This document shows, piece by piece, positions 1 through 64,000 of a stretch of 64,000 bases of DNA. Where the stretch lies: the NCBI GenBank assembly GCA_000004985.1, contig GG738880.1; one strand, 5' to 3'. Below the pieces are notes generated by a model. The model had not been told where the DNA came from. It worked only from the letters and a program-made list of their open reading frames with translations, and did not search any database. Source of the DNA: Naegleria gruberi (Eukaryota). The position numbers and the translations under genes were made by a program. The first letter of the stretch is position 1, and each line of letters starts with the position of its first letter.

Positions 1-804
1 CAAGGCTGCACTCAGTTGTGCATTATAAATTGATCTTAGTAAGTCATGAGAACGGCTAGCGTGTCCATCACTCTCCGGAGAATTTGGGGAGTGATTGGAT
101 TTGAAGGAACATTTACCAGAGTGTTTTCGGTTTATCTTGAGTTCATCCTTAAATTCTAGATCAATGGCACATGCCTTTCTATTCATACTAATTCGTTCCA
201 ATGTTTGTGTTGATTGTTGAATTTCTGCAAGGAGGTGATGTTTTCTCAGAAGTGAATCCAATTGTGATGTTGCAAATGATGTCGTTTCGTCGTCATCCAT
301 ATTCGAGGATGAGGAAGACGAGGAAACACTAGATGAGGCTATTGAAAAATGTCGTCCTGTTGAACTTGGATCAGAAATACTTTCAGAAGAGAATGGACAT
401 GAAAATCCAAAATCACCTGAAATACTTTCTCTATGATGAGGAGGTGAGAATGCTTGCTGATGAGATGTAGGTGTGCAAACAACACTTTCCTTATGATGAT
501 TATGTTCGGTTATTAAATTAATGTCTGTTCTGTTTGTTTTATTTGTTGAGGAGGATGGAATAGAATCACCCTGTTGTTCCATTGCTCGCGTATTGTTGTT
601 GTACAACTCTTGTTGAGAACAGCACTGTTGTTGAGTGACCATGCTGAGAAGAGTTTTGTTTTTTTTTTGGCTAATCGCTTTGGACATTTTAAGTGGTTTA
701 ACTACCGTAAAAGAGAGCGTTAAGAAAACAACAGTAGTTGTCACAATAAAGTCGTAAGGAAATTGTTGAGGATATGATTGAAAAATAATATGAGCGACAA
801 ACAT
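1..804 (-). CDS. Hypothetical protein, 5' portion only. The gene runs off the window start, so the C-terminus is missing. It has an N-terminal hydrophobic segment followed by a Ser-rich region.
   Basis: I translated the minus strand by hand. Frame 3k+1 is open from the stop at 937-939 down to position 1, with no in-frame stop over 268 codons. ATG candidates are at 804, 687 and 642; the one at 642 follows a poly-A run, as is common for starts in AT-rich amoebozoan genes. GC content is higher than in the flanking spacer. The ORF track omits it because no stop lies inside the window. Confidence 0.45.
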   Translation of the reverse strand, partial: MFVAHIIFQSYPQQFPYDFIVTTTVVFLTLSFTVVKPLKMSKAISQKKNKTLLSMVTQQQCCSQQELYNNNTRAMEQQGDSIPSSSTNKTNRTDINLITEHNHHKESVVCTPTSHQQAFSPPHHRESISGDFGFSCPFSSESISDPSSTGRHFSIASSSVSSSSSSSNMDDDETTSFATSQLDSLLRKHHLLAEIQQSTQTLERISMNRKACAIDLEFKDELKINRKHSGKCSFKSNHSPNSPESDGHASRSHDLLRSIYNAQLSAAL

Positions 805-1435
805 AGTTGTTCCCTTAATTATCCATAATGAAGGATTTATTGATATTAATATTATGAATATTTTGCAACTTTGATTGCTTAACGCAGAAAGATATCTATG
901 GAGAAATAATACATGTTTGTTCAGAATAGTTATCTGTTAAGAATCTGGACCCTATCAAGATATCAAATTAGAAAAATATCAAATTTATTTCAATTATCCA
1001 TGTAACATTCAAGCTGCTATCAACCTTATTACGTTCCTTGAAACGTTGAGCCTTGTTTTTTTGCTGTTCAACTTTACAAACTTTTTAAAGTGTTAATTCA
1101 ATAAACATCCTGTCCCTCTAGCCATGGAGAGTTTCATATTGTGAGTTACGACTTCCGAGGTATTCTGTTGAGTCGTTATCAAATTTTAGTGCTGATTACA
1201 AGATTTAGATTTTTTTTCAAAATAGAATTAGATTTGATATTATTGCACAAGAAAAATACTAGACACTCCTTTCGCTAATTTATTATCACTACTTGTGGTC
1301 CTGCTTTTTTCTCAACTGTCTGTTACTCTTTTGATATTTTCAGTTAAGTGAAAACAACATCAGAGAAACTTGTTCTTCTTTCTGTACTCCATAATAGATC
1401 ATATTATTATTGAGTAGATTAATATTTAAATAATC

Positions 1436-3198
1436 ATGGAATGGAATTGTTGTGGTATTAAACCATTGGCTCTTTTCCTAACGTTTTTTCTCGTGTTAGG
1501 ATCAGGTTTAATATTGTTTGGAGTATTGTTTGGTGTTTTGGGACCTAGAACACCATCCGATCCAAAGGATATTGCCCGATTTAATTCTCTAGCAAAGGTT
1601 TGTTAACATATTAATTCTATAGTATTAACAAGTAATATTCCGTATGGTTTAATTTTACATTGATGAATAATTACAATGTGGATTTTAATTTAATATTATA
1701 CTGTATGGTTGACATTATAATTAATAATGCGGAATTATGATATACTATTGTGCTAATATTATGTAATGATTAAATTATTATCAATTAATTGGATTAATTA
1801 AATATGTAATGATTAAATTATTATTATTAATAATGATTCGGATAATATTGACAGCAATGGCAAGCAACCAATAGAGAATTGTTTGCAGCCTTTAATTTCA
1901 ACATGACTGCAACACTTGTAAATAATGCTCCTATTCCTCCTGCTCCTTCTGTATCTGCAGTTCCCTCTCCCTCCACTTCTACTTCAACACTTCCTCCTTC
2001 AGCAAAGAAAAAGAACACCAATTTTGTCAATCTTCATGAGCCAGGTGTTGTCATTCCTCCAAAACTAAACTCTATTTATTCTAGGTTAAACTATGAGAAA
2101 CCTAAAGTGGAGACCCAAAAGGTCGTCAAAACAATCAAACAATCAACTATTGTTAAGAATACTACATTGGATGAAAATCTCATACTTTTGGATAATGTCA
2201 TAATGCAGAGCAATATGGATTCTGATGTTTTTCATCCTGGCGATCCATCCTTCTTACTCAAATATGACTCTCTTAAATATGAAGTTAAAAATCCGAATCC
2301 ATCCCTCTTATTCAACAAACCAATCAAGACCAATTTTGACAAGGCACTCAATATGACCATCTCATTTACCAATACATTAATGCTGTCAGTGAAACCAGAA
2401 GATAAGGAAGATGGAAAAAAGGGAGGTCTCACCCTCATGACAAATACTCCTAATACTACTCCTCACACAACACATATTGTGAATGGACCAGTCCTTACAG
2501 TACAAGCTCCTCTCGTATATTTGTTTTTGAAGACTGAATCTCCTATTTATGATTCTGGATCATGTAGGTATGGATTTATGGAAGATGGAAAGTGTTACCT
2601 TGTCCATAGATTGAGAGAAATTTGCCTAAAGGTAAAAATTGTCAGTGGTGTCGCAGTATTAGATAATAGTTTGTAAGTACTTTAATTTTACAAAGTATTT
2701 TAATGAATTATGGAACTAATTTCATTCTCAATTAATAATTGATAATATTCTATGTGGACATGATTAAATAATTCAAGTGGAGGATATGGATGTGGACCAA
2801 CAGATTTGCCATATGTACCAGCCATTCGATCAACATTTTCTGGATTGACCTATGTTTACAGTTTACTCAATACTGGTGAAGATGTCTACAATCATACAGT
2901 ACTTTTCCAAGATTTAACCATTACACTGCGGTCATCCAATGACCCATTCGTGTATGCCGAGTACATTACCAATGGTACACTCAATTTCCAACCTTGGTAT
3001 CACTATTATCAAAATATTGATGATGATATTGGCTTTGTGAGAGGATTTTTTGGATTTGGAAGTTTGGGATTGGGTGTTGTGATTGTCTTACCGAGCTTGC
3101 TATTTTGTTTATTATTTTGTTGTTGCAGTCCAACTCTTAGAAAGAAATTCATGGTTGACGATCTAAGAGAGGAGCATGCACTCCTATTGAATATGTAA
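1436..3198 (+). CDS. Predicted membrane protein of about 465 aa in three exons, 1436..1597, 1855..2672 and 2778..3198. Function unknown.
   Basis: Exon 1 begins at ATG 1436 and encodes a hydrophobic N-terminus (MEWNCCGIKPLALFLTFFLVLGSGLILFGVLFGVLG); it ends at the GTTTGT donor at 1598. Exon 2 is ORF 1879..2676, open back to the ACAG acceptor at 1854 and ending at the GTAAGT donor at 2673. Exon 3 is ORF 2806..3198, open back to the acceptor at 2777, with a C-terminal TM segment (GLGVVIVLPSLLFCLLFCCC). Both junctions keep the reading frame. Confidence 0.5.
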
Positions 3199-3842
3199 GG
3201 TTAAAAGTTCACCATTTCCTTACCTTTTGTTGCCTTTATTAATATCTATTTCCAAAACTATTTTTTCATTTGTGTTGGCCAACATTCCATTAGGACACAA
3301 CAAGAACAAAGGGAAAGCAAAAATTTCAAACATCTTCTCTATCCAAACCGAAAGCAACCAGGTTATTAGAAACATGTTACTCGAGAATCAATTGATTATC
3401 CAAGCATGAAAGTTTGTTTACTTTAATGCAGTCCAAAACCCAAAAGGCTAGTGCACTTTCAAACAATAATGTTATCTCGTTATTGTTGATTAGCATGCTT
3501 TGACAGCCCCTTCCATAACAAATCCCTCTCAATACATAACAGACCAGACGTTTGAGTGCTGCAACACGTACTTCCAAATTTTAAAAAAAAAACCGCCCAT
3601 AACCAGGTCTTGGCTGACACACTTACCTCTCAATAAAGTTCAGCAGCATCAAAACCTTGCTCTCTCTGTGTGTGTTCGTGTTCGTATTTTCGTTTGAACG
3701 GCAACAGTTTCTTCAAATTTGTTTTGCAATTTTCTTGTTGTTTGTAATCAACAACGACAGGGAGAAAGAATTACTGATAGTAATAGGAGGATTCATAGAG
3801 AATCATCGTAAAAAGTAATATCATCACAAAATAGTATATCAA

Positions 3843-6383
3843 ATGATGAGAGAACTTGCCACTGATGATAATTCACATGCAATAGCATCAACGTTATCTT
3901 CTTCTTCTGAAAAGATGAAAAGGCCTCAACAACAACCAACCACAATCAAAATGGTTGCTCGTACCAAGTCGGCAAGTGTGAGGGCTAAACAATTATTTGA
4001 ACAAGAGCAAGCCTTAAAAAGACAGATGCAAGAACAAGAGCAGAATACTGAGGAGGATGATGGTGATGGTGATGAGAATGAGAAGGATGAATCAGATAAT
4101 AGTAGTGATAATAGTAGTAGTTTGAGTAGTTATTCGATTTCTTCTGAGGGGAGTTTGGAAGAAGTTTGTGCAAAGAGTTTGATGGTTCTTAACAAACAAG
4201 AAGATAATAACATTGCAATAGTAGAAATAACGGATGATGAAAAGAGTAGTAATGGTAGTGGAAGCAGCAATGGTGGCGTTGTGGAAAATTCAAAATCCAA
4301 TGAAACTACCACATCAAATTGTACTAATCAGAATTCCACTATAATTTCTGACAATGAACAAGTATTGAGAGAACCCAAAGTCATTGAGGATGATGTATTG
4401 AACACATTGGTGGCAATGAAACATCAGCAGGATCAACCTCAGGTGCAATGCACGATAACCAATGTTGCATCATCACAACAAGATGGTTCTGTATCGTCAC
4501 TGCCTGAGAAGAGGACAATCGAAAATGTTAATGAACGGATACAACCTTGTGACGATACAACAACTCGGGAGCATTCAAATATGAAAAATACTGAAATTGG
4601 AAATACTCAACACCTTAATCTTTCCTATAATCCTAATCATGCTGAGGCAAGATCAACAACTGATGTTTCAGACAATACAACACAACAATACTCCTCATCT
4701 GTTGATGGACAATTACAAATGCACACAACAGTCACTCCATCAATACATACAACCCTGAAAAACAGTTCATTACCTCAAACACAGCAGCAGCAGCTGCAAC
4801 CATCTCTTCCCCAAATTTATCATCACAAAGATGATCATCAATACTCATATAGTACCTCAACAATTTCAACAATCGTTACTACAGCCAATGCATCTGTAAC
4901 AAAGTCAGCATCTACTGCATATCATCAACACCAATACACTGTAAACTCGAGTCCATCAAACAAAACCACCTACCCAGAGTCTCACTACCTTAATTCGTAT
5001 GGATCCTCTGGTGGACCAATACCAACAATAACAACTAGACATTCACCACCTCAAAGTCCTACCATTATTACTAATAGTATACCACCACAACAACCATCAT
5101 CCTCATCATCACATTATAGTGGTAGTAGTAGCTCTGCATTTTCAAGTCAAGTATTCTCATCACCTCCAAGATATGATCCTTCTATTAGTAATAATACTGT
5201 CCCACCTGCATCTATTCATTCTACACCACCACCACCACCACAAAAGGTATCTTCACATATCTATGATCATGGTGTTTATACCAAACACTATCACCAACCT
5301 CCAATGGTTTATCATTATCATCAACCTTATCTTCCTCCAATGTCTGTCCCTCCACCACCTCATCATCATGTTCCTTATATGCAACCCTATATGACCAATC
5401 CAATGATGAGCATTCCTCCACACAATCAAACATCTTCGTATAGTTCAATTCCTCAACAAGAGCAATATTATTATCAACAGCAAACAAGCAGCAGTTCTAA
5501 ACCACCAATTCAAGGATCTTATCCTTCTTCTTCCACAACAACTTATGTAAATAGCTCACCACATCATCAACCAGCTCTATCAAATCAAAGTTCAAGTTCA
5601 AAATCAACTAGTCCACAACCACTAACACCATCGCATGAAACTCTTGGAAATTCATCCAATAATAATCAACCAAAAAACTCGTTTTTTCAAGATATTATTC
5701 AAATTCCAAAACCAATGGAATCTACCAAAAGAAAGCGAGAATATCTCAAAGATATTGTCTTGGATACTGCAAAATTAGGCCAATTAGAATATGAAACCTT
5801 TGTGGCTGAACAACAACGAAGACAGGAAGGAGCTATCACACCTAACAAGAAGAGTAAGCTTTTTAATATGGATTTTATGAATACAGTCGATCCAAATATC
5901 ATGAGAGACAAGATTGAAATTACAAAAAGAAAGGAATTTTATGCTGATCCAGCTCCACCTAGAACAGAATATTTGGAAATTTTGCAAGGTGTTCGAGCCA
6001 ATGCAGAATACAAGTTTGGAGATCCACTGCCTGATCATGTTGTCAAGGTAACATTTGGTAGATATAGTGAAACTGCCAAGTCAGCTTCTGTTAGACTTTC
6101 AATTTATGGAAGAGGTCTTAGAGATGAACCAAAAAAGAGGAAGTTTATTCAAGCCATTGCAAATTTTGAGTTGGAGGTCATTAATGGAGCAGCAAAAGTC
6201 ACCTTTTCAGATCTTGCAGCAAGACATGCTAGTCACAAATTTGGGAAAATGTTGTTTTTGAGATTTGGATTATTGTGTGATGGTGTAGAAGTTTCTTCAG
6301 TTGAAACTGAAGGTTTTACCACCATCACCTTACGAGGTATTCAAAAGAGACAACAACGACAGAATAAAGAAGTCAATCAATAA
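3843..6383 (+). CDS. Low-complexity Gln/Ser/Thr/Pro/His-rich protein of 846 aa with a conserved globular C-terminal domain of about 200 aa. Possibly a nuclear or transcriptional regulator.
   Basis: Single ATG-initiated ORF. It contains an acidic stretch, poly-Q, poly-P and His-rich tracts. The final ~230 aa are non-repetitive (KRKREYLKDIVLDTAKLGQLEYETF...EYKFGDPLPDHVVKVTFGRYSETAKSASVRLSIYGRGLRDEPKKRKF...ITLRGIQKRQQRQ) and contain basic NLS-like KRKR and KKRK motifs. Confidence 0.55.
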   Translation: MMRELATDDNSHAIASTLSSSSEKMKRPQQQPTTIKMVARTKSASVRAKQLFEQEQALKRQMQEQEQNTEEDDGDGDENEKDESDNSSDNSSSLSSYSISSEGSLEEVCAKSLMVLNKQEDNNIAIVEITDDEKSSNGSGSSNGGVVENSKSNETTTSNCTNQNSTIISDNEQVLREPKVIEDDVLNTLVAMKHQQDQPQVQCTITNVASSQQDGSVSSLPEKRTIENVNERIQPCDDTTTREHSNMKNTEIGNTQHLNLSYNPNHAEARSTTDVSDNTTQQYSSSVDGQLQMHTTVTPSIHTTLKNSSLPQTQQQQLQPSLPQIYHHKDDHQYSYSTSTISTIVTTANASVTKSASTAYHQHQYTVNSSPSNKTTYPESHYLNSYGSSGGPIPTITTRHSPPQSPTIITNSIPPQQPSSSSSHYSGSSSSAFSSQVFSSPPRYDPSISNNTVPPASIHSTPPPPPQKVSSHIYDHGVYTKHYHQPPMVYHYHQPYLPPMSVPPPPHHHVPYMQPYMTNPMMSIPPHNQTSSYSSIPQQEQYYYQQQTSSSSKPPIQGSYPSSSTTTYVNSSPHHQPALSNQSSSSKSTSPQPLTPSHETLGNSSNNNQPKNSFFQDIIQIPKPMESTKRKREYLKDIVLDTAKLGQLEYETFVAEQQRRQEGAITPNKKSKLFNMDFMNTVDPNIMRDKIEITKRKEFYADPAPPRTEYLEILQGVRANAEYKFGDPLPDHVVKVTFGRYSETAKSASVRLSIYGRGLRDEPKKRKFIQAIANFELEVINGAAKVTFSDLAARHASHKFGKMLFLRFGLLCDGVEVSSVETEGFTTITLRGIQKRQQRQNKEVNQ

Positions 6384-6424
6384 ATTGAAAGTTCTTTGTC
6401 TTAATATTAGTGGATTTTAATTTA

Positions 6425-7927
6425 TTAAAAACAAAGAGCAAGTGTTCCACTTCTCAAAGCAAAGGAGGCTTCCATATTTGAACTCTCATCTTGTGAAGGA
6501 GATTGATTGAGCAGTGATCTCTCTAATTGTTTCAATTGAGAGACAAAACCTGAATTTGGTTGAACTAAACCTCTCTTTGCCTTGACAAACTCGAGAGCAG
6601 TTTCAAAAGACCACTCATTCTTTTTCATCAGATAGGATATCAATACAGAGGCAGATCTTGATTTTCCCTTCATGCAATGAACCAACACTGACGATCCAGA
6701 ACTTATTGCCTTCTCTATAAACTCGTAAGATATTTGGAAAATATCAGAAATATTTTGATCTTCCTCATCGTAGAGGTGCAGATTCAAATACTCGAATCCC
6801 TTCTCAGGGTAAATTGGCTCCAAGGATTTCACACAAGTGACAATGTGAGTAATTCCAAGTTGCTTTAAAACTGGTTCATTGAATGCATCATCAATATCAC
6901 CTAGAAAGAGATTGTCCAAAATTCTTGTGGCTGCAAACTCTGACTTGGGTGTTCCATATCTTGCAATCTGACACAATTTGTAATAATATTTCAATGCCTT
7001 TCTCGATAAAAAGTGACTAAACTTTTCAGGTGATTGCAAATAGAGAATTGCCTTCTTGTTATGCTTAGCCTTATGTAGAATATCTATGGAATCATCAGGT
7101 GGACTATTCTGTGATTCTCTCTGAGATGTCACCATTCCAAGTTCAAGCATTCTCAAAAACTTTTTCTTTACATTGACATATCTCTGTTTGATTTCTTCCT
7201 CTTGTTGAGATTTCTTCTCCAACTTTTCAATCTTTTGCAATTTATATTCCAATCTCTCTAGAACCACATCGAGAGGAGCACACGACTTGTTTTTACATAT
7301 TTCCATAGCTTTCTGATCTCTATTCTCTATCTTTTCATTATATTTACAACAGGATGAGGAAGAGCTATCATGCTCCTCAGTATTTACAAGAACAAACTCA
7401 AAAGTGTTTGTTTCAAATAATGAATTTCCAGCCTTATGATTGAGAAGGAAAGATGGAGAAGAAATTGACCTTTTGTAATTCCTCTTGTGATTATAGAAAT
7501 GCTTGTTTGATTTTGGACTTGACAGATGGTGTACTTTTCTTGAATTGACAGCTGCTGTAGGACCATTCACAGGTGAGGCAATTGATGAAGCTGAATTTTG
7601 AATCATTGAGCAAGTTGACTCTATATATTCAAGATCATGAACAGCTTCATCCAAAGATGAATCCTTACTTAATTCATCTTCATCGCAGTCATTACATTGT
7701 TCTATTCTTTGTTGTTGTTGATCATCTTCTATGTGATTCTTGGAATTCTCCAAAACATCTTCCCATTGATCATCCGAAGGACTTGGACAAGTAGCACACT
7801 TGAATACCAAACCCTCATCATATTCCTCATCATTTTCATTGATCTTATATTGTTTCTCCATAGTAGTGCGGTTATGATTGAGCATGAGCAAAGCTTCGTT
7901 ATTAGTGGCGAGACGCAAGGCTTTCAT
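6425..7927 (-). CDS. Dual-specificity protein phosphatase, MAPK-phosphatase-like, 500 aa.
   Basis: ATG start. The C-terminal catalytic domain carries the canonical CX5R P-loop (VLVHCMKGKSRSASVLISYLM) and the upstream DSP motifs GITHIVTCV and FEYLNLHLYDEED. The N-terminal region is acidic and low-complexity. Confidence 0.85.
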   Translation of the reverse strand: MKALRLATNNEALLMLNHNRTTMEKQYKINENDEEYDEGLVFKCATCPSPSDDQWEDVLENSKNHIEDDQQQQRIEQCNDCDEDELSKDSSLDEAVHDLEYIESTCSMIQNSASSIASPVNGPTAAVNSRKVHHLSSPKSNKHFYNHKRNYKRSISSPSFLLNHKAGNSLFETNTFEFVLVNTEEHDSSSSSCCKYNEKIENRDQKAMEICKNKSCAPLDVVLERLEYKLQKIEKLEKKSQQEEEIKQRYVNVKKKFLRMLELGMVTSQRESQNSPPDDSIDILHKAKHNKKAILYLQSPEKFSHFLSRKALKYYYKLCQIARYGTPKSEFAATRILDNLFLGDIDDAFNEPVLKQLGITHIVTCVKSLEPIYPEKGFEYLNLHLYDEEDQNISDIFQISYEFIEKAISSGSSVLVHCMKGKSRSASVLISYLMKKNEWSFETALEFVKAKRGLVQPNSGFVSQLKQLERSLLNQSPSQDESSNMEASFALRSGTLALCF

Positions 7928-8733
7928 TTGCAGTCTTTTTTTTTATTGTAGATGAAAAAATCTCTCGTTTGCTGTTGTGCTGTTGTTGGAGCTGTTCAGT
8001 TCGGTCGTTGTTGTTTGTATCTCCAAATTACTTGTTTTGATTTATTTGGAAATTTAAATGATGATTTGAGTTTGGAGAGAGGTGCTAGTGGAATTATTTG
8101 TTATATGTTGGATTGAGAAGATTTGGTAAGAAAAATGATATTGAAAATTGGCGGTTTTTTTTCAAGATAAGAAATGATATCTCGTTAATGTTTGATGTTT
8201 TTATTTTGTGTTGTTATCAATTGTTTACAAATATTACATCTGAAAAGATGATTGAGCGGAATTGCTCTCATCACACCTCAATATTTATAAGGGAATAAGG
8301 TAACGCGATTTTTTGCATTTTTATTGTTCGTTTGGTTGGGAATCGTCGGGGATTGAAGATATTATGAGAAGTTGTAGTTTGAGAAGATATTGTTATGAGG
8401 ATTTTTGTTAATTATTGTTGTAGTGGTGCTGTGCTGATTTTGTATGATGGCTGCCGAAATCCAAGTTATTGTAATAATAGCTATAATAACTGAAATTTTG
8501 CAATTTTAAGATTTCGCCATTAATTTCGGAACGTTGATGATGATCATTACATAAAGTATATTACAAATTAATATTAAGGAAATATTAGAAAGATTGTATT
8601 ATATTATGAAATATTGATCCAAATGATTTTCAAATTATCAGGTCTTGAGTTTCTCCAAAAGAAATAGTATATATGATGAAATAATTATCATGTTCATTGA
8701 ATCTGCCTAGTAATAGTATCGGAATCATTATTA

Positions 8734-10457
8734 TTAACAAGTATATGAACCATTCCAATTCAAAAATACATAGGCACTTTCCAAAATGGATGGATTTGCT
8801 GGAGTATACATGAATACAAACTTGATTGACATTTCTGCCAATTTACCTTCTTTCAGCTTGATCATGGCTCTGGCAGTTCTTTCAGCTCTGAGATGAGATT
8901 GTTGCAAAACAGCAAGTCCATTATCGACATGTGAAATTATTGTTTCTCTAGTTGCCTTGGCTTCACATAACAAATTGAGTTGAGTTTGAATGAAATCAGG
9001 GCCCATAATTGAATCCAATCGAGTCAATGGTTGCTCTTCAAACATGGTAGAGAGTGGATCGCTCACATACTGAACAGATGTAAAATCAGAACCAACAGCA
9101 ACAACACCCAATGGCTTTTCAACAAGTTGTGATGGAGTAGTGGCATCATTCACTGGATAGACATTAGTTGATGTTGAAGTAAGTGTTGTAATAATTGATG
9201 GAGTTGTTGGAGCATGCGCAATATCAGAAGAAGTCATAATCTCAACCTTAGAGAGTTTTGGTTTGGTTTCAAAGTTTTGCTCTGCTTCATTTGGAGATGA
9301 TTTTCTCTTCTTTGATTCGGCTGAGGTTTTAGCTTTGGTCTTTTTACCAGATTTACCATTTTTATCCAATGCCACTGAGGTATTATTTGATTCGATATCT
9401 TGATTTGAACCCATTGTTGATCTTCCTCTCTTCTTGGTTGATTTCATTTCCACACATTCCAAACCCAATCTTACGCATCTTTCACATGGTCGTTCGAAAC
9501 CACATCTTGTATGACGTTTCTGACATTCAACACATGCTTTGCTTGCTCTCTTTCTGCCATTAGGATAGGGTGAATTCTTTTCTTGACTATTGGTTGGAGA
9601 GCTAGTTCTTGTACTGCTCTTATCTCCAGTTGGAGTTGTATTGACATTGGCATGTCCACGTTGTTTTTGGCCATTTGAACTATTGCCAGAAGAATGAGAT
9701 GGTGATTTAACATCATGTTGTTGATCTTGCTCATCCTCAGTTAAATGATCAAAATCATCATCTTCTTCCTCAGCATGCTTTCTATTCGAAACAGTTCGAT
9801 TCTTCCTTGATTGTCTTTGTGGAGAAGTTGCAACAATAGTTGGATTGAAAGAATGATGATCTTCAATATCGAATGAAGTTAGTGGTTCTGAATTATCCAA
9901 CAAGTGAATAAAATCTTCCTCTCCTTTCAAAATTGAAACCATGCCATCCACATGTTCAGGTGAAAAGAAGCCCTGATGTGGCTGATGTTGTTGTGATGAT
10001 GATTATTATTCATGTGAGTGGTATCTACATTATAGTGGTGGAAAGTTGTTGTTGCATTATTGTTTACATGTTGTTGGAATGCTTGTTGTGGATTGGAATG
10101 TTGTTGTGGATTGTTGTGATAGAAATGTTGGTCAGGGAGATTTGAGTCGTGATAGTAAGAAGGAAGCATCATATTCTGTTTCGAATTGTGATGTTGGGAA
10201 AGGATGGCTTGATTTCTCGAATAGATATCCATCAGGGATTGTTTAGTAACTAATCCATTCATCATCATTGATTCCATAGTGTGGTCAATTTGTGCACCAC
10301 CATGTTCCAAGTAAGGATGCTGACTTGGCATTGAATAATTGTTATTATTATTCAATGGTGGCATATAGGATGGAAATGAATTCACGAGATTACCATTGTT
10401 AATAGTACTATTATTTGTTGCTGAATTATTTGCTGCTGACATGACACGTGTAGCCAT
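8734..10457 (-). CDS. Zn(II)2Cys6 (GAL4-type) binuclear-cluster transcription factor. Two ORFs (9927..10457 and 8734..9951) are joined either by a 47- or 56-nt intron or by a frameshift.
   Basis: ATG at 10457 opens an Asn/His/Gln-rich N-terminus. The downstream ORF carries a perfect C-X2-C-X6-C-X5-C-X2-C-X6-C signature with basic residues (ACVECQKRHTRCGFERPCERCVRLGLEC). The two frames differ by +1. A GTAGAT donor at minus-strand position 10028 paired with either ATCAG acceptor (intron 9982..10028 or 9973..10028) restores the frame. Confidence 0.65.
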
Positions 10458-12132
10458 CTATCAAAAGTATTGTTGCTGAAATATTTGCTTTTGCTACTTC
10501 TATAATGTGACAATATTCTCTCAGTTGTGTCGAATATATTGTTGATGTCAGCTGAGTGAGTATGAAAGAAATGGACTAATGCGCAATTAGAAAAATCAAA
10601 ACTGATGTGTCAGGCAACAGTTGTTGGTTTTTTTTGGTGTGTTTTTGTTTTTAGAATTATTGTTTTTGGGTATTAGCTGATATTGTCGAACCATGAAAGA
10701 TGGTGGAGCACTATCAAACAACGCAAACACAGTTGGATTCGCATCTGTCAGATGTTCTCAGCAAAACGCCATTAATTTACTGTCAGAAACGACATCATGC
10801 CTGTTGGCGTTATGCTTTGAATTTGAGGGTACCATCAAACAATTGGTCATAGATCAATGGTTTTAATGTCCAATATTTTGTGTGCATACCGAAACATACC
10901 GATTATTTGAGTTGTTTCGAATATGAAAACAAACAAGTAGATGACAAACTTGTTTCCTACCTTATCACCATTTGGTTTAGATCCTCAAACCAAGGCAATC
11001 CACCTGATTTATCTAATCACCCAGATCTGCAACTTTTCCTATTGCATCACTAGATGTTAAATCGAAACTTTCGCATAACACAATTAGTATGGAAAGTTGG
11101 TACTTTCAGGCAGTGCACTGTCTTGTCTCACCTTATCTTCTTGCCTTCAATAATGTTTTGACACAAGTCGACAAGGTTTCAGACAACATTAAGAATTACA
11201 AATCAGAGGAGTCTGAGGAGGTTGACCATATTTGTCATGCATTGCACAAACTGTTAAAATTTTCCATTACTTATTGCAAACTTCATTCCACAAGGAAATA
11301 TTATCATTGGTTCATTATGGCGCACTGTGAAAGCTTGATAGATATCTGTTGGTTGTAATCCACCATCCAAATATTGTAATAATAACATTAATGTTGTTGT
11401 ATAATAGAATACATGTTGTTGTGTGGTTGCAATTAGCAATGTTTCAAAGGTTGTTGATGTTTTCTCAGTCACCACAGTAAAGACCAACACAAATTGGCAT
11501 AGACCGCCTTTTCGGTTTGAATATTTCTTTTAGGAAGAAAATTAATACGCAATCTCAAGAAACGAGGTATAAACAATTATGGCTATCCATCAAAATTTGG
11601 CAGATTTGATAACTATTATAAAATTCGGCGTTTGTAAACCACTTGATTGCTTGGGACATTGGCATGTAAGGAATGCTGTTCCTTTTGGGTTCCTTTGTAT
11701 AATGTTCTTCTTTAGCAATTTTGCAAACCCTCCTTCAAAACTACAGTAAAGAACTACAGTTATTAGATTTGAAACAAAGTGTTGAAAATGTTAAATAATG
11801 AACTCATTGTTTGAGGAATTGGTGCACCTGAGCTCTGTAACACTGACTTTTGTGTGTAATAGGGTAAATTAAAGCGTTGACTATCAGCACTCCGAAACCG
11901 GTTAATATTCAATGCAATATTTGTTATGAGATATCCTAATATTGAGGCGGATCACGTACCACATGTTAAATCAATAATAAGTTCAAATGGTAAATGGGTT
12001 CAAATCTTGGCTTATGTACATGAGACCATGCGAAAGTTAGAGCATTCCTTGTTACATCAAATTCGAAAGTCAATTATCTTGTTTATCTACAGATTCTGAG
12101 TCGATTTACAATTGTACATGGTCAGGAGTTGT

Positions 12133-13359
12133 TTAAATCTTAATATTCTTCGAGTATTTAAGGTGAAGAATGATTGCTGAATAGACAAGTAGACTGTGAG
12201 CATACTTGATGTCTGTGTTAGTGATTTCTACATAAAGACCTCCCTTCAATTTGTCAAATGCCAACAGTTGAGCACGTTTTCTATACTTCCTTTCTTTTTC
12301 TGTTACAAGATCAGACTTGGTTCCAACTAATACCACTTCCATTGGATTGTGTTGTTCCAAATCTTTGATGTGCCTATCCAATCTATCCAAAGTTAGTGCA
12401 CTATTACTTAAATCAAACATGGCAAATGCTACATGTCCTCCTCTGTAGTATATTGGAGATAGTGTTGCAAATCTCTCTGGACCACTGTAATCCCACAATT
12501 GCAATTCAGAGATGGAATTGGGAATGAGTTTGTATCTTTGTTTCAAGAAGGAAGCTCCAATGGTCGGCATGTCTTCCTTTTGTCTACAATTAATATTCTT
12601 AATGGCACACTCCAAAGTGGATGTCTTTCCCACATAACAGTCACCAAGCATGATTACTTTGAAAATTTGTGTCCCCTCAGTGATCATTGGTTTGTTTGGT
12701 TTCCTTTCAATTTGAATCGATGATGCTGAACTGTTATTTTTAAAGAATGATGACAAGTAATGTAAAACTGAACTCATAACACCACTACTATTCTTTTCAT
12801 CTGATTTCTTCTCAATTTCTACTTTGGAATTATTAGAAACAACTTGATCTGAATTAATAGGACTTTCCACCTTCCCAAAGAATTCACTATAACACTCTAT
12901 CATTTCCAATTCAGTTCCAAACCATTCATATTCTTTCTTACAAAAATCCATTGTAATCGTTGCATGCAAATTTTGTGTTCTAACCTCACCCATCTTGGTT
13001 ACCCCAATCAATCGAGTCGCCAATTCATAAACATGTTCCTTAAACATCATCTTGATGAAATTTCTTCCCATTCTACTTTGAAAAAGGCTTGAAAATGCTT
13101 CATCACCACCACTATTATTCGAATCATCATCAACCAATTGCGCATAATCTTGATAACGTTTCCAAATGATCGGAAGGGAAATCTCCCTCCACGACCTACA
13201 AACTCTCACCACGGAAAAGATCAAGTGGGTCATGGATAAATGTTGGAAAATCTCTCCAGTGAGTTCATCCGGAAGGGTGGAAAATATTTCCTGGAAGGAA
13301 TACTGCTTGGTTTTAGAGTTGAAAAACAGGCGAGTGAGGGCTGAATTGTTGTTGATCAT
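12133..13359 (-). CDS. F-box domain plus Ras-superfamily small GTPase fusion protein, 408 aa.
   Basis: ATG start. The N-terminal F-box reads LPDELTGEIFQHLSMTHLIFSVVRVCRSWREI. The C-terminal G-domain has G1 GDCYVGKTS, G3 WDYSGPERF (DxxG) and G4 VGTKSD (NKxD-like), with switch regions recognisable. Confidence 0.7.
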   Translation of the reverse strand: MINNNSALTRLFFNSKTKQYSFQEIFSTLPDELTGEIFQHLSMTHLIFSVVRVCRSWREISLPIIWKRYQDYAQLVDDDSNNSGGDEAFSSLFQSRMGRNFIKMMFKEHVYELATRLIGVTKMGEVRTQNLHATITMDFCKKEYEWFGTELEMIECYSEFFGKVESPINSDQVVSNNSKVEIEKKSDEKNSSGVMSSVLHYLSSFFKNNSSASSIQIERKPNKPMITEGTQIFKVIMLGDCYVGKTSTLECAIKNINCRQKEDMPTIGASFLKQRYKLIPNSISELQLWDYSGPERFATLSPIYYRGGHVAFAMFDLSNSALTLDRLDRHIKDLEQHNPMEVVLVGTKSDLVTEKERKYRKRAQLLAFDKLKGGLYVEITNTDIKYAHSLLVYSAIILHLKYSKNIKI

Positions 13360-13484
13360 TTTTTTTTTAAAGATTTTTTATTGTAATCTCAATGAATAGT
13401 AAATAGTCTTAATATGGAAGGTGAAAAATTTCATCATTTGGGATAAATTGAATGAACCATCATGTGGAAAAGAGGCTAATTTCT

Positions 13485-14459
13485 CTAAGGAATGAGTAAA
13501 ATCTTGCCAGTACTTTTACGTTGTTCCAAAAATTCATGAGCTAGAGCTCCCTCACTCAATTTGAAATTCTTCCACTCACTAATTGTAATCTTTTTTTGAG
13601 AAATCCATGAAAATAATTCAGTGGAACGTTTCAATCTCTCCTCCCTACTTGTTAGGACATTCCACAAGTCGCCACCAGTGAGTGTTTTTGAGCCATCCAT
13701 TAACATTCGTGGATTGATGAGTGGAGGATCGCCACCTGCCATTCCATAGAATACGACAGTTCCTCCAATTTTTGTAATTTTGAATGAGTCCATGATTGTT
13801 GAACCAACTGATTCGTAGACTACGTTAACACCTATTTGATTGGTCAATTGAAGTATTTGTTCAGTCCAATTATCCTTATATAGAAAAACATGATCTGCTC
13901 CAATTTGTTTTGCAATTTCTGCCTTTTCTTCACTTGAAGTCAGTCCAATAACTGTTCCTCCCAATAATTTGATAATTTGGGTAAGCAATTGACCAACTCC
14001 ACCTGCCACTGCATGCACCACTGCAACAGTTCCCTCCTTCACAACAAATGAATCTCTTGTCAAATAATGAGCTGTCAATCCTTGCAACAAGACAGCTGCT
14101 GCCATCTCTGATGAAATCTCATCTGGCAGAGGAATTGCCTTCTCCACAGTAACTTTCACCAATTGAGCATTGGCATGAGGCACATCAGCAAAACCAACTC
14201 TCATCCCCACTCGAATCAAATCAGAGTTCACCTCACTTCCAATCTCTTCTACAATTCCAGCCCCTTCATATCCCAAAATATAGGGAGGTTCTCCCACCAA
14301 ATGATAATTTCCATTCCTTCTGTAAATATCTGCAAAATTCAAGCCAATGGCCTGAGTCCTAACCAACACATCATTCTTTCCAATTTGTGGTTTTTCCAAT
14401 TCTTTCATGTAGAGAACTTGAGAAGCTTCTCCGAATCGATCAAAAACAAGAGCTTGCAT
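13485..14459 (-). CDS. NADPH:quinone oxidoreductase, zeta-crystallin-like, of the medium-chain dehydrogenase/reductase family, 324 aa.
   Basis: Full-length MDR architecture. The N-terminal GroES-like fold reads MQALVFDRFGE...VLVRTQAIGLNFADIY...GYEGAGIVEEIGSEV. The Rossmann nucleotide-binding motif AVAGGVGQLLTQIIKLLG is present. The length is typical of Qor enzymes. Confidence 0.85.
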   Translation of the reverse strand: MQALVFDRFGEASQVLYMKELEKPQIGKNDVLVRTQAIGLNFADIYRRNGNYHLVGEPPYILGYEGAGIVEEIGSEVNSDLIRVGMRVGFADVPHANAQLVKVTVEKAIPLPDEISSEMAAAVLLQGLTAHYLTRDSFVVKEGTVAVVHAVAGGVGQLLTQIIKLLGGTVIGLTSSEEKAEIAKQIGADHVFLYKDNWTEQILQLTNQIGVNVVYESVGSTIMDSFKITKIGGTVVFYGMAGGDPPLINPRMLMDGSKTLTGGDLWNVLTSREERLKRSTELFSWISQKKITISEWKNFKLSEGALAHEFLEQRKSTGKILLIP

Positions 14460-14828
14460 GATACTTTAATTTGTTGTGTTGAGCTTTTTTTTAGAGATTA
14501 TGCATGACGTCTCTTGTGTGATGAGGAGGAGAATTGTTCATTGGTAATTACGGAATTAGAGTAATTAAAGCGTCCTTATTGATGGAAAGTTGCAATTGTT
14601 TTTACTGTTTTTTTTGGAGTTGATGTGAAAATGTCTGAACTCACTCTTCTAGTCTGTGAATCATGGCAACTTCTGCTGGATATTAAGCCATGCTGAACTC
14701 TTATTGTGAATCTACGAAGAGTTTCGTCTTGTTTTTTAGAAGAAATATGTTAAATTAATTAAAAATACACTATTTTATTTAAAACACAGCGCGTTAAGTA
14801 TTGAAAAAAGACAAACTATTTTGATCAC

Positions 14829-16202
14829 TTATTGTTCAGTGTACTTTTTCAATTCTTGTTGGAGATTCCAATTTTCCTTTTCCAAAGCTTCAACACGTTG
14901 TCTCAATTCTTCATTTTGCTTGACCAATTCTTGTGGATTTGAAGTCTTGGCTGGCAAAACAGTCTTTGGTTGTTTGGCCTTAATTTCAACGTTTGGTTTG
15001 AAATCACGGAATTGAACATCAATTTCCTTATCTTCTGGATTCATGGAAACCAAAGATAATTCAGCATCTTGACCAGAGAAGTAATCAGAAGCAGACAAGG
15101 CAGGAGATGGAGAAGCAGTCTTTGGATAGATATCAGATTGGAACAATTCAGACTTTCTTGGAACAGTGAATGAAATTGGAGTAATTTGATTAGCAGTCAA
15201 CTTGAACAATCTGACAATTTCGTTAGAAGTAGTATCAACAGCAATCTTTGGAAGCATAGCCATACCCATTTGTGGATCAGTTGATCTAAATTCAGACAAT
15301 GAGTGAATGTATGGTTCTTCATTAGTAACTTCAAAGAATCTAATGTTACCATCACCCTTACCAGCCAAGAAGAGCAAATTAGTATCTGGATCATAGAATG
15401 GCATAATCAAACCAGAAGCCATATCAATATTAACAGTGTGCAATGGCTTTTCCAATGAACGTGGATCCCACATCATGTATTGTCTTTCAGAGGTCTTTGA
15501 GAAACCAACAGAGAACAATCTATCAGTATTGGTAATCCATTGAACACGAGATCCCTTAGTACCACCATGACCTTCAACTTCAAGAGCAACTGCACCCTTT
15601 CTAGGATCAATAATTCTCAACTTTTTATCCTTTGAAGTGGAGGCAAACAATGAACCATTCTTATTGAAAGAAATTGATTGAATATCTTTCCACAAATCTT
15701 TCATTTCAACTTGGCTCTTACCAGTTTCAATATCCCACAAAACAACTTTGTGATCTTGACCAGCAGTCAACAAGACATTGTTAGCAGTTGGATGGAATTC
15801 CAACAAACCAACCTTCTTCATGTGACCTTCCAATGTAACTGATGGTTCAGTAACAGTGCTTGTCAAACCATCTTGTGGAATTGACCAAATCTTGGCAGTA
15901 GCATCAACTGAACCAGTTGCCAAAATATATTGATTGAATGGATGGAACTTTAAATCCAAAACAGCACCAGTGTGGCCAGATAAAAGTGGCAAATCAGCAG
16001 CTTGTTTACCTGGAGTCTTTTGGTTCAAAACAGCAACTGAACCACCACCACCTTGCCATGGAACAGCAACGAACAAGGCATTAGCAGCAAGCCAATTAGA
16101 ATCCCAAGCACCAACATTTGGACGAATGTTTTGGAAGGCGAATTCTGCCTTGTATGGTTCACCGAAAACGTGACGATAGAGTGATGATCTGACAATGGAC
16201 AT
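14829..16202 (-). CDS. corA: Coronin, an actin-binding WD40 beta-propeller protein with a C-terminal coiled coil, 457 aa.
   Basis: Strong colinear similarity to the Dictyostelium coronin I recall. The N-terminal signature is MS.VRSS.YRHVFG...WDSN..AAN. WD repeats such as GHTGAVLDLKFHPFN and LEGHMKKVGLLEFHP follow. Further conserved blocks are VGFSKTSERQ, LFLAGKGDGNIRFFEV, YIHSLSEFRS and ISFTVPRKSELFQSDIYP. The tail is a heptad coiled coil (ELVKQNEELRQRVEALEKENWNLQQELKKY). Confidence 0.9.
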   Translation of the reverse strand: MSIVRSSLYRHVFGEPYKAEFAFQNIRPNVGAWDSNWLAANALFVAVPWQGGGGSVAVLNQKTPGKQAADLPLLSGHTGAVLDLKFHPFNQYILATGSVDATAKIWSIPQDGLTSTVTEPSVTLEGHMKKVGLLEFHPTANNVLLTAGQDHKVVLWDIETGKSQVEMKDLWKDIQSISFNKNGSLFASTSKDKKLRIIDPRKGAVALEVEGHGGTKGSRVQWITNTDRLFSVGFSKTSERQYMMWDPRSLEKPLHTVNIDMASGLIMPFYDPDTNLLFLAGKGDGNIRFFEVTNEEPYIHSLSEFRSTDPQMGMAMLPKIAVDTTSNEIVRLFKLTANQITPISFTVPRKSELFQSDIYPKTASPSPALSASDYFSGQDAELSLVSMNPEDKEIDVQFRDFKPNVEIKAKQPKTVLPAKTSNPQELVKQNEELRQRVEALEKENWNLQQELKKYTEQ

Positions 16203-16939
16203 TTTTCTATTTAATTTATATTGTATAAATGTAAAAGGTGTATAGATTTTTCAAAACGTGTGGATTAAACATAGAGTTTCGAATAAAAAGTGTGTGAAAG
16301 CATGTTAAAAAAAAATTAAAGAGAGAAATTAGCTACGTACGGTTTTTGTGTATTTTTTTGATTTGTTTGCTGGTGCCTTCGCTTACGTATTATGATGATA
16401 ATTTGCTAGTTGATGTGCATGTCAATCAAACATGTCCAACTGTCAAAAAAAATCAACCAATCAATGTTGATGGACATTAATCGTTGAAAGATAGGTACGT
16501 GTGAGTATTCGATATTGTTGGCACAATGTTCCATAAGGTCTGAGAGCGTTGGGGGAAATAGTTCAATTTTAGAAAGTAATACTACCTTGTTTAATACTTT
16601 ACAATAAAATGTTTAATTAAAATAATTGTTGACATGTTTGGAAACAATTGAATCTCTTTCTTTTGTAAGAGAAGTATTCGTAGAAGGTTACATTGAAATT
16701 TAACATTTTTGAATAATAATGAGAATTCGAAACCTTTCTAATACCAGTTGAGATAAAGAAAATGATGAGAGAATTGTTTTGCAGGAAAATAGGGTGCAAT
16801 TGATCTTTCTTTATCTCATATAAAAATAAATTTTAAAAAAAATTATTAATAATAACATTTTTATTTTCCAAATAAACCACTTCCATTTTAAGAAATACTA
16901 TATATTAAGCAATTATTCAACAACAATTCTAAAAAAAAA
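16203..16939. promoter_or_regulatory. Divergent intergenic region. It includes the 5' flank of the minus-strand coronin gene and the upstream flank of the small plus-strand gene at 16940.
   Basis: No ORFs. It is strongly AT-rich with poly-A/T runs (aaaaaaaaaatgaacg immediately before ATG 16940, and taaaaaaaaattaaag). Gene orientation fixes the two flanks. Confidence 0.3.
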
Positions 16940-17224
16940 ATGAACGAACAAGAAGAAAAGGCAATCAGAGAACACGACAAACAAGAAGAAAACACTCGAC
17001 TCTATTATTTAGCACAGGTGCCATTTGTCAGTTCTTATGGAGGTTTGATGGGAGATTGCATGTTTTATGGACACGGCGATGTTGGAGAATCTTCTGGAAA
17101 GTATAAGGGAGCAAAGATTGAACACAAGATTCGAACGGAAGAAACTAAACTATTTGATGATAAAGGAGAGGAAATTAAATATGATCAAGAAGAGGAGGTT
17201 GAAGAAAAACAAGTGAATCCTTAA
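16940..17224 (+). CDS. Small acidic Lys/Glu-rich hypothetical protein, 94 aa.
   Basis: ATG-initiated ORF preceded by an A10 tract (aaaaaaaaaatgaacg). It is a stand-alone ORF in an otherwise AT-rich spacer. No recognisable domain was found. Confidence 0.3.
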   Translation: MNEQEEKAIREHDKQEENTRLYYLAQVPFVSSYGGLMGDCMFYGHGDVGESSGKYKGAKIEHKIRTEETKLFDDKGEEIKYDQEEEVEEKQVNP

Positions 17225-17383
17225 TGAAAACCTTTCAGTTTATGACCGTTTGGGATTGTGGACATCTTTCGTCCGAACTTTCAGTGACACATCCAAGTTT
17301 CGAATAAAAAATCCAAAACTAATTGACCTAAACCAACAAAAAAATCAGAGAAGGTTCACCATCACTCTGCTGAAGGTGTCAAA

Positions 17384-20300
17384 ATGTCATCAACCCGATC
17401 AATTTTCCTTCAAATTTTCATCACTTCCTTCATTGTTTTGTTTTTTTCATCATTTAATTGTTTTTTATTATTATCAGATAATGAACATGATAATAATGAT
17501 GGAATAATCATACAATCGACAAGAGAATCAGGATTAAGTTTCGGATTGGTGGAAGCTAGTCTATTTTATGGAAATATTACACTTTCGAATATGAATTATT
17601 TGACCTCTCTTAGGTATAATCCAATTTATTATGATTATCCGAATGGAATTTTATATGCTTTTGGAGGAAATGATAGTAAGAAACGAGTTACAAAATCAGT
17701 GGCTGCTACTAAATCTTTAAGAGAAATTAGAAAAAGTAATGGAAACGTTTACAATACAACTGTTCATTCAGATTTTGGAGATTTTCAACAAATTTCAACT
17801 CTCACCACTGCTATGGTCAATTATGCTGTTTATTCGATTAATAATCCAACTGGTGGAAGATTAGTTTATTTATTTGGTGGAGATTCAACATTTGGAATTA
17901 TTCAGGCCTCTAACTCAATTACTAATCTAAATTATTATTCACCAAATTTGGCAAATATTCCACCAACCTATTTTGCACACTTCATTACTGAACAATATAT
18001 TTATTTAATTGGTGGTATTTCGAATGGTGGTGTTTATGATAATGGAATTTTCAGAGCTAATCTTTCAAGTTTATTAACTCAATGGGAAAGATTTGCTGAT
18101 TTTCCAGTAACTATTGCAAAGGCAAATGCATTTCTATTGAATGGAGATGTTTATGTCATTGGTGGAAAGAATAATGAGACTGATGATAATCGGATTGTTT
18201 ATTCTGTTCCATTGAATGATTTGGAAACACTTTCTGCTAATTTTATTGAGATTGCTACCTTGAGCCGACCAACAGTTGGTTCTTCACTCGTATTGACAAG
18301 GGATTATGGTTTCCTATTTGGAGATGAGAATGCTGGTTCTGGAGTAGGTATTGATACTGTCCTTGTTTTTCCCACAAGTGATGTTTCACAAATATTCGAA
18401 ATTGGTATCAATGATTATTATTTCTCTTATGGTGTTCCAGTTGTGGTTTCTGGAACTATTGCTAGTTTCTTTGAGAGCACTCGTTCAGAACTTGTTGAAA
18501 TTGAATTGGCATCAGATGCAGTTCCATATTGTTTCGGATTGGATGCAACGAATCCAGTTGCATGTTCGGGACATGGAAATTGTGTTGCCAATGAATACTG
18601 CAGCTGCAAGAGAGGATATTATGGCATGGATTGTTCAGTCACCTTTCTATGCAATGGAACCATTTCCTATTCTCAGAATGTGTGCAGTGGCTACGGTTCT
18701 TGTGTCAATACGGATGAATGTTCCTGTAGAGCCAATAGAGATGGAAAGTTTTGTCAATTCAGTTATTGTAGTGGTATTCTTAATACTGATCCAACAGTTT
18801 GTAATGGAAAGGGATCTTGTGTGAATTCAGTTTGTCAGTGTGAGCAGGGATTTTATGGAAGTGAGTGTAAGAATTATTCGTGTTACGAAATACCTTCCAC
18901 TAATTCTTCAGCTGCATGTTCAGGACATGGCACTTGCAATTCACCAAATAATTGCACTTGTTATGGACCTTATTCTGGAGACATGTGTCAGAGATTTTAT
19001 TGTGGAATTTTCTCGAATGAAGATGCCGATATGGCTTGTAGTGGGAATGGAAAGTGTACTGAACCTGGCAAATGCACATGTAACAGTGGATTTTATGGAG
19101 CCAATTGTGAATCTTTTAATTGTTATGGTGAAATATTCAATAGTTCAAGAGTGTGTAATGGAAACGGTTCATGTATTTCACCAGATCACTGCACATGTCG
19201 AAATGGCTATACTGGATCAAACTGCTCAATTCCAACTTGTTTTGGAGAGAATGGCACCTTGGCTTGTGATTCACACGGAATTTGTACAGCTCCTGATACA
19301 TGTAATTGTACAGGAGGATACTATGGCAGTAGATGTTCAATGTTTACGTGTTTTGGAGTCGATTACAAGGAACCATCTGTTTGTTCTTCTGAAGGTTCTT
19401 GTGTAGCTCCAGATACTTGTGAATGTAATCAATTCTATACAGGAAATAACTGTTCTCATTACACATGTTTTGATGTGAGAGATGACAATTCAACTTTAGT
19501 TTGTTCAGGAAATGGAAAATGTACCAAACCTAATGTTTGTTCATGTAAGGAGGGATACACTTCTGCCAATTGCTCTGCGTATTCTTGTAATGGTATTGGA
19601 CATGATAATTCAAAGGTCTGTAACTCTGTTGGTGTTTGCACATCACCAAATAATTGTACCTGTCAATCAGGTTACTATGGTTCTGATTGCCAAGTTTCAG
19701 AGTGTTTTGGAATTAGAAGTGATAATCAAAGTGTTTGTTCTGGAAGAGGTGAATGTAGTGGAAGAAATGCTTGCAACTGCTCTCAAAATTATTTAGGATC
19801 CCAATGTGAATTGACATCTTGTTTCGGCATTCTTTCGAATATATCCAATGTCTGTAATGGAAATGGAAAATGCATAGACTTTGATCAATGCTCTTGTAAG
19901 GAGGGATATTCAAGTCCCCAATGCACAGATTTCTATTGTGGAACTTTTCATTTTAATAATTCTGCAACTTGCTCCGGAAAGGGAAGTTGTGTTTCGCCTA
20001 ATTCATGCAACTGCTCAATTCCCTACTTTGGAAAGTATTGTGAAAACTTTAATTGTTTCAATATTTTGAATAACCAATCAACAGTTTGCTCTTCACATGG
20101 ATCTTGCATAGCTCCCGATACTTGCAAATGTGAAGAAGGTTATTTGGGACAAAATTGTTCCTCCTTTTCATGTTTCAACAAGACAGCTGATAGTGATGAT
20201 GTTTGTTCTGGAAGAGGTTTATGTATTTCACCAAATACATGCATGTGTACTGTGGAAGGGTTCCTTGGAATGGATTGCAACTTGTCATTGCCATTTGATA

Positions 20301-23300
20301 TTTATTTGAATGTTTCGAATAGTATTGTTATTTATAGTGATGATAATCCAATTATTGGATTCAAAGTTTTATCAAATTATAACGAATCTGATTTCTTTGG
20401 ATACAGATTAACATCTTCTGGAATTGCTCCTGTCAATCAAAAGAGCAATGAATTTACTCTTGACACTAGTCAACTTTCTATTGGCCTTACCAATTATTTC
20501 CTAATTGCCAGATTGAAGAACAGCAGAACTTCCTCATCTCTAAAACTTTCTGTTGTGAAATTACAAAAATCCAGACCATCAATTGCAATTTCCAAGTTTG
20601 TATCTGTCAATGTTCCTGAATTTATTGTTTCTAGAAATGCCACAACATTTGACTTTTATTTATTGAACTTGACAATTAGTGGGCAGTCTGTTTCTTCATT
20701 ATTTGGATGTAATTCTAAATGTTTAGCCGATTATTCTTATTAATATTTACTTGACAGGTGATTCTTTGGATTCAGTTTACAATATTTCCTCTTTACAAAG
20801 TTCTTCCTATGTTCTTATCAGTGATGCAAGCAATTCTATTGGATTTAGTCCAATTCTTCAAATTCCATCCTTTACTCTAACTAAATCTCAATTGGAACAA
20901 GCAACATTTTTACAATTTGATTTTACAATTGGATCTGCAATTGGTTCCAAGAGAATTCCAATCATTTCTGCACCAAAACCAAAGAATGGTGTACTCACAG
21001 CTAGTAGCTCAATTTCAAGAGGAGTTGCCCTGACAGATGCCTACAACATTGCATCAGTTGAGTTTTCAGCTGCCACTCAATTGTTACCTCTCAGTTATGC
21101 TTATGCATTCTATGAGCCATCACAAGGCAGAGTTCTTAGAATGAGTTCATTCTCTACTAGCTCAGTTGCCTCCATTTATTTACCATTCATTGCAAGCAGT
21201 GGAAACGTCAGTTCAGTTGACATTTATTTACTTGTTAAGGATGATTTGGATTTTATTGATCAGTATTACATTTTCACTCTAGAAGTCACACCATATTTAG
21301 GAAATACTGATTCATTGTTCAATCAAACTCTTCCAGATTCTATCAAGACAGTTTTTGCGTATGATAATTCCATCAAACAGTCGAATTCTGTTGCAGATCA
21401 AGTTGTGAAAAACATTGAAATTCCAACAAATTCACCAGAAGCATCTCTCTCTGTCATTCAACAAATTCTTCCACAAAATGCCAATACTCCATCAGTAGTT
21501 AAGGAAGTTCAATCAAAAGTTCAATCATTCCTTGGCAGTGTCCAAACAAGTCAATCAGAGGAAATGAAAAAGTATGGTTTCGTAAAGAATCCACTCAGTA
21601 GTACTGCACTCCAATCGACTTTGAATCTCATTTCGGATTTATTCTCATCCAATAGGAAATATCCAGCTACTGGAAACACTTCAACAACAGAATCTCTAGT
21701 TTTATCATTTAGTAAGATTTTACTTTCGAATGCTTTACCGAAAGTTGTCAATTCCAAAGATTCAGACCTACCAAATGTTAATTATCATTCCAGTGAAATG
21801 AATGTCACTGTCTCTTCACTAATTTTCGGCTCAACCACTGACAATGCAATTCAACAAACTCTTCATGGAACAAACTCACAACTTTCATTGAATTTAAAGA
21901 AAGTTGCCAAACAATTTGGTGGAGAATCAACAAATATTGGATTATCATTGATAACCTATTCTCAAAATGTTAAATCGGATAATTATTCTGCAAGTGTTCA
22001 ATCTGGATCAACTCTGGTTGAATTTAAATATTATCAAGATGCACAAGTAGTGACATTGAAGGATTTGGATTCACCATTTACTTTGATATTCACACCACTC
22101 AATGATCAAATCAAACAAAATTTAACACTCAACACTACGAATGTTAAATGTATGTATTGGAATGAGGAAGTGTCAATGTGGAAATCAGATGGCTGTCAAT
22201 ATTCAAATTCCTCAAAAGATTCTATCATTTGTCAATGCACTCACACAACCAAATTCTCCACTTTTATTGAGTATACTTCATCCTATTCGAACACAACTAA
22301 ATTGACCGAAACTGAACTATTGTACATTGCCAGCGTGTACAGTGCAGAGATTAGTTTTGGAATAATGTTTGCAATCTGCTCTGCCATCATTCTCATTGTC
22401 TTGATTATTTACAGGAAGGAACAACCATTACTTTCAAGATTCTTGACTCCATTCTTGGGAATGCTTGCTCTATTAGTGGAAAGTGTTTTAATTTCAATTG
22501 TGCAAAGATCTGTACTTGTTAGTCAACTCTTACCAAGTCAATCTAAAATGTGGGAATCTGGAGGCGAAACTGCCACTAATATTGTTGGAAATGTCACTAT
22601 GATTATTGTAAACACATTGAATTTGACAGCCATCTTGGCATATGTCATCCAAGTTATTAGATTCCAGCTCCTCAAATATTTATATGATGTGATAGCTCAG
22701 AAGAATAATGGTCAATCATTCATGATGAAAGTATTGAGATTCGTCACTTCTAAAAAGCTTTTCGTCACTCTGATTGTCATTTCATTAATCTTTAATTTGT
22801 GCTATTGGTTAATGTGGGTCTTGTTAGTGAGATTGAGTGTTATTACTGCATCTGTTTATACTGAGGCAGTTTCCATTTCGTATACAGTTATTATATTCGG
22901 ATATAGTGTGATTATTAGTATTATAGCAATTGTGGATATTATTTCTAGTACAAGACAAAAGAAGATTAAGAGGAGAAGAAGGTCAACTGTCAATTCATTG
23001 TCTTCAACTAGCTCAACAAAATCATCCCAGTCACTTATTCCATCAAAATCTACTCGAAGATTCTTTTATTTGGATGCTCCTTTATTTTTCAGATCTGAAA
23101 TGTTCATGTATTTGGTCTGTTTTGCACTCATGATTATTCAACAAGTTATTGGATTAGTTTCTAATAATTTCAGATTTATTGATGCAAATGCTTATGAAAT
23201 TGCAATTTATTTTGATGGAATTCGATTTGCATTTGAAGTATTGTACACTTGTGTGTATTTACTTGTATTTGGAGGTTTTGCTATTCTTGTACTAATTGTC

Positions 23301-23831
23301 TACAAGGTAAAAATTAACAAGAGAAGAAAACAACTGGTCAACCAAGATTTACAAGATACTGAAATGATTGAAACCATCTCGGATGACAGAGGTTACGACC
23401 TCTTTGAACAATTCTGCATCCAAGAATTAGCTACAGAAAATCTCTACCTCTTGGAATTACTGAGATACAATCCAGAGTTTGTGGAAGGAAGAAGTATGAA
23501 TGAATTGCCAAACTTTTTAGAAACCATTCATGATTTGTTCATCAAGACTGGAGCCGTTTCTGAAGTGAATATTCCATCAACAACTAGAAAGAGATTCCTG
23601 CAAATGATGAAACTTGTAAAGGAGGAAAAGAAAATGTCAGTTGAAAAGATAACTCTTGAAGTTCAGCAATGTTTTGAAGAATTGCATGATCAAGTTTCTG
23701 TTAATTTGGGAGATACCTTTTCAAGATTTGTTCTAACAGAAATTTATGAGCAATACAGGAATCAACGTGCTTTGAAAATGGAATTGGTCAAACAAGCCAA
23801 TATTGATATTGAATTGGAAAATTTGAAATAA
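17384..23831 (+). CDS. Giant receptor of about 2,100 aa. Order of domains: signal peptide, Kelch blades, 15 tandem EGF-like modules, Ser/Thr-rich stalk, GPS (GAIN-type) motif, 7 transmembrane helices, C-terminal RGS domain. Exons are 17384..20708 and 20758..23831.
   Basis: ORFs 17384..20743 and 20751..23831 join in frame across a 49-nt intron with a GTAATT donor at 20709 and a TTGACAG acceptor at 20757. Kelch signatures are YAFGGND, LVYLFGGDS, YIYLIGGIS and VYVIGGKN. Fifteen repeats follow the pattern CSG.G.C..P..C.C..GY.G..C. The GPS-like motif is CMYWNEEVSMWKSDGCQYSNSSKDSIICQCTHTTKFSTF. Seven hydrophobic helices follow. The RGS signature blocks are FEQFCIQELATENLYLLELLRY, IHDLFIKTGAVSEVNIPSTTRKRF and LTEIYEQYRNQ. 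Confidence 0.75.
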
Positions 23832-23961
23832 ATTTATTACCTTTTTCAGAACAATCGACAATAAGAGTATTGTGATAATTATTAATACTTGAAGAATATT
23901 AATCTAATTGAGGTTTTAGAAAGAAATGAAGATACACTAAAAATTGTCTTGGTTTTGACCT

Positions 23962-26900
23962 TTAAAAAAGATCATCTTCTCTTGCTTGTTCAGCTACAAA
24001 AATCTTCATCTTCTCCATTACTCTCCTAGAAATATAGAACAAGTGTGTATCAGAAAGTCTTTCAAAGAGTGGGGAATTGTACAAGTGTTCCAATAACATG
24101 CAAGTTTCTGGGAGAATGCCTTCACCATGTAATTCTTCCAAGCAATATTCTGTTAATCTGAATATCGAAGTGGCCATGGCAATCTTCTCCTCATCCAAAT
24201 CTTCATTACTATCAGAAATTACATGTTCAATGAAACTAGAACTGAAGGACATGTATTCAGGGGCAACAAGATCAATATCAATCAAACTAATATAAGCAAT
24301 AGTAATGCAAACATTTGATAAATATCCAGTAATGTCATCAATAACCTCTTCAGTTGTGTAAAAGTCCTTATTGGCAAATAATTTCAAAACTCGAATCAAT
24401 TTTGGAGCCATCTCCTTCATGAACTTGTAAAATCTTTCATCTTTAACACCCTTTCTACCAGCAGATAGAATAACTCTTCCCAAAGACCATACTGCATTGT
24501 GATAGACAATAATCTTCTTTTTCATGATGGAATCATCTTCAAGAGTAGTCTCCTCATAAAATCTGTCACCTACAACGGCTTCCTTTTTCAAAACCTGAAA
24601 GACAAAATCATATAAAAAGTCGTGGGTTGCATCTTGTGGAGTAACCTTGCCAGTTTCCTTATCAACATCGAATGGACACAAATGGAACAAGTCAGCATTA
24701 CTCATATTACCAATGGTGTGAACAGCACAATCTCTGGCTCTGTAATTACAATGGTTATGGCAAACTCTGACGAATTGTGTGAGGAAGGTGAACATGTCGT
24801 GTTTCTGGAAGAGTTCTACAAGAACCTTGCCATCAATATTTCTCATAACAGCATTAATTGTTGTAGAAAAGGCAGAAATTAAATCTTCAGTCTTGTCAAC
24901 TTCCTTCAATGTGAAAATATTTTGCATAATTTGCTTCTTTCCATAATCGAGGAATTTCTCAATAAGATTGGTATCTGAAAAGTGCCTTGTAAATTCCAAC
25001 GAGTCGTAGAATGAGTCAAAGAGACAAACCACAACAAGGTGATGTTGTCTCTTCTTTTCTTCTTCAGTGAGATTTTCCAAATCTTCAGGATAAATCAACT
25101 CTCCACTTTCACATATCTTTTCAAACAAGTTGGAATATAACTTGTTAAAATGTGGTGTGAATCTAGTGTAGGTTCCCTTAGAGTATGATGTTTTGGTAGT
25201 GACTATTGGTTGATTGTCATCATCTACGAGAGTAATCTTTCCACTCTCGAGCTTGTCTGTAACAGCTGTAATAATGACACTGAATTTCACAAAGTTCTGT
25301 ACAAAGGTCTCGCAAGTTTTCAGAATTTCTAAAATAAAACTCTCCTTCAAGACTTTCATTTCTGAAATGTAGCTGGCAAGTGAGACACAGGCAGCTTCTC
25401 TAATGCTATAGTGACTATCTACAAGCTTTTTAGGCAGCAATTCCATAATTTCCTTTCTGAAAACATGAATAAACTCAATAATCTCTTTGATTTCATCAGA
25501 GGTATCAGCTTGATTGCTAATATGTTCAATTAGACCCCAATTATTCGAGGCCTCTCCTTCTCTGTTGGTATACAGCTTACTGAAGGCAAATGTGACCAAA
25601 ATGGCGGTTTGCTTTACTATAATGTCATGAATATCCACTGGTGCTTGTTTCATTTCTTCCAAAGCATAACGACAGAATGGATCCACAAAATTTTCAATAA
25701 CAAATTCAACAATTTCATAACTTGGAACAACATTTCCAGTTACTCCACCTTTTTTCAAGACATCATTAATTATTCAAATTTGTAATTTAACAATATTAAA
25801 TGAAATATTAAATATGAAATTAACATCAAATGATAAAATTTCTCACATACCTCCTAGAGTAATATTAGTTGTGAGCATTTCTCTCACTAGAATACCCACA
25901 CAATTGTAGGCCTTTTGACGAACAGTCCAACTGACTTTTCCTCTATTTCTTCCCTCCGTCAGTCGTAAAAGAGGATTTGACACACCGGTTACTTTCAAGT
26001 CCTCTAAAAGCATTGGTAACAGAGCTATACAAAGTGGCTTACCAAAGCAATTGCACAAGGCTCCTACTACTGTTTGTGAGTGAGCTCGTATGCTGTCCAT
26101 ATTTCTAAGTAGACCCTCTCGAATGTGAGATTGAGTACTCTCATATTCACTAAACTCGTAAATTAAAGGAAGGAATGGTTCGAACATATAATCCTTGATG
26201 ATGTGAGCAATGAATCTCTTCATGTCCTTGATTTGTGCAATTGTAAGATTGGTTTTGAGTGGATCCGAGAAGGTTGAATGTTGCATTGTTGATGATGGTG
26301 TTGTTGTTGTTCTTATTTCATCTAGCTCGTTTGCTCCAACAGTTCTGAAACCTCTTCCGTCAAATACATCCTCAAGTTCATCTTCTTCATCTTCGTCGTC
26401 TTCATCCTCTTCGTCTTCCTCATCGAGAGCCATTTGTTGATCTTCTCTGTGAGTTGAAGTAATTGAAGAGATGAATACTCCCCAATAAATTAAGCATTCC
26501 TTCAATAGTCTTTCTTCAATGATATTTCTATTCCATTGAGTAATTTCCGAAGAGGTGGCATTATCGAGAGTGTGTTTTACCTTTCTATCATAGAAATACT
26601 TGAGTAGAATGAATTGGAAGAAGGGTAAACTTTGGAAAGTCGATCCCTTCAATTCTGGTGCTTTCTTCTTCTTGATTGCATTCAAAATTCGCTGTCTATC
26701 TGTTAATTTTGGTTTTGGACCAAATTCATGTAAGTATTTAATTCCCCAAGGTAATAACTCTGTTAAAAAACTAGTAAGGAAATAATACATGAGCATTACC
26801 CAATTGGGTATTGAATCATTCTCATTAGTATAAATAACTGTAGCAGCATGTGTCCTCCACGGAAGAACCTTAAAAGTATTATCCTCTTCCTCTGCCCACT

Positions 26901-27405
26901 TTTCATAATCATACTCCTTGTAATTATCCATGAATATCTGATAGGATTTTTCATATAATTTATAAATCTTACTGTGCAATAGCAAGACATGATTAAATAA
27001 TGGTTCAAAGAATTCAAAGTCAATATCTTGTCCAAGCTTTATATGATAAATAAGATACCTAAAAGATAAAATCATTGTTCTAATATTCAGTACTATTTCA
27101 TCATCACTCGATTGAAAAAGATTGTCGGTTATTATCAACTCTCTATACTTTCCTTCCACCTCCAAAAACGACTCCAAAATATTCATTGTCCTTTTTTGTG
27201 TCTCATCGACAGACATTTCTTCATGCTTTGAATAGGTCTTATCCTTTTCAAAAGATACTAGATTTGTTACAAACATCCGATGCTTCTCACTCGGAATGTT
27301 GGCTTGCAAATGCTTCACCAGCTTATCAAAAAAGCTTTTAATATCAAACGTCGTTGATGATGGTGTTGAAGCTTCTTGTTGTTGAGGCATTTTTTTTGTG
27401 TTCAT
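23962..27405 (-). CDS. Large alpha-helical protein of about 1,130 aa, HEAT/ARM-repeat-like, function unknown. Exons are 25851..27405 and 23962..25748.
   Basis: Upstream ORF 25843..27489 has its first ATG at 27405 (MNTKKMPQQQ). It ends at a GTATGT donor at 25850. The acceptor AAAAAAG at 25749 continues in frame into ORF 23962..25758, giving a 102-nt intron. An acidic (D/E)n tract is encoded by a GAA/GAT microsatellite near 26340-26430. Predicted secondary structure is all-alpha and repetitive. Confidence 0.6.
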
Positions 27406-27911
27406 CTTCAAATTTTCATATTTTTGAAACGGAAATTTTTTTGTTGAACAAATATTGCAACAATTTTGAGCGGAATGATTAAATCTCAAAGAAAAAATCT
27501 CATCCTATTTACAAAGTTTATTGTATTTGATATTAAATTTTTCTTGGAATGTTTTAGAAGCCATTAAAGAAGATGTTGTTATTGGCGCACTTTTTTTGGT
27601 AACGCTTCCAAATAGCAGTTCGATGTCGCATTTTTCAATTTTTAAAAAAATTTATTAAAAAAAATTGATCGAACACATCATCAATAATTTCTCTTTGTTG
27701 TTGGAAAATCTTCTTTTTTGATTGTGGCCACAATACACCGACAAACAATAGCAACAGCAATAGTATATTTAGTAAATTGCAGAGGCTTATAGAAGAATAC
27801 AACATTATAAGAACAACAACAACAATTTTGGATCTGAAAGAAACAATCTTTGGATACCAATTATACTAGTAGTAGAATAGATAGTAATTTATTTACATTT
27901 TAATCGGAAAG
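27406..27911. promoter_or_regulatory. Divergent promoter interval between the minus-strand HEAT-like gene (ATG 27405) and the plus-strand LisH/HEAT gene (ATG 27912).
   Basis: About 500 bp, AT-rich and ORF-free, with poly-T/A tracts. The genes diverge head to head. Confidence 0.35.
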
Positions 27912-30900
27912 ATGAATGATTACGTAGCCAACTATTTAATCAAGAATAATTTCATGCTCACTGCATTGGAATTCTATCAAGAACTTTTGGAAGAAGGACA
28001 AGAATTAAAACTTTTGAGAGATTACTTTGAAAACAAGGAATATAAGAATGAACAAGCATCATCATCCAACAGCAATGGTATGATGATTCAAGTCGATTCA
28101 CAACATACAAAAGCTCTCGAAGAACAATTAAAAAAGAAGGATGAAACCATTTCAATGATGGAATACGAAATTAGACTTCTCCAATCAGATATTGCCAAAT
28201 TAAAAGGTCAAGCAAAGGAAAGTTTTGTTATACCAACAGTAAACAAAACAGCTAAAGCAAATGAAAACACTGAAGGTAATGAAGATGAAAATGCCGAAGG
28301 AAATGATGAACCTACAACACCAAATGTAGATCACAAGATGGCCTCCGAACCATTAACAGTACACGAAAAGCAAGTTGTAAATTATCTTGTTAAAGATTAC
28401 TTGGTTAAACAAGGATATAAAATCAGTGCTATTAGTTTCACTGATGAAGTACACGAAATGGACATGTTCAATTTAGATGAAGTTTTATCAAATAGTGATG
28501 AAAATGAATTGCCAATAGGTTTGTCATATCTGTATAGACACTATTATAGTGGAGGTGATAAGACCAAACAAAATATGAAGGACACAAAGGCACTCAGAGA
28601 AGCTCTTGCTCAATTGGAACAAAAGGATAAATTGATTCAATCTTTGGAAAAGTCAATTCAACGTCAAGATAAAGCAATAGAAAAGCTCAAGTCTCAACTT
28701 GAATCTAATGCAACATCAGCAACTACTTCAGATGAAACACCACTAAATTCAAGCACTGATGAATCTAACTCAGTTGTTTCACAAGATGTTATGGTACTTC
28801 AAGCCAAACTTAGAGAATTTGAAAATCAAGAATCGAGTATTATTCAAATTTTGGGTGAAAAACTCCCTGCTCTTTTGGAAACAGCCAAATCAAACAAGAG
28901 ACAAGAATTCATGCCAATTCTTGTTGCAACCCTCCAATCACACCCAGATGCCGAAGTGAGAGAAACACTCTCCGAATCTCTATTCAATCTCATCAAGAAA
29001 CCTGATGATCAACAACGTCAAATGATCATTAATGGATGTATTAGTTTAGCTAGACGTATTTCTCCAGATAGATTTGAAAAGGAACTTCTCCCTCAATGTT
29101 GGAAACAAATTACTCACAAGTATACTGAAAGAAAAATACTGGTTGCTGAGGCCTGTGGTGAATTATCTCACTACGTAAAGGCCTCTCTGAGACCAACAAT
29201 GCTCTTGACAACTCTCTTCAAACTCATGGAAGATAAAACTGATGAAGTGAGAGCTTCAGTTGTTATCAACTTGGCCAAATTAGTCAAGACTTTCACAGAG
29301 GAAGAAGATGTTGAAAGTAAGAGTAAATATTTCCAAATCGAAGAAATGACACTCAAATTCCTGTACGATAAGTCAGAAGCTGTTGAAGATGCTGCAACAA
29401 CACAACTTGTACCATCTCTCATAACATGGTGCTTTACCTTTGATTATTTATTTGAAAAGTTTGCTCCAACCCTGTTGAGTAACATTGAGAATTTGATTAA
29501 GAAGAGACTCAAGAGTGGATCAAATGCCAGTAGCTCCAAGATTGTTGTCCTTTTGAGATGTTTCAGTGGTGTCATACCATACATTCTCAAATTAATGACC
29601 AAGACAATGCCAGCAGAAATTCACAACTCTGAAAATACCAAGGATGAACAATCCATGAAAAAGATTATGGATAAGTATATTGGAGAAACTTCTCTTTCGG
29701 ATTTGGAAAAGACCAAGTCTGCATCTTGGAAGGGTCTTTACTGGTTACTCAATGTTTGCACCAGAAGACTCTTATCTGTTGCTGCCTCTGTAAACATTGA
29801 ACATACCAATGTAAGTATATGGATTTTAATTGTTAATATCAACAATATTTAAAGATTTCTAAAGAAATTTACACAATTTTCAATGGATTATGTGAAGCAT
29901 TTGGAGAACCTGTTATTTCAAAGATTTTCGAACAAAAGATTGTTTCCCTCTTGGAAACAAGCTCAGACACCATCATTGACGGAACTATTGAAGTTGTAAA
30001 GAAGGAAAAGGACACTGAAAGAACCAGTGTAACTATTGTAAAGGAAAGACTCTTACCAGTGTATATTTGTGGTGTATTACCATTCAGTCCTAAGGAAAGA
30101 ATTTCTGAAGTACTGAGAACACTCATTATCAATGTATCCATCTCAGAGAGAACATGGGAAAGCTCACATATGCCATTCTTGTACAATGCCCTTATTAGCG
30201 GTGTAACCATGAATGAAAAGCTGAGAAATGACATTCTTACTGTTGTATGCAAACTTGCTGTTAATCCTTCCAAGGTTGTTCGTTCATCAGTTGCTGATAT
30301 TTTAACTGAATTAATTGAACCATTGGAATCTGAAATTTTGGCAGCTCAAATCTTGCCTGCACTCATTACAGTTGCCTCTGATATGGAATCTGACATTAAG
30401 ATGAAGGCTGTTAGAGGTTTGGGAATTTTGGCATGTAGTTTGAGTGAAGTAGCAGATTTTAACAAGCTCTCCACTCAATTTGACATGCTTTTAGATTCTA
30501 GAGATAGAAGTATGTTCAAGGAAGTGTTGAACGTTTTTTCAGAAATTATTCCTCAAGTTGATCCATACTTCCGTGATAGTTTCATGATTAAGAAATTAGT
30601 CTGGCTAGGTAAACAAAATAACCAAAATAGTGATTTGAGAGATCGTAGAGATACTGCCAATTTATTATTGGACAATTATCGTGCTCTTAATGGATGTATT
30701 ATGACCGATGAAATTATTTCTGACATTATTGAAGGATTGAAACTCTTGTCGAATGATTGTGAACTCATTACTGACTCTTCTGTAGCATCATTTGTTTCAC
30801 AAATGAAAGAAGAATTGGAAGCCATTGTCCAACAACATGCCAAGGAACAAACAAAGGGCTCAACTCTTATTTCATTCTCTGCACTCATTGACAAGATGAA

Positions 30901-31153
30901 ACCAAACATGGAAGGAGGAAGTGGAGCCATGAGTTCTCTTGCCTCTTCCACTGCCAGTATTTTAGGATCCAAGGAAAATAATTCTCCAAACAATGCCACA
31001 TCAACAGCCTCTACAACAGCCAACAATAATCCTTCAAACAACTCGACCAATTGGCAAGGTATTGGAAGTGGTAATCCTGGTAAATCAAATGAAGAAGTTA
31101 AGGAAAATCTTAAAAAGATCTTTACTTTTGGTTTGGCAGGCAAGAAGCAATAA
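27912..31153 (+). CDS. LisH-domain and HEAT-repeat protein, comparable to KIAA1468/RELCH, about 1,045 aa. Exons are 27912..29810 and 29855..31153.
   Basis: ATG at 27912. The N-terminal LisH motif is YVANYLIKNNFMLTALEFYQELLEEG. Long coiled coils follow, then HEAT-like helical repeats in the second half (ILPALITVASDMESDIKMKAVRGLGILA). A GTAAGT donor at 29811 and a TTTAAAG acceptor at 29854 give a 44-nt intron that joins ORF 27912..29852 to ORF 29951..31153 in frame. Confidence 0.65.
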
Positions 31154-31240
31154 ACTTTGTTTACTTTCTTCCCAAATCTTGCTTCAAAAAATGTATATTC
31201 GGTGCAGATCATTTATGAGAAAGTTTCAATAGTTGTTTTA

Positions 31241-32257
31241 TTATGGCTTGTCAATTTTAATCTTGTACAATTCCTTGCCATTCTTATCCATTGCAATCAT
31301 GTAAATGAATGATTTTTGAATTTCCACAGCAAAGAATCCAGAGTCATTGTAAACATTACTCGAATACTTGTTGTAAACTGTTGGTCTAGTATTCCCAGCT
31401 CCTCCTCCAGAGATGACATAGTTTGTAACTTCATTTGGATCCTTAAGCCAATTCAAAAAGTGGTCATGTCCTGAAAGATAGAGTGGAAGCTTGTACTTTT
31501 TAAAGAGAGGCAAATAATTCTCAATGAGAGTGGTAGTATCTCCGTGTATTCCGGCTGAATAAACAGGATGATGTCCTAAAACTATACTCCAAGTATTTGT
31601 CTTTCCATAATTTTCCTTCAACACGCTCTCAATCATATTCAATTGATCTTGCTTAAATGCTGATTGTTCCTTTACATATTGTTGATTCATGAGTGAATCT
31701 GGTTGAAATGTATTTGTATCAGTCACAACGAATGATACATTAAATCCTCCCAAAGTTGATGTCTTGTTAAATATGTAATAATATGCTGGCAAATCCCATA
31801 GTGAGCTCTTGTATTGAATTTGAGCATTTGGATTATTTCTATAATCATGATTTCCCAGCATTAATTTCCAAGGTAAATTCTTTGTTCCATTATATTGAGA
31901 ATAGATATTTTCAAATTTAGTTGCAAACTGTTCATCAGTGGCACTTCCAACTCCATAATCATAAATATTATCCCCCACTCCAATAACAAATGAACACTTC
32001 TTCACTCGGTCACAGTAGTCTCCCATACTCTTTGCCACACTCACTTGGTCAGCATTGGCTCTTCCCTGATCCCCAACTACTAGAAAATGTAAATAATCAT
32101 CCGAAGCTGTATACACTGGATCTGGATAGATATTGATATTTTGTCTGCCAAATATCACTGAAGGCACAATAATTATTACCAAACAAACAGCAAAGCATGC
32201 CAACAAGAATAACGCCAAGATGAAGAGTATAATACCCAACCTCAGCTTTCTATTCAT
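31241..32257 (-). CDS. Tartrate-resistant (purple) acid phosphatase type 5-like metallophosphoesterase, membrane-anchored, 338 aa.
   Basis: The N-terminal TM anchor is LGIILFILALFLLACFAVCLVIIIV. All metallophosphoesterase and ACP5 metal-ligand blocks are present in order: VVGDQG, VIGVGDNIYDYGV, LGNHDY, VLGHHPVYSAGIHGD and LSGHDHFLNW. Confidence 0.85.
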   Translation of the reverse strand: MNRKLRLGIILFILALFLLACFAVCLVIIIVPSVIFGRQNINIYPDPVYTASDDYLHFLVVGDQGRANADQVSVAKSMGDYCDRVKKCSFVIGVGDNIYDYGVGSATDEQFATKFENIYSQYNGTKNLPWKLMLGNHDYRNNPNAQIQYKSSLWDLPAYYYIFNKTSTLGGFNVSFVVTDTNTFQPDSLMNQQYVKEQSAFKQDQLNMIESVLKENYGKTNTWSIVLGHHPVYSAGIHGDTTTLIENYLPLFKKYKLPLYLSGHDHFLNWLKDPNEVTNYVISGGGAGNTRPTVYNKYSSNVYNDSGFFAVEIQKSFIYMIAMDKNGKELYKIKIDKP

Positions 32258-32621
32258 TTTTTTGAATTTGAATCATCAGAATCATTGAAAGTTGAATGTC
32301 ATCCAAGTTCATTAATGGAAACCAGCATCACAAATATTCGGAGAAAAGAATAAACATTTCACAAAAGTTCCAAATATTGTTATTATCCAATAGTTGAATA
32401 AATTTTTCATTCGTATCTACTTGAATATAGATTGTATTAAACTCACCCCGAATACTTTTCATTTACTTCCATTGGTGTGGTGGCGCCTTCATCACGTAGT
32501 TCCATTTTTTTTCTGTAATTTCTTAGTGAAATTTGCCGCCAAAATTATTTTGGAATACTTTGATGATTCTCGAACTCTTAAATATTGAAATAAGATGCTG
32601 ATTAAGGAATATATTTATATT

Positions 32622-33894
32622 TTACAATTCATCTTTGAGAGATTTGAAAGCTTGATCACCACCAATGACTCTATCCAAAAGGAGAGAAGCTTCAGAGAGT
32701 TCAGTAATGGATTGTTTGAGGGCAAACTTCTTCTTGCTTGCTCTATAGACGACAATTTGCCATCCTTCTTGAGAATCAATTGAGAAGAGTCCTCTCAATG
32801 AAGTATCAACATCAGAACCAGAGTTGACTTGGAGAATGGTATTTTCTGGATACTTTTCAGCAAGTTGCTTGAGTTGTGATTCAGTTTGAGAATCAACAAA
32901 GCCAATAACACACATTCTTTCACACTTCTTATTCAAAGTTTCCTTATCTTCAACAATGGTGATTGGAGCTGCCTTCTTTTTTCTTGGAACAGGAACTGGA
33001 GCAGAACGGTCACCCTTTGGAATGTTTGCTTCAACAAATTGAACCATAGAACCCTTCTTCAATTGACCATCATATTTAACATAATCTTCCAATGATTGAC
33101 CATTCTTAAAGACAAGCAATGCTGGTGTCTTTTCAATGCCAAACTTTTCAATTAATTTATCACCTCCAACAAAGGCAAAATCAACCTTTCTGCTTGTAAA
33201 TTCAACAGCAATTGATTTGAATAAATTAGGATTTGCAGTCTTACTGCTGAACAAGACAACTTTAGCATTTTGAGATGAATTTTCATCGAGAATCCATGAA
33301 TCCAAATCTTCATCAATCTTTTTAACTGGATCCTTAACTGCATTCAACAAGGAGAGAGCAGCACTGACAATACTTGATGATTCTCTAGCTCCTTGATAAT
33401 CTTCTGGCTTGGCCTTGGATGATTTATAGGCAGGGAAGATTTTAATAGTTGGGAAGCCACGAATTCCGAATCTTTGGGCCAATCCCTTTTCATTATCACA
33501 ATTAATACGTCCAATATTTACAACACCTCCAAGTGATTTAGCAGCCTTATCATATTCTGTTGTTTTAAACCATTGAATTTAACAAGGATGATAATTTCCA
33601 CACACAATTTTAAAATTCCAAAGATTGTGTGCAAGATTGTGAAAGATTGTTGGATGATAATATAAGAGGAAGAAAAGAAAGGAATAACCTACCTGGATGA
33701 AGTCTTTGACAATGTCCACACCAAGGAGCAACAAAGGCAACAATCCAAGGAGCATCACTATTAGTGACCAATCTATCAAAATTCATATCAGTCAAATCAA
33801 CAACCTCTGGTGAAGAGGATGATGATGCCATCACAGCAACAGCAGCAAAGGCCACCATCAAGGCAGCCACAACAAACAACTTCCTCGAGTACAT
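32622..33894 (-). CDS. Protein disulfide isomerase (thioredoxin-domain secretory protein). Exons are 33695..33894 and 32622..33556.
   Basis: Exon 1 carries a signal peptide ([23 protein letters not shown]) and a thioredoxin active site [12 protein letters not shown]. It ends at a GTAGGT donor. A 138-nt intron (33557..33694) joins in frame to ...[43 protein letters not shown]..., the classic PDI a-domain continuation. A C-terminal ERp29/PDI-D-like helical domain follows. Confidence 0.85.
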
Positions 33895-34075
33895 CTCGTT
33901 ATCGGAATAATTTTATAAAAATTTGATGAAAGTAATTTTTTTTCAACTTGACCATTCCAAAATTCCAAAACACGTGTTTTTTCAAAGCCCTTCGGAATTT
34001 GCCTTCTTTCTTCCTCATCATTAGATGATGAATTAATTACATAGAAATTGAAAAAGATGATGCTAAATAATCATT

Positions 34076-35668
34076 TTACCAAGAAAACATTTTTTTACTT
34101 GTTTTTTTCTTTGTTGTTGAAGCTCTTCTGGAACTTCCGAGCTTTCTCTTCTTTTCTTCGGTGAGGGTAACACCTTTGGATCTTTGATTTTGAGAGATTT
34201 TTGATGGAGAAGTTGGTGGAATGACATAGATTGGTAACTTTTTACCACCTACATTAGGTGCAGCTCCATTCAAATCGACAACAATCTTGGTTGATTCTGG
34301 AGAATCAAGTTTTGGTGTCGATTGGTGATACTTGATTTGTGTCAGGACCTTTTCATTTCCATGTGGAACATCTGATTTGAATTTGAAGAGATTGAATTGT
34401 TTCCCTCCACGAGGGCGTGGTTGTATTGACTTGTTGGCAGTTATCAAAACATCAATATCCTTATCTTGTTCTTCAGGGACAATGGCTGGTCTATTCTTCT
34501 TTTTAAGGATGAGATCACTTCGAGAACTGTTATTTATAGTTCTGAACACGTCGAGTGGAGAGATTGCTCTGCAGTTTCCATGGACTTCCTTGAGATCCTT
34601 ATTTGTTTCCTTAATTGTCGTCGGGACAGCATTCATTGGACAGCTGTGAGATGTGGATTTTGGTATTGTAATTTTGGCCAATGGTTGTTTGTAATGTGGA
34701 ACACTTATGGCAAAGTCAATTTCCTTTTCATTGCTGGCATTTGTTGGTGAGCTGTTAATATTTTCACTATTATTTGCAGTTGTTATTGTTACAGTTGTTG
34801 CATTACTAATTGTTGAAGAACCATTAGTATTGGTAAAACCAATCACTACAACACCGTCCTCTTCATTGATCATCTTCTTTGGGGAGTTTTTGAGTGGAGG
34901 AAGATTTGATTTTTCCTCGTCACTATCCGAATGAGAACCATTGGTTCTAACTCTATTCACCCTTGAAACATATTCCTTGCTATCAAGAGATTTACAAGTA
35001 GGATTTGCTCCTGTCATATTCTTGTTAGGTTGCGGTGATGATCTTGATCTACTTCTTGTGTCTTGTTTGAGTTTTTCCAAATCGGTGACACTTTCTTCAC
35101 GACCTGGTGTTGAACCACGTCTTGTTCTATTCCTAGCCACACCCAACGTAGGATTTTGAGGTGGTGGATCTCTCTTACTTGGTGTTGTGAATAATCTTGA
35201 ATTTCCAGTCACAGAAGTAGGTGATGAATTACAATCAGAGTTTAAGGCACTATTGAAAATCTTGACAGGATTGGGAATGGAAAATGTGAGCTTCTTAGGG
35301 GTTTTACTTGATTTTGGGGAACTAACTTCCTCGAAATGATGATGAGGCGGTGTTTGAATTGGTGGAGGAGATGATGAATTTATCTTTCTCTTGTGACATG
35401 TTTTACAAATAGAAATTTCAGGAGCGGTTATTGGAGTTGTAATGGTAGGATTGGTTGTAGATATGGTTCTTCTTCGTTGTGTAAGTTTATAACAATCAAA
35501 TTGGTCTTGCTGAGTATTAGTCAGTGGATAAATAGTGTTATCACACTCATCAAATGAATTACTCTTTGGAATCAGGATTTTCATCTCTTCCGAGTCGAGT
35601 GAGTTGAATTCACAGAGAGGATTCTTTGCTTGACATTCACAATGGGATGATGAAGCAGAAATTCCCAT
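34076..35668 (-). CDS. Ser/Thr/Pro-rich hypothetical protein of 530 aa with an N-terminal MG myristoylation-type start and a Cys-rich N-terminus.
   Basis: ATG start with MGISASS. The N-terminal Cys cluster is HCECQAKNPLCEFNS...CKTCHKRK. The remainder is long low-complexity S/T/P sequence with a basic C-terminus. No recognisable catalytic domain. Confidence 0.5.
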   Translation of the reverse strand: MGISASSSHCECQAKNPLCEFNSLDSEEMKILIPKSNSFDECDNTIYPLTNTQQDQFDCYKLTQRRRTISTTNPTITTPITAPEISICKTCHKRKINSSSPPPIQTPPHHHFEEVSSPKSSKTPKKLTFSIPNPVKIFNSALNSDCNSSPTSVTGNSRLFTTPSKRDPPPQNPTLGVARNRTRRGSTPGREESVTDLEKLKQDTRSRSRSSPQPNKNMTGANPTCKSLDSKEYVSRVNRVRTNGSHSDSDEEKSNLPPLKNSPKKMINEEDGVVVIGFTNTNGSSTISNATTVTITTANNSENINSSPTNASNEKEIDFAISVPHYKQPLAKITIPKSTSHSCPMNAVPTTIKETNKDLKEVHGNCRAISPLDVFRTINNSSRSDLILKKKNRPAIVPEEQDKDIDVLITANKSIQPRPRGGKQFNLFKFKSDVPHGNEKVLTQIKYHQSTPKLDSPESTKIVVDLNGAAPNVGGKKLPIYVIPPTSPSKISQNQRSKGVTLTEEKKRKLGSSRRASTTKKKTSKKMFSW

Positions 35669-37009
35669 CTTGTTGTTGTTAAATATATTATTTAAGGTTA
35701 TTAGTTGTTGTTGGATTAATACAATGCTGTTTGGATATTGTTAATAAATAGAGAAATGATGAAGGTTATTAACAATTATATATTTAGGAAGGGTATTATA
35801 TGAAGGGGTGGAATATATAATAATGGATGATGAGAATGATGGTAGAATATTAAGCGTTTGTACACCAATATTAAGCAATATCAAACTATTGAAAAGTGTA
35901 TACAAAGAGGATTACCTTCTTCTGTATATTTAGAGTCGAGTTTGGTAAGGATTCACCTTTGAAGAGATGAGGTGTAATGGTGGTGGTTGTTGTTGCTCTA
36001 TTTTATTTTGTTGTTGCTTGATTGCAAGTGAACCTGGGAGCCAATGCCTTAATAAAGAGCGAAGAATACATCCCTGGCAAATTCAAGGTTTGTCTCTCCC
36101 ATCAAGAGACCATTTGGAAACATGTTCTTCTTAATGTTCAATAAAAACTCAGTAAAAACAATTTGTTTATATTATTAAGCTTCCTTAATAGATTCCGACA
36201 ATGACCTAAAATTGTCAGTTGGTTCTGAAATAGTACTTTGATTTATCAATTCCAAATTATATATTGGAATGGAGTACTTAGGCTGTATACTTATTTAGAA
36301 AAGAATTCCATCGAAACAGTTGTGGAAGATCCTCCATTTGTTAAGCTGAGAGTGTACAATGTTTCATCCTTGGACCCTTTCTTCCAAACAGCAACTGATA
36401 TATCTTCCCGCTTAATTGATTCTTGATCAATGGCAGTTATTAAAGTCAGGTGCTAATCTCTTATAAAAATCCAGTACTATTGTGTGTACTGTGGGAATGT
36501 TCAGCAACCATTCATTTCCATTCCTGTTGAAAATTTAGATTTCAATGGTTAATATTGCCATTTATAGATATGTTTCTCCATAGTTTTTGTTAGTTGCCCA
36601 TCAATATCTTTTGTGCAAAATCTAAGAAATTGGTGGCAAACAAATAAATTTACCTTAATAAAAAATCAATCAGAAATGACAATATTCAGTGATCATACTT
36701 GTTTAAAACCTAATTGGATGAATACTACTTAATTTTAGTTTTTAAATACTAATATTTTTTTGTAAATATTCAATAAAATTGAACCTTGAAATTGTTGGAT
36801 AAAAATAACCTCCTTTCTCTTGTCGGCTGCAGTCCTAAAACAGCCAACAATAATTTCGCCGCCATCAAGATTCGCCTTTGTCTATTAATTTCTCGATGAT
36901 CATCATTAAAACCAATAAATTTCACCCGAGCCAGGATTTGAGCTGTTTTCCAATATTAAAACAAATACCTCAACAACTCTAGTAAATATTTAAACATAAA
37001 GTCAAAAAG

Positions 37010-37687
37010 ATGATGAAACAAATTAGCTCTTCCTCAAACAAGAAATTGCTCACCTCCCTCACTTGTTCAACTTTGAGAAACTTTTCGACCCGATCATTGT
37101 GTGCCTTTAAGGAAGTTGAATTTTTGGATATTCGTGAATCATTGGAAGGTGCCTCTGCCAAGCATGTTCAAGTTGTCGATGTCAGAACTCAACAAGAATT
37201 TGAAACAGCTGAACACAAATTCAATATTGGTTTCAATTTACCAGTCCAAACTCTTTCTTCCAATATTTCCCTTCTAGATACTTCCAAGCCAGTTTATGTC
37301 GTTTGTCAATCTGGTTTGAGAGCTAAACGTGCTGCTGAAATGTTGGATAACAGTGGATTCAAAGATGTCTATTGCATTAAGGGAGGTTTCAATGATATCA
37401 AAAATAAGGCCACCTCCAATGATCCAATTGTTGCCAAGAGAGACACCAATGCTTCTCAAGTCTGGTCATTGGAAAGACAAGTCAGATTCACAGCTGGTAT
37501 GTTCGTTGCAGCTGGTGTTGCTGGTTTCCTCGCTAGTGGAAATCCATACTTTTTGGCAGTGCCTGGATTTGTTGGTTGTGGTCTAATGTTTGCCTCCATT
37601 ACCAATACGTGTGCTATGGGTGCAGTCTTACTCAAAATGCCATGGAACAAGGTTAACCCAAATGTATGTCCTGTAATAAAGAAATAA
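37010..37687 (+). CDS. Rhodanese-domain sulfurtransferase fused to a C-terminal DUF2892 (YgaP-like) two-helix membrane domain. The N-terminus looks like an organellar presequence.
   Basis: The rhodanese fold starts at VQVVDVRTQQEF, and the active-site Cys loop is VYVVCQSGLRAKRAAEML (CxxGxR). The C-terminal ERQVRFTAGMFVAAGVAGFLASGNPYFLAVPGFVGCGLMFASITNTCAMGAVL matches the YgaP/DUF2892 pattern. The N-terminus is Ser/Thr/Arg-rich (MMKQISSSSNKKLLTSLTCSTLRNFSTRSL). Confidence 0.75.
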   Translation: MMKQISSSSNKKLLTSLTCSTLRNFSTRSLCAFKEVEFLDIRESLEGASAKHVQVVDVRTQQEFETAEHKFNIGFNLPVQTLSSNISLLDTSKPVYVVCQSGLRAKRAAEMLDNSGFKDVYCIKGGFNDIKNKATSNDPIVAKRDTNASQVWSLERQVRFTAGMFVAAGVAGFLASGNPYFLAVPGFVGCGLMFASITNTCAMGAVLLKMPWNKVNPNVCPVIKK

Positions 37688-38406
37688 TACTTTATCTTGT
37701 TCCTATTTTATAATGACTCGTGATATTAAGTGAATAAGGACAAGGTTACTCAACTTTCAAGGTATTCTTCTTTAACATGGTATTGAATACAACACAATTA
37801 TTTTACAAAACCAATTTCAGTTCCTTAATGTCTCTTCCCCATGATTTTGTATGTTGACCAAACAAGGTCAAGTTGAACTCTAAAATTAAAATAATTCGGT
37901 CAAACTTTCCATATTTTAAAAAAATAACGAAAAATACTCTTGTGGCGTTGTGGCTCATTTTGGAAGAAAAGCCACCATCGCAACAACAGAGAGATTTTGT
38001 ACAAAATCCTCACATTCAATCTAAAACAAATAACCACTACATCATACAATTATTTATTTATTAATATTCGGCATCATCAGGAAGCACTTTAATAACTACG
38101 CACCGAGGCCGAAAGATAGTCAGAGGCATCAATCAATTAACCTCCCAAAAATCCCTTGTTGTGCTGCTTTGAGTTTGTGAGGATCTCTCTCATTGTACAC
38201 AATTAACAATTGCTAATTCAACTCTAATTTATATTATCAAATTCTCAGAGAAAAAGACATTAAAACCTCTGTTTGTCCTCTCTCTGACAACAAACCAACC
38301 ACCATACCAATTTACAAACATACTAATCGATCCTCCTCTCATTCTCTTGGTGTGATCCTACAACAACAATAATAATACTCAACCAGTACAAGAGAAGATT
38401 TTCAAT

Positions 38407-40239
38407 ATGGGAAATACAAAGTCCAACAATAAGATACCTGCCATTCTTTGTGAACCTACCTATCACATCTATTCTGATACTGGTGCTTGGGATGTGGCCA
38501 CATTGAAAAAGTTGGTCATTGATGGTCGACTTGCTCCATTCTATCCACCTGTTTCTGAAGTACCACCAATTCCTACAACTAATACCAACAACAATACAAT
38601 AATTACTACTACTGCCAATCATTCTCATCATCATACTAACAATAACTCAACTACCACCACAACTTCACAAGAACAAAACCGTGGGAGAAAACGATCAACA
38701 AATTCATCAACTCCTGATCGTAAATCATCCATTCTCTCCCGATTCCATACCATTCTTCATGTAAATAATAATAACAATGAAAATAACAATCATTCAACAG
38801 CTGTTGAACAAACTTCCTCTGCTGAACCACAAGCACCAAGACCTCTCGATGAATTTTACGATGAGTGTCCTATCTGTATGATGTACTATCAGGGAGGAAT
38901 GAACGTTGCCAAATGTTGTTCCCAACGAATTTGTTCAGAGTGTGTTATTCAAATATGTAAACAAGGACCAAAGCATGCAGAGACTAGCTCAGTTTGTCCC
39001 TTCTGTAAATCTTGTCCTTTCAAGATTGACTACAAGGGACCAAAGCCATGGTCTCAACGTTGTAGAGAATTAGAAGAAGAACAAGCTGTCATTCAATTGA
39101 AAATTAAACATCAACAAGAGGAAGACAAGCAACAGGAAGAGGAAAGAAAGAAACGTTTAGAATCTTCCAACTCTCTCAATAACTCTCAACAAGATGCTTC
39201 CATACTGAGTAATTTAACAAGAAACAACAATACTAATACCAGTTTCACAAGTACTACAACCACCACTACCACTAACACCTTGTCTAATAATAATAGCTTT
39301 TCTTCACCAACCATTTCTACTCCTTCCACCAATTTGGTCAATCCTGCTTCTGGTATTTCATTCCTGGAGACATACTTTGCCAATAGACGTATGAATGAAC
39401 ATCAACATCAACAACAACAACAACAAACTGAAGAAAGTTTAACCACCACTACTAACAATTCTACCACACCTACCTCCTCTACCTATTCCACACAAAATCA
39501 AGACAATGATGATTCTTACTTTAGATATATTTTCGGAACAGACAGAGCTCCTTCATCACCAACAAGAACATTGCAACATGCTCTCATCTCTCGTCTTCAG
39601 AATCGATTCTTCATAGAGGATGATACTGCTGATGAGGATGAAGAAGAGGATGAACACGACTATTTGGGTTACTATTTGGCAGGTAATCGTTCGCCAATCA
39701 GAAGACCTGCTGGTCCAATTTATAATAACACTAACAACAATACTAGAGTTGGTACACCAAATAGAGCTACTAATAACAATGCTGCAATGAGTTCTTCTAC
39801 TGTCACTCCAACAACAAACAATATCTCTTCAACACCAGCCAATGACCACATTGAAGGATTGCCAACCTTTTCTGATTTCATTCCAAATTCCATTGATGTC
39901 ACTAACGTGTCGGCTGATGACGAAATGTTGAATGAGGCCATTCGTCTCTCACTGTTGGAACAAGGAACCACTCACCATGAGTCTGTGATTTTGGATTTTA
40001 ATATTCCTATTAATCATACAAATACTAGTAATAATATCAGTAATAATATCAGTGTAGGAATTAACACCACAACAACTCAACAATCAATTTCCATCTCACC
40101 AATCATTTCATCACCACTCTCAACTCTTCCAAATCATTCGGCAAATACAAATCAGACAATCAGTAATAGTTCTGTCACTTTTGAAGAAAATGATGAGGAA
40201 CTTCAAATGGTTCTCAGATTGAGTTTGTTGGATAAGTAA
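38407..40239 (+). CDS. RING-type E3 ubiquitin ligase with two C-terminal ubiquitin-interacting motifs and an N-myristoylation signal, 610 aa.
   Basis: MGNTKS N-terminus. The RING-like Cys cluster is CPICMMYYQGG.NVAKCCSQRICSECVIQICKQ...CPFCKSCPF. Two UIM consensus motifs are present: DDEMLNEAIRLSLLEQG and DEELQMVLRLSLLDK. The linkers are Asn/Thr/Gln-rich low complexity. Confidence 0.7.
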   Translation: MGNTKSNNKIPAILCEPTYHIYSDTGAWDVATLKKLVIDGRLAPFYPPVSEVPPIPTTNTNNNTIITTTANHSHHHTNNNSTTTTTSQEQNRGRKRSTNSSTPDRKSSILSRFHTILHVNNNNNENNNHSTAVEQTSSAEPQAPRPLDEFYDECPICMMYYQGGMNVAKCCSQRICSECVIQICKQGPKHAETSSVCPFCKSCPFKIDYKGPKPWSQRCRELEEEQAVIQLKIKHQQEEDKQQEEERKKRLESSNSLNNSQQDASILSNLTRNNNTNTSFTSTTTTTTTNTLSNNNSFSSPTISTPSTNLVNPASGISFLETYFANRRMNEHQHQQQQQQTEESLTTTTNNSTTPTSSTYSTQNQDNDDSYFRYIFGTDRAPSSPTRTLQHALISRLQNRFFIEDDTADEDEEEDEHDYLGYYLAGNRSPIRRPAGPIYNNTNNNTRVGTPNRATNNNAAMSSSTVTPTTNNISSTPANDHIEGLPTFSDFIPNSIDVTNVSADDEMLNEAIRLSLLEQGTTHHESVILDFNIPINHTNTSNNISNNISVGINTTTTQQSISISPIISSPLSTLPNHSANTNQTISNSSVTFEENDEELQMVLRLSLLDK

Positions 40240-41171
40240 TGTACAAAAAAAACAAAACACATTAAAGAATTCTATTTTATCTTCTTGTTTTTTTCAATCA
40301 TTTCTCTGGAGAGGTACAGATTTCCTTCTCCCTTAATTGAATTATTTCAATAAGCTTCGAACTGGTTGATTCAAATTACTTCTTTTGAATCAACCCGTGG
40401 TTGGATGTTAGTACCGAGAGTGCCTTGACAATCACCTCATTGATATTGCTAAGTTCCAGATCAAGCTGGGATCATCCGTGGTGATGGCATCAGGAAGTTT
40501 CTCCTTGGTCAAATTTGATCATTTATTAGATGGATCTCCTTCAGCCAATATATTTGGGTTGGCGTTATTTCAAATGGTGAATTAGCTCTACTAGGATGCT
40601 ACAATTTATCCTAATTTTAAAATTGTTCATGGAGTGAAGGATTTAAAATTTGGTTTGGCTACTATTGAATATAATGATGAACAGTTACATGCACAAGGAT
40701 TTGATTTTAGAGACAATCTACAAGTTTGGTGGAAGATTTTGCTATTGCTCAGGGGCTGTGGATATTTGGAAAGCTATTTGACAATGCATTTGAAATTAGA
40801 TAGACAGAATTACACACATGATGCTAATGTTTGATAGATTGATTAGATGGAAAAATGATTGGTGCTGAGGTGAAAAAAGTAATGTCATGGTTTCTCTAAA
40901 CTACAGTATTGCATCATGTCATTTAATACTATGAAAAAACAATAATTTGTAATGATGGTTGCTATTTCTAGCTATTTCACTGCTTTTAACCCTCTTAGTG
41001 ATGCACCCATCAAAAACATTAAGCACTACTTCAATTTTAGACATCTTTAAACGCTATTTATCCAAGGTATTTTTTTCGAAATGGGTTTTGATGTTGAAAT
41101 CTATTGAGAGCAAATTGTAGTTGAAGGAAAAATCAATGAATAGTAGCTGGTGATGTTTCTACAAGAAAAAA

Positions 41172-43661
41172 ATGACAAAAGTCACTCCTGTTACTACTAC
41201 AACAACTGATAAGAGACAAAACTATGGAGCCAATGATTCAGTTTCAGATATTTTCCAAGAAGAAGAAGAAGAAGAAAATGCTCAATTGATTCAATCAAAA
41301 ACTCAACCAAAACGAACCATTAATTGTCCCCTCCGTTTATTTCTCATGACAACATTGAGTATACTTATCATTGTCTGTGCCATAACTGTTTATTTAGCAG
41401 TATTTGTTGGCATGTATTCATCAGTGGACGAATTGACCAACAAGATGATCCAAACAGTTCAAGGACAAGTCACCAATTACATTGACAGATTTCTAGGAGA
41501 GTTGAAAATGTCAAGCAAACTAGCTGCTGGCCACTATAACAATGGACTCGTTGCCAAGAAAGATTACAGACAATATCTCTATCAAGGATTCAATAATTCA
41601 GGAGTTTTTGTTGGCTACTTTTTACAGGTGAATAATCATTCTGAGAGATTTTCCTATGTGATTATAAATGGAAATTTCTTGTATACCTATCAGGATAATG
41701 GATTTCCAGGACTGATTAGAGATCGAGTTAATATCTCAACTGCACAAGTAATCAAGTATAATTTTACAGTTTCGTCTGCTCCTCAAAATTTGGAAACGAC
41801 AGAGTTTTATACTTCAGCCATTTCAGAATCGAATAGTTTGGGAGTTGAGGGCGTTTTTGGAAAACCGTTTTATGTGGTTGGAGGAGCCATTAGTTTGCCA
41901 TATGCTACCAAACTTTATTCCACAATGTATCCAGTTAAAAGCTTGATTGGAATTTGTAGAGCTACCATTCCATTGTACTTGTTGTCAGAATATTTGAGTG
42001 GTGTCAAAGTTTTTCAAAAAGGATATGTCATTTTGACAGAATTGAATAGCACAATTGCAGTTGCTGGAAGTATCAAGACCACCACCGATGATGGGAGTAA
42101 CAATTTGAGTATTTTCAATTTGACACAAAATAATGCTGGTCAACTCATGAATGACATTTCAATCAATTTTAGAGGATTAGATAATATTCCTTCTAAATTT
42201 TCAATTTACAGTATTGATACCAAGTATATTGTATCAGTTTCTAATTACAAGTTTGATAATGTGTGGAGAATGTTTATTATTGCATACGATGAAGATGTGA
42301 GCTTGACAACTAATTTGAGTATTGGAATTTCAATTGGTGTCTCGATTCTTATAATAATTATTGGAATGGTATATAGTTTGATATTGAGCAAAATGATTAC
42401 TCGAACTGTTAACTATTTAGAGGAGCAATTAATGTTTGTGAAGGTGTTTGATTTGGAGAAGGTTACACTTTCGTCCAGTATCTTCAAAGAAATGAATCAG
42501 ATTATAGATAATTTACACACGACAGTATTGTGGTTGAAACAGGTAAAGCCATTTATTCCAGCCACTGTGTTTTATCACATTCAGAGCCAAAATGATGAAA
42601 ACCTTGCTGAAGATAATGAAAAAGCTCAAGATTCGAATAAGCAAACAATTCATGATAAGAATGGTGATTCAAAGAATATAGATGTGCGTGGCTCCTCTTC
42701 ACTAGATTCCAAAACGAAAAGCTCTTCACTTTCACTCAATAAGGATGCCAATTCATTATTTAAAATGGGATTGTCAAGGAAAACCTGTGCCATTCTTCAT
42801 ATCACATTCAATAAGTTTGAATTACAAACAACACATTCGGATATTTCAGTCACTCTGTCTAAGGTTTCGACCATGATTAGAAACATTGCCAATATTCATC
42901 AAGCTCACTTTCAAATCAACTCTTCTGAAGATATCATTATTGTAATCGATCAGAAATCAAATAAGAAACATCCATCAGAAATTGCACTTGAATGTGCTCT
43001 CAAAATTACTAATATCATTCATTCCACTAACAATTTACTGAAAGAAAATGATTTAAATGGTTTGGATTTCTTTATTGGAATTTCAACAAGTGATAATTCA
43101 CATGTTGGAAATATTGGATCTAATTCGTTCAGATTCTTCTCTTTCATATCAAATTCTAGAAAGATTGCAATGAATTTGGCTATTTTGGCAAGCTCACTTG
43201 GAGTTAGAATTCTCCTCGATGAAGAGACATTCAACAATACCAAGCAGAAGTTTATTACAAAACCAGTAGATAGAATATTATTGGAAGGTTCCATTCATTC
43301 TTCACAGACAAGTAACATTGCAAATGTTTATGAATTGGTCAAGGAAAAAGCTGTTGCCCAAGATGAATGGCTTTATGAGCTCGATAATTTGAATTCGAAT
43401 AAGGAACTTGAAAGTTTGAATGGTGTATTCTCGATATTTAAGGAGATTCCACAAGAGAAAATAATTCCAGAATTGGATAGTAATTTGGCATTGATTAATT
43501 CGTACCTTGAAAAATCTCCCAATGATGTTGCTGTCAGTAATTTATTGAACATTTTGGAGTATTATAAGCATGTGTGTGGAGGTGATGGTTTTGGAGAAGT
43601 GCTGACTCGTATTAGAAACTATTGCAAAAAAGTGAATTATCAGATAACAACCATGCAATAA
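41172..43661 (+). CDS. Membrane sensor with an extracellular ligand-binding-type domain and a degenerate class-III nucleotidyl-cyclase homology domain (ACG-like), paralog 1, 829 aa.
   Basis: ATG start. TM1 is LMTTLSILIIVCAITVYLAVFVGMY. An extracytoplasmic region of about 330 aa follows, then TM2 (ISIGVSILIIIIGMVYSLIL). The cytoplasmic cyclase-like blocks are CAILHITFNKF...IIIVIDQ...FFIGISTSDNSHVGNIGSNSFRFFSFISNSRKIAMNLA. It is homologous over its full length, including the C-terminal EWLYEL block, to the gene at 51189..53752. Confidence 0.55.
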   Translation: MTKVTPVTTTTTDKRQNYGANDSVSDIFQEEEEEENAQLIQSKTQPKRTINCPLRLFLMTTLSILIIVCAITVYLAVFVGMYSSVDELTNKMIQTVQGQVTNYIDRFLGELKMSSKLAAGHYNNGLVAKKDYRQYLYQGFNNSGVFVGYFLQVNNHSERFSYVIINGNFLYTYQDNGFPGLIRDRVNISTAQVIKYNFTVSSAPQNLETTEFYTSAISESNSLGVEGVFGKPFYVVGGAISLPYATKLYSTMYPVKSLIGICRATIPLYLLSEYLSGVKVFQKGYVILTELNSTIAVAGSIKTTTDDGSNNLSIFNLTQNNAGQLMNDISINFRGLDNIPSKFSIYSIDTKYIVSVSNYKFDNVWRMFIIAYDEDVSLTTNLSIGISIGVSILIIIIGMVYSLILSKMITRTVNYLEEQLMFVKVFDLEKVTLSSSIFKEMNQIIDNLHTTVLWLKQVKPFIPATVFYHIQSQNDENLAEDNEKAQDSNKQTIHDKNGDSKNIDVRGSSSLDSKTKSSSLSLNKDANSLFKMGLSRKTCAILHITFNKFELQTTHSDISVTLSKVSTMIRNIANIHQAHFQINSSEDIIIVIDQKSNKKHPSEIALECALKITNIIHSTNNLLKENDLNGLDFFIGISTSDNSHVGNIGSNSFRFFSFISNSRKIAMNLAILASSLGVRILLDEETFNNTKQKFITKPVDRILLEGSIHSSQTSNIANVYELVKEKAVAQDEWLYELDNLNSNKELESLNGVFSIFKEIPQEKIIPELDSNLALINSYLEKSPNDVAVSNLLNILEYYKHVCGGDGFGEVLTRIRNYCKKVNYQITTMQ

Positions 43662-43773
43662 ATATTTACTTATTACTCCCTGGATTGATGATGAAATAAA
43701 AACAGGCACATGCCACTACAATACAAGATTGGAAAAGATGGTCAAACAAAAGAATAATGCTGTTGAAAATCAT

Positions 43774-45640
43774 TTAATTTACAGTTTGATATAATGGTTC
43801 TGATTCCTTTGTCTCAGTAGTGGCAACACCTCTAATCAATCTGGATAATCTTGATCTGCTTACTGCCATCACGCAGAAGAGAGAACATGTTAATAACAAG
43901 ACACCCAAAAGAATTGCCAACAAGATCCAAAAGATTGTTGTCAAACTTCTTTGCTCATTGTAATTGTCCCTAATGCAAATATCAGCTTCATAATTCTTGC
44001 ATTCCCTGCACCAATTTACAGGAATGGCATCTCTTTCACAAATCGATTTAAAGCTAGTGAATGTGCAATTAAAGTCGGTGTCCTTTCCTGGTTGACATCC
44101 CTTTCCACCCAAAGATTTCAAAGTATATTCAGCGAATCTGTTATCACTATATCCTCTATTGTAAACAATCTTGATGTAAAAATCGTTAATGGTTGGTTTT
44201 TGTCCTTGGGGAACTGAATCACTTAGGTGCAATTCAACTAAAATTTGAGATCCATATGGAGGATTTTTTTGAAGCTCAACATAATCATCTGACAACTTTA
44301 AGGCAGCCATGAGTGAGAGAATACTCACATCGTGAGCACTGTAATGAATATACTTGTATGGTATTGTCTTACTGGCTCCCAGATCAGCTCCATAATTATT
44401 TGGTGGCTTTGGGGTTGATAATCCAGTCAATTTATCAATCATCTTGTTCATTTCGACAATCATGTTTTGAACAAGTGGTCCACCTCCAAGTTTACCTTGA
44501 ACTTTTCTATTGAATACCATAAATGTTGCGACGTCTCCCAATTCTTGGATCATATCCCAAATCTTGACAAGTTCTTGCAATTTCAATTGCTTGTGGGAGT
44601 ATTGAACATTTAAAAGATCATAGACCATATAAAAGTTGGCAAAATCAATAGTCTTCCAAGCAGGATACTTGAATCCAGCTTCACTCCTCAATGCTCTAAA
44701 GTATTCATCAGCAAATTTTCTATCGGAAAGTAATTTGTAGAAAGGAATTTGCTTTTGATTTTCATATGGACTGATGAATGAATTGATCATGTTCATAACA
44801 TGATTGCCTGATCCTTCCTTGAGACTATTATCAAACGGAATTTCAGTAACATTGGAAATGAAAGCCAAGGTTGGCTTGTACTTGTCAAGAATCTTGAAAA
44901 ATTCTGAACTTTGTTGATAATTTTCATTATTCAAATCAATAGTTGGACACTTTCCATAAGCACTCATCCAAATTTCATTGACATTTTCCTTAGTATTAAT
45001 TGGAATTGGTTGCATTTGATTTGGAAGAGCTCTCGCTTGTCCAGTAATTGAAATATCAGCAACTGGTCCATTTCCAGCAGGGAACATTGCTTGTGAAATA
45101 CTAAAAACTGAAAAGAGAGTTCTATCATAATCGGTAGCATAAAATCTAAAATCTCTTGGATTCCAATGAGCTGTCGTTTTCACATCACTATTTTCTGGAT
45201 AAATTAAATCGGCAATGACATTTGGATTTGGTGCTATTTTTCAATATCAATATGTAATGATAATTGATGATTAATAATAATCATGCAAACAAACCTCCAG
45301 TCTCATTAATAACTCTCGATAAATATCTTGCATTAAAATGTTGTCCAACAATATTACATTGTTGAAGACCCAATCCAGTGAGTTGTCCCTCACCAAATTC
45401 AATAGGACCCGATGCATCAAATCCTGCTGTATACGAATACTTGGCCAAATCTGTTTGCCAGTCCCACGGATCTGTCGGAACTTGATAAATAGTCACTGGA
45501 GATCGATCACAATGTCTCGACAAGACTTGTACCTGAACAATTTTACCCTCAGCGACCATCATCGTCATACTAAGGGTAGATGCCAGCAAGAGCAGCACAA
45601 TAAAGGAAAATAAATTTCCCCTCATTTTGAGTTGTTGCAT
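43774..45640 (-). CDS. Histidine acid phosphatase (lysosomal/prostatic acid phosphatase family) with a C-terminal TM anchor. Exons are 45285..45640 and 43774..45232.
   Basis: Exon 1 encodes a signal peptide and the RHGXRXP motif (VLSRHCDRSPV). It ends at a GTTTGT donor. A 52-nt intron (45233..45284) joins in frame to ORF 43774..45183 (...GAPNPNVIADLIYPENSDVKTTAHWNPRDF...), which carries the downstream HD motif (YSAHDVSILSLMAAL) and a C-terminal TM helix. Confidence 0.8.
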
Positions 45641-46194
45641 TTTTTCAAAAAGGTCTAATAGCTTACTCAATGAAATTATAGTACTACCTTAATAGTGGAA
45701 TTCAGTAAGGAACCAATTTAAGAACAGATTTGTTCTCAATTAATAATGATTCTATAAAATGAATTTATTCTTATGTTTAAGGAAATAAGGTCAATCGTTA
45801 GATTTTAGGTGAAAGAAATGAAATCTAAAGAAAAAACAAGATTTTTAAGGTTTTAAAATCATTGGAGAAAGATGTCTAGCCAGCAGGAATTTCCAGACTT
45901 CTTTTTCAAGGTAGTTCAACTCCAGCTATTTTGATATGAGCTGATGAAATATCTTCTATCTCAATTAATTTAACAGATATTGAAATAATAAATTGTGTAG
46001 AGAGAGAATATATCACTGGGAATCTATCTTCTTCTAAAGAATGTTTCTCATCCCTTATTCATTGAATATAATAGTAAAGTATCACAAATATTAAATGCAA
46101 AATGTCCAATTGTGAAAATTACAGGAAAAGATAATTCTCTGGTAGAGAATGGATGAATGACATGCTGTTCGTGATGTTTTAGTGAGAAGTCAAT

Positions 46195-47039
46195 ATCCAC
46201 ATCATGTGAAAAACAATAAAAACATGAAAATATAAGATATCCACGATTTTCACAAATTATGCTACAAGACTCGAAATTATACATTCAACAACATAATAAA
46301 CATTATGAATTGTTGTTTTATTGTTGTTTGATTTGTAATTGGGCTATGAATCAACTCTGTAGCATGAAATATCGGAACTTGGTAAATTGACAACATGATG
46401 AAAATCTGATAATAAATACCTCTCCTACCTACTATTGACCATTCCGAACAATAATACATTGACACTTTTCCAACTTGTCCAGTAGATCCAGCAGTGATGA
46501 TGAATTTAGTGAAAATTTTGACATTTCACCAAAATTACATTGCTAAAAATTAATTTCCACAAATACTATTATTATATTGATGGAAAACAATAATGATGAT
46601 GGTTGGTGAATGATCCGATGATGGAACACCAACTTGGGATTTTCCAGCATGAAAAATAAATTCCAATTTCATGATGATAATGAACCAATAAAAATTACTA
46701 TTATTATTACTATATAGATCATGTTGAGATGATGATGTGAAAGTTTGGTGGTTTCATGATGTAAAACCACTCCGAAAATCATGATGTCCTCCTTGAGTAG
46801 AAGAATGTTGAATATTTTTTTATGAAGTTTTTGTGAGAATGGCGTAGCAGTTGTATTATTGGTGAAGTTATGGTCTATGTCTTTCAAAATTAAGTCCATC
46901 ATGATGATAATCCACTAATAAAATTACTACTATTCAGATCATGTTGAGGGGTTCGATTTATCTCTTGTTTTACTGTAACAAGTATTGCGCCCAAAATTGT
47001 TAAGGTACTTCCCGTGTGCTAAACTCAAGCTCCAAAAAA
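46195..47039 (+). repeat. Copy A of a duplicated ~0.85-kb non-coding segment that lies upstream of the histidine-kinase 5' region.
   Basis: About 97-98% identical to 48291..49274 (copy B). Copy B carries an extra ~140 bp at about 48517..48656. Both copies run from CATCATGTGAAAA... to ...GATTATTTAGCGAGTAA. Confidence 0.85.
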
Positions 47040-48240
47040 ATGTTTGAAAATAAGCCACTAACAAACATGCAAGATATTAACTCTGGAAAAGATTATTTAG
47101 CGAGTAAAAGAAGGAAGGAATGATGTTATCGGAGAAGGAATTTATCAGTGATGATATTGAAATTAATGATAACACAAAAGCTACATCTTCAAAAACACTT
47201 TTCAATATTTCATCACCTTCGTTTAGGAAGAGATTGGAACTGGGAGAGGATGTGCCATTCTCCAATAATTTTAATAATAATGTAAATAATTCAAACAATA
47301 TTGAAAAACAACAAACGGAAACAAGTTCATCATCAACTACAACAACACCGAGACCATCATTCATCAAAGCACCTTCATTACCTTCATTATCTTTTCCTAT
47401 TAAGAAAAGTTCATCAGTTTCTGATGATGTTAAAGAGATTGAATCTAAATTGAATGCTAATTGCAAGAATGGTGTGGAAAGGGCAATGTTATACATGTTG
47501 GCAAACCGATTGAATGTCAAGTTGTTGATTGGAGTTCTATTTGTGTTATCTTTTTTAAATAGCCTTAAAACATTAAGTTTTAATCAGAATATTTTGAGTA
47601 TTGTCCTATTTCTTGTTCAATTATATACTAACTATCATAGGAAGAATATTGATATGGCCATGTCCTATGAGGAGACTTTTAAAAGATTGGATGGGCAGGA
47701 AATGCAGAGAATGGTTGTTTCCTTGGTTCTCTACACAACCAGAATACTATTCCTTCCCGAACATAACATGATGTTTATTCCAGTTCTTTTCCTTTGGTTT
47801 GCTGGAGCTAACAAGTTGTACATTTACTCAACTTTTCATGGGCTATTCCCAACATTTTACACAAGCTTTCTCTACATTATGTGTGCTTGCTACCATTCGT
47901 ACCATGAGTATATTTTGAATGGATACTCTGCTCGATTCATTGGAATCATTGAGCAATATACAGTTATGACTGGCTGTGTTTGGATGTTCTCCTATTATTT
48001 TATTAATGTGACTGGTTATTTGAAACACAAGGTAGATAAATTGCAAGACACTAGAAAAAGGTTGGAATCAGCATTAGACGCTCGTAGTCGTTTCATGGCC
48101 CATATTTCACACGAGTTTAGATGTCCAATAATGTCAAGTATAGGGTGCTTGGAGTTGTTAAAAGAAACTCCATTGAATGAAAAACAAAATGATTTGGTTG
48201 ACACAATTGTTTCTTCAAATAGTGTTCTTTTGCTTTGATG
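47040..48240 (+). CDS. Hybrid sensor histidine kinase, 5' part, copy 1, with a multi-TM sensor region and the HisKA H-box. It is truncated by the N-gap at 48241, and a 1-nt homopolymer frameshift near 47110 lies upstream of the ORF-track start 47120.
   Basis: H-box is SRFMAHISHEFRCPIMSSIGCLELLKETPLNEKQNDLVDTIV. Several hydrophobic helices lie upstream. Copy 2 (49275..) is in frame from MFENKPLTNMQD, whereas copy 1 has AGTAAAAGAAGG against AGTAAGAAGG in copy 2. Confidence 0.6.
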
Positions 48241-48290
48241 NNNNNNNNNNNNNNNNNNNNNNNNNNNNNNNNNNNNNNNNNNNNNNNNNN
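48241..48290. other. Assembly gap (50 N).
   Basis: A run of N. Flanking sequence shows the contig break falls inside the duplicated unit. Confidence 0.99.
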
Positions 48291-49274
48291 CATCATGTGA
48301 AAACAATAAAAACATGAAAATATAAGATATCCACGATTTTCACAAATTTTGTTACAAGACTCGAAATTATACATTCAACAACATAATAAACATTATGAAT
48401 TGTTGTTTTATTGTTGTTTGATTTGTAATTGGGCTATGAATCAACTCTGGTAGCATCAAATATCGGAACTTGGTAAATTGACAACATGATGAAAATCTGA
48501 TAATAAATATGATGTTTATTATCTATTTAAATAGTAGTACTAAAAGACATGATTCAAGTTGGTGAAGTACATGTTGAGTTATGGTCCATGTACTTTTTAA
48601 AAATTCACATGTACCTATCCCTATCATAACTTGACCAAAATTGATAAGAGAAAGTTCTCCTACCTACTATTGACCATTCCGAACAATAATACATTGACAC
48701 TTTTCCAACTTGTCCAGTAGATCCAGCAGTGATGATGAATTTAGTGAAAATTTTGACATTTCACCAAAATTACATTGCTAAAAATTAATTTCCACAAATA
48801 CTATTATTATATTGATGGAAAACAATAATGATGATGGTTGGTGAATGATCCGATGATGGAACACCAACTTGGGATTTTCCAGCATGAAAAATAAATTCCA
48901 ATTTCATGATGATAATGAACCAATAAAAATTACTATTATTATTACTATATAGATCATGTTGAGATGATGATGTGAAAGTTTGGTGGTTTCATGATGTAAA
49001 ACCACTCCGAAAATCATGATGTCCTCCTTGAGTAGAAGAATGTTGAATATTTTTTTATGAAGTTTTTGTGAGAATGGCGTAGCAGTTGTATTATTGGTGA
49101 AGTTATGGTCTATGTCTTTCAAAATTAAGTCCATCATGATGATAATCCACTAATAAAATTACTACTATTCAGATCATGTTGAGGGGTTCGATTTATCTCT
49201 TGTTTTACTGTAACAAGTATTGCGCCCAAAATTGTTAAGGTACTTCCCGTGTGCTAAACTCAAGCTCCAAAAAA
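48291..49274 (+). repeat. Copy B of the duplicated upstream non-coding segment, with a ~140-bp insertion relative to copy A.
   Basis: It aligns with 46195..47039. The extra block is at about 48517..48656. Confidence 0.85.
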
Positions 49275-49734
49275 ATGTTTGAAAATAAGCCACTAACAAA
49301 CATGCAAGATATTAACTCTGGAAAAGATTATTTAGCGAGTAAGAAGGAAGGAATGATGTTATCGGAGAAGGAATTTATCAGTGATGATATTGAAATTAAT
49401 GATAACACAAAAGCTACTTCTTCAAAAACACTTTTCAATATTTCATCACCTTCGTTTAGGAAGAGATTGGAACTGGGAGAGGATGTACATGTGCCATTCT
49501 CCAATAATTTTAATAATAATGTAAATAATTCAAACAATATTGAAAAACAACAAACGGAAACAAGTTCATCATCAACTACAACAACACCGAGACCATCATT
49601 CATCAAAGCACCATCATTACCTTCATTATCTTTTCCTATTAAGAAAAGTTCATCAGTTTCTGATGATGTTAAAGAGATTGAATCCAAATTGAATGCTAAT
49701 TGCAAGAATGGTGTGGAAAGGGCAATGTTATACA
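49275..49734 (+). CDS. Hybrid sensor histidine kinase, 5' part, copy 2, truncated by the N-gap at 49735.
   Basis: About 98% identical to 47040..47500. It has an in-frame ATG at 49275 and a 6-nt indel relative to copy 1 (GEDVHVPF against GEDVPF). The ORF-track ORF 49251..50996 spans the gap artificially. Confidence 0.6.
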
Positions 49735-50119
49735 NNNNNNNNNNNNNNNNNNNNNNNNNNNNNNNNNNNNNNNNNNNNNNNNNNNNNNNNNNNNNNNNNN
49801 NNNNNNNNNNNNNNNNNNNNNNNNNNNNNNNNNNNNNNNNNNNNNNNNNNNNNNNNNNNNNNNNNNNNNNNNNNNNNNNNNNNNNNNNNNNNNNNNNNNN
49901 NNNNNNNNNNNNNNNNNNNNNNNNNNNNNNNNNNNNNNNNNNNNNNNNNNNNNNNNNNNNNNNNNNNNNNNNNNNNNNNNNNNNNNNNNNNNNNNNNNNN
50001 NNNNNNNNNNNNNNNNNNNNNNNNNNNNNNNNNNNNNNNNNNNNNNNNNNNNNNNNNNNNNNNNNNNNNNNNNNNNNNNNNNNNNNNNNNNNNNNNNNNN
50101 NNNNNNNNNNNNNNNNNNN
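49735..50119. other. Assembly gap (385 N).
   Basis: A run of N. Confidence 0.99.
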
Positions 50120-50156
50120 ATGGCAAGTGTCAAGACCTGTCACATTGATGAAAAAA

Positions 50157-51187
50157 ATGAATAGAGAAGATGTTCTTCTAATGTTGCATGATAAACCGAA
50201 TGAAAATGCAAATAGCTTGTTTGAACTATTGAAAATTAGAATGATGACAAGCAAAACCTCTAAAATTTCAAATCAATTTACAAAAGCAATTCGTATTGAT
50301 AATTGTAAACATGTGGAAACGCTTGGAACGCCAAATAAGTATGGAAAGCCTGCACGAGGACTCAACAACAAATTCTTCTTCAATATTCCGATGGATATTA
50401 CTATTTCATACAGGCACGAAACAATTTATGTTTGCGACTACAAAAATTACAAAATTCAAACATTTGATTTGGCTACCAAACAATTTATCACTTCAATTTC
50501 GACAATTCCGACGTGCTTTATCTACATTCAAGTGGACGATCAATTTGATCAATTATTTGGATTAGGATTTGATCGTTCCTTATATGTGGGAAAATTTGAG
50601 AAACCAAGTAAGGGAAGAGGTGGATTAAGTTTTGCAAGTTTGGAACGATTGAAAATGTCAGTAATGGAAGAATGTGGTCAATTTTCAAAGATTTGTTTGG
50701 ATAGAGAAATGGGGAGATTATACTTTATGGAAAATTCAAGGCAATTCAGAATTGGAGTATTGAGAACGATGGATTTGAGTATTGTAAATTTGATGCAAGT
50801 TGATTTTGATGAACAAGATCCAAGTGATGGGGACAAAATATTGTATTTGGATGGAAGAGGCAATTTATGTATTCTTTCGTTCCCTCTTGTTAAAAGCATT
50901 CCCTTGTCAATTGTGAATTCAAGGAAACAAGCTCACTTTGGCCAATTTGAAACATTATTGAGTTTACAGAAAAGATTTCCAATGTGTTCAAGATAGTAAC
51001 TGAGAAATCATCTGGGAATATATTAATTTCTATACCAATTCCTTTAACATCAACTCCTATTACCATTCAAAAAGGTCATCATCAAACATGGATCTTTCAT
51101 TCTGCTTCTGGAATGGAAATTAATGAAATTGAAGGTGAATTATTAATTGTAGAAAAGAAATCCTTCACTATTAAAATATTCAAATAA
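50157..51187 (+). pseudogene. NHL-repeat (beta-propeller) protein gene, copy 1. It carries a 1-nt frameshift near 50958 relative to copy 2, which is either pseudogenisation or a homopolymer error.
   Basis: NHL-like blades are IYVCDYKNYKIQTFDLATKQFITSI, GRLYFMENSRQFRIGVL and GELLIVEKKSFTIKIF. Copy 1 reads CATTATTGAGTTT where copy 2 reads CATTATTTGAGTTT. The reading frame continues in ORF 50984..51187. Confidence 0.5.
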
Positions 51188-51188
51188 T

Positions 51189-53752
51189 TTACATGTAATC
51201 TACAACAGTTGTATGAGGTGGATAAACTTCCTGAACTTGATTGTTGACAGTTGAATAATATTGCTTGAACAATTCAAATCTGGTGTTCTTTCCAGAAGAT
51301 TCCAATATGTGAGCAAAATACCCAATGCTCTTAATCAATTTTCTGGCAGGATACGATTTGATGTATTCATCATTTTGAACAACAGCTGTCAAATTAGCTT
51401 CATAATCTCTGAGCATGTTAATAATTTCATCATTATTCAACCCTTCAAAGTTCTTGTCATAGAAGAAATATTTTCCAAACTCTGAGAATTTCTGATTTGC
51501 CTTTTGCTGTTCCAACTCGTACATCCATTCTTGAAATTTTGTTACAATTTTTGTAAACCTTTCAACTTACCATCACCTTCAATAGTATTTTCCTTTTCAA
51601 CTTCATAAACAACCGAAACTTTTCCTTCTTGTGAATTTTCAACAACTTCCATCAACTTGTCAACTGGTCTGGATACAAACTTTTTCAGAGTTGACTCATC
51701 CATTGTTCCCTCATCAGCCAACACATCACATCTCAAGTCGTCTGCCAAAAAAGCAAGTTTTTCAGCATTGATAGGAACTGAACCAACAACAGAAAATGTT
51801 CTAAATGAACTAGTTCCCAAATTTCCTGCATAGCACTTTCCACTACTGACTCCAATGGCACATCTGATATGGGTTTTCGATGTTTCATTGATTGTTACTA
51901 ATAATTTTCTCAATTTCAAAGCAGCTTCCAAAGCCAAAACATTTGACGATTTTCGACCATTTCCTTCCACAGACGAAACATAAATCTGATAATCATCCAC
52001 AGTAATAACTTGAAAATCACCTTGTATAGATTTAGAAACAGCACTCAACCCAGAAACAATCTTTGAAAATATGTGTCCAATATCAGCAACATTCAAATCT
52101 GTTGAAAAATCAATTAATTTGATTCTTACAACTGCTCCTTGTTTACAATTCAGACCAATTTTGAAAAGAGAATTTCCCACTTCTTGAACTTTGGATGCCA
52201 TTGAGGAAGTTCTTGAACTATTGTTACTAAAATGACGACTTCCATGAGATTCCAAATCTATTGAGGCAGCATCACTATTCGAAACTGGGTGATTCTTATG
52301 TTTCTTTGATTTGGTGTTGGCTTGGGATTCATCTGTTTTTTTGGTATTTTCTTCTTTCATATTTCTCAATTGTAAAAATACACTTTCTGGAATAAATGTC
52401 TTAATTTCGTTTAACCATACTGTCATTTCATATAAATAAAGGTAAATCAAATCGACTTCTTTAAACTTGCTTGCAGTAATATTCACCTGATCTAGTTCCA
52501 TAGTTTTGATTTTCATAAATTCTCTTTCTAAAATTGTAAATGGATTTGTGACAATGTGTCCAATAGTGATAGACATGATTACACCAACAATGATAATCAA
52601 AATGGTAATACCAACAGATACTCCAGTTGTAATATTTGTTACCATTTCAACTTCTTGCTTATCAACCACAATGAAAACATTCCATTCCAAGTTGACCAAT
52701 GTGAAATTTGACTTTACAATGAAAAAACCATCAAAGTCAATAAAAATTGGTGTGTTAGTCCACCCCTTATAATTCTGATAAACCCTGTTCAATAAACTTC
52801 CAGAACCCTTATCAATCAAGTCAAATAACGAAACTCTAGAACTTCCATCCAAAGCAGTAGTATTGATATTTCCACCAATGACAAGATTATTGGTTTCTGC
52901 CACAATCACATAACCACTAGTGAGTACTTGTACTGTTTTCAAAAAGCTTTCAATAATTCTCAATGAAATATTCGTTTTTGTAATGCCAACTACCTTTTTA
53001 ATTCCATTGCTATAATAGGTAGGATCATATAATTTGGCACAATAGTAAGTTGTATAACTTGGATTGCCAGGAATTGCATAAGGAATGCCGAATACACCAT
53101 CTAATCCCAAAGAGGAATAAAAACCAAAAGTAGTTTTCCAATAACTTTGAGCATTCACTTCATAATTAGGAGATGCCTTGACCAGTGACTTGGCAGTTGT
53201 GTTAGGAGTTGAAGTATCCAATGAAATTGCATATAACATAAATTCAGTCGTTGGTGTATGATACCAAACAACAATTTCATTGGGTGGAGCTCCGTAAACA
53301 TTGACACTGTCAAGACTGTCATTAAAAAATAAACCAATTCCGTATGGCTTGAAAGTGTTGTAATATTTGTAAAGATAGGCAAGCGATGGTTGACGAGGAA
53401 CAAGTCCTAAATTGTAATCCTCAGCCATTGACTCAGTTGCTGAAATATAAGGTTTCAGTTGACCGTTCATATAGTTCAGTACTGAACCACTGATGGTATG
53501 CATCAATTGAGTTGATAAGGAACTCAGGGCTTCTCGAGATCCTATGAAAGAAGATAACCAAATTAAAATTGAACAGCAAACTAATAGAGAAGTGATTAGA
53601 ATAATGATAAATGTTCTAACCGAAATGATTCCACCACATGTTGTTGGTTTGATTGGAGCTATTTTGGTTTTCTCCTCGGTTTCGTCTTCGTTGAGGAGAG
53701 GATTTTGTTCTTTGAGACTGTCTAGGGATGCTGTGAATGGTTGTATTTTCAT
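51189..53752 (-). CDS. Membrane sensor with a class-III nucleotidyl-cyclase homology domain (ACG-like), paralog 2. Exons are 51580..53752 and 51189..51538.
   Basis: TM1 is IIILITSLLVCCSILIWLSSFIG. An extracytoplasmic domain follows, then TM2 (VSVGITILIIIVGVIMSITIG). The cyclase-like blocks are VVRIKLIDFSTDL, QVITVDDYQIYVS and IRCAIGVSSGKCYAGNLGTSSFRTFSVVGSVPINAEKLA. A GTAAGT donor at 51579 and a TTTCAAG acceptor at 51539 give a 41-nt intron. It joins in frame to ORF 51189..51524, whose start (EWMYELEQQ) matches the EWLYELDNL tail block of paralog 1. Confidence 0.6.
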
Positions 53753-55002
53753 GATTAGTTTTGAATAGTTTTTTTAAAAATTTGAAATCATTTGAAAGGT
53801 AGTTTGATTCAATCTCGTTTGAAAATTTAGAAATCTCACCACATATGCGTTTATGGTGGAGATAACAACAATTACCTGTTTGAATATTTCCTTAACTTCT
53901 CCATTCTATTCACAACCCATCATATACTGTTAACTTTAAACGAAAATTTACAGCGCTCATTTAGAATGATTCAACTCTGTTCCCATCACTTGATGTTAAA
54001 CAACCAAATGTTTTTTCTACTTTGAAAGAGAATCTTCCTTAAAATTCGATAGGTGACAGAAATAAAAGGGTGTAGGTGTAAAAACGTCTCTTGTATCAAT
54101 AACGACCTGAGAGAACAATAGGTGACAGAAAAGAAAAAGATGTTGTTGCATTTCAGCTATCTCCCTTGATTTTTTTTGCTATAGTAAATTCGTTTATTTA
54201 AACATAGTTGTTTGGTAAATTACTTAGTGAAGATTCATATCATTGATTATATTTCTTATCGTCTATTAATGATGTAAATATGATGTTTTCATTTCTTATA
54301 TCTGTGGTCAGGTTCTCGGCGCATTTTTGTGATGCTTCCAAAAAACATGGAATGCTCCCAAAGCTGATTTACCTGTAGGGGTAATTGGATGCGCCAATAA
54401 CACCGATTTATTACTTAAGCAAATTCACTCAACTTCAACAAAGCGTATCTCAATAACAACACTGGATGTTAGAGAAACATACCGTATGGTCATTATTAAT
54501 TATGTTAACAATCATAATATCAAGTTTGTTACAGATTTGGCTCTTTACTTATCGAGAAAAGTGATTTCAAAATTTTCATATGTGGTAGTAAGACGAGCAT
54601 GTTTTCTTGGTTAATACAAATAACTGATATTCAATAAAACAGAATCTTGTAGAAAACATCAATTAGAACAAGAATAATAAATAATATTTTTATTTCACTA
54701 AGTATTAAATTTAATATTTCCTTTTTTGTAAGGAGCATTGCAAAAATACGGGAAAAACATTTCCACAGATATTGATAGATATTTAAAGGTTAAGGATAAC
54801 GGTCAAATTGAGTTGAATGGAAGTGAATATTGAGATATGTATACTACTGTTGAAGAAGTATCACCTTCACTATAATTACTGACATGAGTATAACAATTGA
54901 ACATATGATTCCTGTATCAATAATTCATTATTCAATGATTTTGATATGATGGGGTTGGATTAGATATCCACTTTTGGGTTTGGATCCCATGTCAACCCCT
55001 AT

Positions 55003-58000
55003 NNNNNNNNNNNNNNNNNNNNNNNNNNNNNNNNNNNNNNNNNNNNNNNNNNNNNNNNNNNNNNNNNNNNNNNNNNNNNNNNNNNNNNNNNNNNNNNNNN
55101 NNNNNNNNNNNNNNNNNNNNNNNNNNNNNNNNNNNNNNNNNNNNNNNNNNNNNNNNNNNNNNNNNNNNNNNNNNNNNNNNNNNNNNNNNNNNNNNNNNNN
55201 NNNNNNNNNNNNNNNNNNNNNNNNNNNNNNNNNNNNNNNNNNNNNNNNNNNNNNNNNNNNNNNNNNNNNNNNNNNNNNNNNNNNNNNNNNNNNNNNNNNN
55301 NNNNNNNNNNNNNNNNNNNNNNNNNNNNNNNNNNNNNNNNNNNNNNNNNNNNNNNNNNNNNNNNNNNNNNNNNNNNNNNNNNNNNNNNNNNNNNNNNNNN
55401 NNNNNNNNNNNNNNNNNNNNNNNNNNNNNNNNNNNNNNNNNNNNNNNNNNNNNNNNNNNNNNNNNNNNNNNNNNNNNNNNNNNNNNNNNNNNNNNNNNNN
55501 NNNNNNNNNNNNNNNNNNNNNNNNNNNNNNNNNNNNNNNNNNNNNNNNNNNNNNNNNNNNNNNNNNNNNNNNNNNNNNNNNNNNNNNNNNNNNNNNNNNN
55601 NNNNNNNNNNNNNNNNNNNNNNNNNNNNNNNNNNNNNNNNNNNNNNNNNNNNNNNNNNNNNNNNNNNNNNNNNNNNNNNNNNNNNNNNNNNNNNNNNNNN
55701 NNNNNNNNNNNNNNNNNNNNNNNNNNNNNNNNNNNNNNNNNNNNNNNNNNNNNNNNNNNNNNNNNNNNNNNNNNNNNNNNNNNNNNNNNNNNNNNNNNNN
55801 NNNNNNNNNNNNNNNNNNNNNNNNNNNNNNNNNNNNNNNNNNNNNNNNNNNNNNNNNNNNNNNNNNNNNNNNNNNNNNNNNNNNNNNNNNNNNNNNNNNN
55901 NNNNNNNNNNNNNNNNNNNNNNNNNNNNNNNNNNNNNNNNNNNNNNNNNNNNNNNNNNNNNNNNNNNNNNNNNNNNNNNNNNNNNNNNNNNNNNNNNNNN
56001 NNNNNNNNNNNNNNNNNNNNNNNNNNNNNNNNNNNNNNNNNNNNNNNNNNNNNNNNNNNNNNNNNNNNNNNNNNNNNNNNNNNNNNNNNNNNNNNNNNNN
56101 NNNNNNNNNNNNNNNNNNNNNNNNNNNNNNNNNNNNNNNNNNNNNNNNNNNNNNNNNNNNNNNNNNNNNNNNNNNNNNNNNNNNNNNNNNNNNNNNNNNN
56201 NNNNNNNNNNNNNNNNNNNNNNNNNNNNNNNNNNNNNNNNNNNNNNNNNNNNNNNNNNNNNNNNNNNNNNNNNNNNNNNNNNNNNNNNNNNNNNNNNNNN
56301 NNNNNNNNNNNNNNNNNNNNNNNNNNNNNNNNNNNNNNNNNNNNNNNNNNNNNNNNNNNNNNNNNNNNNNNNNNNNNNNNNNNNNNNNNNNNNNNNNNNN
56401 NNNNNNNNNNNNNNNNNNNNNNNNNNNNNNNNNNNNNNNNNNNNNNNNNNNNNNNNNNNNNNNNNNNNNNNNNNNNNNNNNNNNNNNNNNNNNNNNNNNN
56501 NNNNNNNNNNNNNNNNNNNNNNNNNNNNNNNNNNNNNNNNNNNNNNNNNNNNNNNNNNNNNNNNNNNNNNNNNNNNNNNNNNNNNNNNNNNNNNNNNNNN
56601 NNNNNNNNNNNNNNNNNNNNNNNNNNNNNNNNNNNNNNNNNNNNNNNNNNNNNNNNNNNNNNNNNNNNNNNNNNNNNNNNNNNNNNNNNNNNNNNNNNNN
56701 NNNNNNNNNNNNNNNNNNNNNNNNNNNNNNNNNNNNNNNNNNNNNNNNNNNNNNNNNNNNNNNNNNNNNNNNNNNNNNNNNNNNNNNNNNNNNNNNNNNN
56801 NNNNNNNNNNNNNNNNNNNNNNNNNNNNNNNNNNNNNNNNNNNNNNNNNNNNNNNNNNNNNNNNNNNNNNNNNNNNNNNNNNNNNNNNNNNNNNNNNNNN
56901 NNNNNNNNNNNNNNNNNNNNNNNNNNNNNNNNNNNNNNNNNNNNNNNNNNNNNNNNNNNNNNNNNNNNNNNNNNNNNNNNNNNNNNNNNNNNNNNNNNNN
57001 NNNNNNNNNNNNNNNNNNNNNNNNNNNNNNNNNNNNNNNNNNNNNNNNNNNNNNNNNNNNNNNNNNNNNNNNNNNNNNNNNNNNNNNNNNNNNNNNNNNN
57101 NNNNNNNNNNNNNNNNNNNNNNNNNNNNNNNNNNNNNNNNNNNNNNNNNNNNNNNNNNNNNNNNNNNNNNNNNNNNNNNNNNNNNNNNNNNNNNNNNNNN
57201 NNNNNNNNNNNNNNNNNNNNNNNNNNNNNNNNNNNNNNNNNNNNNNNNNNNNNNNNNNNNNNNNNNNNNNNNNNNNNNNNNNNNNNNNNNNNNNNNNNNN
57301 NNNNNNNNNNNNNNNNNNNNNNNNNNNNNNNNNNNNNNNNNNNNNNNNNNNNNNNNNNNNNNNNNNNNNNNNNNNNNNNNNNNNNNNNNNNNNNNNNNNN
57401 NNNNNNNNNNNNNNNNNNNNNNNNNNNNNNNNNNNNNNNNNNNNNNNNNNNNNNNNNNNNNNNNNNNNNNNNNNNNNNNNNNNNNNNNNNNNNNNNNNNN
57501 NNNNNNNNNNNNNNNNNNNNNNNNNNNNNNNNNNNNNNNNNNNNNNNNNNNNNNNNNNNNNNNNNNNNNNNNNNNNNNNNNNNNNNNNNNNNNNNNNNNN
57601 NNNNNNNNNNNNNNNNNNNNNNNNNNNNNNNNNNNNNNNNNNNNNNNNNNNNNNNNNNNNNNNNNNNNNNNNNNNNNNNNNNNNNNNNNNNNNNNNNNNN
57701 NNNNNNNNNNNNNNNNNNNNNNNNNNNNNNNNNNNNNNNNNNNNNNNNNNNNNNNNNNNNNNNNNNNNNNNNNNNNNNNNNNNNNNNNNNNNNNNNNNNN
57801 NNNNNNNNNNNNNNNNNNNNNNNNNNNNNNNNNNNNNNNNNNNNNNNNNNNNNNNNNNNNNNNNNNNNNNNNNNNNNNNNNNNNNNNNNNNNNNNNNNNN
57901 NNNNNNNNNNNNNNNNNNNNNNNNNNNNNNNNNNNNNNNNNNNNNNNNNNNNNNNNNNNNNNNNNNNNNNNNNNNNNNNNNNNNNNNNNNNNNNNNNNNN

Positions 58001-59675
58001 NNNNNNNNNNNNNNNNNNNNNNNNNNNNNNNNNNNNNNNNNNNNNNNNNNNNNNNNNNNNNNNNNNNNNNNNNNNNNNNNNNNNNNNNNNNNNNNNNNNN
58101 NNNNNNNNNNNNNNNNNNNNNNNNNNNNNNNNNNNNNNNNNNNNNNNNNNNNNNNNNNNNNNNNNNNNNNNNNNNNNNNNNNNNNNNNNNNNNNNNNNNN
58201 NNNNNNNNNNNNNNNNNNNNNNNNNNNNNNNNNNNNNNNNNNNNNNNNNNNNNNNNNNNNNNNNNNNNNNNNNNNNNNNNNNNNNNNNNNNNNNNNNNNN
58301 NNNNNNNNNNNNNNNNNNNNNNNNNNNNNNNNNNNNNNNNNNNNNNNNNNNNNNNNNNNNNNNNNNNNNNNNNNNNNNNNNNNNNNNNNNNNNNNNNNNN
58401 NNNNNNNNNNNNNNNNNNNNNNNNNNNNNNNNNNNNNNNNNNNNNNNNNNNNNNNNNNNNNNNNNNNNNNNNNNNNNNNNNNNNNNNNNNNNNNNNNNNN
58501 NNNNNNNNNNNNNNNNNNNNNNNNNNNNNNNNNNNNNNNNNNNNNNNNNNNNNNNNNNNNNNNNNNNNNNNNNNNNNNNNNNNNNNNNNNNNNNNNNNNN
58601 NNNNNNNNNNNNNNNNNNNNNNNNNNNNNNNNNNNNNNNNNNNNNNNNNNNNNNNNNNNNNNNNNNNNNNNNNNNNNNNNNNNNNNNNNNNNNNNNNNNN
58701 NNNNNNNNNNNNNNNNNNNNNNNNNNNNNNNNNNNNNNNNNNNNNNNNNNNNNNNNNNNNNNNNNNNNNNNNNNNNNNNNNNNNNNNNNNNNNNNNNNNN
58801 NNNNNNNNNNNNNNNNNNNNNNNNNNNNNNNNNNNNNNNNNNNNNNNNNNNNNNNNNNNNNNNNNNNNNNNNNNNNNNNNNNNNNNNNNNNNNNNNNNNN
58901 NNNNNNNNNNNNNNNNNNNNNNNNNNNNNNNNNNNNNNNNNNNNNNNNNNNNNNNNNNNNNNNNNNNNNNNNNNNNNNNNNNNNNNNNNNNNNNNNNNNN
59001 NNNNNNNNNNNNNNNNNNNNNNNNNNNNNNNNNNNNNNNNNNNNNNNNNNNNNNNNNNNNNNNNNNNNNNNNNNNNNNNNNNNNNNNNNNNNNNNNNNNN
59101 NNNNNNNNNNNNNNNNNNNNNNNNNNNNNNNNNNNNNNNNNNNNNNNNNNNNNNNNNNNNNNNNNNNNNNNNNNNNNNNNNNNNNNNNNNNNNNNNNNNN
59201 NNNNNNNNNNNNNNNNNNNNNNNNNNNNNNNNNNNNNNNNNNNNNNNNNNNNNNNNNNNNNNNNNNNNNNNNNNNNNNNNNNNNNNNNNNNNNNNNNNNN
59301 NNNNNNNNNNNNNNNNNNNNNNNNNNNNNNNNNNNNNNNNNNNNNNNNNNNNNNNNNNNNNNNNNNNNNNNNNNNNNNNNNNNNNNNNNNNNNNNNNNNN
59401 NNNNNNNNNNNNNNNNNNNNNNNNNNNNNNNNNNNNNNNNNNNNNNNNNNNNNNNNNNNNNNNNNNNNNNNNNNNNNNNNNNNNNNNNNNNNNNNNNNNN
59501 NNNNNNNNNNNNNNNNNNNNNNNNNNNNNNNNNNNNNNNNNNNNNNNNNNNNNNNNNNNNNNNNNNNNNNNNNNNNNNNNNNNNNNNNNNNNNNNNNNNN
59601 NNNNNNNNNNNNNNNNNNNNNNNNNNNNNNNNNNNNNNNNNNNNNNNNNNNNNNNNNNNNNNNNNNNNNNNNNNN
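55003..59675. other. Large assembly gap (4,673 N).
   Basis: A run of N. The poly-X ORFs 54974..59707 and 54992..59698 are artefacts of translating N. Confidence 0.99.
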
Positions 59676-60605
59676 ATAAAATGAGCGAGTTGGAGCATAA
59701 TCTTTGATTTTATGTCAAAGGTCTATAGTAAAATGATAGAGTTGACAACTCAATATCTACTGAACCAAAATTAATGAAATTGATATTATATGCTAATTAG
59801 AGTGTCTACATATCATGGTATTAATTTCAGTGAAAATGGAGTTGTTTCTATATCTTTCAGATTTCCAGCCATTCTCTTGAAATATCACCATGTACTATCT
59901 ACTGAATGCATTTGTTGAAATGAAATTATATAATTTGATGAAATTACACTTTATTTGAGATGTAGAACACGATATTATCATTTATTTTGAGATTGGTAAC
60001 TTTTCCTATAGTGTCATCCTTAATTGTCTTAATTGACTAAAAAAGGTCAAGGAGATATTTCAAAATATAAAATAAATTATATTTTCGAGATGTACTATTG
60101 ATTTCCAATCGATTGATATGTATTTTGTTGATTGACGAAGTGGTTCTCTATTTGAAGATTTCCTCCTTGATCTTTAAAGACAACCTTGAAATTTCACCCT
60201 TTACCTTACTGAAAGATAGAATATTCTCCAAAATGTCTGAAAATTGAACCATATACATTATTTGAGATGTTGAACATGGTGGTAAAGTTGCATAGAGTGG
60301 TCATTTTCCAGATTTTCATCCATGTCCACAGTTGACTAATTGGTATGATAGAGTTGAAATCATGAACATGAAAGTGAAAATAAACTTGATTTTCTATCTC
60401 TACTCGTAGAGTGAAGCATTTTCATGTATATATTGTTGGTTGAAGTGATGTATTTGATAGAGTTAGTGTGACTTGTCTTTCCTTAAAGTCAACCATAAAA
60501 TATCAACATTTACCTTCCCATTATACCATTTCTGATTATTAAGACATGAAATTGAATTCTATATCATTATATATCATGTACATCATTTTGGTAAAGTTTT
60601 AATAG

Positions 60606-60906
60606 GTGGTTTGGGTTTGGGTTTGGGTTTGGGTTTGGGTTTGGGTTTGGGTTTGGGTTTGGGTTTGGGTTTGGGTTTGGGTTTGGGTTTGGGTTTGGGT
60701 TTGGGTTTGGGTTTGGGTTTGGGTTTGGGTTTGGGTTTGGGTTTGGGTTTGGGTTTGGGTTTGGGTTTGGGTTTGGGTTTGGGTTTGGGTTTGGGTTTGG
60801 GTTTGGGTTTGGGTTTGGGTTTGGGTTGGGTTTGGGTTTGGGTTTGGGTTTGGGTTTGGGTTTGGGTTTGGGTTTGGGTTTGGGTTTGGGTTTGGGTTTG
60901 GGTTAA
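60606..60906 (+). repeat. (GGGTTT)n hexanucleotide array of about 50 units with one GGGTT variant. Telomere-like, G-rich strand on the plus strand, and it ends in a gap.
   Basis: Perfect 6-bp periodicity with a single 5-mer variant near 60826. The three 'ORFs' over it (GLGL, WVWV, PKPK/TQTQ) are artefacts of the open frames of a hexamer repeat. Confidence 0.9.
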
Positions 60907-60956
60907 NNNNNNNNNNNNNNNNNNNNNNNNNNNNNNNNNNNNNNNNNNNNNNNNNN
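60907..60956. other. Assembly gap (50 N).
   Basis: A run of N. Confidence 0.99.
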
Positions 60957-61995
60957 AAGGATGAGGATCCAAATGTAACAACCTTTAATTTGTTCGAATC
61001 GTTGAAGGCCATGACGAACATTATTTCAGGTTACGCTTCCACATTTAAGGTAAATTTGAAATTGGAAATTGATTCCAAGATTAAGGACATGTTCGTTCAC
61101 TCAAATTCTTCCAAACTCCACCAAATATTATTAAATTTATTGACAAACGCTGTAAAGGCTTCAAAGCAAGGTGATTCTGTATGGTTAAAAAGTAGACTAT
61201 TGGAAGATTATGGAGATTCTGTAACTGTCAGATTTATTTGTGAAGATACTGGATGCGGAATTCCACAAAATTTGATTTCTTCTATTTTTGAACCATTCGT
61301 GCAATTACAAAACAGCTCACAATCCAAAGTGCCAAGTTCTGGACTCGGACTCACTACTGTTTCACATCTAATCAAATCGATGGATGGTCAAATTAGCGTT
61401 CTCTCTCAAGTCGGAAAAGGAAGTATTTTCACAGTTGATTTGCCATTCAAATTAAAACCAAGCAAGTTCCAAGAAAATAGTGATCGTAATGGTAATCCAG
61501 AAGATAGGCGATCAAAACTTCACCTTAGCGTTCATAAGAGCTATTTAACAATGATGACAGACTTGGAAAAGAATGAAAAAGAAAAGGAGAAAAAGTCAAA
61601 GTTTAATTCTAAAATATTGATTGCAGAAGATAATCCTATTAACAGAAAAGTTATTGTCAAGATGATAAATAGTTTAGGGCACGAAACAGATTATGTTTGT
61701 GATGGAAAGGAACTGGTTGAGAACTTTAATCCAAAAACTCACAAGGTTGTAATTACAGATATGGTATGTTGAAAAATCAATATTTAATGTATGCTCATCT
61801 AATTAGAATATGCCAAATATGAATGGATTGGAAGCTACTAAGGTTCTAAGAGAAAAATATGGAGATTCATTCAAGATTTATTTATTAACAGGTAATGTGA
61901 CAGTCTCTTTGACAGATGTTGATGATATGGGTTTATTGGATGGCATTCTAACAAAGCCCTGTTCTAAACAAGAGCTTGAGAAATGTATTACGTAA
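60957..61995 (+). CDS. Hybrid sensor histidine kinase, 3' part (HATPase_c catalytic domain plus receiver domain). The 5' end is lost in the gap. Exons are 60957..61763 and 61807..61995.
   Basis: N-box is LLNLLTNAVKAS, G1 is EDTGCGIP, G2 is SGLGLT. The receiver opens with KILIAEDNPINRKVIVKMINSLGHETDYVCDGKELVENF...VVITDM. A 43-nt GTATGT..AATTAG intron leads in frame to NMPNMNGLEATKVLREK...IYLLTGN...ILTKP, giving the D-x2-MP receiver signature. A TAA stop is at 61993. Confidence 0.8.
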
Positions 61996-62040
61996 AGTGA
62001 ATTTGGCAAGTGTCAAGACCTGTCAAATTGATGAAAAAAA

Positions 62041-62932
62041 ATGAATAGAGAAGATGTTCTTCTAATGTTGCATGATAAACCGAATGAAAATGCAAATAGC
62101 TTGTTTGAACTATTGAAAATTAGAATGATGACAAGCAAAACCTCTAAAATTTCAAATCAATTTACAAAAGTAATTCGTATTGATAATTGTAAACATGTGG
62201 AAACGCTTGGAACGCCAAATAAATATGGAAAGCCTGCACGAGGACTCAACAACAAATTCTTCTTCAATATTCCGATGGATATTACTATTTCATACAGGCA
62301 CGAAACAATTTATGTTTGCGACTACAAAAATTACAAAATTCAAACATTTGATTTGGCTACCAAACAATTTATCACTTCAATTTCGACAATTCCGACGTGC
62401 TTTATCTACATTCAAGTGGATGATCAATTTGATCAATTATTTGGATTAGGATTTGATCGTTCCTTATATGTGGGAAAATTTGAGAAACCAAGTAAGGGAA
62501 GAGGTGGATTAAGTTTTGCAAGTTTGGAAAGTATAATCTTCCCATTTCTCTATCCATACAAATCTTTGAAAATTGACCACATTCTTCCATTAGTGACATT
62601 TTCAATCGTTTATGGAAAATTCAAGGCAATTCAGAATTGGAGTATTGAGAACGATGGATTTGAATATTGTAAATTTGATGCAAGTTGATTTTGATGAACA
62701 AGATCCAAGTGATGGGGACAAAGTATTGTATTTGGATGGAAGAGGCAATTTATGTATTCTTTCATTCCCTCTTGTTAAAAGTATACCCTTGTCAATTGTG
62801 AATTCAAGGAAACAAGCTCACTTTGGCCAATTTGAAACATTATTTGAGTTTACAGAAAAGATTTCAAATGTGTTCAAGATAGCAACTGAGCAATCGTCTG
62901 GGAATATATTAATTTCCATACCAATTCCTTTG
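62041..62932 (+). pseudogene. NHL-repeat protein gene, copy 2, lying directly downstream of the HK 3' end. It is disrupted by an ~81-bp internal inversion (62530..62610) and truncated by the gap at 62933.
   Basis: About 97% identical to 50157..51050. The segment 62530..62610 is the reverse complement of copy 1 at about 50648..50728. The correct peptide KMSLMEECGQFSKICMDREMGRLYF is encoded on the minus strand (ORF 62402..62605). The forward frame is broken into ORFs 62041..62688 and 62612..62989. Confidence 0.5.
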
Positions 62933-62982
62933 NNNNNNNNNNNNNNNNNNNNNNNNNNNNNNNNNNNNNNNNNNNNNNNNNN
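62933..62982. other. Assembly gap (50 N).
   Basis: A run of N. Confidence 0.99.
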
Positions 62983-63679
62983 TTATTGAAATACCATGAT
63001 TAACTGATCCATTATAACACATTATAATTGAAAGATTTTAAAATTAATATGATTTGACAATCTTGACATTTATAATTCCCATGATTACACTCCTGACATG
63101 TTGAATGATTTCAAATTGTCATGAAACTGATACAGTAGTGTTTATTCACCTTCACTAAGGTCCTATATCAGTTTCATGATGATCTGTATAGTGGATGTGA
63201 TTGTCACATCCCTATAGGTGTCAAGTAGATCAGCCATGTAGCATGTATGATATGGATGAATGTCAAAATGATATTAATGTATTTCATTATCATGTATAGA
63301 TGTATTGGAAGTGAATTGAAGTGGTATAGATTTCTATCTTCAATGTTAGTATAGGTGAGTTGACAAGTTGAATATTAAATATCCTGATATGATACCTAAG
63401 TATTTGAAATTGATATATATTGTTATTAACATGATTTGCAAGGTGATATATTGATATGAAATGATTTTGAAATGTTTTCATTGATATTCTAATTGTCTAA
63501 TCTATTATATGAAATTAACTTATATAAGTCATTATAATGATGTAATATTATGTTATAATATGATTATATATTCAATTTGGAGTATATTGATATATAATAT
63601 ATTGATTTATAATGAGTATTTATTGAGATAATCAATTAAGATGAATAAAAGTCAAAATGTTGGGTCTGACCTTAGTCGT

Positions 63680-64000
63680 GGGTTTGGGTTTGGGTTTGGG
63701 TTTGGGTTTGGGTTTGGGTTTGGGTTTGGGTTTGGGTTTGGGTTGGGTTGGGTTGGGTTTGGGTTTGGGTTTGGGTTTGGGTTTGGGTTTGGGTTTGGGT
63801 TTGGGTTTGGGTTTGGGTTTGGGTTTGGGTTTGGGTTTGGGTTTGGGTTTGGGTTTGGGTTTGGGTTTGGGTTTGGGTTTGGGTTTGGGTTTGGGTTTGG
63901 GTTTGGGTTTGGGTTTGGGTTTGGGTTTGGGTTTGGGTTTGGGTTTGGGTTTGGGTTTGGGTTTGGGTTTGGGTTTGGGTTTGGGTTTGGGTTTGGGTTT
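63680..64000 (+). repeat. (GGGTTT)n array with three GGGTT variants, running to the window end. Candidate terminal telomeric repeat with the G-strand oriented 5'->3' toward the end.
   Basis: More than 50 perfect hexamer units. It is preceded by a ~700-bp AT-rich ORF-free spacer (62983..63679). It has the same orientation as the array at 60606. Confidence 0.85.

Follow-up and report, generated by a model that had tools for sequence, protein, structure and literature searches.

The minus strand of the window (the whole 64,000-nucleotide stretch of Naegleria gruberi DNA analysed here) carries a gene for an F-box/Rab-like GTPase, which the ORF listing of the window gives as 408 uninterrupted codons plus a stop. 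An in-frame TAA lies 7 codons 5' of the ATG at 13359, and the F-box and the G domain share one continuous frame, with no intron required. Sequence profiles and a structural model predict the domain order F-box, helical linker, disordered tether and Rab-fold G domain. The features are as follows (window coordinates, with protein positions as aa).

12133..13359, minus strand: complete CDS of the N. gruberi F-box/Rab-like GTPase, a single ORF
12133-12135, minus strand: stop codon of this CDS
13231..13233, minus strand: Met43, start of the RefSeq/JGI 366-aa model, which begins MTHLIFSVV...
13156..13284, minus strand: F-box, aa 26-68 (LPDEL...VCRSWREISLPIIW), from Pfam
13180-13275, minus strand: F-box segment LPDELTGEIFQHLSMTHLIFSVVRVCRSWREI, aa 29-60, from a string match
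12877..13155, minus strand: family-specific helical linker, aa 69-161, from paralog conservation and the AF2 model
12685..12876, minus strand: Ser/Asn-rich tether, predicted to be disordered, aa 162-225, from the AF2 model and alignments
12145..12684, minus strand: Rab-like G domain, aa 226-405, from Pfam, PDB matches and Foldseek
12619..12645, minus strand: G1/P-loop GDCYVGKTS, aa 239-247, a canonical GxxxxGK[ST]
12547..12567, minus strand: G2/switch I PTIGASF, aa 265-271, with the Mg-coordinating Thr kept; resembles RabF1 of Rab5/22
12475..12495, minus strand: G3/switch II WDYSGPE, aa 289-295, with DxxG kept and the catalytic Gln replaced by Pro294
12310..12324, minus strand: G4 GTKSD (contains TKSD), aa 346-350, matching NKxD with N changed to T
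12214..12228, minus strand: G5 region EITNT, aa 378-382, replacing ETSAK

The next gene upstream encodes a homolog of zinc-type alcohol dehydrogenases/quinone reductases (13485..14459), and its end lies 125 nt from the F-box/Rab-like gene. Other neighbours in the window include a coronin, a dual-specificity phosphatase, an EGF-repeat protein and a GPS/RGS protein, and are consistent with a compact N. gruberi scaffold (~35% GC, with assembly gaps). A tandem cluster of F-box/GTPase genes in the window was considered and rejected, as none was present among the 20 other large ORFs scanned.

The public model of this gene is shorter than its reading frame. XP_002675157.1 (EFC42413.1, "small GTPase", 366 aa, N. 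gruberi) is 100% identical to the window protein over 366 residues and starts at Met43, within the F-box, thereby losing the first 42 codons and cutting the F-box in half; its precomputed Pfam list holds Ras and Roc alone, with the F-box absent. RefSeq retains this truncation to date. By contrast, the window sequence of 408 aa (starting MINNNSALTRL... and ending ...HLKYSKNIKI) is identical to the manually corrected XP_002675157.1 model in Table S8 (Additional file 10) of Herman et al. 2021 (BMC Biol 19:142, PMC8296547), whose curation of the Ras superfamily covered both N. gruberi and N. fowleri. That table labels the 408-aa model "Rab", with "F-box" as an additional domain and no pseudogene flag (PMC8296547).

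The look-up returned no record of the exact window protein on other contigs, while a variant with 4 substitutions is present on two contigs of metagenome run ERR1078381. In this near-identical Naegleria environmental copy the 408-aa frame is intact and lies beside the same dehydrogenase gene. The copy differs from the window ORF at 7 nucleotides (3 synonymous and 4 non-synonymous), and the whole 3.7-kb environmental contig shares 95.6% identity with the window. The corresponding dN/dS of ~0.33 is underpowered, with only 7 differences, and supports no conclusion.

The preliminary description, which gave no strand, had proposed that an F-box and a Ras-like small GTPase are fused in one protein, and had named non-significant F-box or Ras profiles, or an intron separating two genes, as grounds for rejecting it. 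All of its motif strings were located in the ORF at 12133..13359 on the minus strand, where one polypeptide contains both an F-box and a G domain of the Ras superfamily, each with Pfam matches above cut-off and far better than chance would give; neither ground holds. We rejected two genes or an intron artefact because one frame spans both domains and is bounded by the TAA upstream of the ATG. More broadly, it is extremely improbable that the fusion is an annotation artefact, be it two separate genes or a decaying pseudogene reading through in the assembly. The codons missing from the RefSeq model and the putative-pseudogene flags carried by some family members (PMC8296547) would point that way, whereas the LPxEL opening of the F-box, which lies upstream of Met43, is conserved in paralogs, an independent, nearly identical sequence preserves the ORF, and the Table S8 entry is unflagged.

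The N-terminal half of the protein combines a recognisable F-box with a region particular to the family. Two Pfam profiles matched the F-box, namely F-box-like PF12937 over aa 26-68 (E=9e-9, 35.4 bits vs cut-off 24.3) and F-box PF00646 (E=7e-6, 26.2 bits vs cut-off 20.5), the latter being the profile suggested in the preliminary description. The signature sought (LPxE...VC..W) was found as LPDEL...VCRSW at aa 29-57, and by sequence definition the window protein is an F-box protein. This region also aligns to the F-boxes of FBXO44, FBXL17, FBXO6 and Skp2 in the PDB, with marginal single-sequence E values (0.016-0.7), and the AF2 model places helices at 31-39, 43-52 and 55-77, with a pLDDT of only ~58-72. 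Following the F-box, paralogs have in common the linker motifs GRxF[IV]KxxLRKxVYE[LF]A and W..xEL..L..YF, and the AF2 linker consists of two long helices (96-123 and 137-161, pLDDT ~70-80). The tether that leads to the G domain is of low complexity, aligns poorly within the family and has a pLDDT <50 over 161-220.

The linker bears on what the F-box might be for. One possibility, which we consider unlikely though worth weighing, is that the F-box is a self-destruction tag, whereby SCF would ubiquitinate the fusion itself to give a short-lived Rab-like signalling protein whose level is regulated; auto-ubiquitination of F-box proteins is, after all, well known. Such a role has been suggested for the F-box of the trypanosome protein TbFRP, which undergoes rapid processing and turnover (PMC3593210). 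However, self-destruction leaves unexplained why a conserved rigid helical linker, typical of substrate-positioning receptors, follows the F-box in all paralogs. It is also compatible with substrate targeting, and both may hold.

To place this module, we queried the N-terminal half (aa 1-230) by exhaustive phmmer against 1.84 billion representative proteins and obtained 13 matches at E<=1e-3. Every match to the F-box and following region (~aa 22-218) with a nameable source came from N. gruberi, N. fowleri or N. lovaniensis, whereas plant matches extended over the F-box alone. All full-length Naegleria matches to the module end in a Rab-like domain. Judged by this search, the combination of F-box and helical linker is confined to Naegleria within the 1.84 billion representative proteins. 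Word-indexed searches, run with the protein and with an alignment of 7 family members, returned only the RefSeq entry, a single truncated paralog and generic Rab5-like proteins of fungal or metagenomic origin; they missed known paralogs that the exhaustive phmmer search recovered. No close ortholog was found in N. fowleri or N. lovaniensis by phmmer, the best matches to the N-terminal half being 25-30% identical.

At the C-terminal end, profiles and structures agree on a small GTPase fold. Ras PF00071 matched over aa 234-367 (E=6e-20, 71.9 bits vs cut-off 21.6), together with Roc PF08477 (E=1.8e-18, above its curated cut-off) and NCBIfam small_GTP (E=2e-12). By sequence, Ypt51/Rab5 ranks first among solved structures (E=5e-18), with Rab22 also among the top PDB matches and the Ypt51/Rab5/Rab22 matches ranging from ~1e-17 to 1e-18. 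In the AF2 model (overall mean pLDDT 60, pTM 0.66) the G domain reaches ~70-85, and Foldseek, whose matches cover the G domain only, superposes it on Rab5a, among other structures, at a target TM-score of ~0.72.

We built a neighbour-joining (NJ) tree of the G domain from 176 columns with 200 bootstraps and Ras as outgroup, a crude tree in which long-branch effects are likely. XP_002677810 and XP_002676638 were the closest partners of the window protein (bootstrap 90), and the three belonged to a Naegleria F-box/Rab-like clade (64) that itself fell within Rab, for which support for monophyly was weak (54); the window protein did not group with N. gruberi Rab5/22. The phylogeny called for in the preliminary description thus nests the protein in Rab, apart from the Ras outgroup. 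The label "Ras-like" used there needs correcting: the PDB matches (Ypt51/Rab5/Rab22) and the NJ tree make the G domain Rab-like rather than Ras. On sequence grounds, its nearest relatives are Rab5 and Rab22.

The resemblance to Rab proteins is nonetheless partial. Besides giving the best sequence and fold matches, Rab5/Rab22/Ypt51 resemble the window protein in PTIGASF, which is as in N. gruberi Rab22, and in the RabF4 motif YYRGG. RabF-like motifs overall are partly retained, with IGASF, ELQLW, RFATLS, YYRGG and AMFDLS standing where Rab has IGVDF, KLQIW, RFRSIT, YYRGA and LVYDIT. Among the features expected of a Rab, G1 GxxxxGK[ST], the G2 Thr and G3 DxxG are present (GDCYVGKTS, PTIG, WDYSG), while the catalytic Gln, the SAK of G5 and a C-terminal Cys are all missing, and we therefore call the domain Rab-like rather than a bona fide Rab. 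It thus differs from Rab5/Rab22/Ypt51 in having Pro for Gln, TNT for SAK and no C-terminal Cys, and in carrying a 225-aa N-terminal extension.

These replacements extend beyond the window protein. Motif states were read from an alignment with H-Ras and N. gruberi Rabs, in which none of the 10 clade members keeps the catalytic Gln (5 have Pro) and the "ITN" at G5 recurs across the clade. Loss of the catalytic Gln is, in this alignment, clade-wide. It is not proof of deficient hydrolysis, because TBC-type RabGAPs provide a Gln finger in trans. The TKSD type of G4 is a tolerated variant, as in the TKLD of Rac. Even so, the changes at G5 (SAK to TNT) and G4 (N to T) might weaken, alter or abolish nucleotide binding, leaving a nucleotide-free pseudo-GTPase. 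The preliminary description spoke of a built-in GTP switch, an idea that Pro in place of Gln, TNT at G5 and the loss of Gln across the clade render doubtful; owing to these changes, conventional GTP/GDP cycling is not assured.

The last Cys of the protein is at aa 258, and the C-terminus has no CC, CxC or CaaX; without a C-terminal Cys, a prenyl anchor is absent. The G domain and its last helix stop 3 residues before the protein end, and there is no hypervariable tail. This has consequences for another reading, in which the protein would act in a non-SCF Skp1 complex without cullin in endosomal recycling, by analogy with yeast Rcy1-Skp1, which works there together with the Rab Ypt31/32. The proximity of the G domain to the endosomal Rab5/Rab22 fits that reading. 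Nevertheless, we consider it improbable, given that a prenylation motif and other membrane-targeting domains are absent and that homology to Rcy1 does not extend beyond the F-box.

The 2021 catalogue already covers the gene and its corrected model, as well as the interpretation at family level. Herman et al. described three divergent clades of Rab-like proteins that have no relatives beyond Naegleria and share a conserved N-terminal extension, recognisable as an F-box in some members (PMC8296547, Additional files 4 and 10). They found the F-box to be the additional domain seen most often on Ras-superfamily GTPases of Naegleria (Rab, Rho and Ran as well as G-alpha), reported birth-and-death evolution, proposed "GTPase-dependent ubiquitination" and suggested roles at the organism-environment interface (PMC8296547). 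The possible tie between ubiquitin targeting and nucleotide state raised in the preliminary description had already been put forward by these authors. The window protein is a listed member of these clades, with the same conserved N-terminal extension and divergent G motifs, and represents a paralog specific to N. gruberi; a CaaX motif occurs in one of the three clades but not in that of the window protein. That phmmer found no close ortholog in N. fowleri or N. lovaniensis agrees with the birth-and-death pattern described in that study. By our own count, 26 N. gruberi "Rab" rows of Table S8 are flagged F-box. Hence a fusion that the preliminary description called uncommon is indeed so across eukaryotes, but not within N. 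gruberi. The supplements of Herman et al. make no mention of Skp1, cullin or SCF (PMC8296547), our literature search found no functional study of Naegleria F-box/GTPase proteins, and nothing usable was found on Skp1 and Naegleria. What is added here to the 2021 catalogue is that the RefSeq model is truncated at Met43, that the catalytic Gln is lost in the whole clade and that a lipid anchor is missing.

Comparable architectures elsewhere help to frame what such a fusion might do. TbFRP of Euglenozoa unites a FYVE domain with an F-box plus a Ras-like GTPase and has been proposed to be connected with ubiquitin and turnover; its authors found no N. gruberi ortholog (PMC3593210). Compared by published description, both proteins come from Discoba and have an F-box upstream of a Rab-like G domain. 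However, the G domain of TbFRP is closest to Rab18/Ypt6 (PMC3593210) and that of the window protein to Rab5/22, and Pfam gave no FYVE match in the window protein even at E<=1. Because the FYVE domain is absent, the window protein is not an FRP ortholog.

Legionella effectors that carry a Rab domain together with an F-box or U-box have also been reported (Gomez-Valero et al., bioRxiv 10.1101/350777). They resemble the window protein in uniting a Rab domain and an F-box, and the bacteria parasitise Naegleria and other amoebae; on the other hand, they are bacterial and secreted, and shared ancestry with the Naegleria family is not evidenced. We scanned bacterial and archaeal genomes for G domains with near-canonical G3 motifs, using one genome per species, and recovered 79 Rab-like loci, mostly from Asgard archaea with some from Legionellales. 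None of these 79 loci has an F-box N-terminal to the G domain, a count that leaves the reported Legionella F-box-Rab proteins unexcluded, and the longer ORFs among them have C-terminal extensions that are partly transmembrane.

Such effectors raise the question of whether the G domain mimics a host Rab so as to capture Rab-targeting effectors of intracellular bacteria (Legionella, chlamydiae) for degradation by SCF. Several observations are in line with this view. The family is restricted to its lineage, diverges rapidly and includes pseudogenes; the window gene lacks a close ortholog in N. fowleri and N. lovaniensis; the catalytic residue is gone while Rab-family surface motifs are kept; and Naegleria hosts Legionella, whose genomes encode effectors with a Rab domain and an F-box (bioRxiv 10.1101/350777). 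The interface roles suggested by Herman et al. (PMC8296547) fit as well. Yet the case is purely circumstantial, and ordinary Naegleria signalling families also show birth-and-death evolution, so that we hold this reading to be of low probability. A wider version, in which a GTP-locked or pseudo-GTPase domain serves as an "integrated decoy" that captures either Rab-targeting bacterial effectors or endogenous Rab regulators for SCF, appears quite improbable.

Considering the above, we favour, at a probability of roughly 0.55, a reading based on sequence in which the protein serves SCF as a substrate receptor and uses its Rab-like domain, atypical and probably poor in hydrolysis, as the binding module. 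F-box proteins of the SCF family have the F-box N-terminal and the substrate receptor C-terminal. Following this architecture, the F-box would dock on Skp1 of the SCF (Skp1-Cul1-Rbx1) ubiquitin ligase, and the Rab-like domain, which occupies the position of the WD40 or LRR domain of other F-box proteins, would be the substrate-recruiting module, its switch surfaces binding effector-like partners and presenting them for ubiquitination. Because the cis-Gln is lost throughout the clade and a lipid anchor is absent, a soluble and mostly GTP-loaded binding module is more likely here than a fast-cycling membrane switch. Substrate capture might still be gated by nucleotide state.

For the proposed SCF substrate receptor, RhoBTB may be the nearest functional analogue. 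RhoBTB proteins consist of a Rho-like GTPase and BTB domains and act as Cul3 substrate adaptors. As in RhoBTB, an atypical Ras-superfamily domain, predicted to be hydrolysis-deficient in the window protein, is fused to a cullin-RING adaptor domain. The two differ in their parts and order, RhoBTB having an N-terminal Rho GTPase with BTB/Cul3 and the window protein a Rab-like domain with an N-terminal adaptor that would act through F-box/Skp1/Cul1. The RhoBTB and Naegleria F-box/Rab-like fusions arose independently. Naegleria also has RhoBTB (PMC8296547).

A small GTPase and a cullin-RING adaptor in cis would couple degradation directly to a nucleotide-dependent binding surface. To our knowledge, this principle of fusing a GTPase to a cullin-RING adaptor is barely explored outside RhoBTB. 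Should the decoy reading prove true, the rapidly expanding F-box-GTPase families of Naegleria would represent an amoebal innate-immunity or trafficking-surveillance system.

The public RefSeq/JGI model of the F-box-GTPase gene, XP_002675157.1, starts at Met43 and thereby leaves out 42 codons (within 13231-13359, minus strand), among them LPDEL, the start of the F-box. Because these codons are missing, the domains annotated automatically for this database entry are only Ras and Roc. The genes immediately upstream are:

13485-14459, minus strand: zinc-type alcohol dehydrogenase/quinone reductase
14829-16202, minus strand: coronin (DUF1899, WD40 and WD40_4)

The dehydrogenase and F-box-GTPase genes also adjoin on L001, an environmental contig from metagenome run ERR1078381 (PRJEB11402). 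Naegleria DNA in this run is approximately 95.6% identical to the window scaffold across 3.7 kb, with 99.4% identity in the F-box-GTPase coding sequence. These identities suggest that the sample contained either a different N. gruberi strain or a very close relative.

Scanning prokaryotic genome contigs with the Rab-like G domain returned 79 bacterial and archaeal loci, mostly from Asgard archaea (Hermod-, Borr-, Sif- and Promethearchaeota), in which multiple small-GTPase ORFs often lie in tandem at one locus. A few belong to Legionellales or Coxiella MAGs, and here the extensions are C-terminal and apparently transmembrane. The Rab encoded at one locus (L010), assigned to a 'Ferrimicrobium' MAG, carries a C-terminal CC motif and may represent eukaryotic contamination.

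Other ORFs in the window include:

8734-9951, minus strand: 'fungal' Zn(2)-Cys(6) binuclear cluster DNA-binding domain (E=1.8e-8)
9927-10457: poly-Asn/Gln-rich ORF, coming after the Zn(2)-Cys(6) ORF
17384-20743: 1119-aa EGF/teneurin-like repeat protein
20751-23831, plus strand: 1026-aa ORF that combines a GPS motif (GPCR proteolysis site) with an RGS domain at the C-terminus
47120-48238, plus strand: ORF with a HisKA phospho-acceptor domain at its end

The 'fungal' Zn(2)-Cys(6) domain occurs here in a heterolobosean genome. The HisKA ORF continues up to a 50-nt gap in the assembly at 48241 and probably represents a hybrid histidine kinase in truncated form. Runs of N occupy 48241-48290, 49735-50119, 55003-59675, 60907-60956 and 62933-62982. 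The third is the largest (4673 nt), and the long 'ORFs' on both strands at 54974-59707 are artefacts that result from it. The GPS/RGS ORF, directly preceded by the EGF/teneurin-like repeat protein, looks like a receptor-like protein carrying its own G-alpha GAP.

What the first reader, a model, noticed from the sequence alone, without database searches (positions are those of the whole stretch)
17384..23831. Giant receptor combining Kelch blades, 15 EGF modules, a GPS autoproteolysis motif, 7TM and a C-terminal RGS domain in one polypeptide
Two ORF-track ORFs fuse in frame across a 49-nt GTAATT..ACAG intron (20709..20757) into a protein of about 2,100 aa. Read from the translation, the order is a signal peptide, then four Kelch-type blades (YAFGGND, LVYLFGGDS, YIYLIGGIS, VYVIGGKN), then fifteen tenascin-type EGF modules of invariant spacing (CSGxGxC..P..CxCxxGYxGxxC). 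A Ser/Thr-rich stalk follows, then a GPS-like motif CMYWNEEVSMWKSDGCQYSNSSKDSIICQCTHTTKFSTF (the W..W..C..CxC-H-T/T pattern of adhesion-GPCR GAIN cleavage sites), then seven hydrophobic helices. The tail has the three conserved blocks of an RGS fold (FEQFCIQELATENLYLLELLRY, IHDLFIKTGAVSEVNIPSTTRK, LTEIYEQYRNQ). A GPCR that carries its own G-alpha GAP is known in plant AtRGS1-type proteins. Coupling that to an adhesion-GPCR GAIN/GPS stalk and a very large EGF/Kelch ectodomain is, to my knowledge, an unusual and possibly undescribed architecture. It would be a self-terminating adhesion receptor.
Basis: partly seen in the sequence, partly recalled or inferred. Interest (0 to 1): 0.8.

Follow-up and report, generated by a model that had tools for sequence, protein, structure and literature searches.

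The report
Naegleria adhesion-type 7TM-RGS receptor gene
This is a real, very large surface-receptor gene of the amoeba Naegleria gruberi that joins an adhesion-receptor-like outer part to a seven-helix membrane domain and a built-in G-protein "off switch", but this receptor type was described in Naegleria fowleri in 2022, and the proposed 49-base intron is more likely coding sequence with a one-base error.

Summary

Three points need correcting:
- The "Ser/Thr-rich stalk" is a REJ-like region followed by a GAIN domain.
- The 49-nt intron is probably not an intron. All 21 homologues examined have conserved residues there. A no-intron model that drops one T at 20740/41 scores 160.8 bits.
- The architecture is not new. 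Bosch et al. 2022 (PMC9283941) described 28 "7TM RGS" proteins in N. fowleri. Several have GPS motifs, EGF repeats and lectin domains, and the RGS domains of 7TM RGS2-4 showed GAP activity on Gα.

At least 76 cluster representatives span GPS to RGS. The 7TM core shows no specific kinship to adhesion GPCRs. Most likely function: a receptor-GAP whose ectodomain state tunes GAP output on Gα. Verdict: new member of a known kind; interest about 0.3.

The parts
17384..17476 (+). Start codon and N-terminal hydrophobic signal-peptide-like segment (aa 1-31). It is absent from the public model, which starts at Met70.
   Evidence: The hydropathy peak at aa 11-29 has mean KD 2.2. P0006 begins at aa 70 of this ORF. 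Paralogues P0018 and P0027 have comparable N-terminal signal-like segments.
17561..18538 (+). Kelch-type beta-propeller region (about aa 60-385). Four clear '..[FI]GG' blade motifs sit at aa 89, 160, 206 and 256. Further degenerate blades are likely.
   Evidence: On the isolated N-terminus, Pfam Kelch_1 scores 25.8 bits (cutoff 20.1) and Kelch_KLHDC2 scores 27 bits, below its cutoff. The blade motifs are listed. The AlphaFold single-sequence model failed (pLDDT 31).
18563..20278 (+). Array of 15 teneurin/tenascin-type EGF modules (aa 394-965).
   Evidence: Pfam EGF_2 gives 3.4e-49 over 14 stretches, EGF_TEN 1.3e-45 and EGF_Teneurin 2.3e-39. The regex finds 15 modules and the region holds 90 Cys.
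20279..21383 (+). It spans the ORF1/ORF2 junction.
   Evidence: It is homologous to the same region of 21 family members, scoring up to 160.8 bits. In homologues P0003 and P0004 this region passes Pfam REJ PF02010 at 34.8 and 28.4 bits against a cutoff of 25. The window protein itself gives no REJ hit at E<=0.1.
20709..20757 (+). Disputed junction. The last reads ...GCNSKCLADYSYNIYLTGDS...
   Evidence: Sequence. Public model. Homologue alignments. Profile scores are 160.8 / 146.1 / 135.2 bits and 96.6 / 78.0 / 69.1 bits. Every single-nt deletion between 20725 and 20743 beats both intron models. 61 alternative GT..AG pairs exist.
21384..22277 (+). GAIN-like domain: helical subdomain A followed by beta-sandwich subdomain B (about aa 1318-1615, 49-nt-intron numbering).
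   Evidence: The AlphaFold model has helices at model residues 24-145 (pLDDT about 60-87) and strands at 154-320 (pLDDT about 28-61). Foldseek hits: inactive CD97/ADGRE5 8ikj at E 6e-6, and the GAIN domains of BAI3 4dlo, CELSR1 8vy2 and BAI2 8oek at E 3e-3 to 1e-2.
22149..22265 (+). GPS motif CMYWNEE..W..GC..CQCTH-T|T-KFSTF. The predicted scissile bond is T1605|T1606 (nt 22247|22248). It is followed by a Stachel-like strand, TKFSTFI.
   Evidence: Pfam GPS scores 42.9 bits. A family profile hits only adhesion GPCRs in the PDB; ADGRF1 at 1.5e-6 aligns HL|TSFSILM with HT|TxFxxF. HT|T is present in 75 of 76 family representatives.
22335..23318 (+). Seven-transmembrane domain (aa 1635-1962), with a basic, Ser/Thr-rich loop between TM5 and TM6.
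23373..23756 (+). Cytoplasmic RGS domain (aa 1981-2108). The stop codon TAA is at 23829-23831.
   Evidence: Pfam RGS scores 28.7 bits (cutoff 23.9) and covers profile positions 5-117 of 117. Weak alignments to RGS7, RGS1 and RGS4 keep the 'EN' and 'N' contact positions. E-N, E-x-N-x-P and D-T-F-x-R are invariant in six family members.

Best explanation
Window 17384..23831 (+) is one gene of Naegleria gruberi, NAEGRDRAFT_80461. It encodes a type-I-oriented surface protein of about 2,130-2,150 aa. The protein belongs to the Naegleria family of 'GPS-7TM-RGS' receptors; many further family representatives come from unnamed metagenome sequences.

Shown here:
- The domain order is signal peptide, Kelch-type propeller, 15 EGF modules, REJ-like region, GAIN domain with a GPS, a 7TM bundle with a generic GPCR fold, and a cytoplasmic RGS domain.
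- The topology is consistent with this order. There are 40 N-glycosylation sequons and 96 Cys outside, and basic loops inside.
- The RGS contact residues and the GPS/Stachel-like motif HT|TxFxxF[ILV] are conserved across the family.
- The ORF1/ORF2 break is most likely a one-base indel in the assembly (or in this allele) rather than an intron.

Inferred mechanism:
- The RGS domain is a GTPase-accelerating protein for Naegleria Gα subunits, as measured for N. fowleri 7TM RGS2-4.
- The receptor therefore holds Gα in the GDP state. Some Naegleria Gα subunits are 'self-activating', that is, fast-exchanging.
- Engagement of, or force on, the large adhesive ectodomain is passed through the GAIN/GPS module to the 7TM bundle, possibly by exposing the tethered TKFSTFI strand after autoproteolysis.
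- That signal changes GAP access to Gα, or triggers receptor removal from the membrane. G-protein signalling then rises by de-repression, as in plant AtRGS1.
For: Identity:
- P0006, the top hit of the exhaustive profile search, is identical to the window translation except for its start and the junction. It is named XP_002675075.1 / NAEGRDRAFT_80461.

Domains:
-.

Family:
- 92 representatives score E<=1e-30. 76 of the top 93 cover GPS through RGS, with a median length of about 1,650 aa.
- Named members occur in N. gruberi (at least 11), N. fowleri and N. lovaniensis.

Conservation:
- HT|T is present in 75 of 76 representatives, with F at +3 and F/[ILVM] at +6/+7.
- E-N, N and D..R of the RGS domain are invariant in six members. 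These correspond to RGS4 E87/N88, N128 and D163/R167; that correspondence is from my own knowledge.

Mechanism by analogy:
- PMC9283941 reports 28 N. fowleri 7TM RGS proteins, several with GPS, EGF and lectin domains.
- In that paper the RGS domains of 7TM RGS2-4 accelerate GTP hydrolysis on Nf Gα2, 3, 5 and 7. A switch-1 G-to-S mutation abolishes this. Gα5 and Gα7 are self-activating.

Junction:
-.
Against: - No functional datum exists for this protein.
- The GAIN subdomain B is modelled with low confidence: pLDDT about 28-61, whole-model pLDDT 63, pTM 0.45.
- The residue before the scissile bond is Thr, not the Leu typical of cleaved adhesion GPCRs, so autoproteolysis is unproven.
- The TM core has no sequence similarity to adhesion GPCRs or to any Pfam 7TM family. 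A tethered-agonist pocket therefore cannot be assumed.
- In N. fowleri, 7TM RGS proteins also act on slow-exchanging Gα, so pure 'de-repression' may be too simple.
- If the frameshift is real in the organism, this copy could be non-functional.
- No transcript evidence was available, so a short intron cannot be formally excluded.
Confidence: 0.7

Rival explanations
1. One reading: a true adhesion GPCR that activates Gα as a GEF and carries its own GAP, so that each signal is self-terminated in cis.
For: The GAIN/GPS module and a conserved Stachel-like strand are the hallmarks of adhesion-GPCR activation. The TM bundle has a GPCR fold. N. fowleri 7TM RGS domains also act on slow-exchanging Gα subunits, which would need a GEF (PMC9283941).
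Against: The TM core matches no 7tm_2/adhesion profile. Structurally it is as close to class C and class A receptors as to ADGRL3. No 7TM-RGS protein has been shown to have GEF activity in the papers read here. The characterised paradigm, AtRGS1, works as a regulated GAP.
Confidence: 0.15
2. The frameshift at about 20741 is real in the genome, and this copy is a recently inactivated pseudogene or null allele of a multigene family.
For: As assembled, ORF1 ends in TAA at 20741-20743 and the downstream frame is +1. The best-fitting protein needs one base removed. The family has at least 11 N. gruberi paralogues, so redundancy is plausible.
Against: 1,026 codons remain open after the shift, and all conserved GPS, TM and RGS residues are intact. 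Any inactivation would therefore be very recent. A single-base assembly error explains the same data.
Confidence: 0.1
3. A short spliceosomal intron (37 nt as in the public model, or 49 nt) really is removed, and this paralogue has simply lost 12-16 residues of the REJ-like region.
For: Both candidates have GT..AG ends and restore the frame. The public gene model chose the 37-nt version. A CTTGAC branch-point-like sequence precedes the AG.
Against: The 'intron' translates in frame into the family's conserved C-x3-C...Y-S-[WY]-x-[IL] strand, which all 21 homologues keep. The profile penalties are 14.7 bits (37 nt) and 25.6 bits (49 nt). The homologous locus L001 is uninterrupted there. The candidate branch A lies only 2 nt before the AG. 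61 GT..AG pairs fit by chance.
Confidence: 0.15
4. The RGS domain is a non-catalytic scaffold (as in GRKs or RGS-like RhoGEF domains), and the protein signals by other means.
For: The Pfam score is only modestly above threshold (28.7 against 23.9). Direct matches to solved RGS proteins are weak (E 0.045-0.75).
Against: The residues that contact Gα switch regions are invariant in the family. The N. fowleri 7TM RGS2-4 domains are active, canonical GAPs.
Confidence: 0.08

Closest known systems
Naegleria fowleri '7TM RGS' proteins (Nf 7TM RGS1-4 and 24 others; Bosch, Jeck & Siderovski 2022, PMC9283941)
   Same: They share a C-terminal RGS domain after seven TM helices, a GPS motif before TM1, and large ectodomains with EGF repeats. 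N. fowleri family members are found directly: P0005, and P0008 in the FDP41_005437 cluster, score 424-668 bits against the family profile built from this protein and two Naegleria homologues (A1).
   Different: This is the N. gruberi paralogue NAEGRDRAFT_80461. Its ectodomain begins with a Kelch-type region rather than the lectin domains mentioned in the paper. No biochemical data exist for it. The paper does not mention REJ-like or full GAIN domains, or the HT|T site.
Arabidopsis AtRGS1 (plant 7TM-RGS)
   Same: It has seven TM helices followed by a cytoplasmic RGS domain. It acts in a system with self-activating Gα, where the GAP is the regulated step.
   Different: As I recall (not checked here), AtRGS1 has only a short extracellular N-terminus and no GAIN/GPS, EGF or Kelch domains. 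Homology between the two TM domains was not tested here.
Metazoan adhesion GPCRs (for example ADGRE5/CD97, ADGRL3, ADGRF1, BAI, CELSR)
   Same: They share a large adhesive ectodomain with EGF repeats, a GAIN domain with a GPS immediately before TM1, and a conserved T-x-F-x-x-hydrophobic-hydrophobic strand after the site. The best structural match of the GAIN+7TM model is inactive CD97.
   Different: The TM core is not detectably 7tm_2. The site reads HT|T instead of HL|T/S. The C-terminus carries an RGS domain, which no animal adhesion GPCR has (de Mendoza 2014 found 7TM-RGS architectures absent from metazoans).
Polycystin-1 / PKDREJ / sea-urchin REJ proteins
   Same: A REJ domain lies directly upstream of a GAIN/GPS module next to the first TM helix. 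The REJ Pfam profile is significant in two family members.
   Different: Polycystin-1 has 11 TM helices with PLAT and channel-partner regions and no RGS domain (my own knowledge). The window protein itself does not reach the REJ threshold.

Membership tests
Naegleria GPS-7TM-RGS receptors ('7TM RGS', Bosch et al. 2022) | RGS domain C-terminal to seven TM helices | tested here: met
   RGS scores 28.7 bits against a cutoff of 23.9 at aa 1981-2108. Seven hydrophobic segments and model helices lie at aa 1635-1962.
Naegleria GPS-7TM-RGS receptors ('7TM RGS', Bosch et al. 2022) | End-to-end sequence homology with named Naegleria members | tested here: met
   N. gruberi P0001 matches at 43% identity (E 1e-115) and N. 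lovaniensis P0002 at E 8e-82. N. fowleri P0005 matches at E 2e-121. 76 of 93 representatives cover GPS to RGS. Names are given.
Naegleria GPS-7TM-RGS receptors ('7TM RGS', Bosch et al. 2022) | GAP activity of the RGS domain on Naegleria Gα | not testable with these tools
   Only residue conservation can be shown. Activity was measured for N. fowleri 7TM RGS2-4.
Adhesion GPCR (class B2) | GAIN domain ending in a GPS directly before TM1 | tested here: met
   GPS PF01825 scores 42.9 bits. Foldseek matches CD97 GAIN+7TM at E 6e-6 and the BAI3, CELSR1 and BAI2 GAIN domains. Model confidence in subdomain B is low.
Adhesion GPCR (class B2) | Cleavage consensus H-L|T/S and autoproteolysis | tested here: inconclusive
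   His at -2 and Thr at +1 are present, but the -1 residue is Thr. This is conserved as HT|T in 75 of 76 relatives. Cleavage itself cannot be tested here.
Adhesion GPCR (class B2) | 7TM core homologous to 7tm_2 (secretin/adhesion) | tested here: not met
GPCR fold (7TM superfamily) | Seven-helix bundle superimposable on solved GPCRs | tested here: met
AtRGS1-type plant 7TM-RGS | 7TM plus C-terminal RGS with Gα-contact residues kept | tested here: met
AtRGS1-type plant 7TM-RGS | Sequence homology of the TM domain to AtRGS1, and a short N-terminus | not tested
The ectodomain of about 1,590 aa here clearly differs from the short AtRGS1 N-terminus (my own knowledge).
Kelch beta-propeller | Kelch repeat profile above threshold | tested here: met
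   Kelch_1 scores 25.8 bits against a cutoff of 20.1 on the isolated N-terminus. It scored only 10.9 bits in the whole-protein scan.
Kelch beta-propeller | A closed propeller of about six blades | tested here: inconclusive
   Four GG motifs were found. The single-sequence AlphaFold model is unusable (pLDDT 31).
REJ domain (PF02010; polycystin-1/REJ type) | REJ profile above threshold upstream of the GPS | tested here: inconclusive
   The window protein gives no hit at E<=0.1. Homologues P0003 (34.8 bits) and P0004 (28.4 bits) pass the cutoff of 25. The window region aligns to the same region of homologues at 96-161 bits.
Spliceosomal intron at 20709..20757 | GT..AG ends and restoration of the frame | tested here: met
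   However, 61 such pairs exist nearby.
Spliceosomal intron at 20709..20757 | The removed sequence is not conserved coding sequence | tested here: not met
   The removed stretch encodes NSKCLADYSY, matching the family motif C-x3-C..Y-S-[WY]. Profile scores are 135.2 bits (49 nt) and 146.1 (37 nt) against 160.8 (no intron, minus 1 nt).
Spliceosomal intron at 20709..20757 | Transcript evidence of splicing | not testable with these tools
   No RNA data could be reached.

The most novel reading that the evidence does not exclude
The GAIN/GPS module of this family is an active autoprotease with an unusual, family-wide HT|T site. The exposed TxFxxF[ILV] strand would act as a tethered ligand for a 7TM bundle that is not of the adhesion/secretin class. 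Its output would be control of a fused RGS GAP rather than G-protein activation. That would make the tethered-agonist mechanosensing mechanism older than, and separable from, animal adhesion GPCRs, and wire it to de-repression signalling through self-activating Gα. A far less likely alternative (about 2%) is that the TAT-TAA-T site at 20738-20744 is read by programmed +1 frameshifting.
Probability: 0.25. Interest if true: 0.65.

Novelty: new member of a known kind. Interest (0 to 1): 0.3.

Why it matters
For biology, the finding adds little that is new. 7TM-RGS receptors with GPS motifs and EGF-rich ectodomains are documented in Naegleria fowleri, and this N. gruberi gene is already in the public protein set.

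What this check adds:
1. A corrected gene model. The signal peptide that the public model lacks is restored, and the junction is read as coding sequence with a 1-nt indel.
2. The 'stalk' is recognised as a REJ-like region plus a GAIN domain, a polycystin-1-like juxtamembrane module.
3. The GPS/Stachel-like motif HT|TxFxxF[ILV] is almost invariant in 76 family clusters, while the TM core is not adhesion-class.

The third point makes one question directly testable in a tractable, non-pathogenic amoeba: can a GAIN tethered peptide regulate a GAP-type receptor?

Tried and rejected
- Word-indexed homologue search with the C-terminal 606 aa found only two proteins and missed the gene's own database entry. 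The same tool with the 656-aa middle region found nothing. Candidate lists were probably swamped by low-complexity words. The exhaustive profile search fixed this.
- Exact-product look-ups did not help. The neighbouring coronin, paralogue P0001 and ORF1 returned nothing. No independent assembly of this locus could therefore be compared.
- The whole-protein Pfam scan did not report GPS and under-scored Kelch. Scanning isolated pieces was needed.
- The AlphaFold single-sequence model of the Kelch region was unusable (pLDDT 31), so it was not used for a fold search.
- Pfam REJ on the window's own middle region gave no hit.
- My first junction profile was built from homologues chosen because they carry the motif, which is biased. 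I repeated it with all 21 eligible homologues and no motif selection. The ranking was the same.
- 'Two separate genes' was considered and rejected. Homologues are continuous from the EGF array to the RGS domain. ORF2 has no ATG start codon of its own (the ORF lister's first start codon is a TTG at 20751) and no signal sequence.
- Literature search for 'Naegleria' plus 'GAIN domain' found no paper.


Full report
**What is there.**
- The window is eukaryotic, about 35% G+C, and contains assembly gaps.
- Two long + strand ORFs, 17384..20743 (1,119 aa) and 20751..23831 (1,026 aa), lie end to end in different frames.

**Identity.**
- An exhaustive profile search was run with the C-terminal third aligned to two first hits.
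- Its best match, P0006 (2,067 aa, 1,105 bits), is identical to the window translation apart from its start and the junction.
- P0006 is Naegleria gruberi 'predicted protein' EFC42331.1 / XP_002675075.1 / D2VLM2, locus NAEGRDRAFT_80461, on a 416-kb scaffold.
- The window is therefore N. gruberi genome sequence, and the gene is already in public databases, uncharacterised.

**Domain check.**
- *EGF:* Pfam on the whole protein gives EGF_2 (E 3e-49, 14 stretches) and teneurin-type EGF. There are 15 six-cysteine EGF modules, with 90 Cys in aa 381-975.
- *RGS:* 28.7 bits against a curated cutoff of 23.9, at aa 1981-2108.
- *GPS:* not reported in the whole-protein scan, but the isolated piece scores 42.9 bits (cutoff 22.5).
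- *Kelch:* the isolated N-terminus passes Kelch_1 at 25.8 bits (cutoff 20.1). Four '..FGG/IGG' blade motifs are present. The number of blades could not be settled, because the single-sequence AlphaFold model of this region failed (pLDDT 31).
- *Membrane spans:* hydropathy shows an N-terminal signal-like segment and exactly seven hydrophobic segments between aa 1635 and 1962.
- *Topology:* the ectodomain has 40 NxS/T sequons and 96 Cys, and the tail has no sequons. Read from the sequence, the loops after TM1, TM3, TM5 and TM7 are basic. This fits an extracellular N-terminus and a cytoplasmic RGS domain.

**Structure.**
- An AlphaFold model was made of aa 1295-2132 with five homologues. Mean pLDDT is 63 and pTM 0.45. 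The TM helices and RGS domain are mostly 70-90, and the GAIN beta part is about 28-61.
- The model shows a helical subdomain, a beta subdomain ending in the GPS strand, seven long helices and a helical C-terminal domain.
- Foldseek against the PDB puts inactive CD97/ADGRE5 (GAIN+7TM, 8ikj) first at E 6e-6. The GAIN domains of BAI3, CELSR1 and BAI2 follow.
- A 17-member family profile of GPS plus 7TM hits adhesion GPCRs with every match at E<=0.05 among PDB sequences; the only non-adhesion matches are bacterial efflux pumps at E about 0.06. The adhesion-GPCR matches cover the GPS and the following strand, occasionally TM1, and not the TM core. No Pfam 7TM family is hit.
- The juxtamembrane module is therefore adhesion-GPCR-like, and the TM core is of undetermined class.

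**The 'stalk'.**
- The region between the EGF array and the GPS is not a simple Ser/Thr stalk.
- It aligns with the same region of family members.
- Two of them pass the Pfam REJ profile there: P0003 at 34.8 bits and P0004 at 28.4 bits, cutoff 25.
- REJ followed by GAIN/GPS is the arrangement seen in polycystin-1 and REJ proteins (my own knowledge).

**The junction.**
- The GT..AG pair is weak evidence, because 61 pairs of 25-400 nt restore the frame. The public model chose a different one, 37 nt, 20721..20757.
- Read straight through, ORF1 ends ...LFGCNSKCLADYSY*.
- Homologues have, at exactly this place, GC-x3-C-x3-6-[YF]-x-[WYF]-x-[VIL]. Examples are P0003 GCKANCTTSLTYSWQL and P0012 DCSFSYSYSIKL.
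- Skipping one T at 20740/41 gives GCNSKCLADYSYNIYLTGDS..., which continues in the ORF2 frame.
- A profile from 13 motif-bearing homologues scores this model 96.6 bits, the 37-nt intron 78.0 and the 49-nt intron 69.1.
- That selection was biased, so I rebuilt the profile from all 21 eligible homologues. The scores were 160.8, 146.1 and 135.2 bits.
- Every single-base deletion between 20725 and 20743 beats both intron models.
- A homologous metagenomic locus (L001) is one uninterrupted ORF from the EGF array to the RGS domain.
- I conclude that the 'intron' is most probably coding sequence with a one-base indel. This is either an assembly error or, less likely, a real null allele. Without transcripts or reads I cannot tell these apart.
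- On any of these junction models the two ORFs belong to one gene (a real null allele would truncate its product).

**Family.**
- 1,032 representatives match at E<=1e-3 and 92 at E<=1e-30. 76 of the top 93 span GPS through RGS, with a median length of about 1,650 aa.
- Named members are N. gruberi paralogues (at least 11), N. fowleri and N. lovaniensis. One N. gruberi paralogue is already called 'G protein coupled receptor proteolytic domain-containing protein'. Others come from unnamed metagenome contigs.
- By eye and by Pfam, ectodomains vary: EGF arrays, NHL-like repeats, bulb-lectin-like and Kelch-like regions.
- The site reads H-T|T in 75 of 76, followed by x-F-x-x-F-[ILVM]. This aligns with the HL|T-S-F-S-I-L-M tethered agonist of ADGRF1.
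- In the RGS domain, E-N, E-x-N-x-P and D-T-F-x-R are invariant in six members and align with the Gα-contact positions of RGS7, RGS1 and RGS4. The residue roles are from my own knowledge.

**Literature.**
- Bosch, Jeck & Siderovski 2022 (PMC9283941) report 28 seven-transmembrane RGS proteins in N. fowleri.
- They show that the RGS domains of 7TM RGS2-4 are selective GAPs for Nf Gα2, 3, 5 and 7, of which Gα5 and Gα7 are self-activating.
- de Mendoza et al. 2014 (PMC3971589) note that 7TM-RGS architectures occur in many bikonts, chytrids, filastereans and ichthyosporeans, but not in metazoans.
- The architecture is therefore described. A Kelch-type N-terminus, the REJ-like region and the HT|T conservation are not mentioned in the text I read.

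**Mechanism.**
- *Shown:* the domain order, the topology, and conservation of the GAP-contact and GPS/Stachel-like residues.
- *Inferred:* the protein is a receptor-GAP. Its RGS domain keeps Gα·GTP low. The state of the adhesive ectodomain is relayed through the GAIN/GPS module to the TM bundle and alters GAP access or receptor residence at the membrane, raising G-protein signalling by de-repression, as for AtRGS1.

**Verdict.** This is a real gene and a correct domain reading, and the family is interesting. It is nevertheless a new member of a known kind, with a misjudged intron.

Noticed in passing
window 60608-60904 and 63679-64000: Two near-perfect (99%) arrays of the same hexamer, TTTGGG, written (GGTTTG)x50 and (TGGGTT)x54. 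Both are on the + strand, the first next to an assembly gap and the second running to the end of the window. They explain the strong GC skew (0.30-0.36) at 60-64 kb. They look telomere-like, but their meaning is unknown.
   Followed up: no
window 60606-61772 (+): An ORF that starts inside the hexamer array continues into what looks, by eye, like a histidine-kinase ATPase region and a response-regulator receiver ('ILIAEDNPINRKV'). It is probably a hybrid sensor kinase whose 5' end is lost in a gap.
   Followed up: no
window 17384-17591 versus public model XP_002675075.1: The public gene model starts at an internal Met (aa 70) and so lacks the signal peptide. The ATG at 17384 gives a hydrophobic N-terminus like that of paralogues.
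   Followed up: yes
whole spliced protein (17384-23831): The Pfam GPS hit (42.9 bits on the isolated piece) disappears when the full 2,132-aa protein is scanned, and Kelch_1 drops from 25.8 to 10.9 bits. Whole-protein scans of such repeat-rich proteins under-report domains.
   Followed up: partly
window 48241-48290, 49735-50119, 55003-59675, 60907-60956, 62933-62982: These are runs of N (scaffold gaps). The 'ORFs' at 54974-59707 on both strands are artefacts of the 4.7-kb gap.
   Followed up: yes
window 6425-16202 (- strand) and 27912-29852 (+): The neighbouring genes are unrelated to the finding: a dual-specificity phosphatase (6425-7927), an F-box + Ras/Roc GTPase fusion (12133-13359), a zinc alcohol dehydrogenase (13485-14459), coronin (14829-16202) and a LisH/HEAT protein (27912-29852). 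The F-box-Ras/Roc combination is unusual.
   Followed up: no
window 23962-27489 (- strand): Two adjacent same-strand ORFs (598 and 548 aa, no Pfam hits) are separated by about 84 nt beginning GTATGT. They are probably one gene with a short intron.
   Followed up: no
spliced aa 1841-1883 (window about 22953-23081): The loop between TM5 and TM6 is very basic and rich in Ser/Thr (STRQKKIKRRRRSTVNSLSSTSSTKSSQSLIPSKSTRR). It is a plausible phosphorylation cluster for receptor regulation or internalisation. It is poorly conserved in sequence and poorly modelled (pLDDT <50).
   Followed up: no
locus L001 (Logan SRR29240419 contig), 1-4573: A homologue from an unnamed sequencing run carries the same EGF-REJ-GPS-7TM-RGS order as one uninterrupted ORF that runs off the contig start. 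Many family representatives come from metagenomes of unknown taxonomy, so the family may extend beyond Naegleria.
   Followed up: partly

What the first reader, a model, noticed from the sequence alone, without database searches (positions are those of the whole stretch)
41172..53752. Two ACG-like membrane sensors with degenerate class-III cyclase domains in convergent orientation, bracketing the duplicated histidine-kinase block
The gene at 41172..43661 (+) and the spliced gene at 51189..53752 (-) are full-length paralogs. Each has an N-terminal TM, an extracytoplasmic domain of about 330 aa, a second TM, and a cytoplasmic region that aligns with the adenylyl/guanylyl cyclase homology domain. 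Paralog 2 retains VVRIKLIDFSTDL...QVITVDDYQ...IRCAIGVSSGKCYAGNLGTSSFRTFSVVGSVPINAEK. Paralog 1 has lost the first metal-binding Asp (FNKF), and paralog 2 substitutes the conserved catalytic Arg with Lys (INAEK where canonical cyclases have NxASR) while keeping the Asn. So one or both may be pseudo-cyclases or receptors. They point toward each other. Between them lie a histidine acid phosphatase, two copies of a hybrid histidine-kinase 5' half and an NHL gene. This is an inverted-paralog arrangement that can drive rearrangement, and it looks like a sensor-gene neighbourhood.
Basis: partly seen in the sequence, partly recalled or inferred. Interest (0 to 1): 0.6.

Follow-up and report, generated by a model that had tools for sequence, protein, structure and literature searches.

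The report
Two sensor receptors with dead cyclase domains
Two distantly related Naegleria gruberi membrane-receptor genes each pair an outside ligand-sensing domain with an inside domain that has the adenylate/guanylate cyclase fold but lacks the residues needed for catalysis; this holds across their whole gene family, and the surrounding "gene arrangement" is mostly chance plus an assembly artefact.

Summary
The window is Naegleria gruberi. Both genes are real, and public models match 100%. They are full-length paralogs (28% identity, E 2e-101) in convergent orientation.

Each encodes TM1, a dCache-like ectodomain, TM2, a HAMP-like hairpin, a transducer-like helix, a disordered linker, a class III cyclase-homology domain (CHD) and a C-terminal helical domain.

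Pfam PF00211 alone fails: paralog 2 scores 18.5 bits (cut-off 21.9) and paralog 1 has no hit. The CHD is nevertheless firmly supported:
- family profile vs PDB, E 1.2e-9, cyclases only

Both paralogs lack the first metal Asp (K545 and T545), as do 63 of 63 close relatives. The substrate Lys and the Asn/Arg pair are also lost. I therefore read them as dCache–HAMP receptors with a probably non-catalytic CHD.

They are not mutual best hits and sit in separate deep clades. They share no DNA similarity, so they offer no recombination substrate.

The "duplicated histidine-kinase block" is a 1.44-kb contig flanked by N gaps, 98% identical to the sequence upstream, so probably an assembly artefact. 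The "NHL" gene has no Pfam hit. The neighbourhood is not conserved in N. lovaniensis.

The parts
41172..43661 (+). Paralog 1: single-exon gene, 829 aa (public N. gruberi 'predicted protein', P0011)
   Evidence: ORF. Translation. 100% match to P0011.
41331..41411 (+). Paralog 1 TM1 (about residues 54-80)
   Evidence: Kyte-Doolittle peak of 2.73. Part of the long helix 54-123 in the AF2 model.
41412..42320 (+). Paralog 1 extracytoplasmic double-PDC (dCache-like) domain, about residues 81-383
   Evidence: AF2 pLDDT is about 90, showing a long helix followed by two alpha/beta modules. Foldseek hits dCache ligand-binding domains 3li8 and 5ave (TMt 0.64-0.66) and dCache chemoreceptor models at 1.4e-10. 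dCache_1 hits occur in 16 of 48 relatives, best 4.7e-12.
42321..42554 (+). Paralog 1 TM2 plus HAMP-like helix-connector-helix (about residues 384-461)
   Evidence: Kyte-Doolittle peak of 2.65. Helices 373-424 and 439-461 in the model. Aligns with the HAMP of canonical cousins P0073 and P0156. No Pfam HAMP hit.
42555..42752 (+). Paralog 1 transducer-like helix 'FIPATVFYHI' followed by a disordered S/N/K-rich linker (residues 462-527)
   Evidence: pLDDT is below 50 for residues 479-527. This is an insertion of about 50 aa relative to canonical cousins.
42753..43352 (+). Paralog 1 degenerate class III cyclase-homology domain (residues 528-727). Positions: T545 at metal-Asp-1, E586 at metal-Asp-2, I582 at substrate Lys, S657 at substrate Asp/Thr, K664 at Asn, N668 at Arg.
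   Evidence: Foldseek TMt 0.80-0.81 to Cya2 and CyaB. Residue register.
43353..43661 (+). Paralog 1 C-terminal helical domain with the invariant 'DEWxYEL' motif (residues 728-829, plus stop codon)
   Evidence: Four helices at pLDDT about 85. No significant Pfam or PDB match.
51189..53752 (-). Paralog 2: two-exon gene, 840 aa, join(53752..51571, 51529..51189). The public model NAEGRDRAFT_80465 starts at Met109.
51530..51570 (-). Paralog 2 intron, 41 nt, GT..AG
   Evidence: Sequence. The spliced product matches P0001 at 100% across the junction.
53540..53620 (-). Paralog 2 TM1 (about residues 45-71); missing from the public gene model
   Evidence: Kyte-Doolittle peak of 2.88. Aligns with TM1 of the homologues.
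52628..53539 (-). Paralog 2 extracytoplasmic dCache-like domain (about residues 72-375)
   Evidence: Full-length alignment to paralog 1. dCache_1 hits in relatives.
52343..52627 (-). Paralog 2 TM2, HAMP-like hairpin and transducer-like helix 'FIPESVFLQL' (residues 376-470)
52175..52342 (-). Paralog 2 low-complexity linker (residues 471-526)
   Evidence: An insertion relative to canonical cousins. The homologous segment in paralog 1 is disordered.
51572..52174 (-). Paralog 2 degenerate class III cyclase-homology domain (residues 527-727). Positions: K545 at metal-Asp-1, D586 at metal-Asp-2, V582 at substrate Lys, S654 at substrate Asp/Thr, I661 at Asn, K665 at Arg.
51189..51529 (-). Paralog 2 exon 2: C-terminal helical domain (residues 728-840, plus stop codon)
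43774..45670 (-). Histidine acid phosphatase gene (two ORF pieces, His_Phos_2). A neighbour, not part of the system.
   Evidence: 3e-14 and 6.6e-06, covering complementary parts of the profile.
47120..48238 (+). Histidine kinase N-terminal half, cut inside HisKA by the N gap at 48241-48290
48291..49734 (+). Second copy of the histidine-kinase upstream/5' region. It is the entire contig between two N gaps and is 98% identical to 46200-47495, so it is probably an assembly artefact.

Best explanation
Both genes encode members of a large heterolobosean (Naegleria/Willaertia) family of dimeric-type two-TM receptors.

Their architecture, from N to C terminus, is:
1. a short cytoplasmic tail
2. TM1
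3. an extracellular dCache-like double-PDC ligand-binding domain
4. TM2
5. a HAMP-like hairpin
6. a cyclase-transducer-like helix
7. a 50-60 aa disordered linker
8. a class III (IIIb-like) cyclase-homology domain
9. a family-specific helical C-terminal domain

The architecture and fold are shown. The proposed mechanism is inferred: a small extracellular ligand binds the dCache domain, and the signal passes through TM2 and the HAMP-like hairpin to the cytoplasmic part.

The family has lost the first metal-binding Asp, the substrate Lys and the transition-state Asn/Arg. The CHD therefore most likely does not make cAMP or cGMP. It more likely serves as a dimerisation, nucleotide-binding or protein-interaction output module, that is, a pseudo-cyclase receptor.

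The two genes are ancient paralogs that happen to lie 7.5 kb apart in convergent orientation. The arrangement itself has no demonstrated function.
For: - Paralogy: E 2e-101.
- Organism and family.
- CHD by sequence: the family profile hits only class III cyclases in the PDB. The best are the sAC C2 domain at 1.2e-9 and CyaB at 4e-7.
- dCache: Foldseek hits to 3li8, 5ave and chemoreceptor models. Pfam dCache_1 is found in 16 of 48 relatives.
- Register: fixed by canonical cousins P0073 and P0156 ('FTDI...GD...NLASR') in an HMM alignment and an independent MAFFT alignment. It agrees with the beta1/alpha1 and alpha4 boundaries of the model.
- Census: 0 of 63 close relatives have Asp at the first metal position (K15, R14, T9, H5 and others). 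The substrate-Lys position is I/V in 48 of 62. The Arg position is R in only 2 of 61.
- Function retained: intact ORFs, with invariant motifs (LFKxGL, GNLG, R) conserved between Naegleria and Willaertia.
- Established knowledge (mine): both metal-binding Asp residues are required for two-metal catalysis in class III cyclases.
Against: - No activity or binding data exist; inactivity is inferred from residues only.
- Some mycobacterial cyclases with unorthodox substrate residues are active (my knowledge).
- The phosphate-binding Arg is retained (R in 55 of 62). The second metal Asp/Glu is retained in 42 of 61 close relatives, including D586 in paralog 2. A residual or altered nucleotide chemistry therefore cannot be excluded.
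- I could not superpose model coordinates on a ligand-bound cyclase. The register rests on alignments and secondary-structure boundaries.
- HAMP is not detected by Pfam.
Confidence: 0.6

Rival explanations
1. They are C2-like subunits. The degenerate CHD heterodimerises with a catalytically competent cyclase subunit, as in mammalian C1/C2, sAC C1/C2 or sGC alpha/beta. It thereby contributes to, or regulates, one active site.
For: - The best PDB sequence match is the C2 domain of soluble adenylyl cyclase, which also lacks the metal Asp residues.
- The beta4-beta5 'GNLG...R' arm is invariant.
- Naegleria encodes at least 81 cyclases that could act as partners (PMC9928731).
Against: - A C2-type subunit must supply the substrate Lys and the Asn/Arg pair. 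Here these are V/I, I/K and K/N.
- No family member has the first metal Asp, so no active site can form within the family.
- Each protein has its own dCache/HAMP, as homodimeric receptors do.
- No partner has been identified.
Confidence: 0.17
2. They are active but non-canonical nucleotide cyclases, for example with the Lys/Arg at the first metal position replacing one metal ion.
For: - The CHD fold is intact with high model confidence.
- The phosphate-binding Arg and often the second acidic residue are conserved.
- The first metal position is basic (K/R) in 29 of 63 relatives, a non-random pattern.
Against: - The metal Asp, the substrate Lys, the Asn and the Arg are all lost together.
- I know of no active class III cyclase that lacks the first metal Asp.
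- The long disordered insertion separates the transducer helix from the CHD.
Confidence: 0.13
3. The convergent pair together with the histidine kinase and phosphatase forms a functional or recombinogenic 'sensor island', produced by an inverted duplication.
For: Two family members, a histidine kinase and a phosphatase lie within 12.6 kb.
Against: - The two genes share no nucleotide similarity.
- They fall in different deep clades, and paralog 2's closest N. gruberi relative (P0003, 47%) is on another scaffold.
- The loci of the nearest N. lovaniensis relatives carry no second family gene, histidine kinase or phosphatase within 10 kb, and show no synteny.
- The histidine-kinase duplication is bounded by N gaps.
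- With about 80-100 cyclase-like genes in a genome of about 41 Mb (genome size from my knowledge), roughly 5-6% of them would have a neighbour within 12 kb by chance. This is an inference.
Confidence: 0.05

Closest known systems
Cache1-TM-HAMP-class III cyclase subfamily of protists ('pan-eukaryotic' NCIII subfamily; Ebenezer et al. 2019, PMC6366073) and its bacterial-type canonical counterparts (P0073, P0142, P0145, P0156 here)
   Same: Same domain order: TM, dCache, TM, HAMP, transducer helix, CHD, C-terminal helices. The proteins are alignable along their length. That paper states its subfamily is closely related to N. gruberi genes.
   Different: The canonical cousins keep 'FTDI', 'K..GD' and 'NLASR', and the CHD follows the transducer helix directly. 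The window genes and their close family lack these residues and carry a 50-60 aa disordered insertion.
C2 domain of soluble adenylyl cyclase (ADCY10) and C2-type domains of pseudo-heterodimeric cyclases
   Same: It is the best sequence match (E 1.2e-9). It also lacks the first metal Asp and has Thr/Ser at the substrate position, as class IIIb enzymes do (the class assignment is from my knowledge).
   Different: sAC C2 keeps the substrate Lys and the Asn/Arg pair, and it is fused to a competent C1. The window proteins have a single CHD and lack those residues too.
Dictyostelium ACG
   Same: Same gross topology: TM, extracellular sensor, TM, a single cytoplasmic CHD.
   Different: ACG is an active osmosensing cyclase whose ectodomain is not dCache and which has no HAMP (my knowledge; ACG was not compared here). 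In the window genes the ectodomain is dCache-like, no CHASE hit was found, a HAMP-like hairpin is present, and the catalytic residues are lost.
Class III adenylyl cyclase-like ATP-binding protein of P. aeruginosa (PDB 6yii), and by analogy degenerate GGDEF/EAL receptors such as LapD
   Different: 6yii is a soluble bacterial transcriptional regulator. No nucleotide binding has been shown for the Naegleria proteins.
Bacterial dCache-HAMP chemoreceptors (for example B. subtilis McpB/McpC)
   Same: They are the top Foldseek hits for the full-length paralog 1 model over the sensor, TM and HAMP part (E 1.4e-10).
   Different: Their output module is a methyl-accepting coiled coil, not a CHD.

Membership tests
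Class III nucleotidyl cyclase catalytic domain (CHD, Pfam PF00211) | Single-sequence Pfam hit at or above the gathering score | tested here: not met
   Paralog 2 scores 18.5 bits against a cut-off of 21.9 (E 0.0017). Paralog 1 has no hit. Among relatives, 19 of 48 hit at E<=0.01, best 9.7e-8.
Class III nucleotidyl cyclase catalytic domain (CHD, Pfam PF00211) | Homology and fold of the CHD | tested here: met
Class III nucleotidyl cyclase (as an enzyme) | First metal-binding Asp at the end of beta1 ('FxDIxGFT') | tested here: not met
   The position is K545 in paralog 2 and T545 in paralog 1. None of 63 close relatives has Asp there.
Class III nucleotidyl cyclase (as an enzyme) | Second metal-binding Asp in the beta2-beta3 turn ('GD') | tested here: inconclusive
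   The position is D586 in paralog 2 and E586 in paralog 1. Among close relatives it is D in 31 and E in 11 of 61.
Class III nucleotidyl cyclase (as an enzyme) | Substrate-specifying Lys/Glu and Asp/Thr/Cys | tested here: not met
   The Lys position is V582 in paralog 2 and I582 in paralog 1. The second position is Ser in both (S654, S657), resembling the Thr of class IIIb.
Class III nucleotidyl cyclase (as an enzyme) | Transition-state Asn and Arg on helix alpha4 ('NxxxR') | tested here: not met
   Paralog 2 has I661 and K665, with its Asn662 displaced by +1. Paralog 1 has K664 and N668.
Class III nucleotidyl cyclase (as an enzyme) | cAMP or cGMP synthesis | not testable with these tools
   This needs an enzyme assay.
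dCache_1 extracellular sensor (PF02743) | Pfam hit, or a double-PDC fold placed between two TM helices | tested here: met
   The two window proteins have no Pfam hit of their own, and the profile against PDB sequences found nothing. However, 16 of 48 relatives hit dCache_1, best 4.7e-12. The paralog 1 model also matches dCache domains 3li8 and 5ave and dCache chemoreceptors. For paralog 2 this is inferred from the full-length alignment.
HAMP (PF00672) | Pfam hit, or a helix-connector-helix immediately after TM2 with the Pro and acidic motifs | tested here: inconclusive
   There is no Pfam HAMP hit in any of the 48 members. The model shows the expected helix-connector-helix. It has a near-invariant Pro and an invariant Glu, and it aligns with the HAMP region of canonical cousins.
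Dictyostelium ACG-type cyclase | ACG-type (non-dCache) ectodomain with an active CHD and no HAMP | tested here: not met
   No CHASE hit was found in any member. The ectodomain is dCache-like, a HAMP-like hairpin is present and the catalytic residues are lost. No direct comparison with the ACG sequence was made.
Recent inverted duplication / recombinogenic inverted repeat | Nucleotide similarity between the arms, and the two copies being each other's closest relatives | tested here: not met
   The best blastn match is 53 nt at 74%. Paralog 2 is closest to P0003 at 47%, on another scaffold. The two fall in different clades of the NJ tree.

The most novel reading that the evidence does not exclude
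The window genes may represent a large, so far undescribed class of eukaryotic pseudo-cyclase receptors. In these dCache-HAMP sensors the cyclase-fold domain would have been repurposed family-wide, across Naegleria and Willaertia. Similar degenerate HAMP-CHD modules occur in Pharyngomonas, Entosiphon, Colponema and other protists. The repurposed domain would act as a non-catalytic nucleotide-binding or protein-interaction output. This would parallel degenerate GGDEF/EAL receptors in bacteria. It would also mean that part of the celebrated 'cyclase expansion' of Naegleria is not cyclases at all.
Probability: 0.4. Interest if true: 0.6.

Novelty: new variant of a known kind. Interest (0 to 1): 0.38.

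Why it matters
Naegleria genomes are reported to carry 80-100 or more adenylate/guanylate cyclases, and this is read as an unusually rich cAMP/cGMP sensory system. A sizeable subfamily lacks the catalytic machinery: at least 60 clusters at 50% identity, including these two genes. If so, those counts overstate cyclic-nucleotide output. A different, unknown signalling output would then be attached to dCache ligand sensors.

This is directly testable by enzyme assays, nucleotide binding and back-mutation (K545D and others).

The practical points are more modest. The public model NAEGRDRAFT_80465 lacks its first TM helix. The region 48.2-50.1 kb of this scaffold is unreliable.

Tried and rejected
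- Single-sequence searches (Pfam, and phmmer against PDB sequences) gave only marginal cyclase signals. A family profile was needed.
- The third homologous-protein search, with alignment A1, returned nothing new.
I re-ran it with exon 1 only.
- A profile of the ectodomain plus HAMP against PDB sequences found nothing significant. Only the fold search identified dCache.
- The C-terminal helical domain had no significant match in Pfam or PDB sequences. Its identity stays unknown, although the C-terminal helices of canonical cousins suggest common descent (an impression only).
- A synteny test against N. lovaniensis found no shared neighbours.
- The afdb50 fold library was unavailable.
- Literature searches for 'pseudo-cyclase' or inactive CHD in Naegleria found nothing relevant.
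- I rejected the pseudogene reading because the ORFs are intact and the motifs are conserved across genera.
- I rejected the reading that the Asp in 'LIDF' is the metal ligand. It aligns with the Gly of 'GFT' and is not conserved: N in 23, G in 16 and D in 10 of 59.

Full report
ORIGIN AND GENE MODELS

The window has about 33% G+C and several runs of N. Both genes match Naegleria gruberi proteins at 100% on one 416-kb scaffold.

Paralog 1 is a single exon at 41172..43661 (+), encoding 829 aa, and is identical to the public 'predicted protein' P0011.

Paralog 2 is join(53752..51571, 51529..51189) on the minus strand, encoding 840 aa with a 41-nt GT..AG intron. The public model NAEGRDRAFT_80465 (P0001, 732 aa) equals residues 109-840, including the splice junction.

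THE OBSERVATION

The two proteins align over their whole length at 28% identity, E 2e-101. No further copy lies in the window. Each has exactly two strongly hydrophobic segments, enclosing about 300 residues. They are convergent.

IS THE CYTOPLASMIC REGION A CYCLASE DOMAIN?

Stronger methods say yes:
- An 11-sequence profile of the region hits only class III cyclases among 177,635 PDB sequences. The best are the C2 domain of soluble adenylyl cyclase (1.2e-9), CyaB (4e-7) and OaPAC (2e-6).
- An AlphaFold model of paralog 2 residues 518-727 (pLDDT 83.6, pTM 0.81) matches cyclase catalytic domains. Foldseek gives E 3e-12.
- A full-length model of paralog 1 (48-sequence alignment, pLDDT 81.3) gives TM-scores of 0.80-0.81 to Cya2 and CyaB.

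REST OF THE ARCHITECTURE

The paralog 1 model shows a long TM1/stalk helix, two alpha/beta (PDC) modules, TM2 continuing into a helix-connector-helix, a further helix, a disordered stretch (479-527), the CHD, and four C-terminal helices.

Foldseek matches dCache chemoreceptor models (1.4e-10) and the dCache ligand-binding domains 3li8 and 5ave. Pfam dCache_1 is found in 16 of 48 relatives, best 4.7e-12, and Guanylate_cyc in 19 of 48.

HAMP is not detected by Pfam. The topology, a near-invariant Pro, an invariant Glu and the alignment to canonical cousins nevertheless fit HAMP. I rate HAMP as likely but not proven.

The C-terminal domain, with its invariant DEWxYEL motif, has no significant match.

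CATALYTIC RESIDUES

The exhaustive profile search returned 124 clusters at E<=1e-30 and 1,438 at E<=1e-10. A few of the hits look like canonical cyclases with the same sensor/HAMP front end: P0073, P0142, P0145 and P0156, carrying 'FTDI', 'K..GD' and 'NLASR'. These fix the register, both in an HMM alignment and in an independent MAFFT alignment. The register also agrees with the strand and helix boundaries of the model.

| Canonical position | Paralog 2 | Paralog 1 |
|---|---|---|
| First metal Asp | K545 | T545 |
| Second metal Asp | D586 | E586 |
| Substrate Lys | V582 | I582 |
| Substrate Asp/Thr | S654 | S657 |
| Transition-state Asn | I661 (its Asn662 is one residue out of register) | K664 |
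| Transition-state Arg | K665 | N668 |

The D of 'LIDF' aligns with the Gly of 'GFT'.

The loss is family-wide. None of 63 close relatives has Asp at the first metal site (K15, R14, T9, H5 and others). The Lys position is I/V in 48 of 62, and Arg is kept in 2 of 61. By contrast the phosphate-contacting Arg (55 of 62) and the GNLG arm are conserved.

There is a second difference from the canonical cousins. A disordered low-complexity insertion of 50-60 aa separates the transducer-like helix ('F/YxPxxV...') from the CHD.

INTERPRETATION

The sensor, TM and HAMP-like front end is the standard module of bacterial-type receptors. The output domain has the cyclase fold but lacks the residues that every characterised class III cyclase uses for two-metal catalysis (my knowledge of the family).

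I therefore commit to a dCache-HAMP receptor with a non-catalytic CHD, at confidence about 0.6. The CHD would act in dimerisation, nucleotide binding or partner recruitment. The PDB entry 6yii ('class III adenylyl cyclase-like ATP-binding protein') is a precedent for such use of the fold.

The rivals are:
- A C2-like regulatory subunit of a heterodimeric cyclase. The best sequence match is sAC C2, but the residues a C2 must contribute are also missing.
- An unorthodox active enzyme.

Neither rival can be excluded without assays.

THE ARRANGEMENT

The two genes are not mutual best hits. Paralog 2's nearest N. gruberi relative is P0003 (47%), on another scaffold. Paralog 1's nearest relatives are N. 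lovaniensis proteins at 35-38%. A neighbour-joining tree puts the two in different deep clades, and paralog 2's clade includes Willaertia sequences.

At the DNA level there is no similarity; the best match is 53 nt at 74%. The pair therefore cannot act as an inverted repeat for homologous recombination.

The loci of the closest N. lovaniensis relatives (P0012, P0004) contain no second family member, no histidine kinase and no histidine phosphatase within 10 kb, and show no synteny.

Naegleria has at least 81 cyclase-like genes (PMC9928731) and N. gruberi has 24 histidine kinases (PMC6324907). Such proximity is therefore expected by chance for a few percent of these genes (an inference).

THE GENES IN BETWEEN

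The histidine acid phosphatase is confirmed as two exons, both hitting His_Phos_2.

The histidine kinase ORF at 47120..48238 reaches the HisKA domain and is cut by the N gap at 48241-48290.

The 'second copy' is 48291-49734, exactly the sequence between two N gaps. It is 98% identical to 46200-47495 apart from a short indel region. This is the signature of an uncollapsed allelic or redundant contig placed in a scaffold gap, not of a biological duplication.

The ORF after the second gap has no Pfam hit, so the 'NHL' label is unsupported.

COMPARISON WITH WHAT IS KNOWN

The Cache1-TM-HAMP-cyclase architecture has been described in protists as closely related to N. gruberi genes (PMC6366073). UniRef already auto-labels many members, including paralog 2's public model P0001, as 'Guanylate cyclase domain-containing protein'. 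Paralog 1 (P0011) is labelled only 'Predicted protein'.

I did not find any report of the family-wide loss of the catalytic residues.

'ACG-like' holds only for gross topology.

I class the finding as a new variant of a known kind. Interest is moderate at 0.38. The genomic-arrangement part is ordinary or artefactual. The pseudo-cyclase part is a testable and somewhat surprising qualification of the Naegleria 'cyclase expansion'.

Noticed in passing
window 53429-53752 (-): The public model NAEGRDRAFT_80465 (P0001, 732 aa) starts at Met109 of the ORF. It therefore lacks the N-terminal tail and TM1, which all homologues have. The upstream ATG at 53752 gives the complete protein.
   Followed up: yes
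window 48241-48290, 49735-50119, 55003-59675, 60907-60956, 62933-62982: There are five runs of N (scaffold gaps), including one of 4.7 kb. The large 'ORFs' listed at 54974..59707 on both strands are artefacts of translating N.
   Followed up: partly
window 47120-48238 (+) and 50120-50996 (+): The histidine kinase is cut inside HisKA by a gap, and no HATPase or receiver part is present in the window. The ORF after the second gap (291 aa) has no Pfam hit, so the kinase's 3' half may be missing from the assembly.
   Followed up: partly
proteins P0073, P0142, P0145, P0156 (metagenome/eukaryote representatives, not in the window): These look like canonical cyclases (FTDI, K..GD, NLASR) with the same dCache-TM-HAMP front end and no linker insertion. 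They are plausible active cousins or ancestors of the degenerate family. P0142 has a low-complexity N-terminus that looks eukaryotic.
   Followed up: partly
proteins P0085, P0116, P0127, P0132 (Apiculatamorpha, Entosiphon, Pharyngomonas, Colponema): Similarly degenerate HAMP-CHD modules, with different N-terminal regions, occur in distant protist lineages. Some still carry 'GD'-like turns but lack the first metal Asp. The phenomenon may be much wider than Heterolobosea.
   Followed up: partly
family-wide, first metal-Asp column (paralog 2 K545): The lost metal-binding Asp is replaced by Lys or Arg in 29 of 63 close relatives. This is a non-random preference for a basic residue at a former cation site, and it is unexplained.
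   Followed up: no
window 38407-40239 (+): The upstream neighbour is a 610-aa ORF with only a weak RING-finger hit (20.5 bits, below the cut-off).
   Followed up: no
window 60001-64000: GC skew is strongly positive here (0.30-0.36), compared with values mostly within about +/-0.2 elsewhere in the window. The cause was not examined.
   Followed up: no

What the first reader, a model, noticed from the sequence alone, without database searches (positions are those of the whole stretch)
46040..51200. Tandem segmental duplication of the histidine-kinase 5' region with contig breaks inside the repeat
A unit of about 2.2 kb is present twice in tandem, at 46195..48240 and 48291..49734. It comprises 0.85 kb of upstream non-coding DNA, then the HK N-terminus, multi-TM sensor and H-box. 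The copies are about 98% identical and differ by a 140-bp indel, a 6-nt codon indel (HV) and a 1-nt frameshift near 47110. Each copy is cut off by an N-gap exactly where the kinase would continue. The only HATPase/receiver half sits 11 kb away at 60957. The NHL gene that follows the HK stop at 61995 reappears straight after the second gap at 50157. So the true locus is probably HK then NHL, duplicated at least once, and the assembly has collapsed and fragmented it.
Basis: seen in the sequence. Interest (0 to 1): 0.5.

Follow-up and report, generated by a model that had tools for sequence, protein, structure and literature searches.

The report
Assembly redundancy at a Naegleria chromosome end
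The apparent tandem duplication of a sensor-kinase gene is most likely two slightly different versions of one chromosome-end locus in the heterozygous Naegleria gruberi draft genome that the assembler laid out one after the other, so it is an ordinary assembly artefact rather than a new genetic feature.

Summary
The window is Naegleria gruberi NEG-M, from a gapped Sanger draft scaffold. The repeat is real as text. Contig B (48291-49734) is entirely a ~98-99% copy of 46200-47495. The left end of contig C (50121-51045) matches the right end of contig E (62004-62931) at ~98%, apart from an 83-bp inverted segment. But every repeat boundary is a contig edge next to an N-gap, so no duplication junction is ever seen. 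The two halves of the hybrid histidine kinase sit 12.7 kb apart in the scaffold. Paralogues show they fit together with only about 18 codons missing. Joined, they give intact HisKA, HATPase_c and receiver domains. Between the halves lies a (GGGTTT)n telomere array (60608-60904). Its orientation caps the DNA to its left. A second array (63679-64000) ends the window. The simplest reading is two paths: A-E-F-telomere and B-C-D-telomere. The second path is nested in the ~54-bp A|E gap between default 50-N spacers. These are probably the two homologues of a heterozygous diploid. A real duplication, subtelomeric or tandem, is not excluded without read depth or long reads. Interest is low. Two public gene models (EFC42336, EFC42337) are artefacts of this layout.

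The parts
46200..47495 (+). Copy 1 of the repeated segment, inside contig A: about 840 bp of upstream non-coding DNA plus the first ~150 codons of the HK
   Evidence: Self-BLAST; global alignment
48291..49734 (+). Copy 2, which is the whole of contig B. It is bounded by N-gaps on both sides. It carries a 144-bp extra segment at 48511-48654 and a 6-nt (HV) insertion, and it lacks the AA at A 47106-47107
   Evidence: All 3 coding substitutions against copy 1 are synonymous (read from the positions and the sequence)
47120..48240 (+). HK 5' half: low-complexity N-terminus, about 6 hydrophobic helices, and HisKA up to profile position 48/66. It is cut by the contig end. Public model EFC42336
   Evidence: Pfam HisKA 40.9 bits; exact match to EFC42336.1; hydrophobic segments by inspection
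60957..61997 (+). HK 3' half on contig E: linker, HATPase_c and receiver domain, with a 43-nt GT..AG intron at 61766-61808 and stop TAA at 61995-61997. It continues contig A after about 18 missing codons
   Evidence: Joined protein: HisKA 40 bits, HATPase_c 84 bits, Response_reg 67 bits, all above the cut-offs
50121..51186 (+). NHL-like gene, version on contig C. The ORF runs from 50157 and has a 1-nt deletion near 50957 that shifts the frame. With that repaired it gives 343 aa ending at 51186
62004..62931 (+). NHL-like gene, version on contig E. It is ~98% identical to C except for an 83-bp inverted segment (62528-62610) plus 1 nt, which breaks the ORF. It is cut by the contig end
50644..50726 (.). 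The segment that is inverted between the two NHL-like versions. In C this orientation keeps the ORF open
   Evidence: BLAST minus-strand hit at 96%; 3 mismatches in 83
60608..60904 (+). (GGGTTT)n array, about 50 units, at the right end of contig D. The G-rich strand runs 5'->3' rightwards, so it caps the DNA to its left (C-D), not contig E
   Evidence: TRF; pattern scan with 0 expected by chance; TTTGGG is the published candidate N. gruberi telomere repeat (PMC3622300)
63679..64000 (+). Second (GGGTTT)n array, at least 54 units, in the same orientation. It runs to the last base of the window and is probably the scaffold end
59676..60607 (.). Non-coding telomere-adjacent DNA of contig D, with a degenerate ~309-bp direct repeat
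   Evidence: 59876-60289 vs 60185-60610, 61% identity, E=1e-18
62983..63678 (.). Non-coding telomere-adjacent DNA of contig F. It shares only 61-69% patches with D and is not found in C

Best explanation
There is one hybrid histidine-kinase gene followed by one NHL-like gene per chromosome copy, a few kb from a chromosome end of Naegleria gruberi. The sequenced strain carries two ~98-99% identical versions of this end, most likely its two homologues. They differ by structural variants: a 144-bp indel upstream of the HK, an 83-bp inversion in the NHL-like gene, and different distal sequence. Reads that cross these variants could not be merged, so they formed separate small contigs (B, and the right part of E against the left part of C). 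The near-identical kinase body was collapsed into one copy. The scaffolder then wrote the alternatives in series. Path 1 is A -> (about 54 bp missing) -> E -> F -> telomere. Path 2 is B -> C -> D -> telomere, nested in the A|E gap between default 50-N spacers. The 'tandem duplication' is therefore a layout artefact.

Shown: the identities, the coincidence of contig edges with repeat ends, the fit of the two kinase halves, and the telomere arrays with their orientation.

Inferred: that the two versions are alleles, that 50 N is a floor or default gap value, and that the window end is the scaffold end.
For: (1) The organism is N. gruberi NEG-M, on a 416,450-bp scaffold (exact protein matches). 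It is reported as a heterozygous diploid (PMC9928731 citing Fritz-Laylin 2010).
(2) All repeat ends are contig ends. B is wholly contained in A. The C/E match runs from the first base of C to the last base of E. No junction is visible.
(3) Each split-off contig end lies within about a Sanger read length of a structural variant. B extends 220 bp left and 1080 bp right of the 144-bp indel. C starts 524 bp left of the inversion and E ends 322 bp right of it.
(4) In an alignment with paralogues, the A end and the E start are separated by exactly 18 columns (LIEDILQIVKIEHESKGA). The joined protein has HisKA, HATPase_c and Response_reg above the Pfam cut-offs. Yet the scaffold puts the halves 12.7 kb apart.
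(5) A telomere array that caps the left-hand DNA lies between the halves, and a second array ends the window.
(6) The two joins this model calls artificial (A|B and D|E) are both exactly 50 N, as is E|F, while the other gaps are sized at 385 and 4673.
(7) Divergence is alike in both pairs: 0.7% for A/B and ~2% for C/E outside the inversion. It is mostly synonymous, about 11 synonymous to 5 non-synonymous changes. This fits alleles or very recent copies under constraint.
Against: - The B->C gap is sized at 385 bp, whereas a full second kinase body needs about 1.85 kb.
- The telomere-adjacent sequences D and F are not allelic-looking, with only 61-69% patches. Homologues would therefore have to differ structurally at the tip, or F is mis-joined through the shared telomere repeat.
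- Each NHL-like version carries its own lesion: a frameshift in C and an inversion in E. That is slightly odd for two functional alleles.
- Real tandem and near-identical HK paralogues exist in a long-read N. fowleri assembly, so true duplication is biologically plausible in this family.
- No read depth, trace data or independent assembly could be consulted.
Confidence: 0.6

Rival explanations
1. Real duplication between two different chromosome ends (subtelomeric paralogy). The HK/NHL-like cassette exists on two non-homologous chromosome ends. Contigs B-C-D belong to another chromosome and were pulled into this scaffold through the collapsed near-identical kinase body and the shared telomere repeat.
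For: There are two telomere arrays with dissimilar adjacent sequence. The two paths diverge completely beyond the NHL-like gene. The HK family is multi-copy in N. gruberi, with paralogues P0017 and P0018 on other scaffolds, and it duplicates locally in N. fowleri.
Against: B ends only 220 bp left of the indel and shows no divergent left flank. It was scaffolded here rather than with another chromosome. The 98-99% identity with mostly synonymous change is equally expected of alleles. Known N. gruberi paralogues of this HK are only ~60% identical.
Confidence: 0.2
2. True tandem duplication on one chromosome: [upstream-HK-NHL-like] x2. The real order would be A-E-(junction)-B-(second HK body)-C-D-telomere. 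The second kinase body would be collapsed onto the first.
For: Two versions of both the 5' flank and the 3' neighbour exist in one scaffold. Tandem HK genes are real in N. fowleri contig VFQX01000051.
Against: No junction sequence is present. The scaffold's own spacing contradicts this order: A|B is 50 N where at least 2 kb (contig E) would be needed, B|C is 385 where 1.85 kb is needed, and E is placed beyond a telomere array. A second telomere contig (F) is left unexplained.
Confidence: 0.12
3. Copy 2 is a real, internally deleted partial duplicate. The 385-bp gap estimate is right, so B (upstream plus the first ~150 HK codons) is joined almost directly to the NHL-like gene of C. That would be a dead HK remnant beside a full gene.
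For: 385 is the only non-default gap estimate bearing on this. It is about 1.46 kb too short for a full kinase body.
Against: Gap estimates from a few mate pairs in a collapsed region are unreliable. The three coding substitutions in B are all synonymous and its 6-nt indel is in frame, which is not what a dead remnant predicts. The model still needs a second chromosome end.
Confidence: 0.05

Closest known systems
Uncollapsed haplotype contigs ('haplotigs' or bubbles) serialised within scaffolds of heterozygous diploid draft assemblies
   Same: The copies are short, ~98-99% identical and bounded by N-gaps. They are fully contained in, or overlap, a neighbouring contig. Each is centred on an indel or inversion that prevents merging. 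The intervening identical sequence is collapsed. The organism is reported to be heterozygous.
   Different: Here the two paths also end in different telomere-adjacent sequences, so the alternative copies may differ structurally at the chromosome tip. Half-depth coverage, the usual proof, could not be checked.
Subtelomeric segmental duplication of gene families, as in yeast, Plasmodium and trypanosome chromosome ends (from general knowledge)
   Same: A member of a multi-copy sensor gene family lies within about 2-13 kb of telomere repeats. Two near-identical versions each lead to a telomere array.
   Different: No second unique chromosome-internal flank is seen. The identity is far higher than between known N. 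gruberi paralogues of this HK (about 60%).
Naegleria multi-TM hybrid histidine kinases (the 24 HKs of N. gruberi, Kabbara et al. 2018, PMC6324907; N. fowleri FDP41_006311 and FDP41_006325)
   Same: The reconstructed protein has an N-terminal multi-helix membrane region with no known sensor domain, then HisKA, HATPase_c and a C-terminal receiver. It is 54-62% identical to N. gruberi paralogues and 26-36% identical to the N. fowleri proteins.
   Different: In the public assembly the gene is split over two contigs and annotated only as a truncated 'predicted protein' (EFC42336) plus a chimera (EFC42337). Whether it is among the 24 counted HKs could not be checked, because no supplement is held.

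Membership tests
Real tandem segmental duplication | A head-to-tail junction (end of unit joined to start of unit) present in contiguous sequence | tested here: not met
   Every repeat end coincides with a contig end next to an N-gap. No novel adjacency is seen.
Real tandem segmental duplication | The whole unit is present twice | tested here: not met
   Only 46200-47495 and 50121-51045 have second copies. The kinase body (47496-48240, 60957-62003) occurs once.
Real tandem segmental duplication | Twofold read depth, or long reads that carry both copies | not testable with these tools
   No reads or alternative N. gruberi assembly were accessible. Exact-protein look-ups of this scaffold returned nothing.
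Haplotype (allelic) assembly redundancy | The redundant contig is wholly contained in or overlaps a neighbour at high identity and is bounded by gaps | tested here: met
   B lies within A at ~99% plus indels. The E right end matches the C left end at ~98% plus an inversion.
Haplotype (allelic) assembly redundancy | A structural difference that explains why the copies were not merged | tested here: met
   A 144-bp indel in the B/A pair and an 83-bp inversion in the C/E pair. Contig ends lie within about 0.2-1.1 kb of them.
Haplotype (allelic) assembly redundancy | The sequenced organism is heterozygous and non-haploid | tested here: met
   Literature only: N. gruberi heterozygosity and diploidy, as cited in PMC9928731.
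Haplotype (allelic) assembly redundancy | Half depth on each alternative and 1:1 allele ratio | not testable with these tools
   No read data.
Hybrid histidine kinase (HisKA + HATPase_c + receiver) | All three Pfam domains above the gathering score, with an H-box His and a receiver Asp | tested here: met
   Joined A+E protein: HisKA 40.0 bits (cut-off 26.9), HATPase_c 84.2 (26.4), Response_reg 67.3 (30.2). HISHEFRCP and VVITDM motifs are present in the sequence. HisKA positions 49-66 fall in the gap.
NHL-repeat beta-propeller protein | Pfam NHL (PF01436) above the gathering score, in several repeats | tested here: not met
   One stretch only, 14.5 bits against a cut-off of 20. The weak PDB match to NHLRC2 (E=1e-5) has no stretch that passes on its own. 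It is NHL-like at best.
Telomere of N. gruberi | A long tandem array of the species' telomere unit, G-rich strand 5'->3' towards a sequence end | tested here: met
   (GGGTTT) x ~50 at the end of contig D and x >=54 at the window end. TTTGGG was reported as the candidate N. gruberi repeat (PMC3622300). That the window end is the scaffold end is an inference.

The most novel reading that the evidence does not exclude
The two versions are both real and represent structurally different chromosome tips, either homologues or paralogous subtelomeres. In one, the chromosome runs on for about 10 kb past the NHL-like gene, through a small gene and a cyclase-like gene, to its telomere. In the other, the NHL-like gene is disrupted by an 83-bp inversion, loses its 3' end and is followed within about 1 kb by a different subtelomeric sequence and a telomere. 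That would be a terminal rearrangement or break-and-heal event next to a sensor histidine kinase, and it would show that Naegleria HK genes diversify in plastic subtelomeres.
Probability: 0.3. Interest if true: 0.3.

Novelty: not a real feature. Interest (0 to 1): 0.12.

Why it matters
The main value is curation.
- The N. gruberi reference carries one intact-looking hybrid histidine kinase, about 740 aa. It is currently annotated only as a truncated protein (EFC42336) and a chimeric HK-N-terminus/NHL-like fusion (EFC42337).
- Gene-family counts may be off by one. Any inference of a 'tandem HK duplication' or of an internal telomere array from this scaffold would be wrong.
- The locus also marks a chromosome end with the TTTGGG repeat. 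That is useful for anchoring newer long-read assemblies.
- If the two paths prove to be structurally different tips, it would be a modest example of subtelomeric plasticity in a heterolobosean.

Tried and rejected
- Exact-protein look-ups to fetch this scaffold or independent assemblies failed. The 736-aa ORF, P0023, the E ORF and P0016 were not on record.
- A metagenome scan for close relatives of the kinase found only distant (<=36%) bacterial-type HKs.
- A homologue search with the HK 3' half found no hit of 90% identity or more, so no transcript or model bridges the A|E gap.
- Caveat on that search: the first search failed to list EFC42336 although it is identical to part of the query, and one search also failed to list P0017. 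Absence from these lists is weak evidence. I withdrew my earlier inference that the 5' half was unannotated.
- The Fritz-Laylin 2010 genome paper and the 2011 review are not held, so the genome-wide heterozygosity level could not be quoted.
- The supplement of the HK survey is not held.
- I looked for a mobile-element signature in the 144-bp indel. There are no convincing terminal repeats and no other copies in the window.
- I looked for inverted repeats flanking the 83-bp inversion. There is only 2-3 nt of microhomology.
- There are no tRNAs in the window.
- I considered an interstitial telomere array physically joined to the HK 3' half. I rejected it because the array's orientation caps the left-hand DNA, and because the kinase half matches the A end.
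Full report
**Source and layout.** Five ORFs of the window are identical to Naegleria gruberi NEG-M proteins (EFC42414, EFC42415, EFC42419, EFC42334, EFC42335) that lie on one 416,450-bp scaffold. The window is therefore part of the JGI Sanger draft of a eukaryote. It is about 34% G+C, gene-dense, and has short GT..AG introns. Five N-runs divide the last 18 kb into six contigs:

| Contig | Coordinates |
|---|---|
| A | 1-48240 |
| B | 48291-49734 |
| C | 50120-55002 |
| D | 59676-60906 |
| E | 60957-62932 |
| F | 62983-64000 |

Three of the five gaps are exactly 50 N. The other two are 385 and 4673. This suggests that 50 is a default or floor value (inference).

**Is the repeat there?** Yes. 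Self-BLAST and a global alignment show that the whole of contig B repeats A 46200-47495. The differences are:
- 8-9 substitutions;
- two 1-nt indels;
- a 144-bp segment present only in B (48511-48654);
- a 6-nt in-frame indel (HV);
- a 2-nt (AA) indel at A 47106-47107.

The three substitutions in the coding part are all synonymous. However, copy 1 is duplicated only up to 47495. The membrane sensor and H-box (47496-48240) occur once, so a 2.2-kb unit is not observed.

The second repeat pair is C 50121-51045 against E 62004-62931. BLAST reports 93% identity, but the alignment shows ~98% everywhere except one block. That block, C 50644-50726, is the reverse complement of E 62528-62610 with 3 mismatches. 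It is an 83-bp inversion. In C the ORF reads through this block. In E the inversion, plus one extra base, breaks the ORF. C in turn lacks one T near 50957, which shifts its frame. With that repaired, the ORF gives 343 aa ending at 51186. Coding changes between the two versions are about 8 synonymous to 5 non-synonymous.

**What the genes are.**
- The A ORF (47120-48238) has a low-complexity N-terminus, about six hydrophobic helices, and HisKA positions 1-48 of 66. It stops only because the contig ends.
- Contig E starts about 50 residues before a complete HATPase_c domain. It continues into a receiver domain interrupted by a 43-nt intron (61766-61808) and stops at 61995-61997.
- Aligned with N. 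gruberi paralogues (EFC36593, EFC39424), an environmental relative and two N. fowleri proteins, the A fragment ends and the E fragment begins exactly 18 columns apart. Those columns read LIEDILQIVKIEHESKGA in the paralogues.
- The joined protein scores above the Pfam cut-offs for HisKA, HATPase_c and Response_reg.

So A and E are the two halves of one hybrid histidine kinase with about 54 bp unsequenced between them, although the scaffold separates them by 12.7 kb.

The downstream gene is only NHL-like. One stretch scores 14.5 bits against the Pfam NHL cut-off of 20, and there is a weak match to NHLRC2 structures.

**The overlooked feature: telomeres.**
- Contig D ends in about 50 units of GGGTTT (60608-60904).
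- Contig F ends, at the last base of the window, in at least 54 units (63679-64000).
- TTTGGG is the candidate telomere repeat reported for N. gruberi (PMC3622300).
- In both arrays the G-rich strand runs 5'->3' to the right. That is the orientation of a right-hand chromosome end.

The D array therefore caps C-D. It cannot be a cap for contig E, which follows it. An array at exactly the window's end implies that the window is the end of the scaffold (inference). The unique DNA next to the two arrays is different, with only 61-69% patches in common. D contains a degenerate ~309-bp direct repeat.

**Interpretation.** No duplication junction is visible anywhere, because each repeat runs to a contig edge. 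The contig edges lie within a Sanger read length of the two structural differences. B reaches 220 bp left and 1080 bp right of the 144-bp indel. C begins 524 bp left of the inversion, and E ends 322 bp right of it. This is the pattern of assembly 'bubbles': reads that cross a structural difference cannot be merged, while reads elsewhere, at 1-2% divergence, are collapsed.

The contig graph is most simply read as two paths.
- Path 1: A -> ~54 bp -> E -> F -> telomere.
- Path 2: B -> (kinase body, collapsed onto A and E) -> C -> D -> telomere.

The scaffold order A|B-C-D|E-F is then path 2 nested in the small A|E gap. Both artificial joins are 50-N spacers.

N. gruberi is described as a heterozygous diploid (PMC9928731). 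I therefore consider the two paths most likely to be the two homologues (confidence about 0.6).

**What argues against this reading.**
- The B|C gap estimate of 385 bp is about 1.46 kb too short for a second kinase body.
- D and F are not allelic-looking.
- Each NHL-like version has its own lesion.
- Real local duplication occurs in this family. In the long-read N. fowleri contig VFQX01000051, two HK genes lie in tandem (69% nucleotide identity), and a third lies 25 kb away, inverted, sharing a 96%-identical 845-bp core.

The rivals are a cassette duplicated between two different chromosome ends (0.2), a true tandem duplication on one chromosome (0.12), and an internally deleted partial copy (0.05). 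The tandem model fits worst. It needs contig E (about 2 kb) in a gap written as 50 N, it needs 1.85 kb in a gap sized at 385, and it leaves the second telomere contig unexplained.

**Annotation consequences.**
- EFC42336 is exactly the truncated A ORF.
- EFC42337 (P0023) is a chimera. It fuses the first ~148 residues of the B copy, across the 385-N gap, to the frameshifted NHL-like ORF of C.
- No model or transcript-derived protein covering the 3' half was found. The word-based search is demonstrably incomplete, however, since it missed EFC42336.

**Comparison and novelty.** The kinase is an ordinary member of the Naegleria multi-TM hybrid HK group described by Kabbara et al. (PMC6324907). The telomere motif is already published. 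The 'tandem duplication' is best filed as assembly redundancy in a heterozygous draft, so it is not a real feature.

The most novel reading still open (probability about 0.3) is that the two paths are truly different chromosome tips, one rearranged just beyond the kinase. That would be a modest case of subtelomeric plasticity. Read depth, or the existing nanopore assembly (PMC12695648), would settle it.

Noticed in passing
window 60608-60904 and 63679-64000: Two long (GGGTTT)n arrays lie in the same orientation. One is at an internal contig end and one is at the window end. They match the candidate N. gruberi telomere repeat TTTGGG (PMC3622300). Variant GGGTT units sit at different positions in the two arrays (about 60822 versus about 63740-63755), so they are distinct arrays.
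   Followed up: yes
window 50644-50726 vs 62528-62610: There is an 83-bp inversion (3 mismatches) between the two versions of the NHL-like gene, with only 2-3 nt of microhomology at the ends. It destroys the ORF in the contig E version. It is either a real small inversion polymorphism or a cloning artefact.
   Followed up: partly
window 47120-48238 and 49266-50996: Public gene models here are artefacts of the layout. EFC42336 is a kinase truncated at a contig end. EFC42337 fuses the HK N-terminus of contig B to the NHL-like ORF of contig C across a 385-N gap.
   Followed up: yes
window 59876-60610: There is a degenerate direct repeat of about 309 bp (59876-60289 vs 60185-60610, 61% identity) just inside the telomere array of contig D. 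It is weakly similar to contig F (61-69% patches) and may be a subtelomeric repeat family.
   Followed up: partly
L001 10001-15100 and L002 10001-12152 (N. fowleri VFQX01000051.1, about 499.7-527.3 kb): Two hybrid HK genes of the same family lie in tandem. A third lies 25 kb away on the opposite strand and shares a 96%-identical 845-bp kinase core with the first. This suggests recent duplication or gene conversion in a long-read assembly.
   Followed up: partly
window 51542-53752 (-) and 51189-51524 (-): A 736-aa membrane protein has only a sub-threshold adenylate/guanylate cyclase match (18.6 bits against a cut-off of 21.9). Beside it is a 111-aa ORF. These are the last genes before the D telomere on the B-C-D path. 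Neither exact ORF is in the protein collection, so the public models probably differ.
   Followed up: no
window 61766-61808: A 43-nt GT..AG intron splits the receiver domain just after the phospho-acceptor Asp (VVITDM | NMPNMNG). Removing it raises the Response_reg score from 25 to 67 bits.
   Followed up: yes
window 43774-45670 (-): A histidine acid phosphatase (His_Phos_2) gene is split over two ORFs (43774-45183 and 45281-45670), probably by an intron. It has a C-terminal TM segment and is the last gene before the repeated region.
   Followed up: no
window 48225-48240: Contig A ends '...cttttgctttgatg', which gives a stop codon in frame. Paralogues read LLLLIED here, so the last few bases look like low-quality read end with missing T's rather than a real stop.
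   Followed up: partly

What the first reader, a model, noticed from the sequence alone, without database searches (positions are those of the whole stretch)
60606..64000. The histidine-kinase 3' half and an NHL gene copy sit between two same-orientation (GGGTTT)n arrays, consistent with a chromosome end and a possible telomere misjoin
Perfect GGGTTT hexamer arrays occur at 60606..60906 (about 50 units) and 63680..64000 (more than 50 units, reaching the window edge). Both have the G-rich strand on the plus strand, running 5'->3' toward the right. That is the polarity expected of a right-arm telomere. Ahead of the terminal array is a 0.7-kb AT-rich ORF-free spacer. The internal array ends in a 50-N scaffold gap and is followed at once by the 3' half of the hybrid HK and a second NHL gene copy. 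That unit also occurs about 10 kb upstream. One explanation is a genuine subtelomeric duplication with an interstitial telomere tract, as from chromosome healing or end fusion. Another is that the scaffolder joined two telomere-bearing contigs. If TTTGGG is the telomeric unit, this also reports the telomere repeat of the organism.
Basis: partly seen in the sequence, partly recalled or inferred. Interest (0 to 1): 0.7.

Follow-up and report, generated by a model that had tools for sequence, protein, structure and literature searches.

The report
Naegleria telomere repeats, mis-scaffolded contig
The two TTTGGG arrays are ordinary telomere repeats of the amoeba Naegleria gruberi (a motif already proposed in 2013), and the gene fragment that seems to sit between them is a small contig put in the wrong place by the assembler, so this is an assembly problem rather than unusual chromosome biology.

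Summary
Near-perfect (GGGTTT)n arrays lie at 60613-60906 and 63680-64000, both G-rich on the + strand (94 matches against 0 expected). The window is the public Naegleria gruberi assembly: an annotated protein maps exactly onto it. TTTGGG was already published as this species' candidate telomere repeat (Fulneckova 2013). The last 16 kb is six contigs (A-F) joined by five N gaps, and each array is the 3' end of a ~1-kb contig (D, F). The block between the arrays (contig E, 60957-62932) is misplaced. Its histidine-kinase 3' half continues the 5' half that stops at the 50-N gap at 48241: paralogues show 18 residues (54 bp) missing. E's last 928 bp overlaps the start of contig C (50121-51045). D and F are unrelated, so at most one caps this arm. 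A real second chromosome end (E-F-telomere on the other homologue) is not excluded. Interest is low: the motif is known, and the main practical value is correcting the assembly and annotation.

The parts
47120..48240 (+). Hybrid histidine kinase, 5' half, at the end of contig A. It stops at the gap inside the HisKA domain.
   Evidence: Pfam HisKA profile positions 1-48 of 66 match residues 321-368 of 372. The last residues ...DTIVSSNSVLLL align to paralogues that continue LIEDILQIVK. The terminal 'stop' looks like a 1-nt deletion at the contig end.
48241..48290 (.). 50-N gap where contig E (60957-62932) belongs.
   Evidence: Alignment A1: the 5' half ends at column 398 and the E half starts at column 417, so 18 aa (54 bp) is missing.
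48291..49734 (+). Contig B: a redundant copy (other allele or second tandem copy) of 46200-47495, covering the HK upstream region and N-terminus.
   Evidence: Self-BLAST gives 98% identity. There are 6 substitutions in ~1.3 kb plus indels, including a 144-bp insertion, and B is wholly contained within A's range.
49735..50119 (.). 385-N gap, used as an 'intron' by the chimeric public gene model P0009.
   Evidence: P0009 residues 1-150 map to 49275-49724 and residues 152-402 map to 50241-50993.
50120..51045 (+). Start of contig C: the HK 3' flank plus the NHL-like gene. It dovetails with the last 928 bp of contig E.
   Evidence: 50121-50645 matches 62004-62529 at 99%, and 50724-51045 matches 62609-62931 at 96.6%.
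55003..59675 (.). 4673-N gap. Contig D is tied to the chromosome arm only by scaffolding information.
59676..60612 (+). Contig D unique part: AT-rich (29% GC), ORF-poor telomere-adjacent sequence.
   Evidence: Unique in the window and with no similarity to F. Sequence read.
60613..60906 (+). Telomere array 1, (GGGTTT)35 GGGTT (GGGTTT)12 GGGTTAA, forming the 3' end of contig D.
60907..60956 (.). 50-N scaffold gap: an artefactual join between telomere array 1 and contig E.
   Evidence: E's true neighbour is contig A.
60957..61995 (+). Hybrid histidine kinase, 3' half (contig E): exon 60957-61763, intron 61764-61806, exon 61807-61995 including the stop codon.
   Evidence: HATPase_c 86 bits. Response_reg matches profile positions 1-110 of 111 (68.9 bits) only after splicing. 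59-62% identical to full-length N. gruberi paralogues.
62041..62932 (+). NHL-like gene copy on contig E, cut by the next gap. It carries the 83-bp inverted segment at 62528-62610, which breaks its frame.
   Evidence: The Pfam NHL hit is sub-threshold.
62933..62982 (.). 50-N scaffold gap between contigs E and F. The linkage is unverified.
62983..63679 (+). Contig F unique part: AT-rich (26% GC), ORF-free telomere-adjacent sequence, unrelated to D or to the sequence downstream of 51046.
63680..64000 (+). Telomere array 2, (GGGTTT)10 (GGGTT)3 (GGGTTT)41, forming the 3' end of contig F and of the window.

Best explanation
Both arrays are genuine TTTGGG telomere tracts of Naegleria gruberi. The G-rich strand runs 5'->3' toward the chromosome end. 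By inference from general telomere biology, it is extended by telomerase on an RNA template that is a permutation of CCCAAA. Each array was captured only as far as reads starting in a ~0.7-0.9-kb unique telomere-adjacent sequence (contigs D and F) could reach. The apparent 'interstitial' position of array 1, and the gene block after it, come from scaffolding. Contig E (HK 3' half plus NHL-like gene) is the direct continuation of contig A across the ~50-bp gap at 48241-48290, and it dovetails with the start of contig C. This part of the heterozygous diploid genome assembled into redundant pieces: A/E against B/C-start. These are most likely two alleles, less likely a recent ~4-kb tandem duplication. 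The leftover contig E was then parked, with minimal 50-N gaps, between two small telomere-bearing contigs. Those two were themselves probably linked through mate pairs that fall in indistinguishable telomere repeats. At most one of D and F is the true cap of this arm.

Shown: the organism; the arrays; the contig structure; the continuity of the gene across A and E; the E/C overlap; the lack of similarity between D and F; and the absence of any contig that starts with telomere repeats. Inferred: telomerase synthesis; the mate-pair cause of the misjoin; and allelic rather than tandem origin of the redundancy.
For: Organism and assembly: the annotated N. gruberi protein P0009 maps exactly onto window 49275-49724 plus 50241-50993.

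Telomere identity: the arrays are 99% perfect, all on the + strand, with 0 matches expected by chance. Each lies at the 3' end of a contig, and one is at the window end. TTTGGG is listed as the candidate telomere repeat of N. gruberi (PMC3622300).

Misplacement of E: the HK 5' half ends at HisKA profile position 48 of 66, exactly at the gap. E begins 50 aa before HATPase_c and gives a complete receiver domain after splicing. Three paralogues carry both halves in one chain, and alignment shows only 18 aa (54 bp) missing, against a 50-N gap. The sequence after the HK stop codon in E is the sequence that starts contig C.

Redundancy: B is contained within A's range at 0.46% substitutions. E and C form a dovetail overlap. 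Naegleria is described as a heterozygous diploid (PMC9928731).

No junction: no contig begins with telomere-like sequence. D and F share nothing.
Against: No reads or mate-pair data could be examined, so the cause of the misjoin is inferred. The scaffold gap between B and C (385 N) is about 1.5 kb smaller than a full second copy would need. E and C differ by an 83-bp inversion and by 3.4% over the last 323 bp, which is more than the 0.46% between A and B. E could therefore be a paralogous copy rather than a simple allele. The E-F link (50 N) might be genuine. I could not confirm that the window end is the scaffold end, nor inspect other N. gruberi scaffold ends.
Confidence: 0.8

Rival explanations
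1. Structural heterozygosity or a paralogous end. The E-F-telomere linkage is real. On the second homologue (or at another chromosome end that holds a copy of the HK 3'/NHL segment), the chromosome ends ~2.7 kb after the HK mid-point, with a broken NHL-like gene followed by an unrelated 0.7-kb AT-rich sequence and a telomere. The other homologue runs on through contig C to D and its telomere. Only the D-E join is then an artefact.
For: E's NHL-like copy has its frame broken by the 83-bp inversion, and divergence from C rises to 3.4% toward E's end. F has no homology to the sequence that follows 51046 in C. E and F are adjacent, separated by a minimal gap.
Against: A 50-N gap is also used for the demonstrably false D-E join, so it carries no weight. 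The rising mismatch density at E's end is equally expected from low-quality read ends. De novo telomere healing would add repeats directly at the break, not 0.7 kb of foreign sequence. The HK 3' half on E is intact, and the 5' half on A needs it.
Confidence: 0.12
2. A genuine interstitial telomere tract. Array 1 is internal to the chromosome, left by end fusion, healing or subtelomeric duplication, and is followed by more chromosomal DNA up to the terminal array 2.
For: The two arrays share an orientation and lie ~3 kb apart in the scaffold. Subtelomeres with internal telomere-repeat tracts are known in other eukaryotes (general knowledge).
Against: Array 1 ends in a gap, and no array-to-unique junction exists. 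The sequence placed after it is a mid-gene fragment that belongs 12.7 kb upstream. The array is 99% perfect rather than degenerate. D and F are unrelated, so there is no repeated subtelomeric unit.
Confidence: 0.06
3. The HK-NHL redundancy is a true recent tandem duplication of a ~4.07-kb unit (order A-E-B-C), not two alleles. E is still misplaced and the telomere join is still artefactual.
For: Two copies of both the left part (A/B) and the right part (E/C-start) exist. Each copy has its own lesions: an inversion in E and a 1-bp frameshift in C.
Against: The scaffold distance from the end of A to the start of C is 1.88 kb. That is close to the single-locus path A-E-C (1.10 kb) and far from the ~5.3 kb a tandem pair would need. 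The 0.46% A/B divergence fits allelic variation in a heterozygous diploid.
Confidence: 0.25

Closest known systems
Candidate TTTGGG telomere repeat of Naegleria gruberi (Fulneckova et al. 2013, Genome Biol Evol, PMC3622300)
   Same: Same organism, same hexamer, same kind of evidence: arrays at the ends of assembled sequences of the public genome.
   Different: Nothing new at the level of the motif. This window adds one concrete scaffold end with two telomere-adjacent sequences (D, F) and rare GGGTT variant units.
T/G-type telomerase repeats of ciliates (Tetrahymena TTGGGG; Paramecium TTGGGG/TTTGGG mix) - from general knowledge
   Same: A short TnGm unit lacking the A of TTAGGG-type repeats. 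Occasional variant units, as expected from template slippage.
   Different: Here the array is essentially pure T3G3 in a heterolobosean. No telomerase RNA or TERT was examined.
Interstitial telomeric sequences (ITS) from end fusion or healing
   Same: A telomere-repeat block that looks internal in the scaffold coordinates.
   Different: No contiguous right-hand junction, no repeat degeneration, and the 'downstream' DNA is a misplaced contig.
Haplotype-redundant contigs and repeat-mediated false joins in draft assemblies of heterozygous genomes
   Same: A contained 98-99% duplicate contig (B), a dovetail overlap that was not merged (E/C), minimal fixed-size gaps, small terminal contigs, and a gene model spliced over a gap.
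   Different: The read-level cause could not be inspected here.

Membership tests
Telomerase-type telomeric repeat array | Long tandem array of a short G/T-rich unit, far beyond chance | tested here: met
   49.7 and 54.2 copies at 99% matches. 94 matches against 0 expected in shuffles.
Telomerase-type telomeric repeat array | Lies at the end of the sequence, with the G-rich strand 5'->3' toward the end | tested here: met
   Both arrays are the 3' ends of contigs D and F on the + strand. Array 2 reaches the window end. Whether that is the physical chromosome end cannot be tested here.
Telomerase-type telomeric repeat array | The same repeat caps other chromosome ends of the organism | not testable with these tools
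   N. gruberi scaffolds could not be fetched. The literature names TTTGGG as the candidate repeat from database searches (PMC3622300).
Telomerase-type telomeric repeat array | Bal31 sensitivity, telomerase activity, and a matching telomerase RNA template | not testable with these tools
   These need experiments. Rfam found no telomerase RNA (or any other family) in this window, which says nothing about the rest of the genome.
Interstitial telomeric sequence | Array flanked on both sides by non-telomeric chromosomal DNA in contiguous sequence | tested here: not met
   Array 1 ends at a 50-N gap, and no contig starts with telomere repeats. The following contig belongs at 48241.
Subtelomeric segmental duplication | The same block is present twice, with both copies anchored to different flanks | tested here: inconclusive
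   Only the NHL-like part is present twice. The copies form a dovetail overlap consistent with one locus. The E-F link is a gap.
Hybrid histidine kinase | HisKA, HATPase_c and receiver domain in one chain | tested here: met
   HisKA is on contig A. HATPase_c and a complete Response_reg are on contig E after splicing. Paralogues carry HisKA and HATPase_c (both halves of the join) in one protein. This holds only if A and E are joined.
NHL repeat protein | Pfam NHL (PF01436) at or above the gathering score | tested here: not met
   One repeat at 14.5 bits against a cutoff of 20, E = 0.036, on the repaired 343-aa protein. No hit at E <= 0.01 on the raw ORFs.

The most novel reading that the evidence does not exclude
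The two homologues of this N. gruberi chromosome arm end at different places. One runs through contig C to D and its telomere. The other is at least ~12 kb shorter and ends just after a decaying copy of the NHL-like gene, with a captured, unrelated telomere-adjacent sequence (F) and its own TTTGGG telomere. That would be a heterozygous terminal truncation or end capture in a free-living amoeba, and the scaffold would have merged the two ends into one line.
Probability: 0.12. Interest if true: 0.45.

Novelty: already known. Interest (0 to 1): 0.15.

Why it matters
The value is mostly practical. It flags one chromosome end in the N. gruberi reference. It shows that the last ~3 kb of this scaffold must not be read as an interstitial telomere or a subtelomeric duplication. 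It restores a complete hybrid histidine kinase that is split between 47120-48240 and 60957-61995. It also exposes a chimeric public gene model (P0009) spliced across a gap. It adds nothing new about telomere biology beyond the TTTGGG motif published in 2013.

Tried and rejected
1. I looked for similarity between the two telomere-adjacent sequences D and F, and between each of them and the rest of the window. There was none, so there is no shared subtelomeric element.

2. I tried to fetch N. gruberi loci through exact-protein look-up, using two window ORFs, P0009 and P0001. None is on record, so other scaffold ends could not be inspected.

3. I scanned metagenome contigs for the F and D telomere junctions. 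Both gave 0 hits.

4. An Rfam scan of the window gave 0 hits.

5. The literature yielded no Naegleria paper with TTTGGG or CCCAAA other than Fulneckova 2013, and no telomere mention in the N. fowleri nanopore paper. The Cell 2010 genome paper and the mSphere 2021 paper are not held. A TERT search returned nothing relevant.

6. I considered a ciliate origin because of the T/G repeat and rejected it. There are no in-frame TAA or TAG codons in the HK reading frame, and the window matches an annotated N. gruberi protein exactly.

7. I considered whether the inverted 83 bp in E is an intron (GT...AG). Removing it does not restore the frame, so I rejected that (reading of the sequence).
Full report
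**Observation**

Reading 60300-64000, Tandem Repeats Finder and a regex census confirm two near-perfect hexamer arrays.
- Array 1 is at 60613-60899: 35 GGGTTT units, one GGGTT, 12 more units, then GGGTTAA up to 60906. It is followed by exactly 50 N.
- Array 2 is at 63680-64000: 10 units, three GGGTT, then 41 units, running to the window edge.
- All 94 matches to (GGGTTT)3 are on the + strand, and 100 dinucleotide shuffles give none.
- The other 60.6 kb holds only 4 GGGTTT and 5 AAACCC single hexamers.

| Piece | Coordinates | Note |
|---|---|---|
| Contig A | ...48240 | ends inside the HK gene |
| gap | 48241-48290 | 50 N |
| Contig B | 48291-49734 | |
| gap | 49735-50119 | 385 N |
| Contig C | 50120-55002 | |
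| gap | 55003-59675 | 4673 N |
| Contig D | 59676-60906 | ends in array 1 |
| gap | 60907-60956 | 50 N |
| Contig E | 60957-62932 | HK 3' half + NHL-like gene |
| gap | 62933-62982 | 50 N |
| Contig F | 62983-64000 | ends in array 2 |

**Source**

A homology search with the reconstructed kinase returned Naegleria gruberi proteins. One of them, P0009, is a 402-aa 'predicted protein' on a 416,450-bp contig. It maps exactly onto the window: residues 1-150 at 49275-49724 and residues 152-402 at 50241-50993. The window is therefore the public N. gruberi assembly. Because array 2 ends exactly at the window edge, the window is probably the end of that scaffold; this is an inference.

**What is known about the repeat**

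Fulneckova et al. 2013 (PMC3622300) state that no telomere information had been published for N. gruberi. They name TTTGGG as its unexpected candidate telomeric repeat, found by database searches. I found no later paper that confirms or contradicts this.

**The block between the arrays is misplaced**

- The ORF at 47120-48238 carries the N-terminal and transmembrane part of a histidine kinase. It stops inside HisKA, at profile position 48 of 66, exactly at the end of contig A.
- Contig E starts 50 residues before HATPase_c. After removal of a 43-nt GT-AG intron (61764-61806), it gives a complete receiver domain, profile positions 1-110 of 111.
- Three paralogues carry both halves in one chain and read ...SSNSV(I/L)LLLIEDILQIVKIEHE...K(K/D)ED...FN(I/L)FESLK.
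- In alignment A1 the A fragment ends at column 398 and the E fragment begins at column 417. That is 18 residues, or 54 bp, missing, against a scaffold gap of 50 N at 48241-48290.
- The apparent stop codon at the end of A (CTT TGA TG) becomes LLLLI(E) if one T is restored. That is typical of a low-quality contig end.
- The sequence right after the kinase stop codon in E (62004 onward) is the sequence that opens contig C (50121 onward). E's last 928 bp and C's first 925 bp form a dovetail overlap at 99% and then 96.6% identity.

The kinase 3' half is present once, and it is the complement of the upstream 5' half.

**Why the assembly broke here**

- Contig B is a contained copy of 46200-47495. 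It has 6 substitutions in ~1.3 kb (0.46%) and several indels, including a 144-bp insertion.
- E and C differ by 4 substitutions in the first 526 bp, a clean 83-bp inversion, and then 11 substitutions and a 1-bp indel in 323 bp.
- Naegleria is described as a mainly heterozygous diploid, and heterozygosity was reported for N. gruberi (PMC9928731).
- The simplest reading is that two alleles were assembled separately (A/E and B/C-start) and then laid out in series.
- A recent ~4-kb tandem duplication (A-E-B-C) is the alternative. It fits the scaffold distance between A and C worse: 1.88 kb observed, 1.10 kb for the single locus, and ~5.3 kb for a tandem pair.
- In either case E does not belong after array 1.

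**The telomere-bearing contigs**

- D (937 bp unique, 29% GC) and F (697 bp unique, 26% GC) are unrelated to each other and to everything else in the window.
- No contig begins with telomere-like sequence. The arrays occur only at the 3' ends of D and F.
- Array 1 is as perfect as array 2, unlike decayed interstitial tracts.
- D is attached to the arm only across a 4.7-kb gap, and F only across a 50-N gap.
- The ~300-bp array lengths are lower bounds. I infer that they are set by how far reads starting in the unique sequence could extend into the repeat.
- A plausible cause of the D...F order is clone mates made purely of telomere repeats being placed in the other contig's array. That would put F's array a few kb downstream of D. 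This is inference, and I could not inspect reads.
- At most one of D and F caps this arm. The other belongs to another chromosome end or to the second homologue.

**Mechanism**

The arrays are telomeric DNA. The G-rich strand points to the end. By analogy with all T/G-type telomeres, it is made by telomerase copying a CCCAAA-permuted RNA template. The rare GGGTT units fit occasional slippage or sequencing compression. None of this was tested here, and Rfam found no RNA family in the window. The 'interstitial telomere with a duplicated gene unit' is an assembly construct.

**What remains open**

The E-F link could be real. E's NHL-like copy is broken by the inversion, and its divergence from C rises toward its end. 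That would fit a decaying copy next to a second, different chromosome end, either on the other homologue or on another chromosome. I give this about 12%. A true interstitial tract gets about 6%. Long reads from the existing NEG-M nanopore data set (PMC12695648) or two simple PCRs would settle all of this.

**Verdict**

Interest is low. The practical value lies in correcting the assembly and annotation.

Noticed in passing
window 50644-50726 vs 62528-62610: The two copies of the NHL-like gene differ by a clean 83-bp inversion (3 mismatches inside it). The flanks are perfectly collinear, with only 2-3 bp of overlap at the edges. The orientation in contig C keeps a continuous ORF (...ICLDREMGRLYFMENSRQFRIGVL...), and the orientation in contig E breaks the frame. 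It could be a real micro-inversion polymorphism or an assembly or cloning artefact.
   Followed up: partly
window 49275-49724 + 50241-50993: The public N. gruberi gene model P0009 (402 aa, 'predicted protein') is a chimera. The N-terminus of the histidine kinase on contig B is spliced across the 385-N gap onto the NHL-like gene on contig C.
   Followed up: yes
window 48225-48240: Contig A ends ...CTTTTGCTTTGATG, which gives a stop codon after SVLLL. Paralogues read SV(I/L)LLLIED, so one T is probably missing at the contig end and the stop is false.
   Followed up: partly
window 61764-61806; protein P0001: A 43-nt GT-AG intron splits the receiver domain (ITDM | NMPNMNG). The annotated paralogue P0001 ends ...VVFTDMVGSSNFVF. 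That looks like read-through into the equivalent intron, so its receiver domain is probably truncated in the annotation.
   Followed up: partly
window 41172-43661 (+) and 51542-53752 (-): Two divergent paralogues (29% identity over 736 aa, E = 2e-94) encode receptor-like membrane proteins. One has a weak, sub-threshold adenylate/guanylate cyclase hit. They flank the kinase locus in opposite orientations.
   Followed up: partly
window 48509-48655, 49483-49488, 47106-47107: Contig B carries a 144-bp insertion and a 6-bp in-frame insertion (EDVHVPF against EDVPF) relative to A. A has 2 extra bp that put the upstream MFENK... extension of the kinase out of frame. These are either allelic indels or sequencing errors.
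   Followed up: no
window 50958 vs 62843: A 1-bp indel ends the NHL-like ORF early in contig C (...FETLLSLQKRFPMCSR*), while contig E reads on (...FETLFEFTEKISNVFK...). Each copy thus carries a different lesion. A repaired gene gives a 343-aa protein with only a sub-threshold NHL hit.
   Followed up: partly
window 53760-55002: The last ~1.2 kb of contig C has no ORF of 70 aa or more and ends at the 4.7-kb gap. Gene-dense sequence therefore stops about 10 kb (in scaffold coordinates) before the terminal array.
   Followed up: no
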